A stretch of 64,000 nt of DNA from Nanobdellota archaeon. GTDB taxonomy: Archaea; Nanobdellota; Nanobdellia; Pacearchaeales; GW2011-AR1. The notes below the pieces were generated by a model. It was not told the DNA's origin, ran no database searches, and worked only from the letters and a program-made list of their open reading frames with translations. Location of the stretch: positions 7,162 to 71,161 of the forward strand of contig JBBSZK010000008.1 in assembly GCA_038044745.1 (NCBI GenBank), written 5' to 3'. How positions within the stretch are numbered: the first letter of the stretch is position 1; every line of letters starts with the position of its first letter. This document shows, piece after piece, positions 1 through 64,000 of this stretch. The translations under genes were made by a program, and so were the position numbers.

Positions 1-343
1 CTTGAAAAAGTAACGGGAGCATAATATTCTCTTTTGCCGTCAAGTTAGGAATAAGATTAAAACTTTGAAATATAAATCCTATACGTTTTCCTCTGAGTTG
101 CGCAACTTCAGACTCGTTAAAGTGGGCAATATCCTTTCCATCCAGCCGTATAGTTCCTTTGGTGGGCGTATCAAGACTCCCTACCAGGTTCATCGCGGTA
201 GATTTTCCTGAACCCGAAGGCCCCATGATAGCAACAAAATCGCCTTTGACAATATGAATCGAAACGTCATCAAGCGCCTTTACGAGAGACTCTCCCATTT
301 CGTAGTATTTCGCTACATGTTCTAGTTCTATGATTGTTTCCAT
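1..343 (-). CDS. ABC transporter ATP-binding protein (MacB/LolD/FtsE-like), partial; C-terminus lies outside the window
   Basis: Hand translation from ATG at 343: METIIELEHVAKYYEMGESLVKALDDVSIHIVKGDFVAIMGPSGSGKST...GFIFQSFNLIPNLTAKENIMLPL. Walker A GPSGSGKST and Q-loop present. Frame stays open to position 1. Confidence 0.85.
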   Translation of the reverse strand, partial: METIIELEHVAKYYEMGESLVKALDDVSIHIVKGDFVAIMGPSGSGKSTAMNLVGSLDTPTKGTIRLDGKDIAHFNESEVAQLRGKRIGFIFQSFNLIPNLTAKENIMLPLLFQ

Positions 344-397
344 ACGGATGCGGTTTCTTGTGCATTTAAGAACGTTTCGTTTGGTCTTAGAGAAACG

Positions 398-405
398 TTT
401 AAAAA
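398..405 (+). promoter_or_regulatory. TATA box TTTAAAAA, 21 nt before the rpoN ATG (leaderless)
   Basis: Sequence and spacing read directly. Confidence 0.6.
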
Positions 406-426
406 CCATCCGCTCGGACTATACGC

Positions 427-624
427 ATGATAATCCCTATTCGTTGCTTTTCGTGTGGAAAGCCCATTGCACAATTGTGGGAACCTTACAAAACACGCGT
501 AGCCAACGGTGAAGAACCTTCACGGGTTCTCGAAGATTTGGGCCTTGACCGATATTGTTGCAGAGCGGCGCTTTTGGGTAATGCAGAATTGCTTCCCAAG
601 ATAACTAAATTTAAGAAATTCTAA
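427..624 (+). CDS. rpoN: DNA-directed RNA polymerase subunit N (Rpo10)
   Basis: 65 aa, MIIPIRCFSCGKPI...RYCCR zinc signature of archaeal RpoN/Rpo10. TATA box lies 21 nt upstream. Confidence 0.9.
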   Translation: MIIPIRCFSCGKPIAQLWEPYKTRVANGEEPSRVLEDLGLDRYCCRAALLGNAELLPKITKFKKF

Positions 625-868
625 TCTTATTAAAATAACCGCAAGAAAGACACCGAGTCGTTTTGTATTGCTTCGTTGTCCTCGTAGTATTTTTTCTAAG
701 GTCGGTAAAACATTTTTTACAAAACCGGGCGCGATAATTTCCGAATTTAATTCGATGTTTCATAGCCACGTTTCGTATCTTCCTTAGTTCATCGGAAGAA
801 AAAGACTTTCTTTCAAAAAATGAGTCTATCTTCTCTTTCACTTTTTGTTTAGGCGAGTGCACGACCAT
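611..868 (-). CDS. rnp4: RNase P protein component 4 (Rpp21-like zinc ribbon), short form
   Basis: 85-aa basic protein. A helical N-terminus is followed by RFCKKC...(x19)...CLSCG, as in archaeal Rpp21. Its 3' end overlaps rpoN by 14 nt. Confidence 0.55.
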   Translation of the reverse strand: MVVHSPKQKVKEKIDSFFERKSFSSDELRKIRNVAMKHRIKFGNYRARFCKKCFTDLRKNTTRTTKQYKTTRCLSCGYFNKIRIS

Positions 869-901
869 TCAATCTCAACGTGGCGTTATTCTAAAAGGTT
901 G

Positions 902-1801
902 CTACTTCAGTCTAGAAATGAATCCAGTTACGAACTCGCCTAACGGAGAACGTTCTGCACGAGGTAACGCCCCAATACTCTCTTCAATCCTTGCAACATA
1001 CTTTTTTTCAACAGCACGAACTTCTCCTTGGTTGAGAATTGCAGGCAACGAAACGGCAACGCCGTGCACCCCCCTTCTCCCTTTCGCTTCAGAGGTATCG
1101 CGCGATAAATCAGTGATATCATCTCGTAGTTGGTAGAGCACACCCGCACATTCTCCTATTCCTCGAGCAAGGCTGCGTTGTTCTTTAGAGGCACCGACCA
1201 CAAGGGCTCCCAATTCGGCAGAGTATCCAAACAACGCCCCCGTCTTACGATACGCCTCTATAACCTTTTCAGGAAAAAGTGCTCGGGGGGGAAAAAGGTC
1301 GATTTCTTGTCCGCGGGAAATATCTTGGGCAGTTCGGTCAAATAGGAGCGTAATCTCTTTTTTTGTTTTGCTTGAGAACGAGGTTTGCGCAACAAGACAA
1401 TATACGCGCGATAAGAGCCTCAAGCTCGTCATAACTGCCACTTCTGGCCCATAATCGGGATGCGCATACAAAGGGATTTGTCCACGTCGTTTCGTCTCTT
1501 GGTCCATCCAATCGTCAGCAGGCAACGTGCTCTCATGCGCGAGTTGTAATGCGGCCCCACAACGAGCAATGTCCATTAACGAAACCCGATGCTTTCCTAG
1601 TGCACTCGAACCCCCTACAATTCCCAAAGTCTTTGCTGTGCGAAATGCAAGAGTAGGCCGAATAAATGCACTCGGTTTTCCAGAAGCGCAATGGTATGCT
1701 TCTGCTCTATCCACTCTGAAACCCCTATCGGGGCTTAACGCACGAGAAACCGCAAGACGCGCAGTCTGTTCAAATTGTTCATCCGTGACGGGGCGATTCA
1801 T
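902..1801 (-). CDS. trans-polyprenyl (geranylgeranyl) diphosphate synthase
   Basis: Two Asp-rich motifs (DDWMD and LRDDITD) typical of trans-IPPS. Start placed at ATG 1801, exactly 21 nt from TATA 1823-1830; the track ORF extends to GTG 1822. Confidence 0.8.
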   Translation of the reverse strand: MNRPVTDEQFEQTARLAVSRALSPDRGFRVDRAEAYHCASGKPSAFIRPTLAFRTAKTLGIVGGSSALGKHRVSLMDIARCGAALQLAHESTLPADDWMDQETKRRGQIPLYAHPDYGPEVAVMTSLRLLSRVYCLVAQTSFSSKTKKEITLLFDRTAQDISRGQEIDLFPPRALFPEKVIEAYRKTGALFGYSAELGALVVGASKEQRSLARGIGECAGVLYQLRDDITDLSRDTSEAKGRRGVHGVAVSLPAILNQGEVRAVEKKYVARIEESIGALPRAERSPLGEFVTGFISRLK

Positions 1802-1822
1802 GGGCTTTTCCCCTATCCACAC

Positions 1823-1830
1823 TATAAAAA
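1823..1830 (-). promoter_or_regulatory. TATA box (TTTTTATA on minus), 21 nt before ATG 1801 of the polyprenyl synthase
   Basis: Sequence and spacing read directly. Confidence 0.6.
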
Positions 1831-1842
1831 TATTCGTATAAT

Positions 1843-1849
1843 AAAAAAA
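1843..1849 (-). terminator. oligo-T (T7) terminator directly after the 5S rRNA 3' end
   Basis: A7 on the plus strand, T7 on the transcribed strand, abutting the helix I 3' strand. Archaeal RNAP terminates at oligo-T. Confidence 0.6.
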
Positions 1850-1963
1850 GAAGACGACATCCGTGTTTCGCCTCTGTTCGGAGACTAACGCGCCGGACGC
1901 AGTCGGCTTAACTTCTGTGTTCGGAAAGGGAACAGGTGTTTCCCGACAGCTGTGGCCGTCTTC
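1850..1963 (-). rRNA. rrf: 5S rRNA (orphan, about 114 nt)
   Basis: Reverse complement reads GAAGACGGCCACAGC...CCCTTTCCGAACACAGAAGTTAAGCCGACTGCG...GTCGTCTTC. It has the universal CCGAACnnnGAAGTTAAGCC box, and helix I forms by GAAGACG/CGTCTTC pairing. TATA lies 21 nt upstream and a T7 run immediately downstream. Confidence 0.85.
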
Positions 1964-1984
1964 ACTAATCCGTTCTCAAAACAC

Positions 1985-1992
1985 TTTAAAAA
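1985..1992 (-). promoter_or_regulatory. TATA box (TTTTTAAA on minus), 21 nt before the 5S rRNA 5' end; overlaps the stop codon of the CorA-like gene
   Basis: The stop TAA sits at 1986-1988, inside the box. Confidence 0.6.
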
Positions 1993-2840
1993 CCTTTCTT
2001 TTGTCGCAACCCTAAGGAAAGCCAGTACACATATCCCAGCAATATGGAAAGGGCGGTTGATCCCATCAGAATCCACACGAGGAGCGTGGTATGAGGCTTA
2101 AAGAAAGCGTCCGAAAGGGCAGGTATGCCGAATATCGCCCCTATTGTTCCAGGGACTGAAACGACAATGCTCGTAATCGTAAGAAAGGTCATAATCAACG
2201 TTAATCGTCCCATGGTCGCATTAAGTTCTCGATTAGATTGCATTTCAGACTTGGTGCGCAATGAAGCCACGCGATAAATATGACTTCTGCACCGCTCGAG
2301 CCAGTATCTCGCTTCAGCGCTCAAAAGTTCATAGTTCGAACCCAATAATTCTGTATCAAATTCTCGTATGTCCTTTTCTTTAAGAACCAGCATGAGTTGT
2401 ACAAGCTCCTCAAATCTATCGGTAAGCCGACGCAAGTCTCTTCCTGAAATTTCAATCCCATCAAGATGCGGCTGCAAGTCTAGTTCATTCATGAGCCCAC
2501 GAATGCGTTCAAATTCGTGAGAATAATTCTTAATGACTGTTTTAAAAAAGGCAAAGGTAAGCAATGTGCTTTCGCCATAAGGTTTCTTTTGAATAGATTG
2601 TAACTCTTTGGAGTGCGCGCTAAAAAAAGAGTCGCTGAAAACAGCACAATTCTTTTGAGAGATAACAATTATTGCTCGCCCAAGAGTGTTAGTATACAGA
2701 GGAACACTCAAAACAGCATAACGCCGTTGCCTGTCAAAAAAAGGGAAGTCAAGCTTGTTCAATGCATCAACATCGAATTCAGCTTTCAATTGCTTCAGTT
2801 TAGATTTAAATCGCTCAAGATTATCAAAGAAAGTAATCAC
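1986..2840 (-). CDS. CorA-fold divalent-cation transporter-like protein with a degenerate GMN motif (GIP)
   Basis: 284 aa. Long helical cytoplasmic domain plus two C-terminal TM helices. The position of the YGMN signature reads FGIP (codons 2121-2129). GTG start lies 20 nt from a TATA-like box. Confidence 0.5.
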   Translation of the reverse strand: MITFFDNLERFKSKLKQLKAEFDVDALNKLDFPFFDRQRRYAVLSVPLYTNTLGRAIIVISQKNCAVFSDSFFSAHSKELQSIQKKPYGESTLLTFAFFKTVIKNYSHEFERIRGLMNELDLQPHLDGIEISGRDLRRLTDRFEELVQLMLVLKEKDIREFDTELLGSNYELLSAEARYWLERCRSHIYRVASLRTKSEMQSNRELNATMGRLTLIMTFLTITSIVVSVPGTIGAIFGIPALSDAFFKPHTTLLVWILMGSTALSILLGYVYWLSLGLRQKKGF

Positions 2841-2944
2841 ACCCGATTCGAATTAAAATTGTTTATATCTTTTTATGTGCTTGAATAACAACCTTTAAAC
2901 ATCTAAAATAAAATACTTTCGCGGCTTTAAAGTTCAATAGGAAC

Positions 2945-2952
2945 TTTTAAAA
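2945..2952 (+). promoter_or_regulatory. TATA box TTTTAAAA, about 25 nt before tRNA-Leu
   Basis: Spacing is consistent with a short 5' leader. Confidence 0.5.
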
Positions 2953-2977
2953 CCCGTTTGCCTGTTCATTAATTACC

Positions 2978-3061
2978 GTGGGTGTGCCGGAGCGGTCAAA
3001 CGGGACGGTCTCAAGAGCCGTTAGCTTAGTGCTTTCCTAGGTTCGAATCCTAGCACCCACA
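2978..3061 (+). tRNA. tRNA-Leu (CAA)
   Basis: Hand-folded cloverleaf: acceptor GTGGGTG/CACCCAC, anticodon arm ACGGT-CTCAAGA-GCCGT, long variable arm, T arm CTAGG-TTCGAAT-CCTAG, discriminator A. Confidence 0.85.
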
Positions 3062-3137
3062 TCTCGGTTCATCGCAGCGAGTCTCCGAAGCAAAGCGAGG
3101 AGGGTCGAGCAAGAATGAATCCGAGAACGTAGATAAT

Positions 3138-3212
3138 GCTCCCGTAGCTCAGCCTGGATAGAGCGATGGGGTCCTAACCCGGAGGTCGTAGGTTCAAATC
3201 CTACCGGGAGCG
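3138..3212 (+). tRNA. tRNA-Arg (CCU)
   Basis: Acceptor GCTCCCG/CGGGAGC, D arm GCTC..GAGC, anticodon loop GTCCTAA, T arm GTAGG-TTCAAAT-CCTAC. Confidence 0.8.
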
Positions 3213-3222
3213 TTGCACAAAG

Positions 3223-3230
3223 TTTAAAAC
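3223..3230 (+). promoter_or_regulatory. TATA box TTTAAAAC, about 24 nt before tRNA-Trp (also the only candidate promoter for secFD)
   Basis: No other TATA-like box lies between 3230 and the secF ATG at 3359. Confidence 0.5.
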
Positions 3231-3254
3231 AGGGACGTAGATAACTTCTTATAC

Positions 3255-3351
3255 GCGCGGTTAGTTTAATGGCAAAATAGCTGGTTTCCAAGATACGCAT
3301 CAAGCTTATCGAAATGACCAGCGGTCACGGGTTCGATTCCCGTACCGCGCA
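3255..3351 (+). tRNA. tRNA-Trp (CCA) with a 24-nt intron at the canonical 37/38 position
   Basis: Acceptor GCGCGGT/ACCGCGC. Anticodon stem CTGGT...ACCAG is interrupted after TTCCAA by GATACGCATCAAGCTTATCGAAAT. T arm ACGGG-TTCGATT-CCCGT. Confidence 0.8.
3292..3315 (+). other. tRNA-Trp intron (about 24 nt)
   Basis: Removing 3292-3315 restores a 7-nt anticodon loop (UUCCAAG) closed by CTGGT/ACCAG. Boundaries are uncertain by 1-2 nt. Confidence 0.6.
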
Positions 3352-3358
3352 TAACTTC

Positions 3359-4261
3359 ATGGAACAACACACACACGAAAACGTCCAAGTGCAAAAAAAC
3401 TGGTACGACAAAAGTTACAAATTGCTTTTGCTTGTCCCCCTTGTTCTCTTTTTAGGGTCGCTCATCTACCTCTACGGATTTTATACGCAAAACGGTGATA
3501 TCTTTTACAAAGACGTTTCAATAACGGGCGGAACCACGATAACGGTCTTTTCATCAGCTGATATCGTGGCTCTGGAAGAATCGTTGCGCACGCAATTTCC
3601 CGATCTGACTGTCCGATCGATGACGGACATCCGCACGGGCGCCCAGCACGGATTTTTTGTAGAAACATCTGCTTCAGTTGATGAAATAAAAGGGGCTCTC
3701 GAACGTTACCTTGGATTTGTTCTGTCCACTGAAAATTCTTCAATAGAGTTCACAGGTGCTACTCTTTCAACCAGTTTCTATAACCAATTGCGTATCGCAG
3801 TCATTGCTTCGTTCATCCTCATGGCCATAGTTGTCTTTATCATTTTCAGAACCCCGATTAGAAGCCTTTCGATTATCATTGCAGGTCTTGCGGACATTAT
3901 CATGACTATTGTAGTCATCGACATGTTAGGTATTCGATTGTCAACCGCGGGCATCGTCGCACTACTCATGCTTATCGGATATTCGGTTGATGCGGATATT
4001 ATGCTCACTACTCGAGTCGTCAAAGACAAAGAAGGAAGCATTAATCACCGCATCTGGGGCGCATTTAAGACGGGAATGACTATGACTCTAACCGCGATTG
4101 CAGCCATAGGGATTGCACTTCTATTCACACACTCCCTTTCTCCAATCCTTTCTCAAATGTTCACAATCATTCTTATCGGTCTTTGCTTCGATATATTCAA
4201 TTGTTGGGTAACCAACGCATCACTGCTCAAATGGTACGCGGAGGCTAAGAAAACCCTATGA
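3359..4261 (+). CDS. secF: protein-export membrane protein SecF
   Basis: One N-terminal TM, a periplasmic domain, then a 5-TM C-terminal block typical of SecF. Followed by secD with a 4-nt overlap. The first 45 nt of the track ORF overlap tRNA-Trp, so the start is moved to ATG 3359. Confidence 0.8.
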   Translation: MEQHTHENVQVQKNWYDKSYKLLLLVPLVLFLGSLIYLYGFYTQNGDIFYKDVSITGGTTITVFSSADIVALEESLRTQFPDLTVRSMTDIRTGAQHGFFVETSASVDEIKGALERYLGFVLSTENSSIEFTGATLSTSFYNQLRIAVIASFILMAIVVFIIFRTPIRSLSIIIAGLADIIMTIVVIDMLGIRLSTAGIVALLMLIGYSVDADIMLTTRVVKDKEGSINHRIWGAFKTGMTMTLTAIAAIGIALLFTHSLSPILSQMFTIILIGLCFDIFNCWVTNASLLKWYAEAKKTL

Positions 4262-5769
4262 AAATGGGCTGGCGTTTGTGGGTATTGATCATTGCGATTG
4301 TTTTTTCAATCTTGGCTATTCGACCCTCATTTGAGTCAGGAGTCCTTGTTAAATCAGTAGAACCAGATTCTCCGGCGTTCCAAGAAGGTCTTCGTCAAGG
4401 GGCCCACATCATAGAGGTCAACGGTCAAGCAATAGAACAAGTTTCGGATTATGCACGTGCACTCGGGGACAATAACTCCCAGATAGCACCCAGCAGAATC
4501 GAAATAAAAACGGAAGACGCAGATTTCGTTTTTTTCACAAATGAATCGCTCGGTCTCACCGTACAAAATAAACCCCGAACACGGCTCAAGTCTGGACTCG
4601 ATATTCAAGGGGGTGCTCGCGCCCTCGTACGCCCCGAGCAAAACATTTCAGACGCACAATTGTCAGACTTAATCGCCGTGAGCAACAATCGATTTAACGT
4701 ATTTGGAATCTCCGATGTTAAAATTAGAGGCGTAAAAGACCTTCAGGGCAATAAGTTCATGCTCATTGAAGTTGCAGGCGCAAGCCCCTCTGATTTAGAA
4801 AATCTCGTTGCCAAACAAGGAAAGTTCGAAGCGCGCATTGGAAATGAAACGGTTTTTGTAGGCGGAAACGAAGATATCTCGTCAGTCTGTCGAAATGATG
4901 CGACTTGCGCAGGCGTAACGGGATGTTTCCCCTCACAGAGCGGAGGTTATATTTGTAATTTCGCTTTCACACTTTATCTAAGCCCGGATGCTGCGAAACA
5001 CCACGCCGAAATAACCGAAAAAATAGAAATTGACTACGTGACCGGCGGACAATATCTTAAGGGTAATTTAACGCTTGTCCTTGACGATAAAATTGTTGAT
5101 ACGTTGCTCATCAGCAAAGACCTCAAAGGACGAGAAACAACTCAAATTTCAATTCAAGGTTCAGGAAGCGGCGTGACTCAGGAGGAAGCACTCGCCGATG
5201 CTCGTGCGTCCATGCATAAATTGCAAACTGTGCTTATCACAGGAAGTCTTCCCCACAAGTTAGAAATTGTTAAATTAGACACTATATCTCCCTCACTCGG
5301 AGGCAAGTTTGTATACATCCTTCTGTTAGCGGGCATGGCCGCAATTGTTGTAGTCAGCATAATTGTGTTCATCAGATATCGAAAAATAAAAGAATCTCTT
5401 GCAGTCCTCGTCACGTCCTTCTCAGAGATTATTATCATATTGGGCGTCGCAGCGCTCATAGGGTGGAATTTAGACTTGCCCGCAATTGCGGGAATTCTTG
5501 CTACGATTGGAACAGGAGTCGACCAACAAATAATCATCCTAGACGAAGCGCGCAGAGCACGTACGGCTTCGATGAGAGAACGAATGAAGCGAGCCATCTT
5601 TGTAGTCATGTCTGCCTATGCCACCGCGCTTGTTTCTCTCTTGCCCCTGTACTGGGCAGGGGCTGGCCTCTTCAAAGGGTTTGCGATTACTACCATTATC
5701 GGTATAACTGCGGGCGTCCTCATAAGTCGACCCGCATTCGCCGAGATGATTCGAAAGATAGAAGAATAG
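4258..5769 (+). CDS. secD: protein-export membrane protein SecD with a PDZ-like insert after TM1
   Basis: 503 aa. Has the C-terminal SecD/F TM block (GILATIGTGVDQQIII). Residues about 22-102 (GVLVKSVEPDSPAFQEGLRQGAHIIEVNGQAI) look like a PDZ domain. Confidence 0.8.
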   Translation: MKMGWRLWVLIIAIVFSILAIRPSFESGVLVKSVEPDSPAFQEGLRQGAHIIEVNGQAIEQVSDYARALGDNNSQIAPSRIEIKTEDADFVFFTNESLGLTVQNKPRTRLKSGLDIQGGARALVRPEQNISDAQLSDLIAVSNNRFNVFGISDVKIRGVKDLQGNKFMLIEVAGASPSDLENLVAKQGKFEARIGNETVFVGGNEDISSVCRNDATCAGVTGCFPSQSGGYICNFAFTLYLSPDAAKHHAEITEKIEIDYVTGGQYLKGNLTLVLDDKIVDTLLISKDLKGRETTQISIQGSGSGVTQEEALADARASMHKLQTVLITGSLPHKLEIVKLDTISPSLGGKFVYILLLAGMAAIVVVSIIVFIRYRKIKESLAVLVTSFSEIIIILGVAALIGWNLDLPAIAGILATIGTGVDQQIIILDEARRARTASMRERMKRAIFVVMSAYATALVSLLPLYWAGAGLFKGFAITTIIGITAGVLISRPAFAEMIRKIEE

Positions 5770-5790
5770 CTCTTTCTGGAGCCCACAAAA

Positions 5791-5798
5791 TTTATAAA
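5791..5798 (+). promoter_or_regulatory. TATA box TTTATAAA, 21 nt before ATG 5820
   Basis: Read directly. Confidence 0.6.
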
Positions 5799-5819
5799 TC
5801 AACTTCTGTGCTGATTAAA

Positions 5820-6917
5820 ATGGATTCTTCTATAAACAACGATAAGAAGAGAGGGAAAAAAATAGTAGTTACCGGAGGGGCGGGTTATTTGGGCTCGATA
5901 TTGACGCCCCAGCTTCTTAAAGAAGGACACCAGGTTCATGTAATCGACAAACTTTATTTTGGAAAGGGCTCGCTCACCCCCCACGAGTCAAATTCGAACC
6001 TCAAAATTACTGAGTTAGACATGTTCCACCACGAAAACATTTCAAATCTCTTCAAAGGTGTTGACGCCGTTATCCATTTGGCAAGCATATCAAACGACCC
6101 TTCAGGAGACCTCGACCCTAATCTCACGATTCAAACCAACTTCTTAGCAACCATGTCGCTTGCTCGCAGAGCAAAGGCCGAAGGAGTTAAACAATTTATT
6201 TTCATCTCGTCGTGTAGTGTATATGGCGCAAGCGGAGATACGTTCCTTGACGAACAATCTAACGTCGGCCCTGTAACGCTCTATGCTCTTTCAAAACTAC
6301 AATCGGAAAATGAATTGCTTCCCTTAGCCGATTCAAATTTCTCCGTAACTATTTTGCGTTTTGCAACACTCTTCGGTTATTCTCCTCGCATGAGGTTCGA
6401 CCTCGCGGTAAACGTTATGACAAAACGAGCGCTCCAAGGAAAAAGCATTCTCCTCAATGGTGATGGCGCACAATACCGCCCCTTCCTCCATGTCAAGGAC
6501 GCCTCCAAAGCCATCATGACAGTCTTGAACGAAGACGCCTGTATCGTTAACAAACAGATTTTCAATGTCGGTAACAGCCACCTTAATTTCATGATACGGG
6601 ACCTCGTGCCACTCATTCATTCGTATTTTCCCCAATCAGTCATAGAAAAAGTAGAAAATAATAAGGACACACGTTCATACCGTGTTAACTTTCGAAAGTT
6701 TGAACGCATATGTAACTTCAAGGCAGAATGCGACGTAGAACACGGAGTTAGAGAAATAGAAAACGCCCATAAATCGGCCGAATTGGCCAACATGGATAGC
6801 CCCCAGTATTACAACATGGAAGTCATGAAGAAAGTCATTAGTGAACCCATCATTACGTACAGCCTTGCGACCACCCCTCGCTGGAGCAACGGTCAAGGGG
6901 ACCATAATGGCCTCTGA
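5820..6917 (+). CDS. NAD-dependent nucleotide-sugar epimerase/dehydratase (extended SDR)
   Basis: VVTGGAGYLGS Rossmann motif and YALSK catalytic YxxxK. Start ATG 5820 lies 21 nt from TATA 5791-5798. The upstream part of the track ORF overlaps secD out of frame. Confidence 0.8.
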   Translation: MDSSINNDKKRGKKIVVTGGAGYLGSILTPQLLKEGHQVHVIDKLYFGKGSLTPHESNSNLKITELDMFHHENISNLFKGVDAVIHLASISNDPSGDLDPNLTIQTNFLATMSLARRAKAEGVKQFIFISSCSVYGASGDTFLDEQSNVGPVTLYALSKLQSENELLPLADSNFSVTILRFATLFGYSPRMRFDLAVNVMTKRALQGKSILLNGDGAQYRPFLHVKDASKAIMTVLNEDACIVNKQIFNVGNSHLNFMIRDLVPLIHSYFPQSVIEKVENNKDTRSYRVNFRKFERICNFKAECDVEHGVREIENAHKSAELANMDSPQYYNMEVMKKVISEPIITYSLATTPRWSNGQGDHNGL

Positions 6918-6958
6918 TAAAGGGACCTTGGTTTATCTCGTAGCAGGTTAGCTATAAG

Positions 6959-6966
6959 TTTATAAA
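6959..6966 (+). promoter_or_regulatory. TATA box TTTATAAA, 22 nt before ATG 6989
   Basis: Read directly. Confidence 0.55.
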
Positions 6967-6988
6967 CATTTTTTATAACCTTATGCAC

Positions 6989-7744
6989 ATGTCTCCGCAA
7001 AAGAAGCCAAAAATAATCGGCGTTATTCTCGCTTACAATGTAGCAAAAATGCTTCCACGCGCATTGCAACGAATTCCTAAGGGGGTCCTTGACGATATAA
7101 TTGTGTTGGATGACGGGTCAAAAGACGGCACATACGAAGTTGCGAAGAGCCTCGGTTTGAAGGCGTTCAGACACGTCCCCAATCGAGGGTACGGCGGCAA
7201 TCTCAAGGCAGGTATGCAAAAGGCACTGGAAATGGGCGCAGATTATATCGTAGAAATTCACGGCGATGGGGCACAATTTAATCCCGAATCAATTCATTTT
7301 GCGATGCCCTATATGAAAGAAGGAAAAGCGCAACTCATTCTCGGCTCTCGGTTCTCGGTCCCCCGGAAAGCGCTTGAGAACGGCATGCCCCTCATACGTT
7401 TTGTGGCAAATCGGTTCCTTAGCTTCTTCGACAGAATTATCCTCGGTTTAAAGCTTACCGAGTTTCACACGGGGTTCAGAATCTATGGTCGAAAACTTCT
7501 TGAAAAAGCCCCCTACGAAGCAAACACCAACGATTATCTATTTAGTTTTCAAATCATTGCGCAAGCCGCGTACTACCGAGTTGTCGTAAAAGAAGTGCCC
7601 GTAGAGGCCGATTATAAAGGAGAACACACCTCTCACGCGCTCAAAGGGGCAGCATGGTATGCAATTAGGACCTTTGGAGTACTCGCACAATTCATCTTGG
7701 CTAAGTTTGGAATTTACCACAATAAAGTATTTAAGAGGCACTAA
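6989..7744 (+). CDS. family 2 glycosyltransferase (dolichyl-phosphate sugar synthase-like)
   Basis: GT-A signature IIGVILAYNVAKML...VLDDGSKDGT. ATG 6989 fits the TATA (6959-6966) spacing better than ATG 6983. Confidence 0.75.
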   Translation: MSPQKKPKIIGVILAYNVAKMLPRALQRIPKGVLDDIIVLDDGSKDGTYEVAKSLGLKAFRHVPNRGYGGNLKAGMQKALEMGADYIVEIHGDGAQFNPESIHFAMPYMKEGKAQLILGSRFSVPRKALENGMPLIRFVANRFLSFFDRIILGLKLTEFHTGFRIYGRKLLEKAPYEANTNDYLFSFQIIAQAAYYRVVVKEVPVEADYKGEHTSHALKGAAWYAIRTFGVLAQFILAKFGIYHNKVFKRH

Positions 7745-7757
7745 TCGAGACAAGCAC

Positions 7758-8990
7758 ATGACGGACCTCAAATGCAGATCATGTGGATATGAGGGGCTCA
7801 ATCGATTTCTAGAGTTAGGTAATATTCCTCCCGTAAATGCCTTTATCTCTGAAAGTGAAATCGCTTCTGAAAAGGCGTATCCTCTCAACCTTGCATATTG
7901 CCCCCATTGTTTTCTTGTCCAATTAGAACAAATTGTCCCACCCGAAGACCTTTTCAGGAATTATTTACATCTTTCTGCAGGTTCTCAAACAAACGTGAGT
8001 CATCTCAAGGAAGTCGCAGACTATTTGAGCATCAAAATGGGAATCGATGCAACAAAAAAAGTCCTTGAAATTGGTTCAAATGATGGCACGCTCCTTGCTT
8101 TTTTCAAACAACATACACAAAACGTTGTGGGTGTCGACCCTGCATTAAACTTGAAAAAAGCAAATGAAGACCGCGGTATAGATTACGTCGCAGAGTTCTT
8201 TAACACGGGCACTGCTTCAAGAATAGTAAAAGAAAAAGGAAAATTTGACCTAATTGTAGCTCTTAACGTAATTCCCCATACGCCGGATAACATTGATTTG
8301 CTCAAAGCCGCACGAATTGCATTAACCAATGCAGGAACGCTCGTAATGGAAGGGGTCTACGCGCTAGAAACAATCCTTGACGGAGAGTTCGATACCATCT
8401 ATCACGAACACGTTTATACGTTCTCACTCCATTCGCTCCTATCAACGTTCCGAATGGCGGGTTTGAAAGTAGTCGACGTAGAAAGAATTCCAACACAAGG
8501 AGGCTCACTGCGCGTCTTCGCAATGAAAGAAGAATACGCCGGACCAGTCTCTTCTTCAGTTAGTAATCTTCTCAAAAAAGAAAAGGAAACAGGATTCGCA
8601 AATGAAGAACTGTACAGAAACGTGGGAAAGAAAGTCACCGAATATAGGGCTAGACTCAGAGAACTACTTGAAAATGAAAAGAAGATTAACGGAAAACTTA
8701 TCGGGCTTGGCGCTCCCGCACGAGGGGTAGTTATTATGAATTATTGTTCAATAACTCCGAACGATCTAGAATATCTTATTGACGACACCCCGCTCAAGAT
8801 TGGAAAAGTGGCTCCGGGCGTTCATGTCCCTGTGAAGTCATGGGATGCGCTCAACAACAGCGATGAAAAAACTTTCTTGCTTCTCTCATGGAATTACAAA
8901 GACCATCTCATATCAAAACTCCAACAACGCGTAAAAAAGGGCAGAGTGATTATACCCTTTCCCAAGTTGGAGGTTATTTCATTTGGTTGA
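7758..8990 (+). CDS. SAM-dependent NDP-sugar C-methyltransferase-like (TylCIII/NovU type: N-terminal Zn-ribbon, methyltransferase domain, C-terminal domain)
   Basis: CRSCGYEGL...C-PHCFLVQL Zn ribbon, then VLEIGSNDG SAM motif, then a C-terminal GAPARG domain. Paralogous to 13219-14439. Confidence 0.7.
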   Translation: MTDLKCRSCGYEGLNRFLELGNIPPVNAFISESEIASEKAYPLNLAYCPHCFLVQLEQIVPPEDLFRNYLHLSAGSQTNVSHLKEVADYLSIKMGIDATKKVLEIGSNDGTLLAFFKQHTQNVVGVDPALNLKKANEDRGIDYVAEFFNTGTASRIVKEKGKFDLIVALNVIPHTPDNIDLLKAARIALTNAGTLVMEGVYALETILDGEFDTIYHEHVYTFSLHSLLSTFRMAGLKVVDVERIPTQGGSLRVFAMKEEYAGPVSSSVSNLLKKEKETGFANEELYRNVGKKVTEYRARLRELLENEKKINGKLIGLGAPARGVVIMNYCSITPNDLEYLIDDTPLKIGKVAPGVHVPVKSWDALNNSDEKTFLLLSWNYKDHLISKLQQRVKKGRVIIPFPKLEVISFG

Positions 8991-9804
8991 GCTTTCTAAG
9001 GTGGTCGTCACCGGCGGGAACAGCGCAATCGCAAGCGAACTCGATTTCGGGATACGCCTCTCGCATGCAGAATGCGATGTAACAAGTCATTCCTGCAAAA
9101 ATGAGATACAAAACTGTAATCCTTCTGCAATTCTCCATTTGGCATCCGTGCCTATACGGCTATGCGAGACGAATCCGTTTGAAGCCTATCGAATCAATGT
9201 ATTCGGAACAAAAAACATCGCCGAAATTGCTAAATCTCTTAAGGTCCCTCTTATCCTGATATCAACAGGGGCCGTGTTTAATGGAAGTTTACAAACCATT
9301 TTCTCCGAAGATGATTCTCCCAATCCTCAGAATATCTATGGTCAAACAAAAGCAATGGCTGAAGAGATTGTTCTTTCAAGCTCCCCTCAGAATCTAGTTG
9401 TACGCACAGGATGGCTTTTCGGATTTTCCAATAAAAAGGACGGTTTTTCAGGGTTCCTTGAAAAAGCGATAACGTCTCTTAGAGAAAATCTTCCTCTCAA
9501 GGCGACCTCCGATCAGAAGGGATCACCTACCTATGTGGAAGACTTTGTGAATGCCCTTTCCCACGCAATCAAGTATGGCAAAACAGGAACGATTCATCTT
9601 GTCAACGAGGGAGGAGCATCTGCCTTTGAAATCCTATCTCATATGAAGGTTCATTTAAACAGCAATTCTGAACTTGTCGCGGTAAGTCTTGCAGACATGC
9701 AAGGGCCCCAACGCTCTGCGAGCGAAGTTCTCAACTCTAAAACGATTCTTTCTTCATGGAAAAATGTCTTAGAACGATATCTGCGGGAAAGAGTTAACGG
9801 TTAG
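8983..9804 (+). CDS. RmlD-like NAD(P)-dependent 4-keto-sugar reductase
   Basis: VVVTGGNSAIAS Rossmann motif and YGQTK catalytic YxxxK. TTG start overlaps the upstream stop. Confidence 0.65.
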   Translation: MVELSKVVVTGGNSAIASELDFGIRLSHAECDVTSHSCKNEIQNCNPSAILHLASVPIRLCETNPFEAYRINVFGTKNIAEIAKSLKVPLILISTGAVFNGSLQTIFSEDDSPNPQNIYGQTKAMAEEIVLSSSPQNLVVRTGWLFGFSNKKDGFSGFLEKAITSLRENLPLKATSDQKGSPTYVEDFVNALSHAIKYGKTGTIHLVNEGGASAFEILSHMKVHLNSNSELVAVSLADMQGPQRSASEVLNSKTILSSWKNVLERYLRERVNG

Positions 9805-11621
9805 TCTTGAAATCTTTCTCGATATACAAGCACGAAAGGGGCCAATACAGAAAGCGAGGCAAGTCCCAGAGCCACATATAATATTATGTAAGAAAAGAGA
9901 TTAAGTAGTGCATCAAATCCGCCTCTTACTTTATAATAATCAAACGCTTGTTGGGGCTGTTCATCGCGAGGAATGTGGTAAAAGAAATGACTATGCGTCT
10001 GGTAAACGGATTGCACCACGTCAGGATTTAGAGGCAGGATTCCCTCGTATACTCTAAAGTAAGGTTCGCCCGCAATTTCGGATTCTCGTACCCCCGTGAC
10101 CGAACCCCCTCCCTCTATCTCTTTTATTTTTTTCGTTGTTTGAAATGCGGAAACAATTGCTTCCATGGACTGATTGAAATCAGGTTGGTCTTTAACCGTA
10201 CCCCATCCGCAATCGTCATTCAAACACTCCACGAAAAACGTTCGTACGGGGTAAACTCTTCCAGATTGGTTTGAAGCTTGAAGTAGCGCGCTCAAGTGCG
10301 AAGCACTTGCGTAAACTTTATCATTAAACATCCAAACGGTTGTGCCCACATAAATGCGCGCATCAACAAGTACAAGCGTGTTCTGGTCAATAGAGTCTAT
10401 AGCGAACGACCTCATTTTATCAACGGCACTCTTCGACGTAAGAGGTTCCCGAATAGAATATATATTTACCAACAAAATAACTCCTAATATAATCATTAAA
10501 CTATACAACGGACGTGCACGGCTTCTTAGCTTATCAGAGAGAGGGATAATAACCGAAGCCGACGAAAGGGCAAGTAAAGGCATAAAGGTAGTGTAATGCG
10601 TCTGGAGTACAATTGCCGACGCAATAAAAAAGAACGAAAAAATGCCCAAGGCAACAAGAAATCTTTCTCCGAAAGTGCGTCTTTTCACTTCTTTAAAGAA
10701 GAATACAAGCCCTATCAAACCCATAATGAAAATAAGAGGATCTTCCTTAAGAAAATAAACCGTAACAACCGAATAAACATTTTTGGAGAGTTTGTTTAAT
10801 ACAAATCCTTCTCCATGAGCAAGCCCCGGACCCGTATAGAACTCGGGATTAATTTTGAGAAATTGAGCAAACGGCTGGTCAACTATTCCTTTTTCCTTGT
10901 ACAGAAAATAATCGTAACTCAAAATAGGGAGGAGCGAAAGTACGATAATTCCTCCAAATAGGAACACTCTCTTGAGATTAATCTTAAACTTTTTCATATC
11001 TATCCGATAATCTTTAACAAGAATTCCCAACATAAATGCTCCAAACACAAGAACAAACACGCCCGTTATTATCTTAACAAGAAAAGCAATCCCGAGGGGG
11101 ATTGCACCCCAAACCGATATTGTGCCTGACTTTTTGTACTCTTTAATAAATATAATTGATGCAAGCAATATAAAAAACATCATAGTTTGGTCTTGATAAC
11201 TTGCCGTCCACGTTATATGGTATGCGGAGATTGCAAGAAGAAACGAAGCAACCAGGCCCGTCTTCCTACCAAAGAGGAGAGAACCAAGAAGATACACGAG
11301 TATAATTGAGAGCGTGCCAAAGGCAAACGAGAGGAACCGCGCAGTAATCAAGTGGATACCAAATATTCGATAGGTATAGTCGGTCAAATAAAGCCAGACC
11401 GGAATTTGGGTCATCGTGCTCAGGGGAGCAAGCTTCGATAATCCAATGGCATGCACGCCATGTACCATTTCATCAGCCACGGGCGGAACATTTGAAGCGA
11501 CAATGAATCTCAATAACGCACCCAGTATCACGATGGCAATCAACCATTTTCTACTATCGTTTGAAAATACAAAGTCAATAGCCCTCTCCCAAAAAGAAGA
11601 GGTAGCGGATGAGTCGAGCAT
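9801..11621 (-). CDS. GT-C fold glycosyltransferase (ArnT/PMT family 39/83-like), polytopic membrane protein
   Basis: About 600 aa with more than 10 TM helices. First loop has PPVADEMVHG (the DE of GT-C enzymes). The first ATG (11621) lies 21 nt from TATA 11643-11650. Confidence 0.7.
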   Translation of the reverse strand: MLDSSATSSFWERAIDFVFSNDSRKWLIAIVILGALLRFIVASNVPPVADEMVHGVHAIGLSKLAPLSTMTQIPVWLYLTDYTYRIFGIHLITARFLSFAFGTLSIILVYLLGSLLFGRKTGLVASFLLAISAYHITWTASYQDQTMMFFILLASIIFIKEYKKSGTISVWGAIPLGIAFLVKIITGVFVLVFGAFMLGILVKDYRIDMKKFKINLKRVFLFGGIIVLSLLPILSYDYFLYKEKGIVDQPFAQFLKINPEFYTGPGLAHGEGFVLNKLSKNVYSVVTVYFLKEDPLIFIMGLIGLVFFFKEVKRRTFGERFLVALGIFSFFFIASAIVLQTHYTTFMPLLALSSASVIIPLSDKLRSRARPLYSLMIILGVILLVNIYSIREPLTSKSAVDKMRSFAIDSIDQNTLVLVDARIYVGTTVWMFNDKVYASASHLSALLQASNQSGRVYPVRTFFVECLNDDCGWGTVKDQPDFNQSMEAIVSAFQTTKKIKEIEGGGSVTGVRESEIAGEPYFRVYEGILPLNPDVVQSVYQTHSHFFYHIPRDEQPQQAFDYYKVRGGFDALLNLFSYIILYVALGLASLSVLAPFVLVYRERFQD

Positions 11622-11642
11622 GGGCTCCAAAACCTCGCTTGT

Positions 11643-11650
11643 TATTTAAA
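11643..11650 (-). promoter_or_regulatory. TATA box (TTTAAATA on minus), 21 nt before ATG 11621
   Basis: Read directly. Confidence 0.6.
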
Positions 11651-11683
11651 CATTCTTTATGACCTCTTAGAACAATAAAAAGG

Positions 11684-11691
11684 TTTAAATT
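11684..11691 (+). promoter_or_regulatory. TATA box TTTAAATT, 21 nt before the gmd ATG 11713
   Basis: Read directly. Confidence 0.6.
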
Positions 11692-11712
11692 GTCTGTTCT
11701 TTGCCAACGCTC

Positions 11713-12813
11713 ATGGAAAAGAAGAAGGTTGCCCTCATAACAGGCATAACCGGACAAGATGGATCCTATTTGGCAGAATTCCTTTTAGAGAAAGGATATC
11801 AGGTCAGAGGAATCATGCGCCGCGCGTCTACGTTACACACAAATCGCATAGACCATCTGTATAAAACCTATAACAAAGACATGGTCCAAAATACAGAAGT
11901 CGATTTCGCACTCTATTTTGCAGACTTAACCGACGCTTCAAGTTTACGATCTATTTTAGAAATTGTTAAACCTGATGAAGTCTATAATTTGGGAGCGCAA
12001 AGCCACGTGGGAATTAGCTTTAACAACCCACTTTCAACGTTTGATATCAATGCCCTTGGGACGCTACGCTTGCTCGATGCAATACGAGATATGAAACTCC
12101 CCTGTAAATTCTATCAAGCCTCCTCTTCTGAAATGTTTGGTGCTTCACCCCCTCCTCAACATGAGGAAACTCCTTTTCAACCACAAAGCCCCTACGGCGT
12201 TTCTAAAGTAGCCGCTTTCCACTTAGTAAAAGTTTACCGAAACGCTTACAATATTTTTGCATCAAATGGAATCTTATTCAATCACGAATCTCCGCGAAGA
12301 GGGCATAATTTCGTGACGAGAAAGATTACCAAGGAGCTTGCACGCATCGTTACCGGAGAGATAGACAAAATGAAATTAGGAAATCTTGATGCAAAGCGAG
12401 ACTGGGGTTTTTCCGCGGAATATGTTCAAGCAATGTGGAAAATATTGCAACACGATAAGCCCGACGATTTTGTTATCGCCACCAACGAAACGCACACAGT
12501 GCGAGACTTCCTAAGAGAGGCATTTTCTTTGGTCGAATTGAACTACGAAGACTATATCATTGCAGACGATCGCTTTAAACGACCGGCAGAAGTTCCGGCA
12601 CTCTTGGGCGACTATTCAAAAGCAAAAAAAGCGCTTAATTGGAAAACAAAAGTCAAGTTTAAAGAACTTGTGGAAATGATGGTCGAAGCAGATCTCAAGG
12701 AAAAGTTTGAAGAAGAAGGCCTCATCCCCATTGAACGAGGCACTCAAAAATCGAAGGGTTATTATCTTGAGAAGGCAAAAGAAATTCTAAAGGGTCGCGG
12801 ACTCGTTAGTTAA
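11713..12813 (+). CDS. gmd: GDP-mannose 4,6-dehydratase
   Basis: ALITGITGQDGSYLAEFLLEKGY, SSSEMFG and YGVSK motifs are characteristic of Gmd. Confidence 0.9.
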   Translation: MEKKKVALITGITGQDGSYLAEFLLEKGYQVRGIMRRASTLHTNRIDHLYKTYNKDMVQNTEVDFALYFADLTDASSLRSILEIVKPDEVYNLGAQSHVGISFNNPLSTFDINALGTLRLLDAIRDMKLPCKFYQASSSEMFGASPPPQHEETPFQPQSPYGVSKVAAFHLVKVYRNAYNIFASNGILFNHESPRRGHNFVTRKITKELARIVTGEIDKMKLGNLDAKRDWGFSAEYVQAMWKILQHDKPDDFVIATNETHTVRDFLREAFSLVELNYEDYIIADDRFKRPAEVPALLGDYSKAKKALNWKTKVKFKELVEMMVEADLKEKFEEEGLIPIERGTQKSKGYYLEKAKEILKGRGLVS

Positions 12814-13225
12814 GAAACGTTCGGTCTTGATCAGGACCGTTGTAAGGTCCATTTTTGAACTCAAACAGGTGCGCAGGCGTAAGCGCCCTTATGCTGTGCC
12901 CTCCCGCAAAAATAATATAACAATCGCCCTCGTTCAAATTAATTTTTTCGAGAAACGTGTTATCTACATCGTAAATTGAAAGTTCAATGGACCCTTTGAA
13001 GACTAAAAGCGCCTCATGAGTATGGCTCGTCACGCGTTCTTGGGCGTTATGTTTATGGGGCCTTGATTCAGCGCCGGCAGGCATACTAAATGAAACGGCC
13101 TGTAAGAAATGCGTTGATTCGGTAAGACGAGATTTTGTGCCTTGTTCAGAGGGTTCATGCGTATAAACCGTATGGAGAAGAACCGCCGGGTCAACCTTGG
13201 AGTAGATTTTTCGTATCATCAGCAC
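12806..13225 (-). CDS. cupin-fold protein (WbuC-like)
   Basis: 139 aa. PHKHNAQERVTSHTHEALLV...GGHSI resembles His-rich cupin motifs. Translationally coupled to the upstream C-methyltransferase. Confidence 0.5.
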   Translation of the reverse strand: MLMIRKIYSKVDPAVLLHTVYTHEPSEQGTKSRLTESTHFLQAVSFSMPAGAESRPHKHNAQERVTSHTHEALLVFKGSIELSIYDVDNTFLEKINLNEGDCYIIFAGGHSIRALTPAHLFEFKNGPYNGPDQDRTFLN

Positions 13226-14439
13226 CCGTCCGGAGAAATAAACTCTATGTTCTTATTGAGGGGTTCGAGAACTTTCTTCAACTGAGGAGCAATGTTCCAG
13301 GACAAGACGAGTGCATACACCTTGCCATATTTAGAAAATATATCATCGCTCACGATAGGGATTCTTGTTGCAGGGGTATACTTTCCTTGCTTGTAAGGTG
13401 AGGAGTCAGTCACGTAATCTATCAACGTGTTGTTAAGCCCGTAGAAGTTAAGGAAGGTGTTTCCTTTAGCGGGTGCGCCTACCGCAATGATAGAATGCCC
13501 CTCTTCTTTCAATTTATGCAATCGTTGCATAAACCTATTTCGTTGCACGCGATTCTTGTGCATAAAATCTGAATATAATTTGGGCGTAAAAAGACCAAAT
13601 GTTTCTTCTTTAACAATCATTGCTTGAACATGGGCAGGTTCTTCTTTGACAACCTCTTTCTTCTGAGCAATAATGCGTAATGAACCCCCATGGTAATTGA
13701 CGATGCGTGCTTCTTTGATGCTAAGTCCTGCACGACCAAGAAGCGTTTTCAACGAACGCACACTAAAGTAGCTCACATGTTCGTGATAAATCTGATCAAA
13801 TTTTCCGCTCTCGATACTTGTTAACCAGTAGGGCTGTTCAAAGACAAAGCTTCCTGTCGGTTTGAGCACTAATGTCGCGGCTTTCACGAACTCAAGAGGG
13901 TTATTGGCGTGATTGAAGACGTTATTCGCCGTCACTAGGTCGGCCTGCCCGCGTGTTGCGAGTATCTGCTCGGCTATTTCTTGCCCGAATAACCCTACAA
14001 TGGTATCAACCCCTCTTTTCTTCGCCAATTCAGCCATATATGCGGAAGGGTCAACTCCCACTACCTTGCTTCCTTGTTTCATGAATTGTTCGGGAAGGTA
14101 TCCGTCATTAGAACCTATGTCAACCACCAGTGCACTCGATTGCAAATCGAGAGAGGTAGTTAACTCGCGCGCATACTCGTTCCAATGGTTCGTTGCAAAC
14201 GTCGAATTTGAGGAAGTATACGAATAATCTACCCCCGAATAACGCAAGGCGGGATCGGTTTCGTAGCGAGTCTGCACATGACCGCAATTCTTACACAAGT
14301 CACACACAAGCGGGTAAATTGCGTCTGCCTCGCTTGCTTTAGATGCAGGTACAAACGTATCTGCGAAGGGATGACTTCCCAGATTGATTATCTCCACAAG
14401 CTCGCGCGAATCGCAAACAAGGCAGTTCTTTCTTTGCAT
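13219..14439 (-). CDS. SAM-dependent NDP-sugar C-methyltransferase-like (second copy)
   Basis: CLVCDSREL...CKNCGHVQ Zn ribbon, VVDIGSNDG SAM motif and a C-terminal GAPAKG domain. Same architecture as 7758-8990. Confidence 0.7.
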   Translation of the reverse strand: MQRKNCLVCDSRELVEIINLGSHPFADTFVPASKASEADAIYPLVCDLCKNCGHVQTRYETDPALRYSGVDYSYTSSNSTFATNHWNEYARELTTSLDLQSSALVVDIGSNDGYLPEQFMKQGSKVVGVDPSAYMAELAKKRGVDTIVGLFGQEIAEQILATRGQADLVTANNVFNHANNPLEFVKAATLVLKPTGSFVFEQPYWLTSIESGKFDQIYHEHVSYFSVRSLKTLLGRAGLSIKEARIVNYHGGSLRIIAQKKEVVKEEPAHVQAMIVKEETFGLFTPKLYSDFMHKNRVQRNRFMQRLHKLKEEGHSIIAVGAPAKGNTFLNFYGLNNTLIDYVTDSSPYKQGKYTPATRIPIVSDDIFSKYGKVYALVLSWNIAPQLKKVLEPLNKNIEFISPDGC

Positions 14440-14460
14440 AAATATGCACGATAAATCTCA

Positions 14461-14468
14461 TTTATAAG
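14461..14468 (-). promoter_or_regulatory. TATA box (CTTATAAA on minus), 21 nt before ATG 14439
   Basis: Read directly. Confidence 0.55.
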
Positions 14469-14488
14469 CCTTCTGACGGCAGTAAATC

Positions 14489-14496
14489 TTTTAAAG
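14489..14496 (+). promoter_or_regulatory. TATA box TTTTAAAG, 20 nt before ATG 14517
   Basis: Read directly. Confidence 0.55.
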
Positions 14497-14516
14497 GGTT
14501 TGTTCGTGCCAGCCCC

Positions 14517-16208
14517 ATGCCTCAGAAAATTAACAAGAAAATGCTTCTTGCAATGTGGTCCGTTAATAATGTTAACTGGATAATCAACCAGGCCTACAAT
14601 ATTCCTCTTCGCAAAATTTTCAAAGAGGTCGTCAATTTTGATCCGCAAGAGGAAACATATAAGCACGGTAAGAAGGAGATGAATAGACGTTTTCTTGAAA
14701 CCCTGCGAAAAGAAAAACCTGACTACCTTCACCTGTTCTTGGTATGGGACGAATTCTATCCAGAGACTCTCTTCAAAATTAAGGAAATATTACCTAACGT
14801 CAAAGTTACTCATTGGAACGGAGACGATGACATAAAGTTCGATCATTACACGGTGCCCTATTCGGCAGTGATTGATTATCAACTTATTAGTCAATTGCAG
14901 TTCACAAAACGGTACGACAAAGCGGGAATACCTTGGTTTGACGTACTCGGCGCCGACATTGAAAAGTTCAGACCTCTCAACCTGAAGAAAAAATATGACG
15001 TAGTGTTTGTAGGCACCCCAAAGGGAGATCGTCTGAGGTATATGCGTTATCTTTTAACTAAAAAAGTAAACTTTAAACTCGCGGGTGCCGGATGGGACGA
15101 TTATCCAGAGTTTAAAGAGTACTATATCGGGAAGCTTTCTGATGAAGCGTTCGTAAAATTTATCAACGAATCAAAAATTAGTCTTTGTTTCTCTCAAAAC
15201 TTCTTTGCAGTGCCCCATGTTCTTGAGCGGTCCATAGCCGTAAACGCCTGTAAGTCATTCGCACTCACCGAATACGTCGAAGGATACTTTCCTAAATTCA
15301 CAGAAGGAGTCGACTTCGTAACGTTTAAGAGCGAACAGGAAATGTACGAAAAAATTGTGTATTACTTGAAGCACGAAAAAGAAAGAGAAAAAATTGCTCA
15401 GAAAGCCTATGAAAAGGTAACCAAGAAATTCTCAAATCAAAAATTGCTTGGCGACGCGTTCTATGCAATAGAAAAAGATAAACGCCCGCTCTACAGCGCA
15501 GTTGCAAGAAAGAGGGTTAACGAGCATCCAATCTATCTTGAAAAATCAGACTTCAAAAAGGGCAAAGACCACATAACGAAAAAAATTGGCGATGCACATT
15601 ACGTAAGCTTCAAGAGTAATTACCACGAATCGCTGTCTTATAGGGACTATTTCCAGACTTATTCTATGCAAGTCGTAGGAAAACCCGTCTCCATCTGCGA
15701 CGCATATCTCAACTCATCAATTATAGGAGATTATGCGACTCTCTCTCTTTATTATGCCTACAATTATCTTAAGGATAAGAGCTACGTCTATGACAACATC
15801 GATGTCTCCCAGTACATGGTAGAAAAGAACTACTTTCTCAAGCACATGGATACATTTGCGTCTTTATATGAAGGAAAGAAGATGCCTATCAACCCAGAAG
15901 AAATGGCCTTTTTAGCAGTCCCCCTTGTACGAACCAAAAAAATAACTCGGATTCCTGTGCTTAACACAGACCATATTCTATTTACATATTTGGACTTGGA
16001 CCTCATAGTGGCGCGCAACCAGAAAAGGTTATTCACAAGTGCTGCACTCTATAAAGCCCTCTTTTACTCCATCTTTGTAAATCCCCAACTTCTTAAGCAC
16101 TTCTTAGTAAATATACTACGAAGAACAAAGCACCCTCGTGCAGTTAAAATAGCAACTTTTTTTGCAAAACTGTTTAAGCCAACTGCCCTTATACGATCCG
16201 CAGCCTAA
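14517..16208 (+). CDS. CgeB-family/GT1-like glycosyltransferase with a long C-terminal extension
   Basis: Central block VVFVGTPKGDR...AGAGW...ERSIAVNACKSFALTE...FKSEQEMYEKIVYYLKHEKEREKIA resembles the CgeB-type GT-B C-terminal domain. Confidence 0.45.
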   Translation: MPQKINKKMLLAMWSVNNVNWIINQAYNIPLRKIFKEVVNFDPQEETYKHGKKEMNRRFLETLRKEKPDYLHLFLVWDEFYPETLFKIKEILPNVKVTHWNGDDDIKFDHYTVPYSAVIDYQLISQLQFTKRYDKAGIPWFDVLGADIEKFRPLNLKKKYDVVFVGTPKGDRLRYMRYLLTKKVNFKLAGAGWDDYPEFKEYYIGKLSDEAFVKFINESKISLCFSQNFFAVPHVLERSIAVNACKSFALTEYVEGYFPKFTEGVDFVTFKSEQEMYEKIVYYLKHEKEREKIAQKAYEKVTKKFSNQKLLGDAFYAIEKDKRPLYSAVARKRVNEHPIYLEKSDFKKGKDHITKKIGDAHYVSFKSNYHESLSYRDYFQTYSMQVVGKPVSICDAYLNSSIIGDYATLSLYYAYNYLKDKSYVYDNIDVSQYMVEKNYFLKHMDTFASLYEGKKMPINPEEMAFLAVPLVRTKKITRIPVLNTDHILFTYLDLDLIVARNQKRLFTSAALYKALFYSIFVNPQLLKHFLVNILRRTKHPRAVKIATFFAKLFKPTALIRSAA

Positions 16209-16551
16209 TCAACGACGTATTTGTGTGTTTTTCCTTCTCGGTCCATTTCTGCACTAATTCGTAAAGCTACCTCCTTAGGCACAAAAAGCCTATCGCCTGT
16301 TGAAAGAGTGTATGTGCCTCTTTCTTTAGTAATCACTTCTTCAAGAACAATCGTTGCTTTACCAACCACCCCTATACCTCTGCATACTCTCGCCAGTGAT
16401 TTCCCAAGGTAGCCGCTCTTTGTACGTGCACAATTCGGACCTGTTCCGCCCTAAACTCCGGTATATCTCCTTTAAGTAAGGCGGAAATAGTCCTCTCTTC
16501 ATTAGTGTGAACATCAAAACCTTGTTCGTAGCGTACGTCCAAGAAACTCAT
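16205..16551 (-). pseudogene. cupin-fold sugar-modifying enzyme disrupted by a frameshift
   Basis: Frame A: MSFLDVRYEQ...ATLGNHWREYAEV then TAG at 16372-16374. Shifted frame: GIGVVGKATIVLEEV...GDRLFVPKEVALRIS...VVD then stop at 16205-16207. Joined, they give a normal cupin of about 115 aa. The ATG overlaps the upstream stop (ATGA). Confidence 0.6.
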
Positions 16552-17291
16552 TGCAACCCCCGGAGTTTTTTCCACAAACGAACATCCAGAGAAGAATCAG
16601 GCGCTCGTTTAATGGGTGCCGCGCGGTTAACTTCTTCAAGCGAGACAGACCTGATATCGGCCCGATACGCACGTAATAAATCATAGAGGCTTATTCTGTC
16701 TCTGCCAACATTGATAACTCCCACAAAATCGCTTTCCAAAAGGAATTGTACTGCCTCTGCTCCTTCTCTAAAAGAAATCTTCGAACAGAACGCATCTGAA
16801 GGGGCAGAATCAAACGGGATACAGTCAGGATTAAAGAAACTCGTTCTAACAATGCAATGGTTGGGGCACGTTTGTACAACACATTCTCCGCCAAGTTTAG
16901 TTGTCGCATAGAGATTAAAGGGTTTAACGAAGTCGTTTTCTTTATAAGGCCCCTCCAGCGAGGGATAAACATAGTCTGTCGAAAGATACACAAATCGTGC
17001 TCGAGGGCAATGCCTCAAAAGCGCACGTACCACATGTGCAGCCCCTTCAACATTGGTTGCAATCGCTAAAGAAGGCTCCACTTCACACCTGCTCATATCG
17101 GTAAGTGCAGCACAATGCACAAGGGCATTTATAGGCTGTTTTTCAAAATACCGCATTACACTTGATTCTTCGGTAATGTCCAATTCATTCCTATCGGGCG
17201 TAAGCAAAACGGAATCGCCCCAATCAAGCGTTTGCAACATAGTTCCAAGCCTACCATCGGCCCCCGTTATAAGGATAGTTCTTTTTTCCAT
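16548..17291 (-). CDS. RmlD-like NAD(P)-dependent sugar reductase (second copy)
   Basis: ILITGADGRLG Rossmann motif and YATTK catalytic YxxxK. TATA 17314-17321 lies upstream. Confidence 0.65.
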   Translation of the reverse strand: MEKRTILITGADGRLGTMLQTLDWGDSVLLTPDRNELDITEESSVMRYFEKQPINALVHCAALTDMSRCEVEPSLAIATNVEGAAHVVRALLRHCPRARFVYLSTDYVYPSLEGPYKENDFVKPFNLYATTKLGGECVVQTCPNHCIVRTSFFNPDCIPFDSAPSDAFCSKISFREGAEAVQFLLESDFVGVINVGRDRISLYDLLRAYRADIRSVSLEEVNRAAPIKRAPDSSLDVRLWKKLRGLQ

Positions 17292-17313
17292 ATAAAATTA
17301 GCACGTTGTACGC

Positions 17314-17321
17314 TATTTAAA
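17314..17321 (-). promoter_or_regulatory. TATA box (TTTAAATA on minus), 22 nt before ATG 17291
   Basis: Read directly. Confidence 0.55.
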
Positions 17322-17327
17322 TGTAGG

Positions 17328-18887
17328 TCATTCATTCTGGGAAGAACGCGTAAGAGGGCCACTATTCCGTGTCAATTTTGTTTTTAGGTCGCTAACAATT
17401 AGCCAATCGCGCTCATCAAGCGCTCTCGTTGTAAATAAAACTCCCAAATATCCCACACAGAACAAAATCATGGCTCCGATCATCCCCATTAGAGTGGCAG
17501 AAAATTGTTGTGCTGAAAGATAAAGAATTCCAACAAGGAAAAGAGATGCAACGGTCATCCTCAAGGTGGCTTTTTGGAGCGGGTAAAATCCGTACTGTCG
17601 TCGTATCTGGAAAAACAATGCAGAATAAAAGCCTATCCAGCAAAGAGTCGTTGCAATAGAAACTCCAATCATCCCAAATCGTATAAGCAAGAGGTTAATC
17701 GCAAGGTTAAGTGCCGAAAAGATTCCAAAGTTATAGAGTATCATCTTAGTCTTCTTTTTGGCAGAGAGCAGCGCAGTGAAAGTATTGATAAAGCTGGAAA
17801 AGAGACCCCCCACCGCAAGGATACGAAGGGGTATTTGTGCCGCCACAAATTCTTGGCCGAAGAAAAGATTCAAAACCACACCAGGGAAAACAAATAGCGC
17901 AGCAAAAAGAGGGATATTAATCATATAAATCCACTTAGTAATCTGTTTGGTGATATTCCTAATAACGCTGCCATTCTTTCTCGAAAGTTCTTTAGATACA
18001 ATTGGCAAAAAGAGTTGGCTGAACAGATCGGGCGCCATAATAAAGAGCCCCGCCAAGGTGGCCGCTGCACTATAATATCCTACAACGGTTGCATCTGCAA
18101 AATAACCAAGCACGAGCGAGTCTATCCAATAAAACATGCTGAAGAGGAGACCTACAAAGATGAGGGGCCACGAATAAGAGAAAATGTCTCTTCTCAAACT
18201 CCCTTTCTCAGTAGCACTTAAAGAGTCTGCACTGTGAGATATGTCTCTCAAATTTTTTCGAGCAAAATATAACGCAACAAAAACAACAAGTACATATGAA
18301 ATGATATAGGAATACAAAAGAGAGTTTAGCCTTAAACCCATAAAAATAAGGGCGACAAGGAGCAAAAAACGAACCCCATTATGGAAAATGCCCACAATAA
18401 ACGAAGCAGTCTTTGCCTTTTCATATGATCTGAGGAGCGCAATCGCGAGGCTGCCCAACAATGATAGGGGCACGATTAAGCTGAAGGTCTTAAGATAAAT
18501 AGAAATCTCAACATTATGGAAAAAGTAACGCGAAATATAGTCTGCAGAAAAGAAGAGAACAAAACCCCCAAGGAGGCCACTTATTATCATAATCTTCACA
18601 CTGAAAATAACAAAATATTTTATTCGAGAGACATCTTTTTTCCCTAAGTAATACGATATGTACCTTACCAAGCCGTCAGAAAATCCGAGCGATGCGAACG
18701 CAATAAAAAATCCGGTTACGATAATTGCCAAAGAGAAATTTCCGTATACTTCTGCGCCAAAGTGTCGTGCAATCGTAATTTTATAGGCATAAGTAAAAAC
18801 CTTGGAGAGAAGTATACTAAAAAGTACAAAAATCGAAGTACGCACAAAGGTGTTGAGATATCTCCTTGTTTTTTCTTCAGAGGGCAT
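17328..18887 (-). CDS. Wzx-like oligo/polysaccharide flippase (MOP superfamily)
   Basis: 519 aa with about 14 TM helices. Typical polysaccharide-biosynthesis-protein topology, located in a glycan cluster. Confidence 0.65.
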   Translation of the reverse strand: MPSEEKTRRYLNTFVRTSIFVLFSILLSKVFTYAYKITIARHFGAEVYGNFSLAIIVTGFFIAFASLGFSDGLVRYISYYLGKKDVSRIKYFVIFSVKIMIISGLLGGFVLFFSADYISRYFFHNVEISIYLKTFSLIVPLSLLGSLAIALLRSYEKAKTASFIVGIFHNGVRFLLLVALIFMGLRLNSLLYSYIISYVLVVFVALYFARKNLRDISHSADSLSATEKGSLRRDIFSYSWPLIFVGLLFSMFYWIDSLVLGYFADATVVGYYSAAATLAGLFIMAPDLFSQLFLPIVSKELSRKNGSVIRNITKQITKWIYMINIPLFAALFVFPGVVLNLFFGQEFVAAQIPLRILAVGGLFSSFINTFTALLSAKKKTKMILYNFGIFSALNLAINLLLIRFGMIGVSIATTLCWIGFYSALFFQIRRQYGFYPLQKATLRMTVASLFLVGILYLSAQQFSATLMGMIGAMILFCVGYLGVLFTTRALDERDWLIVSDLKTKLTRNSGPLTRSSQNE

Positions 18888-18907
18888 ATTCTTGGATGGA
18901 ACAACAA

Positions 18908-18915
18908 TTTAAAAA
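18908..18915. promoter_or_regulatory. single shared TATA box (TTTAAAAA/TTTTTAAA) centred in the 49-bp divergent spacer
   Basis: 21 nt to GTG 18937 (+) and 20 nt to ATG 18887 (-). Confidence 0.6.
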
Positions 18916-18936
18916 TAATCCGCCCATCACCTGACT

Positions 18937-19662
18937 GTGACAAAAGACAGAGTGACGGGTCGAGATACAAGAATTCAGAGCGTCATAAACCTCTTTCCGA
19001 AGTCGTTCAGGTTACAATTAAATCCTCGTCGTCATGCGATAGAGACCTTCGTTAAGCAATCCGCCAAAAAAACCCCCTCTGGCGCAAGGGTTTTGGACGC
19101 AGGCGCAGGCCCCTGCCCCTATAAGCCGTTTTTCCGCCATTGCCGATATGAATCGACCGACTTTGTCGATCCAGACAAGATTCTTGATTTCACCTGTAGC
19201 CTCGATAATATTCCCAAGTCGACTGGCGCGTATGATGCAGTTCTATCAACAGAAGTGCTTGAACATGTCGAGTTTCCTCAAAAAGTCATGGACGAAATGT
19301 ATCGTATTTTGAAAAAAGGCGGAAAGCTCTATCTGACGACACCCCAAGGATGGATGATTCATCAAGCACCTTACAATTATTTTTATTTTACCAAATATGG
19401 CCTCGAAAGCATACTAAAGTCTGCAGGGTTCAAGAAGTATAAAATTTCACCCATGGGCGGATACTTCAAATTTCTCGCTGACGCATTGCGATTTAATAGC
19501 CTCGCAGAGCAATGGAAGCACATAAAACCGCTATACATTATTCTCGCAGCGATTGACCTAGTAATCTTCAAGATTTTATTTTCATTCATTCTTTTTCACC
19601 TCGACGCTATTGATCGCGCCAGAGTTTGGACAATGGGCTACACAGTCGAAGCAACAAAATAA
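18937..19662 (+). CDS. class I SAM-dependent methyltransferase
   Basis: VLDAGAGPCPY motif I and VLSTEVLEHV...LKKGGKLYLTTP. GTG start lies 21 nt from the shared TATA. Confidence 0.7.
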   Translation: MTKDRVTGRDTRIQSVINLFPKSFRLQLNPRRHAIETFVKQSAKKTPSGARVLDAGAGPCPYKPFFRHCRYESTDFVDPDKILDFTCSLDNIPKSTGAYDAVLSTEVLEHVEFPQKVMDEMYRILKKGGKLYLTTPQGWMIHQAPYNYFYFTKYGLESILKSAGFKKYKISPMGGYFKFLADALRFNSLAEQWKHIKPLYIILAAIDLVIFKILFSFILFHLDAIDRARVWTMGYTVEATK

Positions 19663-20622
19663 TTAGTCAGGAATATAGAAGATACCTTTTTTCACGTCAG
19701 AAAGATGGCTCATACAATAAACGAGGGAGGTGAAATAATAATATAACTTAAGTCGATTGCGCATGGAGGGCTTAATCAAATAGAGAGCGATTCTGAGAAA
19801 CGTGATTCCGAAAACGGCCCAAAGAAAGATGACCGCTTCTTTAGCATTCTTGTTGAAATTTTTATAATTGAGGTAGAAATGATGGGCTTGGTTCATATAA
19901 CTTATTCGCTTAGCCGGATATCTCTCAACGCTCGAAACGCGATGCACTAGTTTTGCAAGGGGAGTCAAGTAGAGGGAACCCGGGCTTAGAGAGTGTACGC
20001 GATACGTGAAATCGAAATCTTCTGCAAGGGAATAACGCCGCAATTTTTCATCAAATTTCATTTTAGAGAATAGTTCTCTTTTGAAAGTCATGTTGAATCC
20101 CGGTATCCATTGCGCAGCGATTATTGAATCAAGCTCCGATGGATAAACTGCCCCATACGCAGAAAGAACACGCGCGCTGTTTCGTGCATGATGCTCAATC
20201 AAAAATAGTCTACGTATCGCCCGTTCAAATCGTCCCTCGCACATCCCTGGCGCAAGGTAATACCCTCCGACGCCCAGAGCATTCGGATGCTCATTAAAGA
20301 CGCGAACAATCTCATCAAAGTAGCCTTTGTCAAGACTAACATCATCATCAATGAAGAGTATCAGCTTCGACGAACGCGAAGCGGCCTTAACCCCCCTATT
20401 TCGCGCGACCGTAAGCGCAGGAACATCAGATCGAACGTATGTTATGTTCTTTTTTCTTAGGGAACCGACTAACTTTTTAGTTAAATCATCGGTGCTTTGG
20501 TCAACAATAATAATTTCCCCTAACCTTGCAATATAGGGCTTTATCGACTCGAGTGTTACACGGAGATCTTCTGCGCGGTTGTACGTCGGAATAATAATAC
20601 AGATGTCCTTCACGCTATACAT
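19663..20622 (-). CDS. family 2 glycosyltransferase
   Basis: ICIIIPTYNRAEDL...IIVDQSTDD...FIDDD GT-A motifs, followed by C-terminal TM helices. Confidence 0.75.
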   Translation of the reverse strand: MYSVKDICIIIPTYNRAEDLRVTLESIKPYIARLGEIIIVDQSTDDLTKKLVGSLRKKNITYVRSDVPALTVARNRGVKAASRSSKLILFIDDDVSLDKGYFDEIVRVFNEHPNALGVGGYYLAPGMCEGRFERAIRRLFLIEHHARNSARVLSAYGAVYPSELDSIIAAQWIPGFNMTFKRELFSKMKFDEKLRRYSLAEDFDFTYRVHSLSPGSLYLTPLAKLVHRVSSVERYPAKRISYMNQAHHFYLNYKNFNKNAKEAVIFLWAVFGITFLRIALYLIKPSMRNRLKLYYYFTSLVYCMSHLSDVKKGIFYIPD

Positions 20623-20643
20623 AGTCTCTTCTCTTTTTTACTA

Positions 20644-20651
20644 TTAAAAAA
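20644..20651 (-). promoter_or_regulatory. TATA-like box (TTTTTTAA on minus), 21 nt before ATG 20622
   Basis: Read directly. Confidence 0.5.
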
Positions 20652-20668
20652 GGTTCGCTTTAGTAATC

Positions 20669-20676
20669 TTTTTAAA
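20669..20676 (+). promoter_or_regulatory. TATA box TTTTTAAA, 21 nt before ATG 20698
   Basis: Read directly. Confidence 0.55.
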
Positions 20677-20697
20677 CAACGACATTTGCAAAGTTCA

Positions 20698-21486
20698 ATG
20701 AGCCCAGAGTCAAAGAAGGTATGCATCTCTATTGCGGAAAGGCCGGGAACATTTGGCCAGCAGTTTCATAATCAGGGTTACGAGTTCTTGGGGTTAGATT
20801 ATGTGTATATTCCTCTAAAAGTAAACGCTTCAGAACTCGAATCGATGTTAAAAATTGTACGCGATAATTGTAAAGGCTGCAGCGTCTCAATGCCCCATAA
20901 AAAGAGAGTCTACGAGCTGGTTGATGAACGAGACGTCTCCGCAGAAAGAACCGGTGCAGTCAATACAATTTTAAATCAAGACGGGCGACTTATAGGATTC
21001 AACACAGATTATACGGGCGCAGGCAAGTTACTAAATGAGTCAGATGTGTTCGGAAAACGCGTAGTTCTCTTAGGCGCAGGAGGCGTTGCTCACGCACTTG
21101 GTGCTGCAGTGCTTGACAAGGGAGCAAATCTATACGTTATGAACAGAACAAGAGAACATGCAGAGTCCATGGTCCAAAGAATTGGCAATGGCTCTGTTAT
21201 AGATGAGAGCGAAATTTCCTCTATCAGAGCACACTGGTTAATTAATGCAACAAATCGCGGAATGGGTCCCGACGAAACCCCTCTCGCAAAAGAGTTTCTT
21301 ACCCCCTTTTTATATGTACTAGATGCAGTCGTTGGTGACACAACACTTATACGTGACGCTCGCGCGCTTGAGAAGATCGTTATTCCTGGAAGAATGCTCA
21401 CTGCGTATCAAGCCGCAGATCAATTTAAGATATATACAGGTCATAATCTCCCTCAAGAATTTATTAATCGATTCGCTAATTCTTAA
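20698..21486 (+). CDS. shikimate/quinate 5-dehydrogenase-like (AroE family)
   Basis: SVSMPHK, NTDYTG and LLGAGGVAHA motifs. Start ATG 20698 fits TATA 20669-20676. Confidence 0.7.
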   Translation: MSPESKKVCISIAERPGTFGQQFHNQGYEFLGLDYVYIPLKVNASELESMLKIVRDNCKGCSVSMPHKKRVYELVDERDVSAERTGAVNTILNQDGRLIGFNTDYTGAGKLLNESDVFGKRVVLLGAGGVAHALGAAVLDKGANLYVMNRTREHAESMVQRIGNGSVIDESEISSIRAHWLINATNRGMGPDETPLAKEFLTPFLYVLDAVVGDTTLIRDARALEKIVIPGRMLTAYQAADQFKIYTGHNLPQEFINRFANS

Positions 21487-22735
21487 AAAGCCCAATCGTT
21501 CGAGCACACCCAACCGCTTCGTTGATAAATGTGGCTATTTCATTTTTCCCATGAAGCGCAGAGAGCTGTACGCGTATCTCATCTTTCCCTTTGGGAACAA
21601 CAGGATAATTAATGGGAGTTACAAGAATCCCTTGTTCAAACAAGTTGCGAGCGAATTGTTTTGTCGTCTGGGTATCCCCCACCAAAAGCGGCTGAATAGG
21701 GTGATTAGATTCAGCAGCAAACGTAAAACCCGCGTTGCACATTTCAGATTTGAAAAATGCAATGTTCTCTCGTAACGTTTCTAAAAGCCGAACTCCCTCG
21801 GAGCTATCGACAAATCGAACTGACGCGAGCGCCGCACAGGCAGACGCGGGAGAAATAGGATTTGAATAAATATACGAAGCTGCAGATTCTCGCAAATAGT
21901 CAATAACAACCCTCCCTCCAACAACATAGCCTCCCTCAACACCAAACGCCTTGCCCAATGTGCCCACGAGAAGGTCGCTCTGCGAGCCCGAAACCTCTTC
22001 ACATCCTCTCCCTGTTGCACCAAAGCAACCAACACCATGCGAATCGTCAAGTACAAACGTAATTCCAAACTCAAACAAACCACTATGGTTATCGCAGATG
22101 TCGCGTATTTTCTTTACGTTTTGAGCTTCACCAAGCATACTAAATACACCATCACTAATAATCAAAACTCTCTTGAACTTTCCTGCATTTTCTTTCACAA
22201 GTCTCTCAAGGTCATGATAATCGTTATGGGTAAATACCAACCGTTGTTGCGAAGGTAGACCTGCTATACGAATGCCGTCTATAATGCTTCGATGATTTAG
22301 AGCATCTGAAATTATAAGCACGTCATCCGTCACGAGCGAGTCAGCACCTGGCCCCCGCACAAGCGCTTGAATGATAGAAACGTTCGTAGAAAAAGCAGAA
22401 GAAAAAATCATGGCCGATTCTCTTCCGTGAAAATGTGCAAGCGCCCGTTCAAGTTCCGTGTGAACCTCAAGAGTGCCCGAAATGAATCGTACGGCCCCCG
22501 CGCCGCTGCCATACGAATCAAGCCCTTCTTTCTCCGCAGCGTGGATAACCGAATTAAAACGTAAACCCAGATAGTCGTTAGAGTTAAACAAAAGAACGGG
22601 CTTGCCGTCAATGAGCGCACGAGGGCAGCGATCGGACGTAAATCCCTTTATTACACGCTCCGGTCGCTTTGACACTCCAATGTCATGCAATCGCACAAGT
22701 TCTCTTTCAAGAAGCTCCTCGAACTCTTTGCGCAT
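21476..22735 (-). CDS. PLP-dependent alpha-oxoamine synthase (Kbl/BioF/SPT family)
   Basis: SNDYLGL, DDSHGVG and the GTLGKAFG Schiff-base lysine motif. ATG 22735 lies 21 nt from TATA 22757-22764; the track start TTG 22747 is rejected. Confidence 0.8.
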   Translation of the reverse strand: MRKEFEELLERELVRLHDIGVSKRPERVIKGFTSDRCPRALIDGKPVLLFNSNDYLGLRFNSVIHAAEKEGLDSYGSGAGAVRFISGTLEVHTELERALAHFHGRESAMIFSSAFSTNVSIIQALVRGPGADSLVTDDVLIISDALNHRSIIDGIRIAGLPSQQRLVFTHNDYHDLERLVKENAGKFKRVLIISDGVFSMLGEAQNVKKIRDICDNHSGLFEFGITFVLDDSHGVGCFGATGRGCEEVSGSQSDLLVGTLGKAFGVEGGYVVGGRVVIDYLRESAASYIYSNPISPASACAALASVRFVDSSEGVRLLETLRENIAFFKSEMCNAGFTFAAESNHPIQPLLVGDTQTTKQFARNLFEQGILVTPINYPVVPKGKDEIRVQLSALHGKNEIATFINEAVGCARTIGLFKN

Positions 22736-22756
22736 GAATAGACTCAATACCGGTTA

Positions 22757-22764
22757 TATTTAAA
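22757..22764 (-). promoter_or_regulatory. TATA box (TTTAAATA on minus), 21 nt before ATG 22735
   Basis: Read directly. Confidence 0.6.
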
Positions 22765-22781
22765 ATACGCGCAAGTGGCGT

Positions 22782-23543
22782 TCAATAGTAAGGAGAAGAA
22801 TAGCCCTCAAGTCGGTATCCCATAACTCTTTCAAAATCGTTAGTATCCAAAACAAGGCCTGCTTGTACACGATTCTTGTCGAGATGAACTCGCATAGCAG
22901 GGACTTCAATCTGAGAGACCATACGTCGAGTAACTTCAGGGTTCCGCGAGACACCCGTACGTGCAGTTCGTTCTATCTTTCTTTGTATAACGGTCTCGGG
23001 AGCGGCATCAAGAAATAGAACCCTATCAAATTGCGGAAGTTGTCTCAAGTACATTCCCGCAATGAATGCAATTGTCCTCCTAGTGAGAGTATAGGTTTCA
23101 TCATGTTCGGTGCCTGCTTTTTTCTCTGATAAAACATTTCGCATGGTTAACGCAGTAACAAGATCGGAAGACTCATTAAACCTTCCAATAGGGTCAAGCA
23201 GTTCTGTCTGCATCTTTCCATAGTTCCAAACTCTCGAAGGAAAATCGTCTGGAACGCCCCGCCCATTTGCGACTCCCACAAGAACAGAGGCGTAGGCCTC
23301 CATCGATTCTTCACGGCTTTTCTGAAATAAATCTCCCTCAATGAACAACGTGCCAATCTCTCCCTCATTAAGGCAAAATTCAAGTCGTTTAGCCAAAGTC
23401 GACTTCCCCGTGTTAGATAAACCCTCAACAGCAACAGTCATCGCGCGGAGGGGGAAAAGAGCCCTTTTCTCAGAAACAACTCGTTCGGCGACTATTTGCA
23501 GACCCGCCTCATAGGGAAGAGGGCCAAAGAGTAATTCGTTCAT
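22782..23543 (-). CDS. P-loop kinase (uridine kinase/phosphoribulokinase-like)
   Basis: Walker A VEGLSNTGKSTLAKRL followed by IEGDLF, as in the PRK/Udk family. Substrate unknown. Confidence 0.45.
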   Translation of the reverse strand: MNELLFGPLPYEAGLQIVAERVVSEKRALFPLRAMTVAVEGLSNTGKSTLAKRLEFCLNEGEIGTLFIEGDLFQKSREESMEAYASVLVGVANGRGVPDDFPSRVWNYGKMQTELLDPIGRFNESSDLVTALTMRNVLSEKKAGTEHDETYTLTRRTIAFIAGMYLRQLPQFDRVLFLDAAPETVIQRKIERTARTGVSRNPEVTRRMVSQIEVPAMRVHLDKNRVQAGLVLDTNDFERVMGYRLEGYSSPYY

Positions 23544-23563
23544 AAAAAAACATCTAAACTGCC

Positions 23564-23571
23564 CTTTTAAA
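23564..23571 (-). promoter_or_regulatory. TATA box (TTTAAAAG on minus), 20 nt before ATG 23543
   Basis: Read directly. Confidence 0.55.
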
Positions 23572-23606
23572 CTTTGTTCGAAAATATCTCTACACTTTCA
23601 TAAACC

Positions 23607-23614
23607 TTATAAAC
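23607..23614 (+). promoter_or_regulatory. candidate TATA box TTATAAAC of the 23705-27884 operon; implies a 5' leader of about 70 nt
   Basis: It is the nearest TATA-like box. Nothing TATA-like lies 20-23 nt before ATG 23705. Confidence 0.4.
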
Positions 23615-23657
23615 CTCGTACTAATGAATAACCTATTGTGTAAGACGCCGATAAGGA

Positions 23658-23679
23658 CACCGGCATGATATATGCGGTG
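23658..23679 (+). promoter_or_regulatory. bulged inverted repeat / RNA hairpin CACCGGCAT-GATAT-ATGCGGTG in the operon leader
   Basis: 8 bp with one bulged G. Flanked by direct repeats GCCGATAAGGACAC (23647-23660) and GCCGATACGCAGACAC (23688-23703). Confidence 0.45.
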
Positions 23680-23704
23680 TTGAGATGGCCGATACGCAGA
23701 CACA

Positions 23705-24172
23705 ATGTCAAAGAAATATTTTATTTTAGATGTAGATGGAGTGATGACCACAGGTCAGTTTTTCTATTCACCTAAAGGCAAGGCGTTTAAGGTGTTTGGT
23801 CCGCACGACGCGGATGGCCTCAAGCTTATTAGAGATAAAGTCGAAATTCGTTTCATAACAAGCGACAAACGCGGATTTTCTATCTCAAAGAAGCGAATAG
23901 ATGACATGGGATACCCGATTGAACTTGTAACGGAAGGAGATAGGCACAAGTATATCAAGGAAAAGTTTGGATTTGAGAACACCATCTTCATGGGGGACGG
24001 TATCTTCGATGCCCCGGTTATTCGAGATTGTGCGTTCGGTATTGCTCCTGCAAACGCGCGCATAGAGGCCAAGCGCTGGGCAAAGTACGTAACTCCCTCA
24101 AAATCAGGGGAAGGGGCGGTGTGTGATGCCTGCATCGTCATTAACAAAAAATTGTTAGGGACAAAAAAATGA
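23705..24172 (+). CDS. HAD-IIIA sugar-phosphate phosphatase (KdsC family)
   Basis: FILDVDGVMTTG (DxDG), ITSD, MGDGIFD and GEGAV motifs are typical of KdsC-like phosphatases. Confidence 0.8.
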   Translation: MSKKYFILDVDGVMTTGQFFYSPKGKAFKVFGPHDADGLKLIRDKVEIRFITSDKRGFSISKKRIDDMGYPIELVTEGDRHKYIKEKFGFENTIFMGDGIFDAPVIRDCAFGIAPANARIEAKRWAKYVTPSKSGEGAVCDACIVINKKLLGTKK

Positions 24173-24873
24173 ACTACAAAGTAATTATTCTTGCAGGCGG
24201 AATCGGGAGCCGAATGGGTGAATTCTCAAAATATTACAACAAAGTGCTCATTCCCGTTCAAGGAAAACCGACTATCTGCCATATCATCGAAAAATTCCCC
24301 GAAGATGTCGAAATAATAATTTCACTCAATTACAAAAAAGAAGATCTCAAAACTTTCTTAACGTATGCCTATCCAACTAGAAAAATTACCTTCGTCGAAG
24401 ACAAACCCTCTCCCGAAGGATTCAAGGGCCCCGGTTATGGGATGTTGCAGTGCAAAGACCACCTCCAATGTCCCTTCGTCTTTCTCTCGGGAGACACGCT
24501 CGTTAAAGAGCCTATTCCCGAACCCAACGAAAACTGGTTCGGGCTGGCAGAAGTGCCCGATACAACGCGATTTTGTTCAGCGAAACTTGATGAACGTCTA
24601 AACATCGTGCGTATTGATGACAAGGTACGTGTAGAGGGCAACTTAGCATTCATCGGTCTTGCCGGAGTGCGTGACTACGAACACTTCTGGAACGCCCTCG
24701 AAAACAACAAAAACATTATCGCAGGCGAGATTCAAGTCTCAAACGGTTTCAAATCCCTTTTAGAAAAAAACATGGTGGCTAAAATATTCACATGGTTCGA
24801 CACGGGTGCGCCCATAGCATACAAACACGCCCTCGAAAACTATCCTGATGGAACGGGGTACAAAGGGGAATAA
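24169..24873 (+). CDS. sugar-phosphate nucleotidyltransferase
   Basis: N-terminal ILAGGIGSRMG signature of the NTP_transferase fold. 234 aa. Confidence 0.75.
   Translation: MNYKVIILAGGIGSRMGEFSKYYNKVLIPVQGKPTICHIIEKFPEDVEIIISLNYKKEDLKTFLTYAYPTRKITFVEDKPSPEGFKGPGYGMLQCKDHLQCPFVFLSGDTLVKEPIPEPNENWFGLAEVPDTTRFCSAKLDERLNIVRIDDKVRVEGNLAFIGLAGVRDYEHFWNALENNKNIIAGEIQVSNGFKSLLEKNMVAKIFTWFDTGAPIAYKHALENYPDGTGYKGE
24646..24711 (+). repeat. 66-nt tract 100% identical to 25350-25415 (copy 1)
   Basis: gcattcatcggtcttgccggagtgcgtgactacgaacacttctggaacgccctcgaaaacaacaaa occurs in both tandem nucleotidyltransferase paralogs. Confidence 0.9.
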
Positions 24874-24875
24874 CC

Positions 24876-26471
24876 ATGCATTATAAAGTCTGTATCTTGG
24901 CGGGAGGGATAGGCAGTCAAATGGGCGAGCTCACAAGAAGCATTCATTCTTCGATATTACCTATTAACTTCAAGGCAGCCATTTCATACATCATCGAAAA
25001 ATTCCCTAAACAAGTCGAAATCGTACTCGCTCTCGGTCATAAAAAAGAAACGGTCATGGATTATTTGACATTAGCTCACAACGATCGCAGGTTTACGTTC
25101 GTGCAGTCAGAAAAATATGCCGGTCCCGGAACCGGCCCCGGTCACGCGCTTCTCGAATGTAAATCTCACTTGCAATGCCCCTTTATTTTTGTCACATCAG
25201 ACACAATTGTCCTCGAAGATATCCCCGAACCAAACGAAAACTGGTTCGGCATTGCGCCCGTTAAAGAAACAGAGCGATATTGCACGGTAAAAATAAAAAA
25301 CAACCTAATATACCAACTAGACGATAAAATAAAAACTGATAACAAATTCGCATTCATCGGTCTTGCCGGAGTGCGTGACTACGAACACTTCTGGAACGCC
25401 CTCGAAAACAACAAAGAGCCCATTAAGGGTCAAATCCAAGTCTCAAACGGTTTCAAATCGCTTATAGAAAATAAACTCGTGCCCACGGCATTCACATGGT
25501 TCGACACCGGCACGTTAGAAAGTTACAAAGAAACAAATGAGAACTTTTCAGGCGGAGAAAAACGATTTGACTTTAGCAAGGGAAATGAATTTATTTACTT
25601 CGTGAATGGAAAGGTCATAAAATATTTCGCAGATAAAAGAATAACCGAAAATCGATATAAACGCTCAAAGAATCTCAAGGGTCTTTGCCCAGAAATTGAA
25701 GGTATACAAGGGAACTTTTATGCATACAAAAAGCTTGATGGGCAGGTTATGTATAATGTGTTGAACCGTCAACTTGTTAAGGATTTTTTGGTTTGGCTCA
25801 AAACAAGTCTTTGGAAAAAGTCAGAACTCTCGAATGAAGAAGCAGAACGGTTTAAAGCGACGTGTGAACAATTTTATAAAGAAAAAACCTTCGAACGGTT
25901 GAAAAAATTCTATGACAAAACAAACCTCGCGGACGACTGGAACATTATTAATGGCGTACAAGTACCTCCCTTGAACGAACTCCTAAAAAAAATAGATTGG
26001 AATTTCATTACAGACGGAATTCCGACCAATTTCCACGGAGATTTACAGTTTGATAACATTCTTGTTACGAGAAATGCGGCCAATTCTTTACCAAAATTTG
26101 TCATTCTTGACTGGAGACAAGACTTCGGAGGGTCGGTTGACCATGGGGACTTGTATTACGACCTCGCAAAGATGTACGGGGGCGTTAATATTTCATACCA
26201 AATAATAAAGAAAGGGGGATTCACGTTCGATATGAGTGGGCAAAGTGTTTACTACAATTATACGATTGGTAATGACCTTCTTGACGCGAAAGAAGAGTGC
26301 GAAGAATTCATTGTTAAAAACGGCTTCGACCTCAAGAAAGTTAAACTCATCACTGCGCTTGTATTTCTTAACATGGCCCCTCTTCATCAAGCACCGTTTG
26401 ATATGATGCTGTATCACATGGGTAAGTTAAAATTATATACTGCCCTCAAAGACTTAGGAGTTATACAATGA
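24876..26471 (+). CDS. bifunctional nucleotidyltransferase (N-terminal) / APH-choline-kinase-fold kinase (C-terminal)
   Basis: Residues 1-225 are a paralog of the upstream gene (ILAGGIGSQMG). Residues about 230-531 carry FHGDLQFDNILV and ILDWRQDFGG, the Brenner and DxD-like motifs of APH/ChoK-type kinases. Confidence 0.75.
   Translation: MHYKVCILAGGIGSQMGELTRSIHSSILPINFKAAISYIIEKFPKQVEIVLALGHKKETVMDYLTLAHNDRRFTFVQSEKYAGPGTGPGHALLECKSHLQCPFIFVTSDTIVLEDIPEPNENWFGIAPVKETERYCTVKIKNNLIYQLDDKIKTDNKFAFIGLAGVRDYEHFWNALENNKEPIKGQIQVSNGFKSLIENKLVPTAFTWFDTGTLESYKETNENFSGGEKRFDFSKGNEFIYFVNGKVIKYFADKRITENRYKRSKNLKGLCPEIEGIQGNFYAYKKLDGQVMYNVLNRQLVKDFLVWLKTSLWKKSELSNEEAERFKATCEQFYKEKTFERLKKFYDKTNLADDWNIINGVQVPPLNELLKKIDWNFITDGIPTNFHGDLQFDNILVTRNAANSLPKFVILDWRQDFGGSVDHGDLYYDLAKMYGGVNISYQIIKKGGFTFDMSGQSVYYNYTIGNDLLDAKEECEEFIVKNGFDLKKVKLITALVFLNMAPLHQAPFDMMLYHMGKLKLYTALKDLGVIQ
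25350..25415 (+). repeat. 66-nt tract 100% identical to 24646-24711 (copy 2)
   Basis: Same string. Followed, after a short gap, by a further 23-nt identity (24733-24755 = 25437-25459). Confidence 0.9.
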
Positions 26472-27478
26472 TACAAGCACAGTTAGCCATAGGGCCTATG
26501 AGCTCTGAAATCATCGAAGCTATATTCAGATATTCTAACTATATGCGCACACCACTCATGCTTATCGCGTCAAAAAATCAAATTGACCACGCAGGGGGCT
26601 ACGTCAATAACTGGACGACAAAGCACTATATGGAATTTATACGAAGCATGAAATCTCTCTATCCCCAGAGCAATGTTGTTGTCTGCCGAGATCACTGCGG
26701 CCCAGGTTTCAATGGAAATTATGACCTCGAAGATACGTATAAGACGATTCGCTCAGACATTGAAAACGGTTTCGATCTTATACACATAGATTTTTGTCAT
26801 CTTAAGGGGGATCGAGATTTTGTATTGGGTGAAGCAAAAAAAGCAGTCGAATACTGCTTAAGCCTTAACCCGAAAATAATGCTCGAAATAGGCACCGATG
26901 AGAACATGGGGACTAATTATGGAGTTATGAACCTAAAAGAAGTTGCGCATGAAATTGATTTCTTTTCTCAATTTTGCAAGCCAGAGTTCTTTGTCGTGCA
27001 GACCGGCAGTCTGGTAAAGGAAATTCAGCAAGTCGGCAACTTCAATGAGTCCTTTGTAAAACAAATGGGTGCGAAAATAAGAGAAAAGGGTCTAAAGCTC
27101 AAAGAGCACAACGCAGATTATCTTACTAAAGAAGAAATAGCCTCACGTAAAGGTCTCGTAGACGCTATGAACATCGCCCCCCAACTGGGCGTCATTCAAA
27201 CCCAAACTGTGCTCAACAAGTGCTCCATCTACGGAGTTAACACAGAATCATTTGTCGACGAAGTCTATAAGGGTGGGAAGTGGAAGAAATGGTTGCATAC
27301 CAATACCGACGCAAACAAATTCCTCTGTGCGACCATCGCAGGGCACTATCATTTCACGTCAGATAGTTATAAAAAGATACTCTCTGAGCTCAACAAATCA
27401 GAAGACATGAACGAAACAATCATAAACAACATCATGGGCACGATTGGGCACTACCAGGGAGCATTAAATGGCAAGTGA
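26468..27478 (+). CDS. GatZ/KbaZ-family TIM-barrel protein (tagatose-bisphosphate aldolase subunit / sugar-phosphate 4-epimerase family)
   Basis: Recalled GatZ blocks are matched: ASKNQIDHAGGY (TSNQVNQFGGY), RDHCGPG (GDHLGPN), LIHID (KIHLD), IGTDEN (IGTEVP), VVQTGS (VVQPGV), EHNADY (AHSTDY). Confidence 0.6.
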   Translation: MIQAQLAIGPMSSEIIEAIFRYSNYMRTPLMLIASKNQIDHAGGYVNNWTTKHYMEFIRSMKSLYPQSNVVVCRDHCGPGFNGNYDLEDTYKTIRSDIENGFDLIHIDFCHLKGDRDFVLGEAKKAVEYCLSLNPKIMLEIGTDENMGTNYGVMNLKEVAHEIDFFSQFCKPEFFVVQTGSLVKEIQQVGNFNESFVKQMGAKIREKGLKLKEHNADYLTKEEIASRKGLVDAMNIAPQLGVIQTQTVLNKCSIYGVNTESFVDEVYKGGKWKKWLHTNTDANKFLCATIAGHYHFTSDSYKKILSELNKSEDMNETIINNIMGTIGHYQGALNGK

Positions 27479-27884
27479 CCTTCCCTTAAGTAAAGATTTC
27501 TACGGAAATCCTCCGAAAATTGTAGACAAGCCTTGGGGGCGCGAAGAATGGTTACACTTCGACGGGGATTATTGCTACAAAAGGATAATCCTCAATGCAG
27601 GAAATCAAACAAGTTTTCAGTATCACAAAGAGAAAAAAGAAACGAACTATGTTCTTTCAGGGCATGCGGAAGTCTGGCTAGAAAACGATGCAGGCGAAAT
27701 TGAGAAAAGAGTATGTGGTCCAGGGACGTTTATCACGGTCTTACCTCCTAAGAAGCACCGCGTGTGCGCGCTTACCGATTTGGTTATGCTTGAATGCTCA
27801 ACACCCCACGTTGACGATGTCGTGCGAATTCAAGATGATACGGGCAGACCAGACGGTCGAATACAAAGCGAACACAATCACTAA
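27468..27884 (+). CDS. cupin (type II phosphomannose-isomerase-like cupin domain)
   Basis: KPWGREEW...SFQYHKEKKETNYVLSGHAEV...PPKKHR matches the PMI-type cupin motifs. Confidence 0.65.
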   Translation: MASDLPLSKDFYGNPPKIVDKPWGREEWLHFDGDYCYKRIILNAGNQTSFQYHKEKKETNYVLSGHAEVWLENDAGEIEKRVCGPGTFITVLPPKKHRVCALTDLVMLECSTPHVDDVVRIQDDTGRPDGRIQSEHNH

Positions 27885-27888
27885 GAAA

Positions 27889-28554
27889 TTATTTTCTCTC
27901 CGCCTTCCAAGCCGCGCTATAGGCTCGTGCAACATTCACCAATTCCCAAGGTAGATCTGCTTGCGGTGCGCACCACGGATCGGGGTTGCCCGCGGCATCT
28001 TTGTTAACGGGCCAATCAGCAAGTCGCAACAGCTCGGCAACCGCTTCTTTTTGGTCAATCAATCTTCGAGAGTCAAACGTATAGTGCGTACCCGTTCCTT
28101 GCCATCGCGTCTTAAATCCGAGTTGAGGGGCCTTATGCTCGAGCATAGCCATAATGCGTTTCAGAGAGGTAGGATGAATAACCACCGTCATGTCTTCATG
28201 AGGCAAACGTTCCTCGACTATTTTTCCAAGCCCCATCTCACAGCACTCGCCTCCGTTTCTCGGGCGAGACTCAACATACAATTTATCCCCCTGAACCCCC
28301 TCAGCAACCAGGAGTGACGCGAGATAGTGAGATTCAGGAATCTGTAATCTTGTTAACGGGCCAGAATCTTTTCCAATACCCCCTACAATAAGCGCATAGT
28401 CTGCAAGGCCCTCTCCAAGCAGTTGAGCCGTTCTATTGGCTACTAAATGGTCTGCTCTTCCAAATACAAACAACCCATCCGCACGATTTAGGGGACCCGT
28501 TCCCGCACGTACGTAGTTATATATCGCTTCTATCTTGCCTGTATCAATGTTCAT
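27889..28554 (-). CDS. DUF218/YdcF-family protein
   Basis: LFVFGRAD...IVGGIG...PESHYL...ESRPRNGGE...VVIHPTSLKR resembles the YdcF/SanA fold blocks. ATG 28554 lies 21 nt from TATA 28576-28583. Confidence 0.55.
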   Translation of the reverse strand: MNIDTGKIEAIYNYVRAGTGPLNRADGLFVFGRADHLVANRTAQLLGEGLADYALIVGGIGKDSGPLTRLQIPESHYLASLLVAEGVQGDKLYVESRPRNGGECCEMGLGKIVEERLPHEDMTVVIHPTSLKRIMAMLEHKAPQLGFKTRWQGTGTHYTFDSRRLIDQKEAVAELLRLADWPVNKDAAGNPDPWCAPQADLPWELVNVARAYSAAWKAERK

Positions 28555-28575
28555 AAAAAAGCGCGCCAAGTTCGA

Positions 28576-28583
28576 TATTTAAA
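28576..28583 (-). promoter_or_regulatory. TATA box (TTTAAATA on minus), 21 nt before ATG 28554
   Basis: Read directly. Confidence 0.6.
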
Positions 28584-28612
28584 GTTTATGCCGTCAGATT
28601 ATGTCGAAAAAG

Positions 28613-28620
28613 CTTTAAAC
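28613..28620 (+). promoter_or_regulatory. TATA box CTTTAAAC, 20 nt before ATG 28641
   Basis: Read directly. Confidence 0.55.
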
Positions 28621-28640
28621 CGAATCCAACACACAATTCC

Positions 28641-29720
28641 ATGCAGACGCAGATTACTGTTCTTTTTACAGGCCTTATCCGAGAATACGAGGTCTTTAAG
28701 AAATCTCTAGAAGATTTGGCACAACTCAAGAAAGAGGGATTCGTAGACACCATCATGCTCGCAACGCGAATCGGCGAGCCCGCAAAGCACCCCGATATGC
28801 ACGAAGCATTTAAGCAAGCAGGTGTCGTAATCATCGAAGCAGAGGATCCCGCACTAAATGAGAACAGCCCGTACTATCAAGGAAAAGACTTCATCTGGAG
28901 GCAGATGAAGGGACTTGAAGTCGGCCTTACCCACATCGCTAAAGGAACGTTTGTCCTCAAGACACGCTCAGATACCTATATCGAACCGCAATTCATTAAA
29001 AAACTCGCAACTGAAAAGGAGACGCTTCTCAAAATCACAAAAAATCTTCCCAAAGGAAATGTGTTCAAGTGTAAAGTATGGGTTCCTTGGTTCGAGCTCA
29101 CAAAACCCTTTTTTATGGCCGATGAGTGCTTTTTCGGACTTAAGGAAGACTTGGAGAAATTATATAATTATAACAAGGACTATTTTGAAAAATACGATCT
29201 CGGTACGGATGTACATCATGTCATGCGGTTTATCGAGCCGTTCTTAGCAAAATATCCTTTCTTTACATCGTCTATGTCAAGATATCGCAAAGACCGAGCG
29301 ATGAAGAACTTTCTAAAGAGAAATTTCCCCAAAATGTACGAGCAACTTAAGCATTTTTCCTTTATCAAAAAAGCCTCGGAACGTAATAGGTTTGCTATTC
29401 TCAACGCACGATTGGAAGACCAAGACTATCTCGACTTGCTCGCAGCGTATTATTACGTCTTGTACAGCCACTTCTATATAGACCTTGTTTCATTTCCAGA
29501 CCAAATCGTATTCAGGGACTTTTACAAAGGAGTTCTGCCCCGCTCAGACAAAAAGAATGCCGAGAAAAACTTTTCAGTTGAAAAAGTACGCTTCCCCGGA
29601 AGCGGAATGCTCTATTTCTATGAACAGGGGTTTGTGAATGCGCTCCTTGAAGGAAAACTTGAAAAGACGCCCCTGCAAGAGCAACTCACGGAAGGGCTGC
29701 GTCGGTTTGAGAAACTTTAA
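28641..29720 (+). CDS. uncharacterized soluble protein (359 aa), glycan-island specific
   Basis: Long ORF with its own TATA (28613-28620). No motif recognised by eye. Confidence 0.5.
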   Translation: MQTQITVLFTGLIREYEVFKKSLEDLAQLKKEGFVDTIMLATRIGEPAKHPDMHEAFKQAGVVIIEAEDPALNENSPYYQGKDFIWRQMKGLEVGLTHIAKGTFVLKTRSDTYIEPQFIKKLATEKETLLKITKNLPKGNVFKCKVWVPWFELTKPFFMADECFFGLKEDLEKLYNYNKDYFEKYDLGTDVHHVMRFIEPFLAKYPFFTSSMSRYRKDRAMKNFLKRNFPKMYEQLKHFSFIKKASERNRFAILNARLEDQDYLDLLAAYYYVLYSHFYIDLVSFPDQIVFRDFYKGVLPRSDKKNAEKNFSVEKVRFPGSGMLYFYEQGFVNALLEGKLEKTPLQEQLTEGLRRFEKL

Positions 29721-30819
29721 CGCGCATTCTTGAAAGAAGAAACAGCAGAACGCCCAGTTCAAGAATAGCCAACGTCAAAAGAAGATAGATCCCATAAATC
29801 GACTCCGAATTGCGTTTTGTTTCAATTACTGTTTTTTCTCGAGGTGGAGCGACTTCAAGATTTTCTAAATCAGAATATAATTGTCTTGAAAAGAGTTCAG
29901 AGCCGATATAGTTGACATGTTCAGGGTCGCCAAAAAGATAATCTTTTTCAGGGAAGAGAGAGTAATAGTTAAGGAACGTATAGTTGCCAAGCGTTTTATC
30001 TACTTCGGTAAATATTCGCGCATAATAGTCCTCTTTTGTTACGTTTTTCTCCGTAATAATCTGGTCATATTCGAGCGTATGGGGGTAACTGACGAATATG
30101 ACGGGCACGTTATGTTGTTGTGCAAGTTTAATGGTCTTAATAAAATACTCAAACGAAACATTGCTTATTCTTTCTTGGTTTTCATAGAGGCTTTTATAGT
30201 TAAAGAGTGCAGACGCGTTTTTGTCAACAAGAGAAAAGTTTTCTTTATTTTTGAGCCACCCTCCCGCAGAGATTTCGTTAAACTCGGTCTTTTTCAAGAG
30301 AACTCCAAATTCTTTTCCGTTCCCAATAAACGGCATATTGGCTTCGAGCCATAGTCTAATCAAGAAATCATTCCTTACATGTTGAACTTCATAAAGAGAA
30401 ACGAACTGCGAATAGAGCTCAAGTTCGTTAAACAAGTTGGTCTCGTCAGTAAGTCTTGTCGAAAAAGTGTGGGGATCAAGCTCAAGAATAACCGCCCCGA
30501 CGCTTTCGTTATCCTTCTCAAGGACCTTACGGAGTTTGTAAAATGATTTAATATAGTTTTCTGCTCCGCTGGCATAATTATATGCGCCAGGGACATATGC
30601 AGGATTAACCGCATGGAATGCGTGAGAATCTCCCAGTACAAGATATTCGATACGGCCTCCCGAGAGAGCGGTATAATTTTGATATAAACTCTCCTTTCGA
30701 TAAAACGTTTTCTGAGGAAGAATAAAAGTGGTATAAATAAAATTGACAAGAAAAATTACAAGCAATAAAACTGCTATAAACGCAATCACGTTTTGTGCCG
30801 AAAGATTCTTCTTTTTCAT
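29686..30819 (-). CDS. membrane-anchored SGNH/DltD-like acyl-transfer partner of the MBOAT
   Basis: N-terminal TM helix and a block I LVLGDSHAF (GDS). ATG 30819 abuts the MBOAT stop (30821). The upstream part of the track ORF overlaps the MBOAT gene. Confidence 0.55.
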   Translation of the reverse strand: MKKKNLSAQNVIAFIAVLLLVIFLVNFIYTTFILPQKTFYRKESLYQNYTALSGGRIEYLVLGDSHAFHAVNPAYVPGAYNYASGAENYIKSFYKLRKVLEKDNESVGAVILELDPHTFSTRLTDETNLFNELELYSQFVSLYEVQHVRNDFLIRLWLEANMPFIGNGKEFGVLLKKTEFNEISAGGWLKNKENFSLVDKNASALFNYKSLYENQERISNVSFEYFIKTIKLAQQHNVPVIFVSYPHTLEYDQIITEKNVTKEDYYARIFTEVDKTLGNYTFLNYYSLFPEKDYLFGDPEHVNYIGSELFSRQLYSDLENLEVAPPREKTVIETKRNSESIYGIYLLLTLAILELGVLLFLLSRMRVKVSQTDAALP

Positions 30820-30820
30820 G

Positions 30821-32296
30821 TTAAAACTGGAAGTAAATAAATTGTCTCCTTTCAAATACTCCGAACAAGAGGATGATGAGTATGAGCCCAATATAGAGTG
30901 TGGCACGAATCCACCTCGGAAGTTTCAAAATGAATTCTTTCTTGCCCTCTCGTTCTTGCACAAGTTGTACAATTTCCATAAGAGCTATTGCCCCGAGCGC
31001 GATTATAATCTCCCAAATGCTCATTCCAAGATTTGCTCCTGTAAACCCTACGGCGAGCCCGCTGAAAAGATGACGTACGACATAGAACGCATCGGAAACA
31101 TTGGTCGCTCGGAAGAAAATCCACGCAAAGCTGGCAAGCACAGTCGTAATAGTTATTTGTACCGTTGCATTGAGCCAAGCGATGCGATTCAACCCAATTC
31201 TCTCCTTAAGGGTAGTGCGGAATCTTGCCGTCATAAGTCCTATAACAAGATAAGCACCATGCAAACCTCCCCATATAACAAACGTCCACGAGGCCCCATG
31301 CCATAGTCCGCTCACAAGGAATACGACAAACAGGTTAAGATACCATCGAGGCACCGCAACTCGATTACCTCCAAGAGGAATATACACATAATCTCTGAAC
31401 CACGATGAAAGCGAGATGTGCCATCGCTTCCAAAATTCAGCAATTGATCTCGCGTAGTAGGGACGTCTAAAGTTTTCCATGAGTTTGAAGCCCATAATTC
31501 GAGCCGAGCCTATGGCAATATCAGTATATCCCGAAAAGTCGCAATAAATTTGAACGGCAAAAAAGAGCGTTGCCAAAATAAGAGGCGCCCCCTGGTAGGC
31601 CGAAGGGGACGCGTAAACTGTGTCCACCAAAACAGCAACACGGTCTGCAATTACGACCTTTTTAAAAAATCCCCAGAGCATAAGCCTAAGTCCGCTCCAG
31701 GTACGTTCAGCGTCAAACGAATGTTTTTCTCTAAACTGATGTAGGAGATTCTGTGGTCTTTCAATGGGCCCCGCAACGAGCTGAGGGAAGAAAAGAACGT
31801 AAAGTGAAAAAATCCCAAAGTGTCGTTCTGCAGCTTGGTTTTTTCGATATACCTCTATGGTATAACTCATTGCCTGAAACGTGTGAAATGAAAGTCCAAT
31901 GGGCAATAAAATGGAAAGGTAGGGGATGTTCGTTTCAATACCGAGCGGCTGCATCAAAAAAGAAAGATTTTCATTGAGAAAATTGTAATATTTGAATACA
32001 GCAAGTACTCCCACATTCGAAAGAATACTTGCAACGAGAAACATCTTCCTTCTTCGGCCGGAGCTCTTTTCAATAAGAATTCCTGCTATATAATCGACAC
32101 AAATAGTAAAACCGAGTATGAGGATGTAAATCGGGACAAAGGACATGTAGAAATAGGCACTCGCAATAAGAAGAAGGAACCAACGATATTTGTGAGGGAT
32201 TGAGAAATAGAGGGCAAGCACTAGAATAAAGAAGACTACGAACTGAATCGAGTTGAATATAAGGTACCCTGAAAAAAGGGATTCCCATCCTACCAT
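30821..32296 (-). CDS. MBOAT-family O-acyltransferase (AlgI/DltB-like)
   Basis: 491 aa, polytopic. FWKRWHISLSSWFRDYVYIPLGGNR and GLWHGASW, including the conserved catalytic His region. Confidence 0.85.
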   Translation of the reverse strand: MVGWESLFSGYLIFNSIQFVVFFILVLALYFSIPHKYRWFLLLIASAYFYMSFVPIYILILGFTICVDYIAGILIEKSSGRRRKMFLVASILSNVGVLAVFKYYNFLNENLSFLMQPLGIETNIPYLSILLPIGLSFHTFQAMSYTIEVYRKNQAAERHFGIFSLYVLFFPQLVAGPIERPQNLLHQFREKHSFDAERTWSGLRLMLWGFFKKVVIADRVAVLVDTVYASPSAYQGAPLILATLFFAVQIYCDFSGYTDIAIGSARIMGFKLMENFRRPYYARSIAEFWKRWHISLSSWFRDYVYIPLGGNRVAVPRWYLNLFVVFLVSGLWHGASWTFVIWGGLHGAYLVIGLMTARFRTTLKERIGLNRIAWLNATVQITITTVLASFAWIFFRATNVSDAFYVVRHLFSGLAVGFTGANLGMSIWEIIIALGAIALMEIVQLVQEREGKKEFILKLPRWIRATLYIGLILIILLFGVFERRQFIYFQF

Positions 32297-32319
32297 GAAT
32301 TCTAAGGGCAGTTAATCCC

Positions 32320-32327
32320 TTTTTAAT
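32320..32327 (-). promoter_or_regulatory. TATA-like box (ATTAAAAA on minus), 23 nt before the MBOAT ATG 32296
   Basis: Read directly. Confidence 0.45.
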
Positions 32328-32362
32328 ACTTGCGAGTCAATCAGTTTACATCTTAAACAAGA

Positions 32363-32370
32363 TTTATATA
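32363..32370 (+). promoter_or_regulatory. TATA box TTTATATA, 23 nt before the aglB ATG 32394
   Basis: Read directly. Confidence 0.6.
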
Positions 32371-32393
32371 AGCACAGGTTTCCTTAGCACAAG

Positions 32394-35117
32394 ATGGAAA
32401 ACCTTTCTGTATCGTCAGAAGAACGACTCATCGGAGAACGAAAAGAGAAGCTCATTTCATTTGCAAAACGGAACGTTTCTGCAATGGGGTATGTATTTCT
32501 CGCTTTAGTGGTTTTCATAGCGATCAAAATTCGCACGGCAAATCTTCCTGGGCTTAAAGATATAACAACGGGAGATTGGACACTTGGCCCCGATTTGGAC
32601 CCTTTCTTGTTCCTTCGCTGGGCAAAACACATAGTCGAAAATGGCAGTCTCATGGTCTTGGATACTATGCGATACGTCCCTCTTGGATTTGACACTTCGT
32701 ACGAACTAAACCTTCATGTTTATTTGATGGTCTGGTTTGATAAAATTGCAAGCATATTCGGTTCAACGTCAATAACCCACTCCGCAGTACTTTATCCTGT
32801 TTTTATGTTCGCGCTTTCAGTAATTGCTTTCTTTTTCATGACGAGGCTAATCTTCTCAAAACATATGGGCAAGTCATGGGCAACAACCTCCGCAATCGTA
32901 GCCGCGTTCTTGCTAACAGTCACCCCCGCGTTGTTGCCCCGAACTATTGCAGGTATTCCTGAAAAAGAAGCAAGCGGAATTCTCTTCCTCTTTCTCGCGT
33001 TCTACTTTTTCATGGCAGGATGGGGCGCAAAGAAAGGGATGCACAAGTATCTCTTAGGTTTTCTTGCGGGCGCCTCGACAGCCGTCATGGGTCTCGTGTG
33101 GGGGGGATATTTGTACATACTCATAACTGTCGGCCCCCTCATATTTTTCTCATTCGCGTTGGGACAAATGGATCGCGAAAGGAAATATTTCTACGCAACG
33201 TGGCTCGTTACCACAATGGTTATTCTTTTTCTGGGGACTAAACGATATTCATTATCTGAGCTGCTCTTTTCAACGACAACAATCCCCGTCGTGCTCATGT
33301 TAATCGTTTTAATTGTAGACTCATTAGTTCATGAAACAAATTTCCTTCGTAGAATCCCCAGATATAAAATTTTGAATCTTCCTCGACCCTTGCTTTCTCT
33401 TCTTATCACGATTGGATGTGGTCTGCTTTTCGCTCTCGTCTTTTTTGGACCAGACTATATCGTGCACAACGTGCTTGCCCTCAAAAAATTTCTCATAACC
33501 ACAGGCACCGACAGAGTAAGCGTCACGGTCGCAGAAAATAGACAGCCCTACTTCACCGAATGGGCTGCCAGTTTCGGACCTTTCTTTGCCAATTTTCCGC
33601 TACTTTTCTGGATGTTTTTTGTAGGATCAATTGTTGCATTTTATCACGCGATTGCATCGTTTGACAAAAAATCTCGCCTAATAATGGTCGCCGCCTTCAC
33701 ATTTATGCTTATTTCGTTAGCATTCAGCAGATACTCTCCCACAAGCCTCTTTAATGGAACTAACTTCGCAAGCCTCGCCTTCTATGCCCTCGGTCTTCTT
33801 GTCTTTTTAGGTGTTGGGGGAAAATACTATTTCAAGTACCATTCTGCAAACGAACTCGATCGATTACGCGCTATCAATTTCAATTTCATGCTGTTGCTCT
33901 GCTTCTTTATTATAAGCATACTCTCGGCAAGAGGCGGTGTCCGCCTCATCATGATGCTCGTACCTGCTGCGTCAATATTAGGGGCGTATCTTGTGGTTGA
34001 AGTGGCGCGCTGGGCTCACACATCCTATAAATCAAAGTCCTCTTCAAAATACCTTTCAGTGTTTTGCGCTGCGCTTTTAATCTTGAGCTTATGTTTCGTG
34101 GGATACTCGTTTTACAACACTTCGCTGATATCTGCCCAAGGGTATGTTCCCAGCATTTATACTCAGCAATGGCAGAAAGCAATGGCTTGGACACGAGATA
34201 ATACCGCGCAGGAGGCCGTTTTTGGTCATTGGTGGGACTATGGATATTGGGTTCAAAGTATGGGCGAACGTGCAACTGTTCTCGACGGAGGAAATGCAAA
34301 GGCCTACTGGAACCACATGATGGGGAGATATGCACTTACAGGCCCGAGCAACGAGCAAGCACTAGACTTCTTGTACTCCCATAACACGACTCATTTTCTT
34401 ATTGATCCGACCGATATTGGCAAGTACGGCGCTTTCTCAAGTATAGGTTCGGACAAAAATTATGACCGAACTAGTTTTATATCGACCTTTAATAAGGATG
34501 TAAACCAAGTTCTCGAAAAAAAGAATTCAACCGTTTTTGTTTACACAGGCGGAATTCCGACTGATGATGACATTCTCTATATGCTCAATGGCACGCAACT
34601 CTTCCTACCCAAAGGAAACGCAGCACTTGGCGCAATCCTTATAGAAAAAGATTCTATCACGGGAGAACTTACTCGTGCGCCCGACGCAGTCTTTTTCTAT
34701 AAAGGAAATCAGTATCTTATTCCTTTAAGGTACGCATTCGATGAAAAACTAGTAGACTTTAAAGAGGGTTTGGATGCAGGCATATTTATCATGCCTCGAA
34801 TTGTTAGCGGCGCGAATGGGCTCCAGATTCAAGATGAAGGTTCGCTTCTGTACCTCAGCAATCGCACAGTACATTCGCAGGTTGCACGCCTCTACCTATT
34901 CCAAGAAGAGAACGGCCTTTTCAAGCTCGTGCATTCAGAAGATGATCCTCTCGTAACTCAGTTGAGATTAAGCGTCCCCGATTTCAAAGGAGACTTTGTT
35001 AACTATGATACGGTGCGTGGTCCTATACGTATATGGGAAATTCATTACCCTACTGATATGACGGTCAAGAGCGAATACCTCTCGGAAGAATGGCCCGCAG
35101 AACTCTTCAGAACATAA
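32394..35117 (+). CDS. aglB: archaeal oligosaccharyltransferase AglB (STT3 homolog)
   Basis: 907 aa. About 13 TM helices, then GHWWDYGYWVQ (the WWDYG motif) and a C-terminal globular domain. Confidence 0.9.
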   Translation: MENLSVSSEERLIGERKEKLISFAKRNVSAMGYVFLALVVFIAIKIRTANLPGLKDITTGDWTLGPDLDPFLFLRWAKHIVENGSLMVLDTMRYVPLGFDTSYELNLHVYLMVWFDKIASIFGSTSITHSAVLYPVFMFALSVIAFFFMTRLIFSKHMGKSWATTSAIVAAFLLTVTPALLPRTIAGIPEKEASGILFLFLAFYFFMAGWGAKKGMHKYLLGFLAGASTAVMGLVWGGYLYILITVGPLIFFSFALGQMDRERKYFYATWLVTTMVILFLGTKRYSLSELLFSTTTIPVVLMLIVLIVDSLVHETNFLRRIPRYKILNLPRPLLSLLITIGCGLLFALVFFGPDYIVHNVLALKKFLITTGTDRVSVTVAENRQPYFTEWAASFGPFFANFPLLFWMFFVGSIVAFYHAIASFDKKSRLIMVAAFTFMLISLAFSRYSPTSLFNGTNFASLAFYALGLLVFLGVGGKYYFKYHSANELDRLRAINFNFMLLLCFFIISILSARGGVRLIMMLVPAASILGAYLVVEVARWAHTSYKSKSSSKYLSVFCAALLILSLCFVGYSFYNTSLISAQGYVPSIYTQQWQKAMAWTRDNTAQEAVFGHWWDYGYWVQSMGERATVLDGGNAKAYWNHMMGRYALTGPSNEQALDFLYSHNTTHFLIDPTDIGKYGAFSSIGSDKNYDRTSFISTFNKDVNQVLEKKNSTVFVYTGGIPTDDDILYMLNGTQLFLPKGNAALGAILIEKDSITGELTRAPDAVFFYKGNQYLIPLRYAFDEKLVDFKEGLDAGIFIMPRIVSGANGLQIQDEGSLLYLSNRTVHSQVARLYLFQEENGLFKLVHSEDDPLVTQLRLSVPDFKGDFVNYDTVRGPIRIWEIHYPTDMTVKSEYLSEEWPAELFRT

Positions 35118-35127
35118 CGCAGACTTC

Positions 35128-35135
35128 TTTAAAAA
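35128..35135 (+). promoter_or_regulatory. TATA box TTTAAAAA, 21 nt before ATG 35157
   Basis: Read directly. Confidence 0.6.
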
Positions 35136-35156
35136 GAGAGGAGAGTTACAAATGCC

Positions 35157-36284
35157 ATGAGAATACTTGAATTAACGACCTATAGTGCGGGCGGTTGCGG
35201 CGTTTGGGCGCGTGTTTACAGAGAGTCTCAATTTTTTGCAGAACAGGGTCATCGAGTAGAAGTTTTTTCGTCCGATTTCATTAAAGGTTCGAGCGAGCGA
35301 GCCCCGCACAAAGAAAAACAAGGGGGCGTTTCAATAACGCGTTTCCCCGGCATAAAACTAGGTGGTGAGAGCTTTACTTACTGGAACTTTAGACGTGCAG
35401 CACTCACCTATAAACCCGATGTTATCATTGCCCATGCGTATCGGCATACTCATACGACAAAAGCGCTTTCGATAGGCAAACAGCTGGGAATTCCAGTTTT
35501 TCTGGTCACTCACGCCCCTTTTGATAGGGCCGCAACCCGTTCATGGGTAGCAGGGGTAGCCGTATTTGTATATGACGCTTGCATAGGAAAGAGAACGCTC
35601 CCTAAATTCACAAAAATAGTCGCGATTACACGCTGGGAACTGCCCTTTCTTAGGAAATTGGGTTTGACAGATAGCAAGATTGCCTACGTGCCTAATGGAC
35701 TTCCCGAAGAGTTTTTCATTCCTCTGAAAAAGGAAGGAAAAGGAATTATATACACGGGCAGACTCGCCCCCATAAAAAATCTCGAAACGGTCAGCCGTGC
35801 GCTCGGTTTTTTACACCCTGAAGAGGAAACCCTCCCCTCGGTTGTCTTTTTTGGGCCCGCAGAAAGAGAATATCTTATTGCATTGCAAAATCAAATAAAG
35901 GCGGATGGAACAAACATAACTATAATCAACGAGACTTTTAACCAAAAGGAACAGATCAACGAACTTGACAAACACGAAATTTTTATCCTTCCCTCTCTAA
36001 GCGAAGGGTTGCCCCAATCTCTTTTAGAAGCCATGGCGCGCGGAAAAATAGTAATCGCCAGCAACAATAAAGGAAATAAAGATATCATCAAAGAAGGAAA
36101 AAACGGTTTCCTATTTCCCATTGGAAACAAGAAACGTCTTGCAGAACGCATTAAGTATATTGCTCGTCTTTCTCAAAAGGCGAAAGATAAAATAAGAAAA
36201 TCCGCGCGCACAACTGCAGAAAACTATCGTTGGAAAGTGCTTGGAGAAAAATTTCTATCTTTAATTAAGCTGCATACAAAGTAG
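35157..36284 (+). CDS. GT-B family 4 glycosyltransferase
   Basis: C-terminal PSLSEGLPQSLLEAMARGKIVIAS (the E-x7-E region of GT4). Confidence 0.8.
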   Translation: MRILELTTYSAGGCGVWARVYRESQFFAEQGHRVEVFSSDFIKGSSERAPHKEKQGGVSITRFPGIKLGGESFTYWNFRRAALTYKPDVIIAHAYRHTHTTKALSIGKQLGIPVFLVTHAPFDRAATRSWVAGVAVFVYDACIGKRTLPKFTKIVAITRWELPFLRKLGLTDSKIAYVPNGLPEEFFIPLKKEGKGIIYTGRLAPIKNLETVSRALGFLHPEEETLPSVVFFGPAEREYLIALQNQIKADGTNITIINETFNQKEQINELDKHEIFILPSLSEGLPQSLLEAMARGKIVIASNNKGNKDIIKEGKNGFLFPIGNKKRLAERIKYIARLSQKAKDKIRKSARTTAENYRWKVLGEKFLSLIKLHTK

Positions 36285-36951
36285 GATCCGAGATATTTGC
36301 CCAGTAAAATCCATGTTTACGTAATGCACACGCGAGACAAGTGCCGCAGTGTTTTTCACCACCCGAATAACAGCTCCAGGTTTTCGCAAAATTAACGCCG
36401 AGGCCAGCACCCACAGAAATAATGTCCTCTTTATTTGACATAATAAACGGCGCCCTCATAACGAAGGCTTTTGCGCAAATATCTTTTGAAATCGAGTTAA
36501 TATCTTTAATAAATATTCTACCCGCATCGGGGTAACTATCGCGGCCCTCTACACCAAAGCCCACAAAGATATCTTTAACCTTTTGCGTAGCCAAAAAGTC
36601 CTTTTCCGCAATAGAGAGGGCATAGGCCGAGAAAAGAAGGTTGCGACAAGGAACATACCATTGTCCGCTAATCGAACGCGTATCTTTTAGCTGCTCCTTT
36701 CTAACAGAATCAAATTTATTTGCATTGCTATGGATAAGCGAATCACTCTCGATTGCAATCTTTACGATTTTCAAAGCGCATGCAAGCTGTCTTGCATGGT
36801 ATTTTACACAATCAAGTTCGCGGTTCTGTCCATTTTGACCGTAATCAAAAAAAAGGAGAGTCACATCCTCATAATTATCTTTCCTCTTAATTCGGTACGC
36901 GGTAACGACGCTATCAATTCCTCCAGAACAAAGAACAAGTGCGCCCCTCAT
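36265..36951 (-). CDS. queC: 7-cyano-7-deazaguanine synthase (QueC)
   Basis: LCSGGIDS PP-loop, FDYGQ, YVPCRN, YPD, and the C-terminal TWSCYSGGEKHCGTCLACALRKHGF zinc site. ATG 36951 fits the shared TATA. Confidence 0.75.
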   Translation of the reverse strand: MRGALVLCSGGIDSVVTAYRIKRKDNYEDVTLLFFDYGQNGQNRELDCVKYHARQLACALKIVKIAIESDSLIHSNANKFDSVRKEQLKDTRSISGQWYVPCRNLLFSAYALSIAEKDFLATQKVKDIFVGFGVEGRDSYPDAGRIFIKDINSISKDICAKAFVMRAPFIMSNKEDIISVGAGLGVNFAKTWSCYSGGEKHCGTCLACALRKHGFYWANISDPTLYAA

Positions 36952-36971
36952 AAAAAAACAAAAGAAACAAT

Positions 36972-36980
36972 CTTTATAAG
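36972..36980. promoter_or_regulatory. single shared near-palindromic TATA box CTTTATAAG centred in the 49-bp divergent spacer
   Basis: 20-21 nt to ATG 37001 (+) and to ATG 36951 (-). Confidence 0.6.
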
Positions 36981-37000
36981 CCTGTAGACGTACTCTTTTC

Positions 37001-37195
37001 ATGAAGAAAAAAGCTAGCGAGGTACGGGTAGGAGATTCGCTTATAGTTGGTGGCGAACATCTTAAAGTGTCGGCCTGCGAGCTGTCAGAAACAAGCAAGC
37101 AAGGCGCGAAAAAATGTCGTCTCGAAGCACAACGCGCATCGGGAGAAAAAGTGGTTCTTATTCGTCCTGCACATTACCCGCTTGAAGTCGCATGA
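37001..37195 (+). CDS. stand-alone aIF5A/EF-P N-terminal (KOW/SH3-like) domain protein, hypusine loop deleted
   Basis: 64 aa. VRVGDSLIVGGEHLKV...SKQGAKKCR...LEVA aligns by eye to the aIF5A N-domain (V.vG..v.idG.p..v....SKpGKHGgAKar...VEVP) but lacks GKHG. Has its own TATA and ATGA coupling to the next gene. Confidence 0.4.
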   Translation: MKKKASEVRVGDSLIVGGEHLKVSACELSETSKQGAKKCRLEAQRASGEKVVLIRPAHYPLEVA

Positions 37196-38109
37196 TTGAT
37201 GTTATCCTTACCTCTTATAACGAACCCAAGGCTACATGCAAGGCCCTTAAATCTATTTTAGAGCAGTCCGCAAGAAAAGACTTACAGGTCCTTGTGGTCG
37301 ACCCGTTTCCAGAAACTGAAGTCTTTCTAAAATCTCAGATAAAAGATGCTCGATGGTCTTTTTTTCTCGACCCCGGAGAAGGAAAAGGATTCGCGCTCAA
37401 CATGCTCTTTCAAGAACGAGCCTCAAGCAATCCTGATGATATTTTTATTATGACCGATGGCGATGTATTCCTTGACAAGGGCACCTTAGAAGCGATTATT
37501 ACCCGCTTCAAAGACAAGCGCGTAGGCTGTGTTGCCGGACATCCCGTGCCGCTCGAATCAAGAGGAACCATGTATGGATACTGGGCGCATTTATTTATGG
37601 ATGGTATCGACCGAGTGCGAGAAGGTTTCTCAAGGAAAAAGATTTTTTTCGAGTGTTCGGGATATCTTTTTTCCATAAGAAAGGGAATTTTACTTGATTT
37701 TCCAACGGAAACGTCAGAAGACAGTGTAATCCCCTATCTCATCTGGAAAAAGGGATATAAAATAGCATACGCGCGGCAGGCGCTCGTATATGTGAAGAAT
37801 CCAGAAAATTGGGCAGATTGGGTTGCACAAAAGGTACGAAACATAAAAGCACACGAAAGACTAAAAGAAATCGCTCCCGATATGCCTCGCACAAAGAGTT
37901 TTCTTAACGAAGTGAAACTTGGCACTCTTTTTGCATTGAAGTACCCAAAGACGGTTCGTGAACTGTGGTGGACACTATGCTCTTTTGGTGCACGCCTCTA
38001 TATCTACAAGAAAGCGTTCTCAGAAATGAAAAAAGGAAGGAAATACACCGATGGCTGGAGAGGAGAAGCCTTCACACATTCAACTAATCCTCTATCCGAG
38101 CATTCTTAA
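37192..38109 (+). CDS. family 2 glycosyltransferase
   Basis: IDVILTSYNEPKAT...MTDGD GT-A motifs. Confidence 0.75.
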   Translation: MIDVILTSYNEPKATCKALKSILEQSARKDLQVLVVDPFPETEVFLKSQIKDARWSFFLDPGEGKGFALNMLFQERASSNPDDIFIMTDGDVFLDKGTLEAIITRFKDKRVGCVAGHPVPLESRGTMYGYWAHLFMDGIDRVREGFSRKKIFFECSGYLFSIRKGILLDFPTETSEDSVIPYLIWKKGYKIAYARQALVYVKNPENWADWVAQKVRNIKAHERLKEIAPDMPRTKSFLNEVKLGTLFALKYPKTVRELWWTLCSFGARLYIYKKAFSEMKKGRKYTDGWRGEAFTHSTNPLSEHS

Positions 38110-38506
38110 AAGAATTTAATCGGTCGCGCAACGCTTCCTTTGTGTTCACAATATCAACGGAAGAAAGAAGGATGGGGCTCAAGTAATCGGCTGCTTCTTC
38201 AAGAGACTCATCGGTCTTCAATCCAATACACTGGATTCCTTGCGCATAAGCAAATCCTAGCTCCCATGCGGTTCCTGCGCCAACATGTAATCCTTCAAGC
38301 AACGCAACAACCACATCACACTTGCGTAACCCTCCAAAAATATCTTTGTGAAATATAACCTCTGCATTTTTTATTTCATAAAAGAGACCAACCTCACGAT
38401 GAGGAAGGAACGTTTCAAACCCGAGGTTTTCACATAAGGTCGCAATTTCATTAAGCGATTCTCTTTCTGAACTCGTACTGAGCTTTCCCGCGATATAAAT
38501 CCGCAT
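38084..38506 (-). CDS. nucleoside 2-deoxyribosyltransferase-family protein
   Basis: MRIYIAGKL...CDVVVALLEG...GTAWELGFAYAQG matches the NDT fold motifs. Start ATG 38506 fits the shared TATA. Confidence 0.6.
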   Translation of the reverse strand: MRIYIAGKLSTSSERESLNEIATLCENLGFETFLPHREVGLFYEIKNAEVIFHKDIFGGLRKCDVVVALLEGLHVGAGTAWELGFAYAQGIQCIGLKTDESLEEAADYLSPILLSSVDIVNTKEALRDRLNSFKNARIED

Positions 38507-38526
38507 GCAAGGAAGAAGGCCAATAG

Positions 38527-38534
38527 TTTTAAAA
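38527..38534. promoter_or_regulatory. single shared palindromic TATA box TTTTAAAA centred in the 49-bp divergent spacer
   Basis: 21 nt to ATG 38556 (+) and 20 nt to ATG 38506 (-). Confidence 0.6.
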
Positions 38535-38555
38535 CATGACGGTCGTAGCTCAACC

Positions 38556-39554
38556 ATGCAAATAATAGTGATAAAATTGGGTGCGGCAGGAGACGTTTTA
38601 AGGACACTCCCCCTGATGCGAGCTATACGAGATGCCCATGCAGGAGCAGAAGTTACACTTATTACAAAAGAGGAGATAGTAGAATTAGTTAAGGGTATTG
38701 ATTACATCCATCATATCAAAACGATTCCCCTACGTGAGAGGTTGGAAGCAGATATCCTCTATAACTTTGATACCGATGCAATTGCACTCGAAATAGCAAC
38801 GCATACGCCTGCAAAGAAGAAATATGGTTTTTACGCTCTTGACGGGTATCCTGCCGCATGCAACGCAGGCGCAGAATATTATCTGAATACAATATTCGAT
38901 GATGAATTAAAGAAAAAGAACACCCTGACCTATCAAGAGATGATGTTTGCGGCAGCCGAACTGCCCGTTACAAAAGAAGTTTATCACTTGCCCATAGGGG
39001 ATCGTGCTAAAGAATATGCACAACGATTCGTCGAAAGCAGAATTTCTGGAAGGGGGCCTCTAATAGGAATACATATGGGTGCGTCTTCACGCTGGCCCTC
39101 AAAGGTTTGGTCGTTATCATACGTTGAAGAATTTATAAAAAAAGCTTCGGCACAGGGATACGAAGTTATTTTATTCGGAGGACCGAACGAAATAAATGAA
39201 CACGGGCTACTCTCTAAAAAGCTTACTTCAGAGGGCATTCCGTTTGCACGCAATAATCCCAGCAACTCTAAACAAGAGTTCCTTGCTTTGTTAGAAAAAT
39301 GTGATGCGTTCATATGTTCGGACAGTTTCGCACTGCATGCTGCAGTCGGACTACAAAAGAAGGTATTGGCTCTCTTTTTTTGCACAAGCCCCAATGAACT
39401 CGAGAGTTATGGGCTCGTGAAAAAAATTGTTTCCCCAAGGCTTTATGAATTTTTTCCAGAAAAAAGCGATGTTTTTGATAAAGGGCTCGTTGAGAGTATC
39501 TCTGTTGAACAGGTTTTAACAGAGCTTAAAAACCTAGTTCCTCCGAAGGTATAA
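38556..39554 (+). CDS. family 9 glycosyltransferase (heptosyltransferase-like)
   Basis: IVIKLGAAGDVLRTLPLMRAI, IGIHMGASSRWPSKVW and CSDSFALHAAVGL are typical GT9 blocks. Confidence 0.7.
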   Translation: MQIIVIKLGAAGDVLRTLPLMRAIRDAHAGAEVTLITKEEIVELVKGIDYIHHIKTIPLRERLEADILYNFDTDAIALEIATHTPAKKKYGFYALDGYPAACNAGAEYYLNTIFDDELKKKNTLTYQEMMFAAAELPVTKEVYHLPIGDRAKEYAQRFVESRISGRGPLIGIHMGASSRWPSKVWSLSYVEEFIKKASAQGYEVILFGGPNEINEHGLLSKKLTSEGIPFARNNPSNSKQEFLALLEKCDAFICSDSFALHAAVGLQKKVLALFFCTSPNELESYGLVKKIVSPRLYEFFPEKSDVFDKGLVESISVEQVLTELKNLVPPKV

Positions 39555-39557
39555 ATA
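39550..39557 (+). promoter_or_regulatory. TATA box TATAAATA, 21 nt before ATG 39579
   Basis: Read directly. Confidence 0.6.
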
Positions 39558-39578
39558 GGCAAAAGCGTATAATGAAAA

Positions 39579-41114
39579 ATGTCCTCTAAATCGGCAGAAT
39601 CGATTAAGCTTTGGCTCAAAGATAATCATAATGCCCTATTTATTTTGATCTTGGTCTTCTCTTTTCTCGTCAGACTTTATTTTTTTGCCAACGCGTACAG
39701 CCAGCCACTTTGGTGGGATGAGGCTGAATACATGGCTACTGCAAAACATTGGGCATTTGGCGTGCCTTACGATATCAATCCTCAACGCCCCCCTCTTTTT
39801 CAGTTGGCCGCAATACCCTTTCTTTGGTTCGGCCTTGGCGAGGGTTCACTTAAGTTCTTCCTCGTCCTTCTTCCTTCGGTTTGTACGATAGGTCTTGTCT
39901 ACTTCGTTGGACGAGAACTGTTTGGGAAAAGAATTGCACTTATTGCAACAGCCGCCTCCTCGGTGGTGTGGTCTTTTCTCTTCTGGAGTATTCGATTTCA
40001 GCCAGATTTCTTTTCCCTCAGTTTCCAACTTCTTTCAGTTTTGTTTTTCTGGAAAACATTTAAGGAAGGGAAAAAATCGTTCGCAATTCTTACGGGGGTT
40101 TTCATCGCGTTAGCATTTTACTTTAAAATTTCAGCATTGCTCGTTCCACTATCTTTTCTAATATTCATTTTATTCAAGGACGGATTTTTATTCATTAAAA
40201 ACAAAAATTATTGGCTAATCTTTCTTTCATTTCTCCTCGCTCTAATACCCTTCGGTATATGGCAGTATGTTCTTTTCGGAAATCCCGTTGCGTTCGCACC
40301 TTCTTATATCGGAGGAACAGGAATCGGACAGGGATGGGAACTGGGATGGACGGTTATGAACTTTTTCTATCAACTCCCCAAACCCTTCTTCTTTGCTCTA
40401 TTTCTGGTCGGCATTGCTCTTTCTCTGTTACATATAGGGCTCTCGGCAGACCTGTATCTCAAGAATAAAGAGCGGAGACTCGACCCCTCTTTGTTCTCAC
40501 TGATTCTATTGTTTGTGATGGTCTGTTTTTATGTCTTTTACATACGGGGAATAATAGAAGACCGGTGGGTTTTTCTCATGATCCCCTTCATTATGTACTT
40601 CTCAGCGAAGGGGCTCGATACGATCGCAGAAAAGACAAAACAATTACACCCAAAAGCCCCTCTCGTGGTAATACTTCTTGCACTCCTCTTTCTTGCGTAT
40701 GTACAAGTGCAACACGCGCATTCGTTGATAGAAGTAAAGAAAACGTCTTACCTCCCCGTTAAAGAAGCTTCTCTATGGATTAAGCAAAACTCAGTTCCTG
40801 ACGATACAATACTTAGTAATTCCTATACACAAGCAACGACTTATGCAGAGAGAAAAATTCTACCCTATCCTGCACTTGTAAGAAACGAAAGCGACAGTTA
40901 TTCATACATGCCTTCAAAGAAGGAAATGCTTGACGAACTTGTAAATGAGAGTCATCCGAAATATTTAATGGTTTCAGTGTTCGAAAGACATCCCGATTGG
41001 ACACAGGACTGGTTAAACGAAAACCAGCCAAGGTTAAAGCCCGTGCAAGCCTACTTTTCCGATGCACAAAAGACACAAGCAATGTTAATCGTCTACGAGA
41101 TAAGCTACGTTTAG
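39579..41114 (+). CDS. GT-C fold glycosyltransferase (ArnT/PMT_2-like)
   Basis: 511 aa, polytopic. First loop WWDEAEY. C-terminal soluble domain. Confidence 0.7.
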   Translation: MSSKSAESIKLWLKDNHNALFILILVFSFLVRLYFFANAYSQPLWWDEAEYMATAKHWAFGVPYDINPQRPPLFQLAAIPFLWFGLGEGSLKFFLVLLPSVCTIGLVYFVGRELFGKRIALIATAASSVVWSFLFWSIRFQPDFFSLSFQLLSVLFFWKTFKEGKKSFAILTGVFIALAFYFKISALLVPLSFLIFILFKDGFLFIKNKNYWLIFLSFLLALIPFGIWQYVLFGNPVAFAPSYIGGTGIGQGWELGWTVMNFFYQLPKPFFFALFLVGIALSLLHIGLSADLYLKNKERRLDPSLFSLILLFVMVCFYVFYIRGIIEDRWVFLMIPFIMYFSAKGLDTIAEKTKQLHPKAPLVVILLALLFLAYVQVQHAHSLIEVKKTSYLPVKEASLWIKQNSVPDDTILSNSYTQATTYAERKILPYPALVRNESDSYSYMPSKKEMLDELVNESHPKYLMVSVFERHPDWTQDWLNENQPRLKPVQAYFSDAQKTQAMLIVYEISYV

Positions 41115-41124
41115 TTTCCTAATA

Positions 41125-41132
41125 TTTAAATA
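41125..41132 (+). promoter_or_regulatory. TATA box TTTAAATA, 21 nt before the asnB ATG 41154
   Basis: Read directly. Confidence 0.6.
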
Positions 41133-41153
41133 CGAACTAAGGCAACATCGCGT

Positions 41154-42980
41154 ATGTGCGGCATAGCAGGGTTTACCTGGGCAGATTCTTCACTAATCAA
41201 GAAGATGACTCAAATAATCAAGCATAGGGGTCCTGACGATGTAGGGTTTCATGTGGCCTTAGGAATATCTTTGGGCCATAGGAGGTTGAGCATCATCGAT
41301 TTATCCCCCAAGGGGCATCAACCAATGTTCAATGAAAATAGAAACATTGCGGTAATCTTCAACGGGGAGATTTGGAATTATAAAAAACTAAAAGAAAATC
41401 TCGTCGAGAAAGGGCATTTATTTAGAGGGGCCTCTGATACCGAAGTTATAGTGCATGGCTATGAATCCTACGGAGAAAAAATTTGTTCTATGCTTGAAGG
41501 TATGTTTGCCTTTGCACTTTATGATCTGAAAAAGAGAAAACTTCTTCTTGCAAGGGACAAGCTCGGTAAAAAGCCGCTTTATTATACCGAAACAAAGAAA
41601 GGATTACTGTTTGCATCAGAAATAAAATCGCTTACCGTTGATTCTCTCCCTCTCTCTCTTGATAGCGCGACACTATCTGACTACCTCTCTCAACGATTCT
41701 CCTCGAAGGATAGAACGATGTTCGATAAAATAAAAAAAGTAACGCCGGGAAGTTATATTATCTATAAGGATAAAAAATTAGAATCAAAAAGATATTACTC
41801 TCTCCCGGAGTTTAACGTAAGAAGCGAACCTCTTATAAAAAAAGCAGATTCGTTAATCAAGGATGCAATTCAAAAAAGACTTATGTCGGACGTACCCATA
41901 GGAGTTTTTCTCTCAGGGGGTCTCGATTCAAGCGCAATCGTGGCGTATATGTCCCAGATGTCCTCTAACATAAAGACCTTTTCGGTCGCTTTCAATAGCA
42001 AAGTAGACGAATCGAAGTATGCTCGAATTATCGCAGAAAAATTCAAGACAGAACATCACGAAATTAGAGTAGATTCTGATCTTCTACACTATCTTCCCGA
42101 AGTAATATGGCATCTTGATGAACCTCTTGCAGATCCCGCCTGTCTTCCCACATATTTTCTTTGTCGAGAAGTATCAAAACATGTAAAAGTCGCATTATCG
42201 GGAGAAGGCGGGGACGAAATCTTTGGGGGATATCAAAGTTTCAATTATATTCCTGAGATAAAATTTATTCAAAATCTTCCAAGGCCCTTTAGATCGGCCT
42301 TTGCAGCATATGCATTCGCCATCGCAAAATACAAAACGTATCCAGAAAAACATAAGTTTCTCGCAATTGCTAATATTCTCAAGAAAACGTCTTTAAAAGA
42401 ATCGTTTAAGGAGCTTTTTTATTTCGCGTTTGATACAAAAGAAAGGTTAGCACTATTTCCAAGAGCATCAGAAGAAGATGCTTTTGACCGTATCTTTGCA
42501 GAGTCTTCTTCATTAGAGGGGGCGGCTCAAGCTTATTATTTCAAGGAATGGCTGCCAAATGACCTTCTCATGAAGGCCGATAAAATGAGCATGGCCTTCG
42601 GTTTGGAGGTGCGAACCCCCTTTCTTGATCAAGATCTTCTCGAATATTTTTCTGGCCTAAACCCGCAAGAGAAGCGAAAAAGAAAACTTTTCAAACAAGT
42701 AGTCGCGAATTATCTCCCTCCCGAGATTCTAAACAAAAAGAAACAGGGTTTCACACTTCCCCTATTTGAATGGTTTGGAAATAGAGAAATACTAGAACGA
42801 GTTCGTCCCTTTCTTGAAAGATTAAAAAAAAGAAACATTTTTTCAGAGGAAGTCATCGAAGCTCTTTTGCAAAACGCCACCGCATTTAAAAATGAACATA
42901 AAATTTGGGTATTGCTTAATTTTGAAATTTGGTATGAACTATATATGGAAAAAATCCCTTTGAAGGAGATAAATCTATGA
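41154..42980 (+). CDS. asnB: asparagine synthase (glutamine-hydrolysing)-like amidotransferase
   Basis: N-terminal MCGIAGF nucleophile and SGGLDSS PP-loop. Confidence 0.85.
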   Translation: MCGIAGFTWADSSLIKKMTQIIKHRGPDDVGFHVALGISLGHRRLSIIDLSPKGHQPMFNENRNIAVIFNGEIWNYKKLKENLVEKGHLFRGASDTEVIVHGYESYGEKICSMLEGMFAFALYDLKKRKLLLARDKLGKKPLYYTETKKGLLFASEIKSLTVDSLPLSLDSATLSDYLSQRFSSKDRTMFDKIKKVTPGSYIIYKDKKLESKRYYSLPEFNVRSEPLIKKADSLIKDAIQKRLMSDVPIGVFLSGGLDSSAIVAYMSQMSSNIKTFSVAFNSKVDESKYARIIAEKFKTEHHEIRVDSDLLHYLPEVIWHLDEPLADPACLPTYFLCREVSKHVKVALSGEGGDEIFGGYQSFNYIPEIKFIQNLPRPFRSAFAAYAFAIAKYKTYPEKHKFLAIANILKKTSLKESFKELFYFAFDTKERLALFPRASEEDAFDRIFAESSSLEGAAQAYYFKEWLPNDLLMKADKMSMAFGLEVRTPFLDQDLLEYFSGLNPQEKRKRKLFKQVVANYLPPEILNKKKQGFTLPLFEWFGNREILERVRPFLERLKKRNIFSEEVIEALLQNATAFKNEHKIWVLLNFEIWYELYMEKIPLKEINL

Positions 42981-43996
42981 ATTCAAAGAAAGACCTTCCA
43001 AGGGTAAGCTTTATTCTCGGTATTCTTAACGCTGAACGAACTCTAGAAGAATGTTTAAACGGCATCTGTATCCAAGACTATCCTCGCGATTATTTTGAGG
43101 TAATAATAATCGATGGCGGTTCAACCGACAAGACTCTGCAAATTATCGATTCCTTCATGCACAAAGAAAAGAATATCTCTCTTCTCCATAATCCGAAAAA
43201 ACTTTCAGAAGGTCGTGGCATGAGCAAGGACATGGGAATACAAAAAGCAAAAGGAGATATTGTAATCTTGCTCGATCATGATAACTTAATTTCAGACCCT
43301 CGCTGGCTGAGGGGGATAGTACTTCCCTTTAGAAATAAGCAGGTTATGGCCTCTCAATCCCTTTTAGAGTTCAGAAAGGAGGACTCAAATTTTCTCAAAT
43401 ATATAAATGCAGCAGGGGTTGAAGACCCCTTCGCGATACCCTACTCCCTCGTTGCACAGGTGCAGTTATATCCCCATAAGTTCCAATTAGAAGAAAATGC
43501 CTATTATCTCCACAGACTTAATCCAAATTCAGTGCTCTTTGGAGGAGCAAATGGCTGTGCGTTCGTAAAAGAAGTTTTTGAAAAAATCGGAGGGTACACA
43601 CGAGATGTAGATGTTTTTGCAAAAATGGCCGAACATCGCATGCTTGTCGCAGTCCCTAAGCACGTGAAGTTGTACCATAAGACCGCAAGCAATCTATGGA
43701 CATTCATGAAGAAGAAAGGGCTCTATTTCTATCGTTTCATAAATAAGGAATATGCTGAAAAAGATTTTCAATGGGTCAAACCTGGGTTCGCAAACACGCT
43801 TCGATTTTTCCTCATGGTCGCGTCAAATCTTTCGTTCGCGGTACCGAGCGTCTTGGCTTTTCAAAGAACGTTTAAAACTGGGCGACTCTTTTGGCTCCTA
43901 CACCCCTTTTATGTCTTCTTCGTTACGCTCGAGTATGGATTAATAACCCTCTTAAAACTAAAAAACTTCTTCTCGTACGCCCGCATCAAATCTTAA
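42977..43996 (+). CDS. family 2 glycosyltransferase
   Basis: VSFILGILNAERTL...IIIDGGSTD...LDHDN GT-A motifs, followed by C-terminal TM helices. Confidence 0.75.
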   Translation: MNSKKDLPRVSFILGILNAERTLEECLNGICIQDYPRDYFEVIIIDGGSTDKTLQIIDSFMHKEKNISLLHNPKKLSEGRGMSKDMGIQKAKGDIVILLDHDNLISDPRWLRGIVLPFRNKQVMASQSLLEFRKEDSNFLKYINAAGVEDPFAIPYSLVAQVQLYPHKFQLEENAYYLHRLNPNSVLFGGANGCAFVKEVFEKIGGYTRDVDVFAKMAEHRMLVAVPKHVKLYHKTASNLWTFMKKKGLYFYRFINKEYAEKDFQWVKPGFANTLRFFLMVASNLSFAVPSVLAFQRTFKTGRLFWLLHPFYVFFVTLEYGLITLLKLKNFFSYARIKS

Positions 43997-45098
43997 CCGC
44001 ACGTACTACTATATCTAATCCGCCCTTGTTTATTTGTCGATAGCTGCGATTAGCTCTTCGGCCGAACGTAAGAAAGTTTTTGCTCTTTCCAAGGAAGTAC
44101 TTATAGAACAAGTGAACGTAGAGGTTAGCTAGAAGCGTCCAGCACTCCACCACGTTAAAATGTTCTATTTTAAAACCAGTTTTTTTCATCAAGTCGCGCA
44201 CAGAGTGGTTTGTGTACTGGCGTTCATGCTGCATATAGGTAACGGGGTGTAGGTAGTGCAAGAAGTGGTTATTGGGCACAGAGATAATAAGTTTACCCCG
44301 GGGTTTTAAGAGAGAACGAATGCCCATCAGAACCCTATCATCGTTCTTTAAATGTTCGAGTACCTCACACATAACTATCTTATCATAATAGTTCTTTTTT
44401 AGAAGATTATCTTTTGTGATATCTCCTTCAACTAGCTTTGTTTTGTGTAGATAATGGGCTGCCTTTTTAAGTTTCGGACCATCTATATCGACAGTCCAGC
44501 ATTCTCTAACCTTATCTTCAAGAATCATCTCGATTTCAGGAATGTTCGATATGCCGATATTCAAAACTTTATCTGTTTTTTTCGGATCAACAAGGTTAAC
44601 AAAATAATCGATGCGATCTTTTCCAAGGGGCGCAATTGATTTAAAAAACGCACGATAATTCTCTCGTAACTTTTCAAGGTTCGCAAGGTCAATTTCTGGT
44701 ACCGTTTTGTATGTTTTTAAAAGTTCAGGGGTTATTTTTTTAACATCGACAAAGCAAGAAATTCCTGTTTTCTTTGCAAAGAACTCGCCAAATTCTACTT
44801 GGTGATCGTTAATATGCTCCCCATACTTTTTTTGTCGAGGAACCGTAATGACTGGCTTTTGATAGTTCATAGAAACCTCTATAAGAGATGTAGCCGATTG
44901 AACAATAACAAGTCTCGCTTGGCGATAATACTCGTCCAAATTCGGCGCAAAATCAAAAAATTTAATATTTTTTGGCTTGTAAGTCCCTGCTCCAATCTGA
45001 GCAACTATACTTTCTTTAACATAGGGGGCAATTTCATCAATTCTTCGGATAAGCCTATCGAACTGTCCGTCATGTGTACCGACCGCAACAAAAATCAT
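43986..45098 (-). CDS. Alg13-like (Glyco_tran_28_C/PssE-type) domain fused to a class I SAM methyltransferase
   Basis: N-terminus: IFVAVGTHDGQFDRLI...VIVQSATSLIE...PVITVPRQKKYGEHINDHQ. C-terminus: VLNIGISN...MCEVLEHL...LKPRGKLIISVPN. ATG 45098 overlaps the Alg14-like stop (ATGA). Confidence 0.65.
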   Translation of the reverse strand: MIFVAVGTHDGQFDRLIRRIDEIAPYVKESIVAQIGAGTYKPKNIKFFDFAPNLDEYYRQARLVIVQSATSLIEVSMNYQKPVITVPRQKKYGEHINDHQVEFGEFFAKKTGISCFVDVKKITPELLKTYKTVPEIDLANLEKLRENYRAFFKSIAPLGKDRIDYFVNLVDPKKTDKVLNIGISNIPEIEMILEDKVRECWTVDIDGPKLKKAAHYLHKTKLVEGDITKDNLLKKNYYDKIVMCEVLEHLKNDDRVLMGIRSLLKPRGKLIISVPNNHFLHYLHPVTYMQHERQYTNHSVRDLMKKTGFKIEHFNVVECWTLLANLYVHLFYKYFLGKSKNFLTFGRRANRSYRQINKGGLDIVVRAVKI

Positions 45099-45577
45099 AA
45101 AACACCGCCCCAATATTCTGACTTTTTACCATATTTGTGCATCATTTCTCGGTGTTGTACCAAGAATCTATCTGCAAAAAGGTAACAAAAGCGCGCAGAC
45201 CAGTTTGGGGTTTTGACTCGAATAATGGTGTCCATAAATACAACAGGTATAGAAAGGAGCCTTCCAGCGATAACCGCAGGGATTGAAAGCTGCGCACCGT
45301 TGGTGACTATCGCTTCAACGCGTTCTCCTTTAAAAAGTCGAATCATTGCAATGAGCGTCTTGAGGTACCTAAATGGATTAAGTTTAAGCACATCAGGCGC
45401 AAAATAAAACGCAGGAAATATTCCCAAGAACGCGCGTGGAACAAGACCTCTTTTAAAAAAGTCTTCAGTAATGAGAATTGCCCGATTATCTTCCAAAACC
45501 TTCTCGGTAAAAATAAGTTTCATCTGACCTAAATGGCCTCCCTTTGAGGCAACTAATGCGATGTTCATTGTTTCCAA
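45095..45577 (-). CDS. Alg14-like (PssD/Cps14F-type) glycosyltransferase membrane-anchor subunit
   Basis: 160 aa. IALVASKGGHLGQM matches the Alg14 GSGGHxxEM region. Followed immediately by the Alg13-like gene. Confidence 0.65.
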   Translation of the reverse strand: METMNIALVASKGGHLGQMKLIFTEKVLEDNRAILITEDFFKRGLVPRAFLGIFPAFYFAPDVLKLNPFRYLKTLIAMIRLFKGERVEAIVTNGAQLSIPAVIAGRLLSIPVVFMDTIIRVKTPNWSARFCYLFADRFLVQHREMMHKYGKKSEYWGGVL

Positions 45578-46356
45578 ATACGATGATGTACTTTTAACCC
45601 TTGCGGGAGCGAATCATAAGCGCGCACTATAAACTGAAGCGGGGAGTACGCAAGGCGCAAACGAATGACTGCGAGAAACATCTCAAGAGACGCCTTGATG
45701 AGCTTAATCTTAGAATCGTCCTTACTCTCCCATATTGTTGACGTTTCAACAACCGAGAAACCTTTTTTTCTAAGCTTATAAAGAAGGTCTATATCAAAGG
45801 CCCATTTTGTAATCTGCATTTTATCGTGGACGTACATAATCGATTCTCGTCGGAATAGTTTTGCTCCGCACTGGGTATCTCTATAGGGAAATCCGAAGAG
45901 GCTCCGCACGACAAGGTTGAAAATAAAACTCTTGAACCTAAAGAGCAAACTCTGCCTGGTGACGTCGCTGTCCCTTCTCCAACGGGAAGCAATAATGCCC
46001 TGGTGCCTTCCTATCCGTTCTATAAGCATCGCAAAAGCCACAGGAGGCGTAGCCATGTCAGCATCAACAAATCCAATAAGGTCATTGGGACGCTGCAAGG
46101 CATCTTTGAACCCTTCCATCACTGCAAATCCCTTTCCTCCTTGCTTAAACTCAATCAGGCGAATGCGCTTGTTTGCACGGCTATATCTTTGAACAACGGG
46201 GGCAGTATGGTCTTGTGTATTATTGACTACAACGACAATTTCATAGTCCAATGCATCTTTTAACCTTAATTGCTCAAAATAAGACCCATACTGTTCAAGA
46301 AACAAAGGTATCCTTTTTTCTTCATTCTGAGCAGGAACCACGATTGAAACGCGCAT
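45565..46356 (-). CDS. family 2 glycosyltransferase (dolichyl-phosphate hexose synthase, Alg5/DPM1-like)
   Basis: VSIVVPAQNEEKRI...GFVDADMATP. Short soluble GT-A of 263 aa. Confidence 0.7.
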   Translation of the reverse strand: MRVSIVVPAQNEEKRIPLFLEQYGSYFEQLRLKDALDYEIVVVVNNTQDHTAPVVQRYSRANKRIRLIEFKQGGKGFAVMEGFKDALQRPNDLIGFVDADMATPPVAFAMLIERIGRHQGIIASRWRRDSDVTRQSLLFRFKSFIFNLVVRSLFGFPYRDTQCGAKLFRRESIMYVHDKMQITKWAFDIDLLYKLRKKGFSVVETSTIWESKDDSKIKLIKASLEMFLAVIRLRLAYSPLQFIVRAYDSLPQGLKVHHRIWKQ

Positions 46357-46377
46357 GTATTTCGGTATAGAAAAGCG

Positions 46378-46385
46378 TTTTTAAA
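46378..46385 (-). promoter_or_regulatory. internal TATA box (TTTAAAAA on minus), 21 nt before ATG 46356
   Basis: Read directly. Confidence 0.5.
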
Positions 46386-46408
46386 ACTACCTAGAACAAG
46401 CTAGAAAC

Positions 46409-47674
46409 CTACTTATCGGGTCGCGGTAACAAATCTTTCAGAGCAATTGCGAGCGTATACGCCAAAAAGAGAGCACCAGAACAAACTAAGGCTAAGCTAA
46501 ACTCCCTTTGCGTTTCATGGAAGAGGTAGAAAAGGATAATCTGTATGACGGGGAAGAGCAGGAGGAAGAAAGCGTGTTTTCCAATACGATTAATCGAAAT
46601 CTTGTAGAGGACAATAATGTTCGCAATTGAAAAGAACGAATAGGCAAGGCCCATAGTGAAAAGGAACTCCGCACCCCCCAAATAAGCATCCGAACCAAGA
46701 CCGATTATCCAAATTATCTCTTGCGGGATGAGGAGATAGAACACAAGGGCCGTCAAGGCGATAACCATCACAAACGCAATCGCTTTCTTCAGAATACGAG
46801 ACGTTTTATGTCCCTGTTCGAATCCCTCTGTCGAGAGGGGTAGCATGGCCTTGGCTACGGCCGCGCTAGAGAAGAATATTACCTTGCCTATGAGGGAGAT
46901 GAAAGCAAATTCGCCCGCATCTATCGGATTGAAGAATTTACGCGCAAAAAGGATATCGGTGCTGTAAAGAAGTACTACCGCCGTTATCGCAGCCAACACG
47001 GTCAGATTGCTTTTAGTAAAGTAAGAAGAGGTCTCTGTTTGACGAGTGTGTGCAACAACATCCCGTAACACGAACAAGCTTATAACGAATGCGAACGCAA
47101 GCCCAACAATTACTCCTATCATTGCCCCGTACACTCCAAGCCCAACAATAACTAAAGTAAGTGCAATGATTATCTTTAAGAAGGACTCTATAAGCAAACT
47201 GCTCCCAAGTGCAAAAAACCGCTTTTTACCTTGAATAATTCCTCGAGTAACGGGAATGGTAAACAATACAAAAAGGATAATTCCTGTAACGCCAACAAGC
47301 CCAGCAGGAATGGAAAAAAATGAGGAAAGGAAGGGAGTACAGGCTAGTAAAAGAATGAATCCTAAGAAAGCGAATGCGATTGATCTGCGCAAACTTCGAA
47401 TGAGGAGGTCTTTTATCTTGCCCTGTTCACGACGAGCATTGAATGCACTCGTGTATCTCGCAACGACGGTTTGTACGGCTTCAGTTGGAATGCTAAACAA
47501 ATACACGAAAGACATGAGGGCAGCAAGCACACCGTAATCAGAAGGGCCAAGCGTTCGAGCCATAGACATTTGGAATATGTAGTTAAGCACGTTGTAAAAT
47601 CCAAACATCACAAAGAGAACAACGCTCCCCCGAAATAATTCATCTTTTCCTATGGAAAAAAGTTTAGAAAACAT
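46409..47674 (-). CDS. Wzx-like flippase (MOP superfamily), second copy
   Basis: 421 aa, about 12 TM helices, embedded in the glycosylation operon. Confidence 0.6.
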   Translation of the reverse strand: MFSKLFSIGKDELFRGSVVLFVMFGFYNVLNYIFQMSMARTLGPSDYGVLAALMSFVYLFSIPTEAVQTVVARYTSAFNARREQGKIKDLLIRSLRRSIAFAFLGFILLLACTPFLSSFFSIPAGLVGVTGIILFVLFTIPVTRGIIQGKKRFFALGSSLLIESFLKIIIALTLVIVGLGVYGAMIGVIVGLAFAFVISLFVLRDVVAHTRQTETSSYFTKSNLTVLAAITAVVLLYSTDILFARKFFNPIDAGEFAFISLIGKVIFFSSAAVAKAMLPLSTEGFEQGHKTSRILKKAIAFVMVIALTALVFYLLIPQEIIWIIGLGSDAYLGGAEFLFTMGLAYSFFSIANIIVLYKISINRIGKHAFFLLLFPVIQIILFYLFHETQREFSLALVCSGALFLAYTLAIALKDLLPRPDK

Positions 47675-48686
47675 GTGAAAATATGCCTTCTCTGAAAATA
47701 AAGAATCCTAAAAGTATAACGACGAGCTGAAACGTCCAGATTATGTAAACAGAACGTTTTTCGGTTGCTTTAATGCCTATCTTTTGCTGGAGGTACAGCG
47801 TCAAATGCGTAAGCCCATATACCCGCGGATGTAGGAGCCCTAAGCTTCCATCTAACGCAGGTTTTCCAAACGAAGGCTTAATGAATGCTCCTCGGGACTT
47901 GAGAAACACCTCAACCATGATAGGCATGAAGAAGAACATCGCAATTTTTTCAAAATTCCCCAAGATTGCCATCATCGCAATCATACCTCCAATCGGATAG
48001 GTTAACGAGTCTCCAGGGAATATTTTCGAAGGGAAGAAGTTGTACACTAAAAATGCAACCAGGGCCATAACAAAACAGAGCCCCAAAAGAGCAAGCCATG
48101 TGTTTCCTGTAAGGTACGCGACAAGGCTAAGTGAGCCAAGAATAAGTACTCCCTGTCCCGCCTCGAGTCCATTGAAACCTGCAAGAAAATTGAACGTGGT
48201 TGCGGCCCCAACAATCCCAAGCGGTATCAAAACGAGCGGGTACAAGAGCCCCAAGTCCACAAGTCCAAGAAAAGGGATATCCATGGTGGCCCTTCCCGCG
48301 TTAATAACGACAAGAGGCAACGATGCAACAATCACAAGAATGATGCGCGAGCGCCGTGAAAGTCCTCCTCGTTGCCAACCCAATAAATCATCCATAAATC
48401 CTATACCGCAGAGCAGAACAAGCGTCACCAAGAGCCCGAACATTTCAACAAGGTAGGATGAAGAGTGTAAGTAAAATACGCGGTATGCAATGAAAATTAA
48501 CATGGACACTACAAAAACACCCACAACTGCCGCACCACCGGAGCCCGCAACCAAGGGTTTGCTATATTTGTTCACATCGGGCCAAACCAATTTAATTTGG
48601 TGCGCCTTACGAATCCAATAAGGCACAATCAGCAATGCAAGGAGAAAACTCAAGAAGGGGACACTAAGGAGTAGCGCGTCAGCCAT
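47664..48686 (-). CDS. aglH: UDP-GlcNAc:dolichyl-phosphate GlcNAc-1-phosphate transferase (AglH/Alg7, MraY-like)
   Basis: Polytopic 340 aa with GFMDDLLG and NFLAGFNGLEAG motifs of the polyprenyl-phosphate HexNAc-1-P transferase family. Confidence 0.8.
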   Translation of the reverse strand: MADALLLSVPFLSFLLALLIVPYWIRKAHQIKLVWPDVNKYSKPLVAGSGGAAVVGVFVVSMLIFIAYRVFYLHSSSYLVEMFGLLVTLVLLCGIGFMDDLLGWQRGGLSRRSRIILVIVASLPLVVINAGRATMDIPFLGLVDLGLLYPLVLIPLGIVGAATTFNFLAGFNGLEAGQGVLILGSLSLVAYLTGNTWLALLGLCFVMALVAFLVYNFFPSKIFPGDSLTYPIGGMIAMMAILGNFEKIAMFFFMPIMVEVFLKSRGAFIKPSFGKPALDGSLGLLHPRVYGLTHLTLYLQQKIGIKATEKRSVYIIWTFQLVVILLGFFIFREGIFSHVF

Positions 48687-48722
48687 TATAATCGAGAGTC
48701 TCCTTTTTTTTGCAGAATCATC

Positions 48723-48854
48723 TTACAACTCGTTAACCAAGTTTTCGGCATTCTCAATTTCAGACAACGTTCTACGTTCGCCACAATAGGGACAGACGTC
48801 TTTAATGGTGGGAGTCTCAAACCGGTAGCCGCACAGAGTACATAGGGTCTTCAT
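48723..48854 (-). CDS. 43-aa zinc-ribbon protein (below the ORF-track cutoff)
   Basis: Hand translation: MKTLCTLCGYRFETPTIKDVCPYCGERRTLSEIENAENLVNEL. It has a CxxC..x15..CxxC pattern. TATA 48875-48882 lies 20 nt upstream of the ATG. Confidence 0.5.
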   Translation of the reverse strand: MKTLCTLCGYRFETPTIKDVCPYCGERRTLSEIENAENLVNEL

Positions 48855-48874
48855 GAGGCTAGATCTTTCAAAGT

Positions 48875-48882
48875 TATTTAAA
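48875..48882 (-). promoter_or_regulatory. TATA box (TTTAAATA on minus), 20 nt before ATG 48854 of the zinc-ribbon ORF
   Basis: Read directly. Confidence 0.55.
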
Positions 48883-48922
48883 CGTTACTCCGAGGGTTAA
48901 TTGAAAGAAGTGTCGCTTTAAA

Positions 48923-49780
48923 CTAAAAAAGCAGAGGGGTAAGAAATACTTCCATGAGGGCCGCAAGAAAGAGAACAATAACTGCAACAATCACAAGGTT
49001 AAGCGAATCCTGAAGTATCTCCCAGAAGTCTTCCGAGCCAACTTGATGGCGTATGACTGCCACTGAAATAATTCCCCCCGCCAATGCAGCAATGAAATAA
49101 GCAGCGATTTCGGGTATACCATGTATTAGATATCGTATAAGTCCAAAGGGGAGTTCAGAGAGATTAGAATTGGTGAATATGGCTATTGCAGCAGCAATAA
49201 CGCTCGCATTCCACGCCAAAATAAAGATGACTCCTGCTCCAAAAACAAGTGAAAATACAAGTGTAAAAATAAGAACGTAAATATTGTTCGCAAAAATAAG
49301 GAATAATCGTTCTTTATTGCCCGCAAACGCCGTTTGTTGTACACCCTTTGAGCCACCGAACTGCGCAAGGCATCCATCGTACTGTTCAGGGCGATTTATC
49401 GCACAAAATGTTTCAATTTGTGCGCGATAGGTTTGCGTGGTTGGAAAGAGGATATACCAAAATGAAAACGCTACGACGAATCCCGTGAAGAGCCATAAGA
49501 ACGCCCAGAGCGCATGTTCGTGTTCTTGTAATAATCGAAACATTCCTTTCTGTTGCCCAACTTTTTTTTCTTCATACCGCAGCATATAGTACATGAAGGG
49601 CAGGGAAAACATAACGGTAAATGTGACTGTGAGGATGCCTGAATATTTTACGAGGACCGCATCACGAGAGAATATCCAATTTACAAGCAGAATCGCAACG
49701 CTCGCATAAAAAGCGCCCACAAAAAAAAGTTCCCACGGTTCGCGTTCGGCTTTGCGCGGACTTATCAATACCTCTAACAT
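48923..49780 (-). CDS. SpoIIM/DUF95-family membrane protein
   Basis: Six-TM protein with the IHGIPEIAAYFIAALAGG motif characteristic of the stage II sporulation protein M family. Confidence 0.6.
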   Translation of the reverse strand: MLEVLISPRKAEREPWELFFVGAFYASVAILLVNWIFSRDAVLVKYSGILTVTFTVMFSLPFMYYMLRYEEKKVGQQKGMFRLLQEHEHALWAFLWLFTGFVVAFSFWYILFPTTQTYRAQIETFCAINRPEQYDGCLAQFGGSKGVQQTAFAGNKERLFLIFANNIYVLIFTLVFSLVFGAGVIFILAWNASVIAAAIAIFTNSNLSELPFGLIRYLIHGIPEIAAYFIAALAGGIISVAVIRHQVGSEDFWEILQDSLNLVIVAVIVLFLAALMEVFLTPLLF

Positions 49781-49803
49781 CTCTCCTCGGTCGTACAGGA
49801 CGC

Positions 49804-50208
49804 TTAAATAGTTTTTCTAGCCCGCGTTCGTTCGTTCTCTATACGAGAAAGAATAGTTTCAAATTCATTTTGAAGCGCCTGCAGCTGTGTCTGAGACTCA
49901 TTTCGCATGCGGGCAAGGTTCTGAAGTTGACTTTGAATAATTGTTTGCACGTCAGAAATTGATTTTTTAACCACGACTCCCGCACCCGCATCAACAAAAA
50001 TTTGTTTGCTCTTCAAGGTCGCCTCAAGAAAGATACCTTTACCCATCGAAGAAAAGAAATTTTTTTCTGTAGTCCGCGCAAGGAATGAAAGATGCCCCAA
50101 AAAATCAGTAAGTTCCACAACTTGCTTGTCAATAAATGAGATGCGCTCTTCAACAAGTTCTGACTCGCCATGCAACTGCTGTACGCTTTCAATGAGTGTT
50201 TGATTCAT
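49804..50208 (-). CDS. pfdA: prefoldin alpha subunit
   Basis: 134 aa, coiled coil - beta hairpins (VDAGAGVVVKKS) - coiled coil. Sits in the conserved position downstream of secY/DUF106. Confidence 0.7.
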   Translation of the reverse strand: MNQTLIESVQQLHGESELVEERISFIDKQVVELTDFLGHLSFLARTTEKNFFSSMGKGIFLEATLKSKQIFVDAGAGVVVKKSISDVQTIIQSQLQNLARMRNESQTQLQALQNEFETILSRIENERTRARKTI

Positions 50209-50220
50209 AGTCGGGGCGCT

Positions 50221-50748
50221 TTACGGAAGCTTAAATACCTTTCTAAAAATCATCGAAGCAATTATGGCAAAAATAATATACGCCCATATCCAACCCATAA
50301 ACCCAAATATTTTAACATCCATTTCCGCAAAATAGTCTCCAAACCACCTAATAAGGAGAATAAAGGGTATCGCAGTATAGAGCGCGGGCCGCATTGTGAT
50401 GTCCATCGTCTTGGGAATGAGAGCCATTTGCTTCTTCTGAAGTTCAAGCATTTTTTCAGGGTGCTCTTTAAATTGCTTCATCTGGTCACCAAGCAGTTTT
50501 TGTTCAGCTTTAATTGACCGCAAGGTTTCTTGGTCGGTAGTATATTTTTGTAAAAGAGAGGTAATCAGCGAAATTCCTATGGAAATAAACAACAATCCCC
50601 AACTAACATCCCAATCTAATAAGCGACCCGCGGTAGGGTTGAGTACGAAATGTACGCTTTCTTTAATAAAAGGGAGCGCATTCCAGAAAAAGGCTACGGC
50701 AACGCCTAGGAAAGAAATAATAAACAGAGTACGAAGTCCGCGATTCAT
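50221..50748 (-). CDS. DUF106 / archaeal YidC-Oxa1-EMC3-like insertase
   Basis: 175 aa, 3 TM helices with a coiled-coil loop (KAEQKLLGDQMKQFKEHPEKMLELQKKQM). Conserved synteny after secY. Confidence 0.7.
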   Translation of the reverse strand: MNRGLRTLFIISFLGVAVAFFWNALPFIKESVHFVLNPTAGRLLDWDVSWGLLFISIGISLITSLLQKYTTDQETLRSIKAEQKLLGDQMKQFKEHPEKMLELQKKQMALIPKTMDITMRPALYTAIPFILLIRWFGDYFAEMDVKIFGFMGWIWAYIIFAIIASMIFRKVFKLP

Positions 50749-50750
50749 AG

Positions 50751-52136
50751 TTACTTCATGAAATTGCGCAAGGCCGGATGCATATCTACTGCATGCTGCT
50801 GCGCAATATTCTGATAGAGCTGATAGGTGATAGTAATCGCAAGCAAAATAGATGTTCCAGAGGTTATAACTCCCAAGAGGTTAGCCATGCCGGCTAAAAG
50901 CCCGATGGCCGCACCACCCATAACGGTTAAAGGCATCACGTACCGCACAAGCACGCTCTCTAAAACACGCTCATCCTTTCTAAACCCAGGAATCTGAAGA
51001 CCCGAGCTCATAATGTTGCGGGCCTGACTAGAAGCATCCATGCCCGCGGTCTTTACCCAAAATATAGAAAATATTGCCGAAAGAGCCACGTAAAAGAGAA
51101 CGTGGGTAATTCCTTGCAGTACTTGAGTAAACTGTAGACTGTTTCGTATCGTTGCCGTAACGACATCAGAATATCCAATCCAATAAGCGAGACCGCTAAC
51201 TGCAACTCCACTGGAAAATGAGCCTAAAAAGGTAGGGTGCCCAAGCCAGTTCTCAAAGAGCCCCGCGAATAGTTGAAAGTTCGCAACGAGCGCAGCGACA
51301 AGAATAACGGGCATGTTAGACGCGTAAAAAAATGATAGAGGCCATTTGACCGGATATCCTCGAAGCCTATCAAACGTGAGGGGAATCTCAACTTTCAAAC
51401 TTTGAGCCCACACCACCCCCAAGAAAACAAGGGTAGTCATGGCAATGATGGTAAAGGCTAACAAAGCCTCACGAGGTGCTCCATTAAGAAACGATTGGAA
51501 AATAATCAGGACTTTCCCTCCGCAGGGTGTCGAAGTAAAATCAAGAAGACAGTTTTCTCCAGAGGTTCCTACAAATTGAAACAAGCCCGTGAATAATTGA
51601 AGTGCAACACCTGCCACGATGAACAATGAAACGCCTGAACCAAAGCCCCACTTGCTAGCTACCTCGTCCATAAGCATGATGGCAATACCGCCCAAAATAA
51701 GCTGCGTAATCACAATCCCCGTAAAACCGGGCGCTGCTTGTAATCCCTGCATAAGCACATATACAAACGCCTCAAAGAATATGAAGAACAGGACTCCTAA
51801 CTTTTGCAATCCTTGATAATATTTTTTTCCTTCCTCAGATTTAACGTCTATTCTCAAAATACCTGAACCAACTAACAACTGCAAAATGATAGAGGCCATC
51901 ACTATCGGCCCAATACCGAGGCTGATGATGCTTCCGAAATCTGTACCGAGGATAGTTGCCAAATACTTAAATCGCTCAAGGGAGTTACTGCTTAAGCCGT
52001 GCAATGGAATATTGTAAAGAATAAAGAACGCACCTAAAACGATGAGAGTCCATTTAAGTTTTACATTAAAACTTACTTTTTTTTCCGCGGGCTTGCGAAC
52101 CTCGGGAAGGTAAGAAAGAATAGTGCGTAAAGCCAT
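50751..52136 (-). CDS. secY: preprotein translocase subunit SecY
   Basis: 461 aa, 10 TM helices. Conserved position after uL15. Has its own TATA 21 nt upstream. Confidence 0.9.
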   Translation of the reverse strand: MALRTILSYLPEVRKPAEKKVSFNVKLKWTLIVLGAFFILYNIPLHGLSSNSLERFKYLATILGTDFGSIISLGIGPIVMASIILQLLVGSGILRIDVKSEEGKKYYQGLQKLGVLFFIFFEAFVYVLMQGLQAAPGFTGIVITQLILGGIAIMLMDEVASKWGFGSGVSLFIVAGVALQLFTGLFQFVGTSGENCLLDFTSTPCGGKVLIIFQSFLNGAPREALLAFTIIAMTTLVFLGVVWAQSLKVEIPLTFDRLRGYPVKWPLSFFYASNMPVILVAALVANFQLFAGLFENWLGHPTFLGSFSSGVAVSGLAYWIGYSDVVTATIRNSLQFTQVLQGITHVLFYVALSAIFSIFWVKTAGMDASSQARNIMSSGLQIPGFRKDERVLESVLVRYVMPLTVMGGAAIGLLAGMANLLGVITSGTSILLAITITYQLYQNIAQQHAVDMHPALRNFMK

Positions 52137-52157
52137 ACGAGTGAGAAAACAAAGAGC

Positions 52158-52165
52158 TTTTTAAA
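52158..52165 (-). promoter_or_regulatory. TATA box (TTTAAAAA on minus), 21 nt before the secY ATG 52136
   Basis: Read directly. Confidence 0.55.
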
Positions 52166-52172
52166 ACTTCGT

Positions 52173-52637
52173 TCAGTTAGCCTTTTCCTTTTCCGACGTT
52201 ACCACGAGTGATCCGCCCGCTCGTTCTACTGCCTGTCTCGCGCCCGCAGATGCAGACTTAGCTTTAATGTGCATTTTCAGGTCAAGCGTGCCATTCCCCA
52301 CAATTTTATAGTCTTCAAGATTAACTTCATATGTTCCCTTGACTTCTCGAGCCTTTCCTTTTTCAACAAGCATGCGCAACTGCGTCTTCAGAGTCGCAAG
52401 GCTAAGGGACTTTGTCTTTTTCTTTTCACGAGTCCCCGCACCGCGTGGCTCCTTACCGAAATAATCTCCACCATATAATTTTATAATAAGTGTTTTTTTC
52501 TGGTCGCCACGCTTACCTGTGCCCGACATCCCACGTCCCCCTCGGTTTCCCAGACCTCTCGTTCGATTTTTACGCCCACGCCCATGCGTTTTACTTCCAG
52601 GATATCGCGAAGACTTACGTCGTTTTCGGTAGCTCAT
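52173..52637 (-). CDS. rpl15: 50S ribosomal protein uL15
   Basis: Gly/Arg-rich N-terminus (HGRGRKNRTRGLGNRGGRG). Operon position before secY. Confidence 0.85.
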   Translation of the reverse strand: MSYRKRRKSSRYPGSKTHGRGRKNRTRGLGNRGGRGMSGTGKRGDQKKTLIIKLYGGDYFGKEPRGAGTREKKKTKSLSLATLKTQLRMLVEKGKAREVKGTYEVNLEDYKIVGNGTLDLKMHIKAKSASAGARQAVERAGGSLVVTSEKEKAN

Positions 52638-53050
52638 AGCATGCGTTCCACGAGGCTGTCAATAGCCCCTTTATGATCTCCTAAAACGCCCTTCCTGACT
52701 CCAACGTGTTTACCAGAATCAATTCCCCTTCTCGGAGGATGAAGTCTGAAGAACGGCTTAAGTCCCGATTCGGAAATGCTTTTCGAATTAAGCAATGATG
52801 CAATCTTTTTTGCATCAAAGGGTTTCTTTGTGCGCAAGGCGCCTCGTGCTTCAAGCAATCTTTCAACCATCGCTTCGGAAGGAGTTCCATATGCGACAAA
52901 ATTACGGACGGTGAGGAGAAGCTTTCTATTTTCAGGGGTGTCGAGAAGGATAGTCGCAGTGTATTTACGACGGAGCCTCATTCTAAAAAGGGTTTCAGCA
53001 ACGCTCGAGGGCAGTTGCGTGTCTCCCACAATTCGAATAACCGCTATCAT
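52634..53050 (-). CDS. rpl30: 50S ribosomal protein uL30
   Basis: MIAVIRIVG start and its operon position between uS5 and uL15. Confidence 0.8.
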   Translation of the reverse strand: MIAVIRIVGDTQLPSSVAETLFRMRLRRKYTATILLDTPENRKLLLTVRNFVAYGTPSEAMVERLLEARGALRTKKPFDAKKIASLLNSKSISESGLKPFFRLHPPRRGIDSGKHVGVRKGVLGDHKGAIDSLVERML

Positions 53051-53814
53051 TTGCTCCTCCGCGTTTTAAGGAGCGCTTCAAAACAGGCTTTCACCGCGTT
53101 AAACGTCGTTCGCGTTTGCCCTCTCGTCACACCATAGGCATCTCTAATTCCGGCAAGCCTAAGAATTTTTTTAATCTCATCGCCGACCACTAATCCCGTC
53201 CCTTGCGGTGCAGGCATCAGTTTTATACGCACGCTTCCACATTTCCCTTCGACAATGAAAGGTACGCTGTGAGGTTCGCTACACGAACAGTCAAAGTGCC
53301 CACAACCTCTTTCAATCTTTTGAATGGAAAGTTTTGCATAACGCTGTGCCTTCTCACGTGCAGGAAGTGTTTCTTTTCCTTTCCCCATACCAACGCCCAC
53401 ATGTCCGTTCTTATCGCCCACAACGGCCATCGCAGAAAATGAAACTACATTTCCTTCCATGGTCTTTCTCTGTGTTGTTCTCCACGCACGTCGTTTACCA
53501 CCTCCAAACTTTCCCTTGGCTTGACCAATCTCGATAAGCTCATGCTCAAGCGGAAGTAAACTCTCCACAATTTCAGGTTCTAATATACGTCTTCCTCCTG
53601 AGAGAATTTCGTCAACGTCTTTAAGTGTACCCTGTTTGACGGCTCTACCGACGGCAGTTTTGGGCACCCACGCTGCAAGCCGAGCATCGCGATTATCTGC
53701 ATCGCGTGCCCCACGACCTTTTAGGATAGGGACTACGTCTGCCACTTTCGCAAGTTCTTCAGGCACTGCTTCCACAAGGACCTTAGGATTATTTCGAGTT
53801 TCTTTCTCAGCCAT
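53047..53814 (-). CDS. rps5: 30S ribosomal protein uS5
   Basis: dsRBD plus S5 C-terminal domain (GVGMGKGKE...APQGTGLV). Synteny. Confidence 0.85.
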   Translation of the reverse strand: MAEKETRNNPKVLVEAVPEELAKVADVVPILKGRGARDADNRDARLAAWVPKTAVGRAVKQGTLKDVDEILSGGRRILEPEIVESLLPLEHELIEIGQAKGKFGGGKRRAWRTTQRKTMEGNVVSFSAMAVVGDKNGHVGVGMGKGKETLPAREKAQRYAKLSIQKIERGCGHFDCSCSEPHSVPFIVEGKCGSVRIKLMPAPQGTGLVVGDEIKKILRLAGIRDAYGVTRGQTRTTFNAVKACFEALLKTRRSK

Positions 53815-54304
53815 GAGTAGCTAGTTTCCCCTTGAGTTTTATAAATGCTTCGCGTGTCTTCACGTTGGCAATAAGCCTTGCTTCGTCAGGCAGTGCCGAT
53901 TTATTGTGCGGGACATGCATTCCGCCCGCTATAACTCCTGCAAGAAATGCATAGAGGCGTCCACGAGATGCGCTGCGTTGCATTCCTATGTCCAAAATTG
54001 CTTCCGAAGCATGAGCCTTCGCTTTTTGAGCAAAGAGCAAACCAGTAAGATACGCTGCAGGAATACTCTTTAAACTTCCTTCCAGCGAGGTCGGCCATCC
54101 AAGTGCTACAAGTTCTTCTGAAGAAACACCAACAATAATACGATCCTGCGCTTTCTCGGAGCTAACCAGCTGTGCAACTACGTATCGGTTCGTACGACGA
54201 ACAACAATACGAGGTTTCTCAGAAGAAAGTAATTGAACCCTTGCCTTATAGTCGGTCTTATACTCGTGTCTCCGACGCTTTATCGTTCTTCCTATCTCTT
54301 TCAT
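53807..54304 (-). CDS. rpl18: 50S ribosomal protein uL18
   Basis: RRRHEYKTDYKAR...RRTNRYVVAQL signature. Synteny. Confidence 0.85.
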   Translation of the reverse strand: MKEIGRTIKRRRHEYKTDYKARVQLLSSEKPRIVVRRTNRYVVAQLVSSEKAQDRIIVGVSSEELVALGWPTSLEGSLKSIPAAYLTGLLFAQKAKAHASEAILDIGMQRSASRGRLYAFLAGVIAGGMHVPHNKSALPDEARLIANVKTREAFIKLKGKLATHG

Positions 54305-54708
54305 GGTCGTTGCACCTCTTTCATACGTTCCCGTAACATGGCCTTGGCATTGACGCGTCCAGATCTAATCTCTTTTCGCAATAACTGTGCATGTTCGCCA
54401 GACAGCGTCCCCTGTTCTTTCGCATGAGCAATGGCTCGCCGTGCCCCGCGAATAAACGTGACGTAATCCTTTTTACCTGTATAAACCTTCTTTCTAAAAC
54501 TTCCCGTTCGGCGTCGCTGTTTCGAACGTTCATGTGTCTTGCGCCCGCTTACTTCCTTAACAAACAGTGCGCCATCTTTTGCTAGGTCTCGGATATCCTG
54601 CTTAGTAATCGCTTCCTTAATTTCGGCAAGACGTTCATTATTGAAACGTATCCGCTCAACACCCACATTCAACGCGCGTGCTGCGAGTCGCTTTTTATCG
54701 AGTTTCAT
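54301..54708 (-). CDS. rpl19e: 50S ribosomal protein eL19
   Basis: MKLDKKRLAARALNVGVERIRF start typical of L19e. Synteny. Confidence 0.85.
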   Translation of the reverse strand: MKLDKKRLAARALNVGVERIRFNNERLAEIKEAITKQDIRDLAKDGALFVKEVSGRKTHERSKQRRRTGSFRKKVYTGKKDYVTFIRGARRAIAHAKEQGTLSGEHAQLLRKEIRSGRVNAKAMLRERMKEVQRP

Positions 54709-55060
54709 GCGCTACCTCCCGTGCATTTAAAACGATAAGGTGCATTTCATGTGCCTGCTTCAGAAGAGCAAGTTTCTTTCGGGCTCCTAAACGTCTACTC
54801 ATGATAATGAGTTGTCCTTTCTGTAAGCTTCGCAAGTCACCCGAGGTTACGATGTGAACGGGCCTTTTTCCTTTAATAAGGCCCGAAACGGCAGAAGATT
54901 GCTTATAACCTATACCAGGCTGGACAGGGTATCCAAACCGTTTACGTCGCATTTTATTATGCCTTCCACGAGGTTTGCGCCACTTCTGTAATCTGCGCTT
55001 AGTTTTACCAAGTCGAATGTGTCGCACGGTGTCACTTCTCAAAAAGCGAGGTTTTTTCAT
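54695..55060 (-). CDS. rpl32e: 50S ribosomal protein eL32
   Basis: WRKPRGRHNKMR motif. ATG 55060 shares one nt with the uL6 stop (TAATG). Confidence 0.85.
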   Translation of the reverse strand: MKKPRFLRSDTVRHIRLGKTKRRLQKWRKPRGRHNKMRRKRFGYPVQPGIGYKQSSAVSGLIKGKRPVHIVTSGDLRSLQKGQLIIMSRRLGARKKLALLKQAHEMHLIVLNAREVAHETR

Positions 55061-55602
55061 TAGATGGGCCTCCCGCATTTACTCGTAAGGAATATTCCGT
55101 CTTGGAAGACACGACGATCTCTTTTAAGAATACGTGTTGCCTTCTCGATATTGGCCGCAGTCTGTCCTGCAGCTTCCAAGTTGGGGCTCGAAACGAAAAC
55201 TTTCGATCCTTTGACTTCGACCACCGTCGAAGGAACAATCGTCGCCATGCGCTTTTCTTTTTCTCCCAAAAAATTAGTTACCACAAATTTGTTGCCTTCT
55301 ACTTTAACAGTCATAGGAAAGTGCACGTTACAAATTTCAAGCTCATACACGTAGGGCGTGGACAATCCCTCAAATAGATTCATGATATGGGCACGCGCCG
55401 TTTTGAGGTAGGCTCGCGTGCGTCTGTTCGCGCGCAATGCAGTGAGAACAATAGAACCTTCTCGAACTTCTACGGAACTTCCTGGAATCGAGAACGCGCG
55501 AGAAACAGACACGCTGCCTTTCGAACAAGCAAGTGAACGCCCATGGAGCGCACACGTAACTCCTTGAGGAATTGTAACTACTTCGCTAGCTTTTTGTCTC
55601 AT
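55060..55602 (-). CDS. rpl6: 50S ribosomal protein uL6
   Basis: Two-domain L6 of 180 aa. Synteny between uS8 and eL32. Confidence 0.85.
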   Translation of the reverse strand: MRQKASEVVTIPQGVTCALHGRSLACSKGSVSVSRAFSIPGSSVEVREGSIVLTALRANRRTRAYLKTARAHIMNLFEGLSTPYVYELEICNVHFPMTVKVEGNKFVVTNFLGEKEKRMATIVPSTVVEVKGSKVFVSSPNLEAAGQTAANIEKATRILKRDRRVFQDGIFLTSKCGRPI

Positions 55603-55603
55603 G

Positions 55604-55981
55604 TTAATAGAAATAAGCTACAATGCTTCCTCCAACGCCTTTCTCTAGAGCCGTATGATGGGTCATAAGCCCCTGGCTCGTCGAAATAACAACGAGCCCC
55701 ATATGTCTTGAGGGGAGATATCGACGAACGTACTTCATTATTTCGTCATGTTTAACAAGATATCGCGGTTTAATGGCAAGACACGCATTTAATTTATCAC
55801 CAAGCTCGATATCCAACATCTTTCCGTTGACTCTAAAATCTCGAATATATCCGTGTAATTTTCCTATCGAAAGAACATTCATCAAAAATTTCGAATTATG
55901 CTTAACACTAACTGTTAAGTGACTCGCCCGCTTGGCGTTCATGATTTGATTGAGTGTGTCGGCTATAATATCTTGGCTCAT
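55604..55981 (-). CDS. rps8: 30S ribosomal protein uS8
   Basis: DIIADTLNQIMNA start typical of S8. Synteny. Confidence 0.85.
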   Translation of the reverse strand: MSQDIIADTLNQIMNAKRASHLTVSVKHNSKFLMNVLSIGKLHGYIRDFRVNGKMLDIELGDKLNACLAIKPRYLVKHDEIMKYVRRYLPSRHMGLVVISTSQGLMTHHTALEKGVGGSIVAYFY

Positions 55982-55983
55982 GG

Positions 55984-56214
55984 TTAACTATATTTTTTAA
56001 AGCCGACCTCCTCGGCAATTTCCCTAAAACATTGTCTACAAAGTTGCAAATTATATTGGCTAAGATGTGCTCCGAATCTCCCGCACCGTCGACACTTTTT
56101 AACGGAGAGGCCAAACTTTCTCTCTTGAGGCTTATTGTGTTTTAGAAACTTCTTAAAAACCACGGGCTTCGATCGAAGCATTCTCGCAATTTTATTCCAG
56201 TCACTTGCAGTCAT
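55984..56214 (-). CDS. rps14: 30S ribosomal protein uS14 (zinc type, N-terminally extended)
   Basis: CRRCGR...CRQCFRE zinc knuckle. Synteny. Confidence 0.8.
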   Translation of the reverse strand: MTASDWNKIARMLRSKPVVFKKFLKHNKPQERKFGLSVKKCRRCGRFGAHLSQYNLQLCRQCFREIAEEVGFKKYS

Positions 56215-56215
56215 G

Positions 56216-56719
56216 TTATATAAATCTCGTCTTAAACGTTTCCCCCATTAGTTGTATTATCTCTTCTGCACTAACAGATTGTCGTCTGGGTACATGACCT
56301 TTCTTGGCCTTTTTATGTTTTACTCTCAGTCCTGGACGCTCAAAAACAACAGTCGCATTAAACCCTCTAATCCCTATCTCTCGAATGTATTCCATGTCAG
56401 GTATGTCGATATATTCTTCAATACCAAACGAAAAATGATTTTCTGCAACTGCCTTTGTTGATACCGCGTTTTCAACCGCGCCCAACAATCGCCTAAGAAG
56501 TCGTAGTGCTTCTTCACCTCGCAGCGTCACACGCACGCCCAATTCCAACCCGGGTTTAACGCCCAACTCGGGGATACGCCGTTTAGGTCCCGCCTTAATA
56601 ATTTGTGCTTTATGGCTAGTCAGCATTTCAAGAAGTTTGTGTGCCTTGGTCAAATCAGGCCCCGTCGCACCAGCGCTAAGGACGACTTTAGATATAAACG
56701 GCTTTTTCATCACGTTCAT
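56216..56719 (-). CDS. rpl5: 50S ribosomal protein uL5
   Basis: 167 aa. Position between eS4 and uS14. Confidence 0.85.
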   Translation of the reverse strand: MNVMKKPFISKVVLSAGATGPDLTKAHKLLEMLTSHKAQIIKAGPKRRIPELGVKPGLELGVRVTLRGEEALRLLRRLLGAVENAVSTKAVAENHFSFGIEEYIDIPDMEYIREIGIRGFNATVVFERPGLRVKHKKAKKGHVPRRQSVSAEEIIQLMGETFKTRFI

Positions 56720-57333
56720 ATCACAACCACCTGCGCTTGTTTAAGCGCAACCGCTTTGTCTTTAAGCTTAATAAGGAACCCTTCTTTGGTTACACGGCTG
56801 ATTGTCCCTATCGCCCCCACGTTTCTCCCAGAGTTCACCATAACTCGTGCACCCTCTTTAAGCGGAAGCACGCGAACAAACTTACACATCAAATCGATTT
56901 CAAGCGAGTCGCCCACTTTGATTGACTCTGAACTGAGGATGTTGGTACCATCGTGGAGGTTTATTTGGGTCTCTTTAGTTGATAGTACTTTCTTGTTTAT
57001 AACTTTCACAACACGCGTGGTCTCCTTGGTGGGCTCAAGGGCAAATCGCCCCGTCGACAACAGAATAACCTTATAGCGTTTATCTGCTTCAAATAACGAA
57101 AGAAGTAAGAGTGGTTCTCGCATATCTCGTACAACACGACCGTTTATCTTGAGCTTCTTCTCCTTAATCATCTCCTTAACTTCGCGAGCGGTCTGAGCAA
57201 GGTGAAGAACATCCCGCACAGCACTCAAGGCAGTAATTGCGTGATTCATATGTGAAAGCGGACGCGCTATGTATTGTGTGCCCTTTCGAGGAATGGGTGT
57301 CTCTCTATTCACATCAGCCCTTGTTAGGTGCAT
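56716..57333 (-). CDS. rps4e: 30S ribosomal protein eS4
   Basis: S4e N-terminus, S4 domain and KOW domain. Synteny after uL24. 205 aa, which is short. Confidence 0.8.
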   Translation of the reverse strand: MHLTRADVNRETPIPRKGTQYIARPLSHMNHAITALSAVRDVLHLAQTAREVKEMIKEKKLKINGRVVRDMREPLLLLSLFEADKRYKVILLSTGRFALEPTKETTRVVKVINKKVLSTKETQINLHDGTNILSSESIKVGDSLEIDLMCKFVRVLPLKEGARVMVNSGRNVGAIGTISRVTKEGFLIKLKDKAVALKQAQVVVI

Positions 57334-57730
57334 GGTTGACCTCCTTAGAATGTAATGGTTTATTCTGTCTTATGCGCTTTTTATCTTCCGTGCCTAATGA
57401 AATGATGCGAAGCGCAGGGGTTCGGAAAAAAACAGAGGCTTTACTTCCATCTTTTTTCGATCGGGTTATTCCTTCAAGCACAACACGTGAACGACTCAAA
57501 TCAACCGAGGCGATTTTCCCTTTCTTCTGAGCAAAAGAACCCCTCATAATCAGAACTTCATCGCCTTTACGCACAGTCATGCTTCGCTTACCATATTTTG
57601 TATGCAATTCTTTTGAGAGGCGAGCGTTAAGGAATCTGTTTCTCGCATGCAAGGGCGCATTATGTACATACTTTCTTTGTTTGCGTACCTGCGAGCTACC
57701 TTTCCAATGAACCGAAAATTCCTGTTTCAT
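57314..57730 (-). CDS. rpl24: 50S ribosomal protein uL24
   Basis: KOW motif VRKGDEVLIMRGSFAQKKGKI. ATG 57730 overlaps the uL14 stop (ATGA). Confidence 0.85.
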   Translation of the reverse strand: MKQEFSVHWKGSSQVRKQRKYVHNAPLHARNRFLNARLSKELHTKYGKRSMTVRKGDEVLIMRGSFAQKKGKIASVDLSRSRVVLEGITRSKKDGSKASVFFRTPALRIISLGTEDKKRIRQNKPLHSKEVNHAPNKG

Positions 57731-58128
57731 AGTACAAACTGCGCAATTTTCATAACAATCGGCCATCTATCTGCAGCCTCACGCGCCATGACTCCTTTTA
57801 TCTGAGTTCCCTTGGGGTTCCCTTTATCATCTTTAAGCAATGCAACCGCGTTATCTTCAAACATAACATGCTCTCCCGTCAAACGGCGGTAGGTCCTCTT
57901 CTGTCGAATAACAACCGCATCAAATACTTGTCCAATCATATCCGGTTTTCCTGCGCGCACGGAAACTTTAACGTGGTCGCCCACCTTCGCGTATTGCTGT
58001 CTACCCTTGGTAACTTTCCCTCTCTTGACACCAACAATGCGAACAATGCGCGCGCCACTGTTATCGCTTGCATGTACGTTACTTCCAATATTCAGCCCCC
58101 TGGTTACTCGTGCAGCCATTGCTTTCAT
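57727..58128 (-). CDS. rpl14: 50S ribosomal protein uL14
   Basis: VHASDNSGAR...VVIRQK signature of L14. Confidence 0.9.
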   Translation of the reverse strand: MKAMAARVTRGLNIGSNVHASDNSGARIVRIVGVKRGKVTKGRQQYAKVGDHVKVSVRAGKPDMIGQVFDAVVIRQKRTYRRLTGEHVMFEDNAVALLKDDKGNPKGTQIKGVMAREAADRWPIVMKIAQFVL

Positions 58129-58442
58129 TGGCTCGCCTTCCTAACAACATCAGTCATAACGAAATGGATAATCTTACTCAAAGGCCTACACTCACGAACT
58201 TGAACTTGGTCCCCCACCGCAACTTGTACCTCGGCAGGCAATCGTGCATGAAGACGCGTTTTGGTCTTAGTGTATCGTTCATATTTCGGAACATAGACGG
58301 TGCGTTCAAATTCTACAACTATTCTTGTGGGGAAAACTTTGACCACATGTCCCTGAAACACACGTCCTCGAGTAGCCACTACAGAAGTCGTTTTTTTCTC
58401 TTGGATAGGTGATTGTTTTTGTTTCATGATTTCTCGTTTCAA
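58125..58442 (-). CDS. rps17: 30S ribosomal protein uS17
   Basis: OB-fold protein of 105 aa. Synteny upstream of uL14. Confidence 0.85.
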   Translation of the reverse strand: MKREIMKQKQSPIQEKKTTSVVATRGRVFQGHVVKVFPTRIVVEFERTVYVPKYERYTKTKTRLHARLPAEVQVAVGDQVQVRECRPLSKIIHFVMTDVVRKASQ

Positions 58443-58446
58443 AAGG

Positions 58447-58746
58447 TCAGTCGCTAATCGAATCAGGTGAAAAACCTAACTTAACCAGTGTTTGTCTGAC
58501 TTGTTTTTGATGGTTCCCTTGAAGTTCGATAACGCCATCCTTTACCGTACCGCCGCATGCCAATGACTCCTTCAGGGATCTGGCTGTTTGCTTGAGGTCG
58601 ATCGTTTTATCGAACCCAGAGACAAGCGTAATAATTTTTCCATATCTGCGGGACACCGTTGAGACGGTTATTTTCTGCTCGCTTTTAGCGAGATCTTCCC
58701 ATGTGATAGCTTCCACAGGCAGTCCTGTTCTTGGGTCTATCTCCAT
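58447..58746 (-). CDS. translation initiation factor aSUI1 (eIF1)
   Basis: 99 aa. RRYGKIITLVSGF...LKESLACGGTVKDGVIELQGNH is the SUI1 signature. Confidence 0.85.
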   Translation of the reverse strand: MEIDPRTGLPVEAITWEDLAKSEQKITVSTVSRRYGKIITLVSGFDKTIDLKQTARSLKESLACGGTVKDGVIELQGNHQKQVRQTLVKLGFSPDSISD

Positions 58747-58748
58747 GT

Positions 58749-58955
58749 CTAGTGTGCAGTCACCGACGGGCTTTTTCGGCTCTCATTGATGACGGTAAGT
58801 AGGCGTGCGATAGCCTTTTTAATCTCTTTGGTTCGCACTTTTGAACTTTTTCCGGCGACGCGCGAGCGAATAAGTTCAACCCGAAGCTCGTTAAGCTTCG
58901 CAGTTCTCTGACTCTTGTCCATTTTAGATATCTCTTGAACAGTTAATCCTTTCAT
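58749..58955 (-). CDS. rpl29: 50S ribosomal protein uL29
   Basis: 68-aa helical protein (LNELRVELIRSR). Synteny after uS3. Confidence 0.85.
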   Translation of the reverse strand: MKGLTVQEISKMDKSQRTAKLNELRVELIRSRVAGKSSKVRTKEIKKAIARLLTVINESRKSPSVTAH

Positions 58956-59656
58956 GCTTTTTCACCTCGTTTTTTCGTAATGCGTTTTTTCTTTTTAGGG
59001 CTGTCTTCTATCAGAACTTCCTGTTCGCGCGCTTCCATCTGAGCCGTAAGCGTCTGAATAAGTGCAGAGTCAACTACAATCTTATCATGGATGTGTGCAG
59101 TTGGAGGAAGGATGCTTACCTTGATACCAATAACTCCTGCCATCGTCTTTGCCTGAGCCATAGCGCGTCGTACTACCTTTGCAGGGTCTCCTGTCTTCTT
59201 AAGATATCCTTGAGCGAACCGCCAGCTTTTAGCTCGGTCACTTGGAAGCTTCCCCGAGAGAACAATTTCTGCACCGAGAGCGCCCGCAGACATAATGCTC
59301 TCAAGCATACGATAAGCAATAAGCTTGAACTTCAATGAACCTTTGCGTTCAAGACCGAGTGCAATTTCATCAGCAACTAATTGCGCATCAAACAGGGGTT
59401 CAGTTATTTCTCGTATCTCGATATGAGGGTTATCAAGTTTAAATCGTTTTTTCAAGACGCTTGTCAGTTCATTTATTTTGTCTCCACGCGTACCAATGAC
59501 CAATCCAGGTTTGTTAGTGGCAACTATAATCTTTTCACCAACGGGTGTATACTCAATAGAAACTTCACTAATGCGCCCCTTTCCTAACGAGTTCTTGATA
59601 TACTCTCGTACCTCTAACTCTTCTTCCTTAAGTTGTACGAATTTCTTTTCATCCAT
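58952..59656 (-). CDS. rps3: 30S ribosomal protein uS3
   Basis: KH domain (ATNKPGLVIGTRGDKI) plus the S3 C-terminal domain. Confidence 0.9.
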   Translation of the reverse strand: MDEKKFVQLKEEELEVREYIKNSLGKGRISEVSIEYTPVGEKIIVATNKPGLVIGTRGDKINELTSVLKKRFKLDNPHIEIREITEPLFDAQLVADEIALGLERKGSLKFKLIAYRMLESIMSAGALGAEIVLSGKLPSDRAKSWRFAQGYLKKTGDPAKVVRRAMAQAKTMAGVIGIKVSILPPTAHIHDKIVVDSALIQTLTAQMEAREQEVLIEDSPKKKKRITKKRGEKA

Positions 59657-60218
59657 TTTTCTTTTCCTCCTGTTTCATTTCACGAGCCTTAACCACAAGA
59701 TTGATACGTTTCGCCTTGCGCCCACCACGTCGTAGTGGACGAACCGCCCAACTCGCAGAGGCATAGGTAATGCGCGTTCTGTCAAGGTCGAGTCCATGTG
59801 CGATAGCATTGCCTTTGAGGTTTTTAAGTACACGGATAAACTCTTCGGATGCCACACGGGGATAACGTCCAGACATAATTCCCGGGGCGCTTCGATGAGG
59901 AATTTCTCCCTTGAACGGCACTACTTTGCGCAACGCAATAACTTCGCCAAGGTCATGCAAAGCAACATCAATCGATTTTCTTTTAACAAATCGACTTAAG
60001 TACATACTATGCTTGAGAGAGGTATGGAGGTTGAGCCCCTTCGCAATAACCTCTTCCCTTTTTACAGTTTTCTTTTCTTCTTTCTTGGGTGCTGTCTCGC
60101 TCGCAACAGATTTCTCTTCCTTTTTCTCATGCGCAGTCGTATGCACTTGATGTTTTTCTACAGAAGGCGTTACCTTGATGTGTTTATCCGGTTGCGTATT
60201 TGTGGGTCGTTCGGTCAT
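59649..60218 (-). CDS. rpl22: 50S ribosomal protein uL22 with a Lys/Glu-rich N-terminal extension of about 55 aa
   Basis: L22 core from about residue 58 onward. Synteny between uS19 and uS3. Confidence 0.85.
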   Translation of the reverse strand: MTERPTNTQPDKHIKVTPSVEKHQVHTTAHEKKEEKSVASETAPKKEEKKTVKREEVIAKGLNLHTSLKHSMYLSRFVKRKSIDVALHDLGEVIALRKVVPFKGEIPHRSAPGIMSGRYPRVASEEFIRVLKNLKGNAIAHGLDLDRTRITYASASWAVRPLRRGGRKAKRINLVVKAREMKQEEKKNG

Positions 60219-60219
60219 C

Positions 60220-60618
60220 TTACTTCTTTAGGGCCCTCGAACCCTTGGTGGCTCCAATTCCTGCCGCCGAGTGTGCAACTTTCTTTCGAGTAGGTGCGAA
60301 CTCTCCAAGACGATGCCCCACCATATCAACCACAATCGTAATGTCTTCAAACGTTTTTCCGTTATGCACGCCTATCGTTTTTCCAACTAAATGGGGTACA
60401 ATAACCATCTCTCGCAGATGCGTGCGTATCTTCTTCTTGTGCGACTCGCTCTGTTCACATCGTCTGATAAACTTTTCAATAAGTTCGAAGTGTCGCAAGA
60501 CGCTGCGTCGACTACGAGAAGGGAGATAAGCCGCAGAAGCGCGCACATCCAGCTTTTTCAACTCCGCGAGTAGTGTGCCGCGATATTTTTCCTCTCGTGA
60601 TTTTACTTCCACGTCCAT
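60220..60618 (-). CDS. rps19: 30S ribosomal protein uS19
   Basis: GVHNGKTFEDITIVVDMVGHRLGEFAPTRK signature. Confidence 0.9.
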   Translation of the reverse strand: MDVEVKSREEKYRGTLLAELKKLDVRASAAYLPSRSRRSVLRHFELIEKFIRRCEQSESHKKKIRTHLREMVIVPHLVGKTIGVHNGKTFEDITIVVDMVGHRLGEFAPTRKKVAHSAAGIGATKGSRALKK

Positions 60619-60620
60619 GA

Positions 60621-61313
60621 TTAATGTCTCCCCGTTCTGCGCGGTCGTATGTGTCCGACACGAGCTCCGGCAGGTGCATTTCGTTTAGCAATCTTAGATT
60701 TGATACGTTTACCACGACCAGAACCGAAGGGATGGTCAATAGCGTTCATTTTAACCGCAGAGGTTCGAGGCCATAACTTACCTTTTGCTTGCATCTTGAA
60801 AAACTTTCGTCCCGCTGTAATAAACGGCTTTTGTTGTCGTCCGTCGCCCGCCACAACACCCACCGTTGCTCTACAGCTTCCATCAACAATAACCTCATGC
60901 TTGTTGGGCATGATGACGCCCACTTTATCATGTTCGTAATGCTTGTTAATGAACGCGTTAGTGCCCGCAGCACGAATCATCTTACCTCCGTCGCCAGGGT
61001 TTCGTTCAATATTATAAACGGCCGTTCCCGCGGGAATCTGTTTAAGCGCAACGACGTTTCCTACATTAATTTCATTTCCTAAAACAAACTCTTGCCCCTC
61101 AACTGCACCCTCAAATGCAACATTATAGAAAGTATGGGTTCCTGCCTGCACCTTAATAAGGGGCGCTGAATGTGCTGCCGAGTGAATGATGCGCAGGACT
61201 CGTGCTGAACCTTCAAAGAGAGGGTATCTCACTCTATAAATAAACGCTTGTTTTCGAACTTGATATCGGGGCCCTCCATGACCTCGTGCCTGCGAAATAA
61301 TTGTCTTTCCCAT
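60621..61313 (-). CDS. rpl2: 50S ribosomal protein uL2
   Basis: GRGKRIKSKIAKRNAPAGARVGHI, MNAIDHPFGSG. Confidence 0.9.
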   Translation of the reverse strand: MGKTIISQARGHGGPRYQVRKQAFIYRVRYPLFEGSARVLRIIHSAAHSAPLIKVQAGTHTFYNVAFEGAVEGQEFVLGNEINVGNVVALKQIPAGTAVYNIERNPGDGGKMIRAAGTNAFINKHYEHDKVGVIMPNKHEVIVDGSCRATVGVVAGDGRQQKPFITAGRKFFKMQAKGKLWPRTSAVKMNAIDHPFGSGRGKRIKSKIAKRNAPAGARVGHIRPRRTGRH

Positions 61314-61561
61314 TATATGAGTCCCAACCTTGTAGCCAAATCAGCTGCAGGGTTTTTAACATTGAACTTAACATACGCAAATTTTTTGTTAGCTCGAACC
61401 GACGTTCTAATCTTCGCAATCTTCACGTTAAACAATTTTTCAATTTCGGCTTTCAAAGACTCTTTTCGCGCGTTTCGATTCGTTTCAAACACAAGTGTAT
61501 TCTCAAGGTCCATAAGCTTAACCGCTTTTTCGCTCGCAACAGGTCGTAAATGAATGCTCAT
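61313..61561 (-). CDS. rpl23: 50S ribosomal protein uL23
   Basis: 82 aa (EKAVKLMDLENTLVFETN). Synteny. Confidence 0.85.
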   Translation of the reverse strand: MSIHLRPVASEKAVKLMDLENTLVFETNRNARKESLKAEIEKLFNVKIAKIRTSVRANKKFAYVKFNVKNPAADLATRLGLI

Positions 61562-62331
61562 AGGGAATTCAACTCCTCAGCAGCCTTTTCGCTCAAGATT
61601 ATAAGTCTTCCCAAAGGGTAGAGCATACTTACCGTCACATCCTTGACTGTTCGAACTTCTACTCCTCCGACATGCGCCTTTTCCTGCGCACCGACAACTA
61701 ATAGAACGCCCGCGTTGCGCTTATAACGTCGTCCACGGAGTTTGCCTTTTCCTGCGCGCACTTTTTCAGATACAAGAGCGAGGGGGCTCAATTCTCCAAA
61801 AAGGGTCTTGATAAACTTTGTGAACGCCTTTGTATTTGCAGAAAGAATGTCTGGTCCAACAACAATGGGAAAACCAAAAGGTGCCTTTTCAAATCGCTCA
61901 TATCTTTTTTTGATAAACGCTTCCTGCGCGCACGCAGCGAACGCAGAACGGAGCGCAAGCCGGTATTCCTTTTTATTCATTCGAAGAAGATTGATGCTCG
62001 GTTTCGGTCCATGAGGGCGTCTTCCTCCACGCGTATTAGAAACTTCAGCACCAACCCAGTTGAACTGCGTTCCTCGTCGCCATAATATTTTACGGGGGGT
62101 GCGCGCAATTCCTCGCCCATACTGGCCTTTCCAATCGTGACGCTTGTGGCTAATAATTCCTGAAGCAACATGGCGTCGTCCTGCTTCCACATAAAGCCCA
62201 TAAGCTTGCGGGCTACGTTCAAACTCGACAGCGCGACTGACGAGATCGGCCCTAATCGGAGACTCAAAAAATGCAGGAAGCGCAACGTCCTTTTTTTTAT
62301 TCCCCGTTACATCATACAAAGATGCTTTCAT
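61558..62331 (-). CDS. rpl4: 50S ribosomal protein uL4
   Basis: 257 aa, archaeal L4 (GRGIARTPR loop). Synteny. Confidence 0.9.
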   Translation of the reverse strand: MKASLYDVTGNKKKDVALPAFFESPIRADLVSRAVEFERSPQAYGLYVEAGRRHVASGIISHKRHDWKGQYGRGIARTPRKILWRRGTQFNWVGAEVSNTRGGRRPHGPKPSINLLRMNKKEYRLALRSAFAACAQEAFIKKRYERFEKAPFGFPIVVGPDILSANTKAFTKFIKTLFGELSPLALVSEKVRAGKGKLRGRRYKRNAGVLLVVGAQEKAHVGGVEVRTVKDVTVSMLYPLGRLIILSEKAAEELNSL

Positions 62332-63257
62332 AGTTTCAGCTCCATGAATTCATACTTTTTCTTTGCCTGTTTTTTAGTCGGTCTAAAGGAAGGAGTCACA
62401 AGGAGAACGCGTTTGGGAGGGCCCTGAACACTACCCGCAATGATAATATGATTATCGGAGATGGGGCCATAATGTTTAAACCCGTAGGATGCGGGAATAT
62501 GTTCCCCTGCTTTTCCGTGTGCAAGAATAGGCACATTGTATTGAATGCGGGTAAACATACCGAGCTGTCCCGAAAGAGGGACTTTAAACGTAACGCGCGC
62601 AGGGTGCCACGGGCCAAGGCTTCCAGGGCGGCGAACTCCCTTTTCAGATTTATGTGATTTAAGGCTGATTCCAAATCGCTTGACGGGGCCAACAAGCCCC
62701 TTGCCTCGCGTAAGTCCTCGAACGTCAATTAAGCTTCCCTTAAAAATATCATGCATTCCGATTTCTTTTCCAATATGGTTCTTAACGAATGCCAAAGGAT
62801 CCTGCGCCCGCACAGCCACCTCTGCGAAATCAGGGGCCTTTTTGAACAAATCTTTCGTGACAGGATAGACAATGACATGTATTGCATCCCATCCTTGAAT
62901 ATTTTCAAGAGAGCCCGTTTTTTCAGGAACACGAACAACGCGCTTTAACACAGGGTCATTCGAAACGATAACATCCTTCATAACGCGCCCATTTTTATAA
63001 AATCTAACCGAGAACAATTTCATTTTAGGTACTTCGAGAATCGTCACAGGAAGCGCAACTTTCTTATTCGCAGTCATAGACTTTTCGGTTTTATCACGCA
63101 CGAGCGCGGTTGCCATCCCTGCCTTATAAGTCAAAAATCCTAAAAAGCCCTCTCCGCCTTTAATTGTTGTCCAGTTAACTCTAGGCACAGCTTTACGAGC
63201 GCGCTTTCGCGGCCAATACTGTAAACTTCCATATCGGGGTCTGCTTAATTTTGCCAT
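62328..63257 (-). CDS. rpl3: 50S ribosomal protein uL3
   Basis: MAKLSRPRYGSLQYWPRKRA start typical of archaeal L3. First gene of the superoperon. Confidence 0.9.
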   Translation of the reverse strand: MAKLSRPRYGSLQYWPRKRARKAVPRVNWTTIKGGEGFLGFLTYKAGMATALVRDKTEKSMTANKKVALPVTILEVPKMKLFSVRFYKNGRVMKDVIVSNDPVLKRVVRVPEKTGSLENIQGWDAIHVIVYPVTKDLFKKAPDFAEVAVRAQDPLAFVKNHIGKEIGMHDIFKGSLIDVRGLTRGKGLVGPVKRFGISLKSHKSEKGVRRPGSLGPWHPARVTFKVPLSGQLGMFTRIQYNVPILAHGKAGEHIPASYGFKHYGPISDNHIIIAGSVQGPPKRVLLVTPSFRPTKKQAKKKYEFMELKL

Positions 63258-63389
63258 ATTAATTTCAAATGCAAATTACATTACAACAAGGTGCAACCCA
63301 ACCATCTCGTTATCAGCGAGGTGTTGTTTGTGTGTGCTTCAATCAGATTCCGTTCTACCGTAAACCGTAGTTCCTCTTGATGTTGAGGG

Positions 63390-63397
63390 TATTTAAA
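63390..63397 (-). promoter_or_regulatory. TATA box (TTTAAATA on minus) of the r-protein superoperon; implies a leader of about 110 nt before the uL3 ATG 63257
   Basis: It is the only TATA-like box in the 63258-63411 spacer. Confidence 0.5.
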
Positions 63398-63411
63398 CGT
63401 TACGAGAATAG

Positions 63412-64000
63412 TCACGCCGCAAATGTTTTCTCAGAGAGGTGCGTTGTACCATCCACAACCATAGAACGAACAAGCACACCTTTGCGCTTTGCTAATCTTC
63501 TCATATCCTCAGGTGTCTTCGCATCACTCGGAACTTCGATATCGGTTATAGTAAATGTGTGTCTGATTTCAATAGATTTCCAAGAAGAAGGCGCGCCAAA
63601 TACCAGTTCTCGTGCAAGAGTTTCATCTGGGGTCTTGATGGAACAAAAATCAATCTTGGGTCCGGTCTCGCTTGTGCTTGGTTTGGCCGATTTAGGTGCC
63701 TTTGGCTTAATTTTCAGAATCTGATCTCCGACGTTAAAACTCAATGCAAAAAACGCATTCGGTGCATTATTCAACAATGCAATAATTTCATCACCTTTCA
63801 TAGTCCCCGAAACAACGTATTGCTTAATGCCCATGAACTGTTTCAAGCCCGTTGAAGGGATTTTACTCTTAAGGTCCATTGTAGACACAACAACGCCACT
63901 CACTTCAGTGCTTTTTCCTCCAAGCTTGGTAGCCATTAACTTTACGAGATCGTTTGCATATTCTGCGGTAGTAGAAATAGAATATCCTTTTGCCGATCGC
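63412..64000 (-). CDS. hypothetical protein upstream of the r-protein operon, partial (N-terminus may lie outside the window)
   Basis: The frame stays open from the stop at 63412 to the window edge (...RSAKGYSISTTAEYANDLVKLMATKLGG...). No motif recognised. Confidence 0.5.
   Translation of the reverse strand, partial: RSAKGYSISTTAEYANDLVKLMATKLGGKSTEVSGVVVSTMDLKSKIPSTGLKQFMGIKQYVVSGTMKGDEIIALLNNAPNAFFALSFNVGDQILKIKPKAPKSAKPSTSETGPKIDFCSIKTPDETLARELVFGAPSSWKSIEIRHTFTITDIEVPSDAKTPEDMRRLAKRKGVLVRSMVVDGTTHLSEKTFAA

What the first reader, a model, noticed from the sequence alone, without database searches (positions are those of the whole stretch)
23705..27884. Five-gene operon that looks like an undescribed nucleotide-sugar activation route (HAD phosphatase, NTase, NTase-kinase fusion, GatZ/KbaZ-like barrel, cupin)
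Five tightly coupled genes (4-nt overlaps or 2-nt gaps) encode:
- a KdsC-type HAD sugar-phosphate phosphatase;
- a stand-alone nucleotidyltransferase;
- a second nucleotidyltransferase fused to an APH/choline-kinase-fold kinase (HGDLQFDN, ILDW);
- a GatZ/KbaZ-family TIM barrel;
- a PMI-type cupin.
GatZ/KbaZ proteins are known as tagatose-bisphosphate aldolase subunits and, more recently, as hexose-6-phosphate 4-epimerases. APH-fold kinases paired with NTases are known for anomeric sugar-1-kinase/uridylyltransferase salvage (AmgK/MurU type) and for LicA/LicC.
This combination matches none of the textbook NDP-sugar pathways (RmlABCD, GmhA/HddA/GmhB/HddC, NeuABC, LicABC).
One possible reading is ketohexose-6-P epimerisation, then dephosphorylation, anomeric phosphorylation and nucleotidyl transfer, with the cupin acting as an isomerase. 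That would deliver an unusual sugar to the AglB-dependent glycan. This reading is inference only.
Basis: partly seen in the sequence, partly recalled or inferred. Interest (0 to 1): 0.78.

Follow-up and report, generated by a model that had tools for sequence, protein, structure and literature searches.

The report
Uncharacterised nucleotide-sugar synthesis gene cassette
This archaeal operon is one copy of a widespread, uncharacterised gene cassette, shared by tiny symbiotic archaea and bacteria, marine bacteria and T4-like phages, that most likely builds and activates an unusual sugar by a kinase–phosphatase–nucleotidyltransferase route so far shown experimentally only for phage UDP-arabinose.

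Summary
The five ORFs exist at the stated coordinates, and all five fold assignments hold.

The block is not a one-off. The core comprises a GatZ-like barrel, a PMI-type cupin, an NTase–APH-kinase fusion and a phosphatase. It is syntenic in about 50 of 57 cellular loci and about 60 of 81 viral loci, and its parts occur pairwise fused elsewhere.

A ketoreductase is a frequent sixth member. In the window it is the AroE-like gene at 20686-21486, outside the finding's coordinates.

The stand-alone NTase is a compensating duplicate. The window's fusion NTase has lost catalytic Arg15 and Lys25 (association p = 2e-5).

The fusion is a distant homologue of phage AfhE/RB69 gp52:53. With a HAD phosphatase and an isomerase, that enzyme makes UDP-arabinofuranose via a sugar 1,ω-bisphosphate.

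Best model:
1. ketose-phosphate is epimerised or re-assembled by the barrel;
2. the cupin converts it to an aldose-ω-phosphate;
3. the kinase phosphorylates the anomeric position;
4. the phosphatase removes the ω-phosphate;
5. the NTase makes the NDP-sugar.

The sugar's identity is unknown.

Verdict: a new variant of a known kind. No member comes from a cultured organism or has been characterised.

The parts
23705..24172 (+). YrbI/KdsC-type (C0-cap) HAD phosphatase. Proposed role: removal of the distal (ω) phosphate from the sugar 1,ω-bisphosphate.
   Evidence: TIGR01670 scores E=2.1e-17. The family profile scores 7.6e-23 to 2p9j and about 1e-18 to KdsC structures. The DxDG motif (D9, D11) and the GDG..D motif are invariant. 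The gene is present in 41 of 57 cellular loci, and KdsC-HAD–NTase fusions exist in L025 and L052.
24169..24873 (+). Stand-alone sugar-phosphate nucleotidyltransferase. It is the catalytically intact paralogue that replaces the degenerate NTase domain of the fusion.
   Evidence: It matches PF12804/PF00483. It is a roughly 50%-identical paralogue of fusion residues 1-227 and keeps GSRMG...NK. An extra NTase is present in 10 of 11 loci whose fusion lacks Arg15, against 6 of 34 with Arg15 (Fisher p=2.3e-5).
24876..25550 (+). N-terminal NTase domain of the fusion protein. It is degenerate in this lineage, with Gln15 and Ser25 in place of the family's Arg15 and Lys25.
   Evidence: Column counts over 120 homologues give R 96 / Q 16 at position 15 and K 90 at position 25. 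The domain matches PF00483.
25551..26471 (+). C-terminal APH/choline-kinase-fold kinase domain. Proposed role: anomeric kinase acting on a sugar-ω-phosphate, as in AfhE.
   Evidence: HGDLQFDN, DW and the β3 Lys are invariant. The Foldseek top hits are choline kinase, FN3K, GlcN kinase and APH, with TM 0.45-0.5. The family HMM hits RB69 gp52 at E=1.8e-9 and Enterococcus phage 9183 gp047 at 7.7e-20. The G-x-x-x-Y-D-x-A-K signature is shared with both phage proteins.
26468..27478 (+). Short (336 aa) GatZ/KbaZ-like class II aldolase-superfamily TIM barrel. Proposed role: metal-dependent ketose-phosphate C4-epimerase or aldolase.
   Evidence: Foldseek matches 2fiq at E=2.7e-14 with TMq 0.79. hhalign against E. 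coli GatZ gives 88.6% probability and maps D87/H88→D75/H76, E171→D144 and H257→H214, all invariant, but E44→I33 and K279→N235 (residue roles from PMC11907403). More than 1,888 homologues were found, and 284 clusters at 50% identity score E≤1e-30.
27468..27884 (+). PMI-type cupin. Proposed role: ketose-P to aldose-P isomerase.
   Evidence: 15 of 15 family members hit PF01050, best E=5.3e-10. Q51, H53, E58 and H97 are invariant. The cupin lies next to the barrel in 48 of 57 loci. Fused forms exist: barrel–cupin (P0256) and cupin–NTase–kinase (L148).
20686..21486 (+). AroE-fold ketoreductase or dehydrogenase. It is a frequent sixth member of the module and lies outside the finding's coordinates.
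   Evidence: It scores 189 bits to a shikimate-DH model, below the cutoff of 252. It keeps K65, N86, T101, D102 and Q244 of AroE, but S14→R/K, S16→G and Y215→I/V. An SDH-like or SDR reductase is present in 39 of 57 cellular loci, and an SDH-like one in 33 of 81 viral loci.
22782..23543 (-). P-loop (PRK/APS-kinase-like) kinase. It recurs only in Woesearchaeota-type loci, and its role is uncertain.
   Evidence: It gives only weak hits. A homologue is found in 6 loci, including L004, L022 and L052.
27889..28569 (-). DUF218-like protein, recurrently adjacent to the module. Its role is unknown.
   Evidence: PF02698 scores E=8.6e-4, below the cutoff. Homologues occur in 10 loci.

Best explanation
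The operon is an anabolic cassette that makes an activated (NDP-linked) unusual aldose for the surrounding glycan-assembly genes.

Proposed steps:
1. The GatZ-like barrel performs Zn/enediolate chemistry on a ketose ω-phosphate from central metabolism. This is either a C4 epimerisation such as fructose-6-P to tagatose-6-P, or an exchange of the aldehyde half.
2. The PMI-type cupin isomerises the ketose-P to the aldose-ω-P.
3. The APH-fold kinase domain phosphorylates the anomeric hydroxyl, giving an aldose 1,ω-bisphosphate.
4. The KdsC-type HAD removes the ω-phosphate.
5. An NTase forms the NDP-sugar. In this genome that is the stand-alone paralogue, because the fused NTase domain has lost Arg15 and Lys25.
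6. Where present, the AroE-like or SDR reductase and the methyltransferases tailor the sugar.

Shown here: the folds, retention of the catalytic residues, homology of the fusion to AfhE-type enzymes, conserved synteny, and the gene fusions.

Inferred: the substrates, the order of steps 3 and 4 (taken from AfhE/AfhF), the role of the reductase, and the nucleotide used.
For: Folds and catalytic residues:
- The folds are established.
- Catalytic residues are retained in all proteins except the fused NTase.

Conserved neighbourhood:
- Of 57 cellular loci, 51 have the NT-kinase, 48 a cupin, 41 the HAD and 39 a reductase.
- The same set occurs in 81 viral loci.

Rosetta-stone fusions:
- cupin–NTase–kinase (L148);
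- KdsC-HAD–NTase (L025, L052);
- IMPase–NTase (L012);
- HAD-IA-like–NTase (L019, L056);
- NTase–methyltransferase (L016, L035);
- barrel–cupin (P0256);
- NTase–kinase–barrel (P0316) and barrel–NTase–kinase (P0360).

Phosphatase step: it is filled by at least four different phosphatase types, which argues that the step is required whatever the fold.

Characterised homologue: family HMMs hit RB69 gp52 (E=1.8e-9) and gp53 (1.5e-5), and Enterococcus phage 9183 gp047 (2.4e-16 for the NTase domain, 7.7e-20 for the kinase domain). PMC13326640, citing He et al., Nat Chem Biol 2026, reports that AfhE is both an arabinose-5-P 1-kinase and a UDP-arabinose pyrophosphorylase, and that AfhF is the HAD that converts Ara-1,5-P2 to Ara-1-P.

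GatZ chemistry: E. coli GatZ and KbaZ are F6P/T6P C4-epimerases whose proposed active site is Asp87, His88, Glu171 and His257 (PMC11907403).

Context: the operon sits in an island with flippases, glycosyltransferases and AglB.
Against: - No member has been assayed, and every locus comes from an uncultured MAG, SAG or viral contig.
- The reductase has no obligatory place in the scheme, because an aldose-1-P has no free carbonyl. Yet it sits in the middle of the operon in many loci.
- The c7 methyltransferase resembles C-methyltransferases that need a keto sugar. It is fused to the NTase in L016 and L035 and to the barrel in P0339, which hints at chemistry on a keto intermediate that the model does not explain.
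- The barrel differs from GatZ at two family-distinguishing residues (I33, N235) and lacks about 85 C-terminal residues, so its reaction may not be a 4-epimerisation.
- The kinase is no closer structurally to known sugar kinases than to choline kinase.
- The HAD is not homologous at the subfamily level to AfhF or RB69 gp51; the HAD family HMM does not hit it.
Confidence: 0.6

Rival explanations
1. Bottom-up aldolase route. The barrel acts as a true aldolase, condensing DHAP with a small aldehyde that the reductase may supply, to give a ketose-1-phosphate. The HAD removes that phosphate. The cupin isomerises the free ketose to an aldose. The kinase phosphorylates the anomeric position, and the NTase activates the sugar. 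In effect this is fucose or rhamnose catabolism run backwards, followed by salvage.
For: - It uses all six activities once and explains why both a phosphatase and a kinase are needed.
- The barrel belongs to the class II aldolase superfamily and keeps the Asp-His/metal set.
- KdsC-type HADs act on terminal primary phosphates.
Against: - The closest structural relatives of the barrel are GatZ-type epimerases that bind ketose-6-P with an unphosphorylated C1, not the DHAP-using aldolases (TMq 0.79 against about 0.5-0.58).
- The cupin matches PMI models, which act on phosphorylated sugars.
- The characterised homologue AfhE phosphorylates an already phosphorylated sugar.
- The reductase is absent from about a third of loci.
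Confidence: 0.13
2. CDP-alditol, CDP-cyclitol or LicCA-like head-group route. A ketose-P is reduced to a polyol phosphate, its phosphate is repositioned by the phosphatase and kinase, and the product is cytidylylated. It is then transferred as a phospho-polyol, in the manner of teichoic acids or of the CDP-ribitol, CDP-glucitol and CDP-inositol systems.
For: - A ketoreductase lies in the operon in 39 of 57 loci.
- Its AroE fold normally acts on cyclohexane polyols.
- IMPase-family phosphatases occur in 9 of 57 loci within ±5 genes (13-14 loci in all).
- One locus (L005) has a CDP-alcohol phosphotransferase nearby.
- The NTase signature GSRMG is of the type common in cytidylyltransferases (own knowledge).
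- The Foldseek top hits for the kinase are choline kinases.
Against: - The cupin would have no role.
- The minimal phage versions (L087-L096) lack any reductase.
- Neighbours are overwhelmingly glycosyltransferases rather than phosphotransferases.
- Pfam Choline_kinase does not hit; only the generic APH and EcKL models do.
- The kinase motif is of the APH/AfhE type (DW-R…YDxAK), not the choline-kinase type.
Confidence: 0.12
3. Pure salvage module. The kinase and NTase recycle a free sugar scavenged from a host (AmgK/MurU-like), and the barrel, cupin and HAD belong to unrelated catabolism.
For: - DPANN and Patescibacteria are scavengers (own knowledge).
- APH-fold kinase plus NTase pairs are known salvage systems (own knowledge).
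Against: - Barrel, cupin, phosphatase and NT-kinase are fused to one another in various genomes.
- They travel together into phage genomes.
- Full-length catabolic GatZ homologues in PTS operons form a different, longer subfamily.
Confidence: 0.04

Closest known systems
Phage UDP-D-arabinofuranose pathway: arabinose-5-P isomerase plus AfhE (NTase–kinase) plus AfhF (HAD), in phages HY126, RB69 (gp55, gp53:52, gp51) and DLP3. Source: He et al., Nat Chem Biol 2026, as described in PMC13326640.
   Same: - The bifunctional protein has the same architecture, an N-terminal NTase and a C-terminal APH-like kinase.
- It is detectably homologous. Profile E-values are 1.8e-9 for RB69 gp52 and 1.5e-5 for gp53. 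The related but uncharacterised Enterococcus phage 9183 gp047 scores 2.4e-16 and 7.7e-20.
- A HAD phosphatase and a sugar-phosphate isomerase are encoded alongside.
- The logic, inferred here, is the same: ketose-P, aldose-ω-P, 1,ω-bisphosphate, sugar-1-P, NDP-sugar.
- Viral copies occupy the same neighbourhood next to the DNA polymerase.
   Different: - The isomerase is a PMI-type cupin, not a SIS-fold KdsD-like enzyme.
- The HAD is KdsC-type, or in other loci an IMPase or HAD-IA, rather than the small AfhF/gp51 type.
- An extra GatZ-like barrel is always present, and a reductase usually.
- The substrate is therefore not ribulose-5-P or arabinose.
- Most copies lie in cellular glycan islands of archaea and bacteria.
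- No ThyA-like base-modifying gene is nearby in the viral copies.
ADP-/GDP-heptose pathways: GmhA, then HldE or HddA kinase, then GmhB, then HldE or HddC NTase (own knowledge).
   Same: The four-step logic is identical: isomerase, anomeric kinase, HAD phosphatase acting on a 1,7-bisphosphate, NTase. In HldE the kinase and the NTase are likewise fused.
   Different: The isomerase (SIS) and the kinase (ribokinase or GHMP fold) are non-homologous, and there is no aldolase-superfamily member. NCBIfam HddC hits reach only E=2e-8, at 34 bits against a cutoff of 300.
GatZ/KbaZ, now regarded as fructose-6-P/tagatose-6-P C4-epimerases (PMC11907403), and the class II aldolases.
   Same: The fold is shared (Foldseek TMq 0.79 to 2fiq). 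The catalytic Asp-His and the two further metal ligands are conserved.
   Different: - The protein has 336 aa against 420, lacking part of the C-terminal helical region.
- It is 14% identical.
- The GatZ-distinguishing residues Glu44 and Lys279 are Ile33 and Asn235.
- The context is anabolic and glycan-related rather than a PTS or galactitol catabolic operon.
- It always pairs with a cupin.
LicA/LicC (and the Treponema LicCA fusion) and AmgK/MurU (own knowledge).
   Same: An APH-fold kinase works with an NTase on consecutive steps, and the domain order NTase then kinase matches LicCA.
   Different: Those systems act on unphosphorylated choline or MurNAc and need no phosphatase, isomerase or aldolase-type enzyme. 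There is no Pfam Choline_kinase hit.
Type II PMI-GMP bifunctional enzymes (ManC, AlgA).
   Same: A PMI-type cupin is associated with a sugar-1-P NTase. The cupin aligns to TIGR01479 positions 359-465.
   Different: There the phosphate is moved by a phosphomannomutase. Here a kinase plus a phosphatase replace the mutase.

Membership tests
AfhE-type bifunctional sugar-phosphate 1-kinase / NDP-sugar pyrophosphorylase | N-terminal NTase domain fused to a C-terminal APH/protein-kinase-like domain | tested here: met
   The NTase occupies residues 1-225 and the kinase-fold domain residues 226-531.
AfhE-type bifunctional sugar-phosphate 1-kinase / NDP-sugar pyrophosphorylase | Detectable sequence homology of both domains to RB69 gp53:52 | tested here: met
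   Family HMMs score 1.8e-9 for gp52 and 1.5e-5 for gp53. Enterococcus phage 9183 gp047 scores 2.4e-16 and 7.7e-20. The relationship is distant: tblastn with the single sequence does not reach RB69.
AfhE-type bifunctional sugar-phosphate 1-kinase / NDP-sugar pyrophosphorylase | Both domains catalytically competent | tested here: not met
   The kinase motifs are intact. The window's NTase domain has Gln15 and Ser25 in place of Arg and Lys, and the function is presumably supplied by the adjacent paralogue. Most family members (96 of 120) keep Arg15.
AfhE-type bifunctional sugar-phosphate 1-kinase / NDP-sugar pyrophosphorylase | Co-encoded HAD phosphatase and sugar-phosphate isomerase | tested here: met
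   A HAD lies at 23705-24172 and a cupin isomerase at 27468-27884. Both are of different subfamily or fold from AfhF and the A5P isomerase.
AfhE-type bifunctional sugar-phosphate 1-kinase / NDP-sugar pyrophosphorylase | Substrate arabinose-5-P and product UDP-Araf | not testable with these tools
   This needs enzymology. The different isomerase and the extra barrel make a different sugar likely.
GatZ/KbaZ-like (PF08013; IPR012062) | Class II aldolase-type TIM barrel closest to GatZ structures | tested here: met
   Foldseek gives 2fiq at E=2.7e-14 with TMq 0.79, and also 3txv; the true aldolases score TMq 0.48-0.58. Pfam gives 31.2 bits, above the gathering score of 26.7.
GatZ/KbaZ-like (PF08013; IPR012062) | Catalytic Asp87 with metal ligands His88, Glu171 and His257 | tested here: met
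   D75, H76, D144 (a conservative Glu→Asp change, with E145 adjacent) and H214 are all invariant in 25 sequences.
GatZ/KbaZ-like (PF08013; IPR012062) | Family-distinguishing residues Cys20, Glu44 and Lys279 (PMC11907403) | tested here: not met
   Glu44 corresponds to Ile33 and Lys279 to Asn235, both invariant. Cys20 falls in an alignment gap.
GatZ/KbaZ-like (PF08013; IPR012062) | Equivalog-level similarity and length (about 420 aa) | tested here: not met
   Scores are 27.8-31.5 bits against cutoffs of 569-707. The protein has 336 aa, and only residues 14-110 align by HMMER.
KdsC / YrbI HAD phosphatase (TIGR01670) | C0-cap HAD fold with the DxD and GDxxxD motifs and similarity to KdsC structures | tested here: met
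   The score is below the subfamily cutoff (63.5 bits against 107), so specificity for KDO-8-P is not implied.
LicA/LicC phosphocholine system | Kinase domain matching the choline/ethanolamine kinase family with its choline-kinase motif | tested here: not met
   No PF01633 hit for any of the 17 aligned members; only APH (17 of 17) and EcKL (11 of 17) hit. Foldseek similarity to choline kinase is generic (TM 0.46-0.5, 11-13% identity) and equals that to FN3K and APH. The choline pocket itself was not modelled.
Type II phosphomannose isomerase cupin (PF01050) | Cupin with Gln/His/Glu/His metal ligands and a match to the PMI C-terminal model | tested here: met
   PF01050 scores 27.5 bits, above the cutoff of 23.6, and 15 of 15 members hit. 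Q51, H53, E58 and H97 are invariant.
Shikimate dehydrogenase AroE | Catalytic Lys65/Asp102 plus the shikimate-binding residues Ser14, Ser16 and Tyr215 | tested here: not met
   Lys and Asp are kept, but S14→R/K, S16→G and Y215→I/V in 28 sequences. The score is 189 bits against a cutoff of 252. The roles of these residues are taken from my own knowledge of AroE structures.

The most novel reading that the evidence does not exclude
The cassette makes a nucleotide sugar that has not been described. Candidates are an NDP-hexose derived from tagatose-6-P (such as NDP-D-talose or a furanose form), or a methyl-branched or higher-carbon sugar.

This would be the first anabolic use of a GatZ-type epimerase/aldolase coupled to a cupin isomerase.

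The same cassette would have been exchanged between DPANN archaea, Patescibacteria, SAR11-type bacteria and T4-like phages. In the phages it lies beside the replication genes and could supply a new sugar for DNA hypermodification.
Probability: 0.4. Interest if true: 0.85.

Novelty: new variant of a known kind. Interest (0 to 1): 0.68.

Why it matters
- **Scale and spread.** Several thousand proteins are involved: more than 1,888 barrels and 2,807 fusions, with 284 barrel clusters at 50% identity. The cassette crosses the archaea/bacteria/virus boundaries at 50-70% identity, which points to strong selection and frequent transfer.
- **Biological setting.** The organisms that carry it are uncultured episymbionts and abundant marine lineages. 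Their surface glycans, which probably mediate attachment to hosts and recognition by phages, are chemically unknown.
- **Testability.** A defined four- to six-enzyme cassette with a characterised distant homologue (AfhE/AfhF) makes the question directly testable in vitro.
- **New roles and biology.** It would give GatZ-type enzymes a biosynthetic role. Its presence in hundreds of T4-like phage contigs next to DNA polymerase raises the possibility of another sugar-based DNA hypermodification or of phage-directed glycan remodelling.
- **A textbook case.** The degenerate fused NTase with a compensating duplicate is a clean example of a pseudoenzyme domain kept within a fusion.

Tried and rejected
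**Searches that gave nothing specific**
- The kinase-domain profile against PDB sequences returned only RIPK2 catalytic-loop noise at E around 1.
- The cupin profile against PDB could not separate PMI from oxalate decarboxylase.
- Literature searches found no paper on this cassette. The terms covered GatZ with NTase and kinase in archaea, LicCA, anomeric kinase–NTase fusions, and DPANN/Patescibacteria nucleotide sugars.
- The He et al. primary paper is not held, so it is cited through PMC13326640.
- The sigma-70 promoter and terminator scan was at background level, as expected for an archaeon.

**Technical failure**
- hhalign in global mode gave a meaningless alignment. Local mode was used instead.

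**Cultured or annotated sources**
- No isolated phage carries the barrel, apart from an unannotated marine SAG virus and some Listeria prophage-adjacent GatZ genes.
- Plasmid hits are ordinary full-length GatZ genes in PTS operons, except for the Sinorhizobium locus.

**Hypotheses not supported**
- DNA modification in phages: no ThyA-like, dCTPase or RB69-type glycosyltransferase homologue lies within ±8 kb of the viral copies. The idea remains a positional hint only.
- A shared transferase family among the unannotated neighbours (c22, c13, UNK359, c37, c46, c52, c35, c17): no hhalign pair exceeded 50% probability.
- c22 has no match in PDB, Pfam or PHROGs.

**Artefacts and deprioritised ideas**
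- Clusters c39 and c42 were judged antisense artefacts of my crude gene caller.
- An inositol or carbocycle-forming role for the barrel was considered and deprioritised. Class II aldolase chemistry would activate the wrong carbon of 5-keto-glucose-6-P (reasoning, not tested).

Full report
**1. Observation**

Their junctions are a 4-nt overlap, a 2-nt gap, a 4-nt overlap and an 11-nt overlap.

Profile searches recover all five proposed families, but only weakly. Every NCBIfam hit lies far below its curated cutoff, so these are divergent members.

The two NTases are paralogues, roughly 50% identical over 228 residues.

The window is a glycan-biosynthesis island. It holds flippases, GT2 and GT4 glycosyltransferases, a GDP-mannose 4,6-dehydratase, RmlD-like reductases, two TylC3-type C-methyltransferases, an MBOAT and a 907-aa STT3/AglB. 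Its nearest public relative is a Candidatus Woesearchaeota MAG, 98% identical (L006).

**2. Folds**

- **Kinase domain.** The C-terminal 306 residues of the fusion have no strong sequence match. All 17 aligned family members (the window protein plus 16 homologues) hit Pfam APH weakly. A confident AlphaFold model (pLDDT 85.7) finds choline kinase, fructosamine-3-kinase, glucosamine kinase, APH(2'') and macrolide kinases about equally (TM 0.45-0.5, 10-15% identity). It is therefore a small-molecule kinase of the APH fold with no specific subfamily. The catalytic HGD…N loop, the DW metal-binding Asp and the β3 Lys are invariant.
- **Barrel.** The model (pLDDT 86.3) is closest to E. coli GatZ (2fiq, E=2.7e-14, TMq 0.79) and 3txv. 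True class II aldolases follow at TMq about 0.5-0.58.
- **Barrel active site.** A 2025 study shows that GatZ and KbaZ are fructose-6-P/tagatose-6-P C4-epimerases. It proposes Asp87 as the catalytic residue and His88, Glu171 and His257 as Zn ligands, with Cys20, Glu44 and Lys279 distinguishing the family from FBA (PMC11907403). A profile alignment to E. coli GatZ (88.6% probability) maps these to invariant D75, H76, D144 (followed by E145) and H214. Glu44 is Ile33 and Lys279 is Asn235, and the protein is about 85 residues shorter. It is thus a catalytically equipped but distinct subfamily.
- **HAD.** It is clearly YrbI/KdsC-type (profile E=7.6e-23 to 2p9j and about 1e-18 to KdsC), with intact motifs.
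- **Cupin.** It matches the PMI C-terminal model in 15 of 15 members, and Gln, His, Glu and His are invariant.

**3. The family and its neighbourhood**

The barrel has more than 1,888 homologues in the 5.8-billion-protein set. Typical identity is 63-70% across Woesearchaeota, Nanoarchaeota, Pacearchaeota, Iainarchaeota and Patescibacteria. The fusion has 2,807 homologues. An exhaustive HMM search finds 284 barrel clusters at 50% identity with E≤1e-30.

Eighty genome loci also include SAR11 and SAR86 single-cell genomes and MAGs from Omnitrophota, Planctomycetota, Spirochaetota and Myxococcota. None comes from a cultured organism.

In 57 non-redundant loci with enough flanking sequence, the genes within ±5 of the barrel were as follows:

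| Neighbour | Loci (of 57) |
|---|---|
| NT-kinase fusion | 51 |
| Cupin | 48 |
| KdsC-type HAD | 41 |
| Ketoreductase (AroE-like 22, SDR 17) | 39 |
| Extra NTase | 25 |
| c7, TylC3-like methyltransferase | 14 |
| IMPase-family phosphatase | 9 |

In the window it is the AroE-like gene at 20686-21486. This reductase keeps AroE's catalytic Lys65 and Asp102 and also Asn86, Thr101 and Gln244. It replaces Ser14, Ser16 and Tyr215, so it is an active dehydrogenase that is unlikely to use shikimate.

**4. The second NTase**

Across 120 homologues the fused NTase carries the canonical G-x-G-[ST]-R…N-K signature. The window's copy has Gln15 and Ser25, while the adjacent stand-alone paralogue keeps both residues.

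Among the loci, 10 of 11 fusions lacking Arg15 have an extra NTase, and the eleventh is at a contig edge. Only 6 of 34 with Arg15 have one (Fisher p=2.3e-5).

The stand-alone gene is therefore a compensating duplicate and not a second activation step.

**5. Gene fusions**

Rosetta-stone fusions tie the parts into one pathway and suggest the order of steps:

- cupin–NTase–kinase (L148);
- KdsC-HAD–NTase (L025, L052);
- IMPase–NTase (L012);
- HAD-IA-like–NTase (L019, L056);
- NTase–c7 methyltransferase (L016, L035);
- barrel–cupin (P0256);
- NTase–kinase–barrel (P0316) and barrel–NTase–kinase (P0360);
- barrel–c7 (P0339).

The phosphatase step is filled by at least four different phosphatase types. 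One of them is a small AfhF-like HAD in some phages. This argues for a required dephosphorylation immediately before nucleotidyl transfer.

**6. Viruses and the characterised homologue**

Unexpectedly, 338 IMG/VR contigs encode the barrel at 36-48% identity. In 81 loci the whole set travels together: kinase 60, NTase 59, cupin 57, HAD 43 and AroE-like 33. These copies lie next to DnaB, primase and Pol III α or T4-type family-B polymerase genes.

This led to the literature on glycosylated phage DNA. In phages HY126, RB69 and DLP3, UDP-arabinofuranose is made as follows:

1. An arabinose-5-P isomerase acts on ribulose-5-P.
2. The bifunctional AfhE (N-terminal NTase, C-terminal APH-like kinase) phosphorylates Ara5P to Ara-1,5-P2.
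3. The HAD AfhF removes the 5-phosphate.
4. The NTase domain of AfhE makes UDP-Ara.

The source is PMC13326640, citing He et al., Nat Chem Biol 2026.

RB69's genes lie beside DNA polymerase gp43. The window family's HMMs detect RB69 gp52 (E=1.8e-9) and gp53 (1.5e-5). They also detect both domains of Enterococcus phage 9183 gp047 (2.4e-16 and 7.7e-20). A G-x-x-x-Y-D-x-A-K motif is shared.

AfhE/AfhF is thus the closest characterised system, and it supplies the mechanistic template. That template is also the logic of the GmhA/HldE/GmhB heptose pathway (own knowledge).

**7. Model**

The proposed sequence is:

1. ketose-ω-P;
2. an epimeric or re-assembled ketose-P, made by the GatZ-like barrel;
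3. aldose-ω-P, made by the cupin;
4. aldose-1,ω-P2, made by the kinase;
5. aldose-1-P, made by the HAD;
6. NDP-sugar, made by the NTase;
7. optional reduction, methylation or carbamoylation.

The simplest instantiation is F6P to T6P, then talose-6-P or galactose-6-P, then an NDP-hexose. Nothing here fixes the sugar or the nucleotide.

A short barrel–cupin pair followed by a DegT aminotransferase and a HAD-IA lies on a Sinorhizobium symbiosis plasmid. This suggests that the barrel–cupin pair is a reusable front end feeding different downstream chemistry.

Weak points:
- The reductase has no obligatory substrate in the scheme.
- The c7 methyltransferase resembles enzymes that need a keto sugar.
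- The barrel's specificity residues differ from those of GatZ.

**8. Rivals**

- A bottom-up aldolase route (DHAP plus an aldehyde) uses all the enzymes neatly. It conflicts with the GatZ-type rather than aldolase-type barrel, the PMI-type cupin and the AfhE precedent.
- A CDP-polyol or LicCA-like route fits the reductase, the IMPase and one CDP-alcohol transferase. It leaves the cupin idle and fails for the phage versions that lack a reductase.
- Pure salvage, and chance adjacency, are excluded by the fusions.

**9. Novelty and verdict**

- the step order is probably reversed;
- the two NTases are one function;
- a reductase was missed.

The activation half is a new, very distant branch of a kind characterised in 2026. 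The front end of GatZ-like barrel plus cupin, the KdsC-type phosphatase, and the distribution across DPANN, Patescibacteria, marine bacteria and phages are all undescribed, as far as the held literature shows.

I rate it a new variant of a known kind, with interest 0.68.

Noticed in passing
L087-L166 (IMG/VR viral contigs), e.g. L123 2208-6381 and L087 7640-10894: The complete cassette occurs on hundreds of viral contigs: 338 barrel hits. It lies next to DnaB, primase and Pol III α or T4-type DNA polymerase genes, in the same position as RB69's arabinose genes. No ThyA-like or DNA-glycosyltransferase homologue lies within ±8 kb, so whether it serves DNA hypermodification or glycan remodelling remains open.
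   Followed up: partly
L123 6378-7457; L005 about 11225-12466; alignment A5: Protein family 'c22' follows the barrel in 39 of 81 viral loci and flanks the module in about 8 DPANN or Patescibacteria loci. It is about 360 aa in phages and 410-430 aa in cells. It has no match in Pfam, PHROGs or PDB. Its invariant features are an N-x-D-H motif and PPLFIPPGFF. It may be the dedicated transferase. It is absent from the window.
   Followed up: partly
L167 (Sinorhizobium sp. CCBAU 05631 plasmid pSS05631a, NZ_CP023065.1) 8022-11498: On a symbiosis plasmid, a short GatZ-like gene (34% identical to the window's) is followed by a homologous cupin, a DegT-family aminotransferase, a HAD-IA hydrolase and a DeoR regulator. 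This is the only instance of the barrel–cupin pair found in a cultured organism, and it may be an amino-sugar pathway.
   Followed up: no
window 24876-25550: The NTase domain of the fusion has lost both signature catalytic residues (Arg15→Gln, Lys25→Ser), yet it stays about 65-77% identical to active homologues. It is a retained pseudo-enzyme domain with a neighbouring active duplicate.
   Followed up: yes
window 21476-22747 (- strand): A BioF/Kbl-family PLP-dependent acyltransferase lies between the reductase and the operon. It scores 339 bits to glycine C-acetyltransferase, below the cutoff of 460. It is conserved in the 78%-identical relative L007. This is an unusual enzyme type for a glycan island.
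   Followed up: no
window 29686-30906 and 30821-32296 (- strand): An MBOAT (AlgI/DltB-like) is paired with a membrane-anchored DUF1574-like protein immediately upstream of AglB (32394-35117). This suggests O-acylation of the glycan. The pair recurs in L007.
   Followed up: no
window 7659-8990 and 13219-14439: Two full TylC3/TcaB9-type NDP-sugar C-methyltransferases lie alongside a GDP-mannose 4,6-dehydratase (11701-12813) and RmlD-like reductases. Together these form a separate branched deoxysugar pathway in the same island.
   Followed up: no
L087 209-1654 and 4060-7653: The phage DnaB-like helicase and the Pol III α both carry LAGLIDADG or intein insertions.
   Followed up: no
L123 8039-8593: A T4-like viral contig encodes a full-length ribosome recycling factor (PF01765, E=2.4e-61) between the cassette and the DNA polymerase.
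   Followed up: no
L159 9065-10537 and equivalents in about 14 viral loci: In one viral subgroup a NodU/CmcH-type carbamoyltransferase directly follows the barrel. This suggests that the sugar is O-carbamoylated there.
   Followed up: no
L170 (Enterococcus phage 9183, NC_055907.1) 4893-11424: An isolated Enterococcus phage has an AfhE-like NTase–kinase (gp047) with a small HAD (gp046, annotated as 'phosphoheptose isomerase'). They lie next to a thymidylate synthase homologue, dUTPase and thymidylate kinase. This looks like an uncharacterised DNA-sugar hypermodification cluster.
   Followed up: no

Follow-up and report, generated by a model that had tools for sequence, protein, structure and literature searches.

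The occurrence of a split Alg14/Alg13-like pair beside an Alg7-type gene in an archaeal genome raises the question of whether such a module is relevant to how the eukaryotic GlcNAc2 core originated, as a first-pass annotation had suggested, and of what the module assembles in its host. The locus lies in a window of 64,000 nucleotides (the whole stretch of DNA analyzed) from a Pacearchaeota-like DPANN archaeon with a genome of 0.75 Mb (87% complete). The six-gene order proposed for the minus strand at positions 43986-48854 was confirmed, with all six ORFs in place: a zinc-ribbon ORF, an Alg7/AglH-type gene, a Wzx-like flippase, a GT2, the Alg14-like half, and the Alg13-like half. Intergenic spacing in operon order is 36, -11, 52, -13, and -19 nt for the ORFs as listed; the homologue-supported ATG codons at 45568 (Alg14-like) and 45098 (Alg13-like) give ATGA overlaps with the stop codons of the GT2 and the Alg14-like gene, respectively. 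The TATA-like box upstream, conserved with identical spacing in a 91%-identical relative (L094), is a likely candidate for the operon promoter, from which the six genes appear to be transcribed as a single unit.

Table 1. Features of the N-glycosylation locus and its surroundings (positions within the window).
Feature	Position	Strand	Evidence or remark
AglB (STT3-type oligosaccharyltransferase)	32394..35117	+	PF02516, E 1.2e-10; PF21436, E 2.3e-5
Convergent linked operon	39579..43996	+	PMT_2-type GT-C, AsnB-like, GT2; Pfam and NCBIfam matches
PMT_2-type GT-C	39579-41114	+	
AsnB-like glutamine amidotransferase	41154-42980	+	
Neighboring GT2	42977-43996	+	
Class I SAM-dependent methyltransferase domain, fused to Alg13-like half	43986..44633	-	PF13489, E 8e-12
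Alg13/PssE/EpsF-like C-terminal (nucleotide-sugar-binding) half of split GT-B	44634..45098	-	PF04101, E 7.5e-12; gene as listed, including the methyltransferase, 43986-45113
Alg14/PssD/EpsE-like N-terminal (acceptor-side) half of split GT-B	45095..45568	-	PF08660, E 1e-10; ORF as listed 45095-45577
GT2, polyprenyl-phosphate-sugar synthase type (Dpm1/AglJ/ArnC/GtrB-like)	45565..46356	-	PF00535, E 2.4e-18
Wzx/MOP-type (AglR-like) flippase candidate	46409..47674	-	PF13440, E 5e-8
AglH/Alg7-type polyprenyl-phosphate GlcNAc-1-P transferase (GT4/PNPT)	47664..48686	-	PF00953, E 1.4e-30
Zinc-ribbon ORF, first operon gene	48723..48854	-	43 aa, two CxxC pairs, CxxC...CPYCGE
TATA-box-like element GTTTAAATAAC	48872..48882	-	Read by eye; ~20 nt upstream of zinc-ribbon ORF

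The PssD and PssE models are the best-scoring NCBIfam matches of the two halves; PssD/PssE had been named in the first-pass annotation among the alternative homologs. The Alg14-like half matches PssD (NF041549) at E 1.5e-25 and 90 bits (cut-off 110), against 42 bits for the Pfam Alg14 model, and the Alg13-like half matches PssE (NF041548) at E 6e-27 and 94 bits (cut-off 120), against 46 bits for Pfam Glyco_tran_28_C; both fall below the curated cut-offs and are thus divergent members. The lack of a Glyco_tran_28_C match, raised beforehand as a possible objection, was not observed at the sequence level, PF04101 scoring above its cut-off, and the Alg13-like half is the sole homologue of this type (Alg13/MurG) in the genome. 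The description of the upstream half as an Alg14-like membrane subunit holds for its identity but not for the membrane: the protein has no TM anchor, and the one stretch of hydrophobic residues (97-115) corresponds to the conserved Rossmann core. It carries an S-K-G-G-H15 loop, of which G13, G14, and H15 are invariant in the family alignment, and its AF2 model (pLDDT 88.7) finds the MurG N-domain as best fold match (TMq 0.72).

Calling the last gene an Alg13-like catalytic subunit is similarly correct but incomplete, as it encodes a fusion protein: residues about 6-160 form the Alg13-like domain, and about 165-375 a class I SAM-methyltransferase. The latter has an atypical motif I (LNIGISNIPEIE), which is nevertheless kept within the family, and an aromatic-rich helix at its C-terminal end; the top Foldseek matches of its AF2 model (pLDDT 93.6) are SAM/SAH-bound class I methyltransferases (E 1e-13 to 1e-10). 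About 16 clusters show this fusion, and most relatives encode a separate orthologue of 216-222 aa downstream of the Alg13-like gene. The family-invariant G-G-H15 and other residues, together with confident models of the GT-B half-domain and the methyltransferase, suggest that these proteins are functionally competent.

To place the pair, ML trees were calculated for both halves, without Asgard sequences and with two sequences of Alg14 and one of Alg13 standing for the eukaryotes. In the Alg14 tree the archaeal family (100/89) falls inside a mainly bacterial EpsE/PssD clade (100/100) of Bacillota, Bacteroidota, and LAB-plasmid EpsE, as sister to the pNZ4000 EpsE group (96/90); eukaryotic Alg14 is found elsewhere, with Chloroflexota and Thermoplasmata near Methanomethylicota. 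In the Alg13 tree the family lies outside the clade holding yeast Alg13 (95/92), close to the root and next to a single Oscillospiraceae sequence (95/62, with weak SH-aLRT), a tentative position in which long-branch effects are possible. An AU test, framed after seeing the tree, rejected a clade of the family plus eukaryotes (delta lnL 37.3, p 0.024). In addition, the Alg13-like half contains a 4-residue insert, VPRQKKYGEHINDHQ ("PRxxxxxEH"), common to all EpsF/PssE-type sequences and absent from yeast Alg13.

We infer from these sequence comparisons that the split pair is a member of the mainly bacterial EpsEF/PssDE branch, outside the branch behind eukaryotic Alg13/14. The split architecture adjoining an Alg7-type gene and the matches to the Pfam Alg14 and Glyco_tran_28_C models would fit a eukaryote-proximal orthologue that could shed light on the archaeal ancestry of the eukaryotic initiation complex, but this reading is largely refuted, and we regard it as extremely improbable: the trees of both halves set them apart from eukaryotes, the AU test rejects a joint clade, the insert is of the EpsF/PssE type, the Alg14-type N-terminal TM helix is missing, and the split pair is patchily distributed (10 of 31 related genomes). 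In the trees of Meyer et al. [quoted passage not shown] Being of the bacterial type (PssD/PssE, EpsE/EpsF), the pair has little to say on the origin of eukaryotic N-glycosylation, and the proposed bearing on the GlcNAc2 core finds no support in the PssD/PssE scores, the trees, the AU test, or the insert. Of the two signs that the first-pass annotation had coupled, bacterial branching was found and recent transfer was not: the low identity to bacterial members (25-29%), the long stem branches of the family, and the conserved synteny among Pacearchaeota-like genomes indicate an old divergence without recent transfer.

The closest known systems are the split GT-B second-step glycosyltransferases PssD/PssE of Rhizobium leguminosarum, EpsE/EpsF of Lactococcus cremoris pNZ4000, and Cps14F/Cps14G of S. 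pneumoniae type 14. The archaeal pair shares with them adjacent, overlapping genes for proteins of about 150-160 aa in the order N-half then C-half, an N-half without a TM helix, the best curated scores, the fully supported Alg14-tree clade, and the Alg13-like insert; it differs in its archaeal host, its sub-threshold scores and low identity, the methyltransferase fused to its C-half, a lipid-priming operon partner that is an Alg7/AglH PNPT and not a PHPT "sugar transferase," and a linkage in relatives to AglB instead of Wzy/Wzz EPS machinery. The module resembles the eukaryotic Alg7 and Alg13/Alg14 enzymes of Dol-PP-GlcNAc2 synthesis in having an Alg7-type first enzyme and the GGH loop; in both systems the second enzyme is divided at the same place between its domains, and the acidic D116 stands where the Alg14 "VES" motif has Glu. 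Apart from the tree positions, TM anchor, and insert, the archaeal pair is unlike Alg13 in that the methyltransferase replaces the short Alg14-docking tail. Agl24 of Sulfolobus acidocaldarius is a single-chain archaeal chitobiose synthase, fused, and belongs to a Crenarchaeota/Bathyarchaeota clade that branches as the sister of Alg13/14 and EpsEF taken together (Meyer et al. 2022; PMC8993221). Both are archaeal GT-B enzymes of the MurG/Alg14-13 superfamily with a GGH motif, presumed to act after AglH on dolichol-linked GlcNAc; the published description of Agl24 sets it apart from the enzyme in the window, which is split and of the EpsEF type.

The AglH-type protein, the only PNPT in the genome, has ~8 or more hydrophobic segments and finds human DPAGT1/Alg7 as its best PDB match (E 1.6e-19, 74 bits; MraY 1e-5), with the DD, N(F/I)LAG(F/I)NGLEAGQ, and F(P/V)GD(S/T) motifs kept in the alignment. 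The flippase candidate has about 10-12 hydrophobic segments, and its position is kept in relatives. The GT2, which lacks a TM helix, best matches P. furiosus Dol-P-Man synthase (DPMS, 1e-7), ArnC, and GtrB in the PDB; its NCBIfam matches (PgfS, ArnC, AglJ) are all weak.

AglB had been described as near the operon; here the gene is ~9 kb away on the plus strand, unlinked, and does not belong to the same operon. In several relatives, by contrast, AglB is directly upstream of the module: L001 and L098 share the order SpoIIM-AglB-AglH-flippase-GT2-Alg14-like-Alg13-like-methyltransferase, and L003/L004 have AglB-flippase-GT2-Alg14-like-Alg13-like-methyltransferase, with AglH outside the operon. The trio of GT-C, AsnB-like enzyme, and GT2 also adjoins the module in L001, L003/L004, L094, and L095. 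As the module directly follows AglB in several relatives, its role in lipid-linked N-glycan assembly is well supported, and the earlier assignment to a dolichol-type pathway is strengthened. A secreted or lipid-anchored EPS-like polysaccharide would be in line with the clade shared with EPS/CPS enzymes and with the Wzx-like flippase; it is nonetheless a very unlikely product, since the locus contains no Wzy polymerase or chain-length regulator, AglB adjoins the module in those relatives, and initiation would be by an AglH/Alg7-type enzyme, against a PHPT sugar transferase in pNZ4000. Altogether, the locus probably represents the core of a Pacearchaeota-like DPANN protein N-glycosylation (agl) cluster with an EpsEF-type pair that diverged long ago from its bacterial relatives.

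We infer each step of the following pathway. AglH would transfer GlcNAc-1-P onto dolichyl phosphate at the cytoplasmic face. The two translationally coupled halves would form one GT-B enzyme of the PssD/PssE-EpsE/EpsF-Cps14F/G type, with the acceptor on the side of the Alg14-like half and the UDP-sugar on that of the Alg13-like half, and would add a second sugar (candidates are GlcNAc, Glc, Gal, and GlcA), most likely in beta-1,4 linkage by analogy with the characterized members, all of which to our knowledge form this linkage. The fused domain would then methylate a sugar on the growing lipid-linked glycan, the GT2 would add a further sugar or make a Dol-P-hexose donor, and the Wzx-like protein would flip the glycan; the neighboring GT-C may add a sugar outside the membrane, the AsnB-like enzyme may amidate a glycan sugar, and AglB would finally move the glycan onto Asn. 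GlmS and a UDP-sugar dehydrogenase were not found in the 87% complete genome, a gap in the supply of any UDP-sugar donor that weighs against this explanation; DPANN archaea may depend on a host.

A special case of this pathway, with the donor specified, would make the pair a chitobiose synthase that transfers GlcNAc from UDP-GlcNAc to GlcNAc-PP-Dol, yielding a eukaryote-like GlcNAc2 core by functional convergence with Alg13/14 and not by orthology. We consider this possible though somewhat doubtful. The Alg7-type transferase in the same operon, the pair being the sole MurG/Alg13-type enzyme of the genome, the invariant GGH loop common to MurG, Agl24, and Alg14, and the name beta-1,4-N-acetylglucosaminyltransferase given to a close homologue in one metagenome source (an automatic name only) argue for it, but PssDE and WelK use donors among UDP-Glc, UDP-Gal, and UDP-GlcA, with which the NCBIfam names agree. 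EpsEF and Cps14FG also belong to the characterized clade members using these donors (PMC8993221). The failure to find GlmS likewise speaks against a GlcNAc donor.

Haloarchaeal N-glycan assembly is Dol-P-based, and the acceptor could instead be a hexose-phosphodolichol made by the AglJ/Dpm1-like GT2, with AglH serving another glycan or step. The GT2 resembles polyprenyl-phosphate sugar synthases, and its gene always immediately precedes the Alg14-like one, to which it is ATGA-coupled here and fused in L098; the separate location of AglH in L003/L004, where the module follows AglB, weakens the coupling of AglH to the pair, and the bacterial EpsEF act on lipid-linked Glc (PMC8993221). We nevertheless judge this acceptor unlikely: exactly one AglH-type gene occurs in every genome checked, within the operon here and in L001, L094, and L098, and the GT2 might just as well provide the conserved neighboring GT-C with a Dol-P-sugar donor. 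Alg14-like halves are, moreover, fused promiscuously to neighboring enzymes elsewhere (GT4, Wzy, VanZ, radical SAM), so that the GT2 fusion is no proof of consecutive steps.

The proposed N-glycan pathway resembles that of Haloferax volcanii in the kinds of parts that cluster together (GT2, Wzx-like flippase, GT-C, class I methyltransferase, and AglB), although the parts are not demonstrably orthologous; the NCBIfam AglJ match is weak, at 33 bits (cut-off 325). In Haloferax volcanii, AglJ and AglD are GT2 Dol-P-hexose synthases, AglR is Wzx-like, AglS is a GT-C, and the SAM methyltransferase AglP methylates a hexuronic acid of the N-glycan; the pathway is not known to include a split enzyme of the EpsEF type. 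As for the zinc-ribbon ORF, a protein of 91% identity is encoded at the same position in L094, and L098 has a clear homologue (CSKC...CPYCGE) between SpoIIM and AglB.

The six co-oriented minus-strand genes at 43986-48854 that the first-pass annotation had listed are borne out as ORFs, and the block looks like one operon, as had been proposed. Stop and start codons overlap as ATGA at both the 45568 and the 45095-45098 junctions, where alignment with homologues places the true starts of the Alg14-like and Alg13-like genes, the remaining junctions are short (-11, +52, and +36 nt), and a TATA-like box, GTTTAAATAAC, is found upstream of the zinc-ribbon ORF at a distance of about 20 nt. Scans for sigma-70 promoters and terminators found no enrichment. 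The zinc-ribbon ORF is kept in relatives: a locus designated L094 encodes a copy (5717-5845) that is 91% identical to the one in the window, and in another locus, L098, a 48-aa CxxC...CPYCGE zinc-ribbon homologue (778-924) is placed between SpoIIM and AglB. In at least two lineages, then, the agl operon is headed by a zinc-ribbon gene, which is absent from the related loci L001 and L003.

Genes of the probable minus-strand operon, in gene order
Feature	Position	Strand	Basis	Remark
Zinc-ribbon peptide, 43 aa	48723-48854	-	ORF	
GT4/PNPT membrane protein (AglH-like), 340 aa	47664-48686	-	ORF	
Wzx-like protein, 421 aa	46409-47674	-	ORF	
GT2, 263 aa	45565-46356	-	ORF	
Alg14-like protein, 157-160 aa	45095-45577	-	ORF	True start, ATG 45568
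Alg13-like (Glyco_tran_28_C) N-terminal and class I methyltransferase C-terminal, 370-375 aa	43986-45113	-	ORF	True start, ATG 45098

The split pair formed by the Alg14-like and Alg13-like halves is of the EpsEF/PssDE type, which bacteria have as well. For both halves the top NCBIfam model aligns over its full length, PssD (NF041549) with the Alg14-like half at 90.2 bits against a cut-off of 110 and PssE (NF041548) with the Alg13-like half at 94.3 bits against a cut-off of 120; judged by these scores, both are divergent members under the equivalog thresholds. The layout of PssDE/EpsEF is matched, with the N-half gene followed by the adjoining, ATGA-coupled C-half, which in relatives is a separate protein of 155-161 aa, and the pair of plasmid pNZ4000 has the same layout.

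Phylogenetic analysis was based on a reference set of bacterial, plasmid-encoded pairs, either characterized or annotated (Lactococcus pNZ4000 EpsE/EpsF, Lacticaseibacillus paracasei, and Alloyangia), 80 organism-named genome loci from a GTDB-wide scan (DPANN, Methanomethylicota, Nitrososphaerota, Thermoplasmata, Chloroflexota, Bacillota, and Bacteroidota), mammalian and yeast Alg14 from the protein database, a yeast Alg13 identical to PDB 2ks6/2jzc, and Escherichia coli MurG as the outgroup. The trees contain few eukaryotes and no Asgard sequences; the homologue search, seeded with yeast and human Alg14, returned almost only mammals and one yeast cluster, leaving the eukaryotes thinly sampled. 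The GTDB scan pattern (DxF[IF]VQW) excludes the family of the window's pair itself, a set of Pacearchaeota-like relatives that we refer to as the FLVQH subfamily, and close relatives outside the Pacearchaeota are possibly under-sampled, which is partly offset by a filter-free representative search.

In the Alg14 tree (63 rows; careful IQ-TREE analysis under LG+C20 PMSF), the family is monophyletic (support 100/89) within a 100/100 clade of EpsE/PssD sequences from Bacillota, Bacteroidota, and LAB plasmids together with two other DPANN sequences, with a stem of 1.0 substitutions/site, and its sister group contains the pNZ4000 EpsE (96/90). Pan and yeast Alg14 cluster together (96/95) elsewhere, among Chloroflexota/Thermoplasmata by Methanomethylicota, and forcing them together with the family costs a delta lnL of 37.3 (AU p 0.024). 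The Alg13 tree (56 rows) places the family (100/99) outside a 95/92 clade comprising yeast Alg13, Methanomethylicota, other DPANN, and Chloroflexota, with weak support for its exact position near the root. An Iainarchaeota sequence (L048) falls in the bacterial-type clade in both trees. A 4-residue insert in the Alg13-like half, "PRxxxxxEHxxDHQ" (VPRQKKYGEHINDHQ), is present in 13/13 members of the family, in 19/19 bacterial EpsF/PssE-type rows, in the Iainarchaeota sequence, and in locus L006 of genome G024, and absent from yeast Alg13, MurG, Methanomethylicota, the Chloroflexota group, and other DPANN; as aligned, it is a tree-independent character that agrees with both trees.

This sequence evidence from trees, insert, and model scores matches the picture drawn by Meyer et al. 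[quoted passage not shown] The first-pass annotation had considered the split pair relevant to the origin of the eukaryotic N-glycosylation core; the two trees and the AU test point away from the eukaryotic proteins, and the Alg14 tree and the insert point to the EpsEF/PssDE type. In the phylogeny that it had suggested, a grouping with the eukaryotes did not materialize, the alternative of a bacterial-type EpsE clade stands for the Alg14-like half, and the position of the Alg13-like half is weakly resolved. For the question of eukaryote origins this is a negative but useful result: finding a split pair next to an Alg7-type gene in an archaeon does not in itself amount to evidence for eukaryote-like ancestry. 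Recent horizontal transfer was also considered and rejected, given a local GC content of 0.40 (0.40-0.47 in the window), an identity of 25-29% between the pair and bacterial members, long stems, and synteny that is conserved in the lineage.

The Alg14-like half has an S-K-G-G-H15 loop that is invariant in the family, and its D116, replaced by E in some members, lines up with the glutamate of the Alg14 "VES" motif; these likenesses to eukaryotic Alg14 are unspecific, as the GGH loop and acidic residue are also found in MurG, Agl24 (the single-chain chitobiose synthase of Sulfolobus acidocaldarius), and EpsE. The AF2 model (pLDDT 88.7) has its best fold match in the MurG N-domain (TMq 0.72), and PDB sequence and profile searches with this half returned no solved Alg14 and a marginal MurG match. 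Whereas eukaryotic Alg14 carries an N-terminal membrane anchor, the window's protein has no N-terminal hydrophobic segment and begins at the first beta-strand (MNIALV...GGH), and the earlier label "membrane subunit" therefore does not apply in the eukaryotic sense. The absence of the anchor is weakly diagnostic, since the transmembrane domain of Alg14 is regarded as a later eukaryotic addition (Meyer et al. 2022; PMC8993221).

The AF2 model of the fusion protein (pLDDT 93.6) shows two Rossmann-type domains with a long helix (144-160) between them. Foldseek hits to this model are dominated at the top by SAM/SAH-bound class I methyltransferases, a list from which the fold of the N-domain is not separable, and its assignment to Glyco_tran_28_C draws on scores from Pfam and NCBIfam together with the model's secondary-structure pattern. 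The C-terminal domain scores above the cut-offs of several Pfam methyltransferase models and has its fold among the Foldseek hits. Its motif I is unusual (LNIGISNIPEIE), reduced from the usual GxGxG to G187-I-S-N and conserved in this form family-wide, and D209 of motif II and the EVLEH motif are invariant in the family; the domain is likely to be active. Fusion of the two domains is seen in about 16 sequence clusters; in most relatives two neighboring genes encode an Alg13-like protein of 155-161 aa and a methyltransferase of 216-222 aa. In L098 a distantly related methyltransferase gene (32 bits) sits between the Alg14-like and Alg13-like genes. Cotransfer of the methyltransferase with the pair from bacteria was rejected for the sample examined: of 80 EpsEF loci, none has a homologous methyltransferase gene within 3 kb. 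The methyltransferase ends in a family-conserved, aromatic-rich helix, WTLLANLYVHLFYKYFL (residues about 323-342 of the fusion; window 43986-44140), which is too weakly hydrophobic for a transmembrane segment (maximum Kyte-Doolittle value 1.04); the helix may serve to anchor, at the membrane interface, a complex with no other anchor of its own.

The AglH-like protein, the sole PNPT in the genome, is by sequence comparison nearer to Alg7/DPAGT1 than to MraY/WecA: it matches human DPAGT1/Alg7 with an E value of 1.6e-19 (74 bits) and MraY with 1e-5 (28.6 bits), scores with the NCBIfam models for WecA and MraY fall well short of their cut-offs, and the aligned PNPT motifs DD, NxLAGxNGLEAGQ, and FxGD are kept. 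The description of the GT2 as Alg5/DPM1-like is reasonable, the best solved relatives being the Pyrococcus Dol-P-Man synthase, ArnC, and GtrB, all with weak scores.

The genome (0.75 Mb in 13 contigs, 87% complete) belongs to a lineage in which the Alg14-like gene has a patchy distribution. It occurs in 10/31 related genomes, namely 7/9 of the genus (this genome counted), 1/10 from other genera of the family, and 2/12 from the rest of the order, and the closest named homologues of both halves are annotated as "Candidatus Pacearchaeota archaeon," which marks the organism as a Pacearchaeota-like member of the DPANN. Gene order in L001 is SecY-region, prefoldin, SpoIIM, AglB, AglH, flippase, GT2, Alg14-like, Alg13-like, and methyltransferase, followed by a convergent operon of GT2, AsnB-like amidotransferase, PMT_2-type GT-C, and GT9. 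The loci L003/L004 share this order with an operon that lacks AglH, a single AglH being encoded elsewhere in that genome; L094 (94% identical) is arranged exactly as the window; and L098 reads SpoIIM, zinc-ribbon homologue, AglB, AglH, flippase, GT2::Alg14-like fusion, methyltransferase, and Alg13-like. AglB immediately precedes AglH in L001 and L098; in the window's genus (the window and L094) it lies about 9 kb away on the other strand (32394-35117, plus strand, in the window). That the module builds an N-linked glycan is best supported by the direct adjacency to AglB seen in several relatives.

The convergent operon is found at 39579-43996 (plus strand) in the window, comprising a PMT_2-type GT-C, an AsnB-like glutamine amidotransferase, and a GT2, with a GT9 gene ahead. 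Together with GT9 it abuts the module in the window, L001, L094, and L095; in L003/L004 its first three genes do so and a GT4-type gene replaces GT9. A sugar carboxylate is a possible substrate of the amidotransferase. The parts of the module, the clade, and EpsE/EpsF pairs in DPANN were already known; not previously described, in the literature that we searched, are the Pacearchaeota-specific FLVQH subfamily, its conserved link to a dedicated methyltransferase (fused in the window), the conserved zinc-ribbon gene that opens the operon, and the AglB-AglH-flippase-GT2-pair-methyltransferase synteny.

In the pathway that we propose, AglH would prime Dol-P with GlcNAc-1-P, and the coupled halves would form one GT-B enzyme that attaches the second sugar through a beta-1,4 bond, the linkage made by all characterized members of the EpsEF/PssDE branch and of Alg13/14; the GGH loop and the fold are confirmed, and the activity is predicted from these and from the characterized homologues. 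The fused methyltransferase would then modify a sugar of the lipid-linked intermediate, the GT2 would add a further sugar or make the Dol-P-hexose donor for the adjoining, conserved GT-C, and the Wzx-like protein would flip the glycan for transfer by AglB. Members of the EpsEF/PssDE clade use UDP-Glc, UDP-Gal, or UDP-GlcA as donors, and Alg13/14 and Agl24 use UDP-GlcNAc. The 87% complete genome encodes no GlmS, the sole match being the GATase domain of the window's AsnB-like gene, and no UDP-glucose/ManNAc dehydrogenase above the cut-off, and GlmS and the dehydrogenases were detected in most or all of 14 control genomes; sugar precursors are therefore probably host-derived. The missing GlmS neither proves nor excludes use of UDP-GlcNAc by the pair.

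It is possible that the acceptor of the pair is instead a hexose-P-dolichol made by the always-adjacent GT2, as AglH is not always in the operon (L003/L004) and in L098 a single 421-aa protein combines the GT2 with the Alg14-like half (6001-7266, followed by a second stretch at 7263-8407). However, Alg14-like fusions are promiscuous: among the representative library matches P0290-P0399 of the wider EpsE/PssD family, this half is joined to GT4, GT2, Wzy-type ligase/polymerase, VanZ, B12-radical-SAM, and Alg13-like domains (with Alg13-like in either order), and fusion alone is therefore no proof of consecutive steps. These sequences suggest that glycan loci often carry the half-domain in fused form, and its recurrent fusion to neighboring enzymes hints that split GT-B halves are assembly points for glycan-building complexes.

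Returning to the AglH-primed route, fusions of the Rosetta-stone kind, GT2::Alg14-like in one lineage and Alg13-like::methyltransferase in another, suggest a four-enzyme, membrane-peripheral assembly. It seems to us improbable, though worth stating, that the split halves dock such an assembly (GT2, Alg14-like, Alg13-like, and methyltransferase) right after the Alg7-type enzyme to build a methylated, possibly GlcNAc-GlcNAc, N-glycan core, which would make the module a convergent counterpart of Alg7-Alg13/14, built from bacterial parts, in a host-dependent archaeon unable to make UDP-GlcNAc. DPANN archaea depend on surface contacts with their hosts, and to our knowledge their N-glycans have never been characterized. 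The operon and its AglB-linked versions in relatives provide a short list of parts, open to testing, for the pathway's initial steps; their interest is modest and lies mainly in giving biochemists a small system with which to start on DPANN N-glycosylation.

In L098, radical-SAM/SPASM and B12-radical-SAM genes follow the region of the pair. In L005 (1477-2423), from a genome of the same order (G026), a canonical "FxVQW" Alg14/Alg13-like pair without the EpsF-type insert is followed by an AsnB-like gene; this pair groups with Micrarchaeota and Woesearchaeota sequences and differs in type from that of the window, and two types of split pair therefore occur within one DPANN order.
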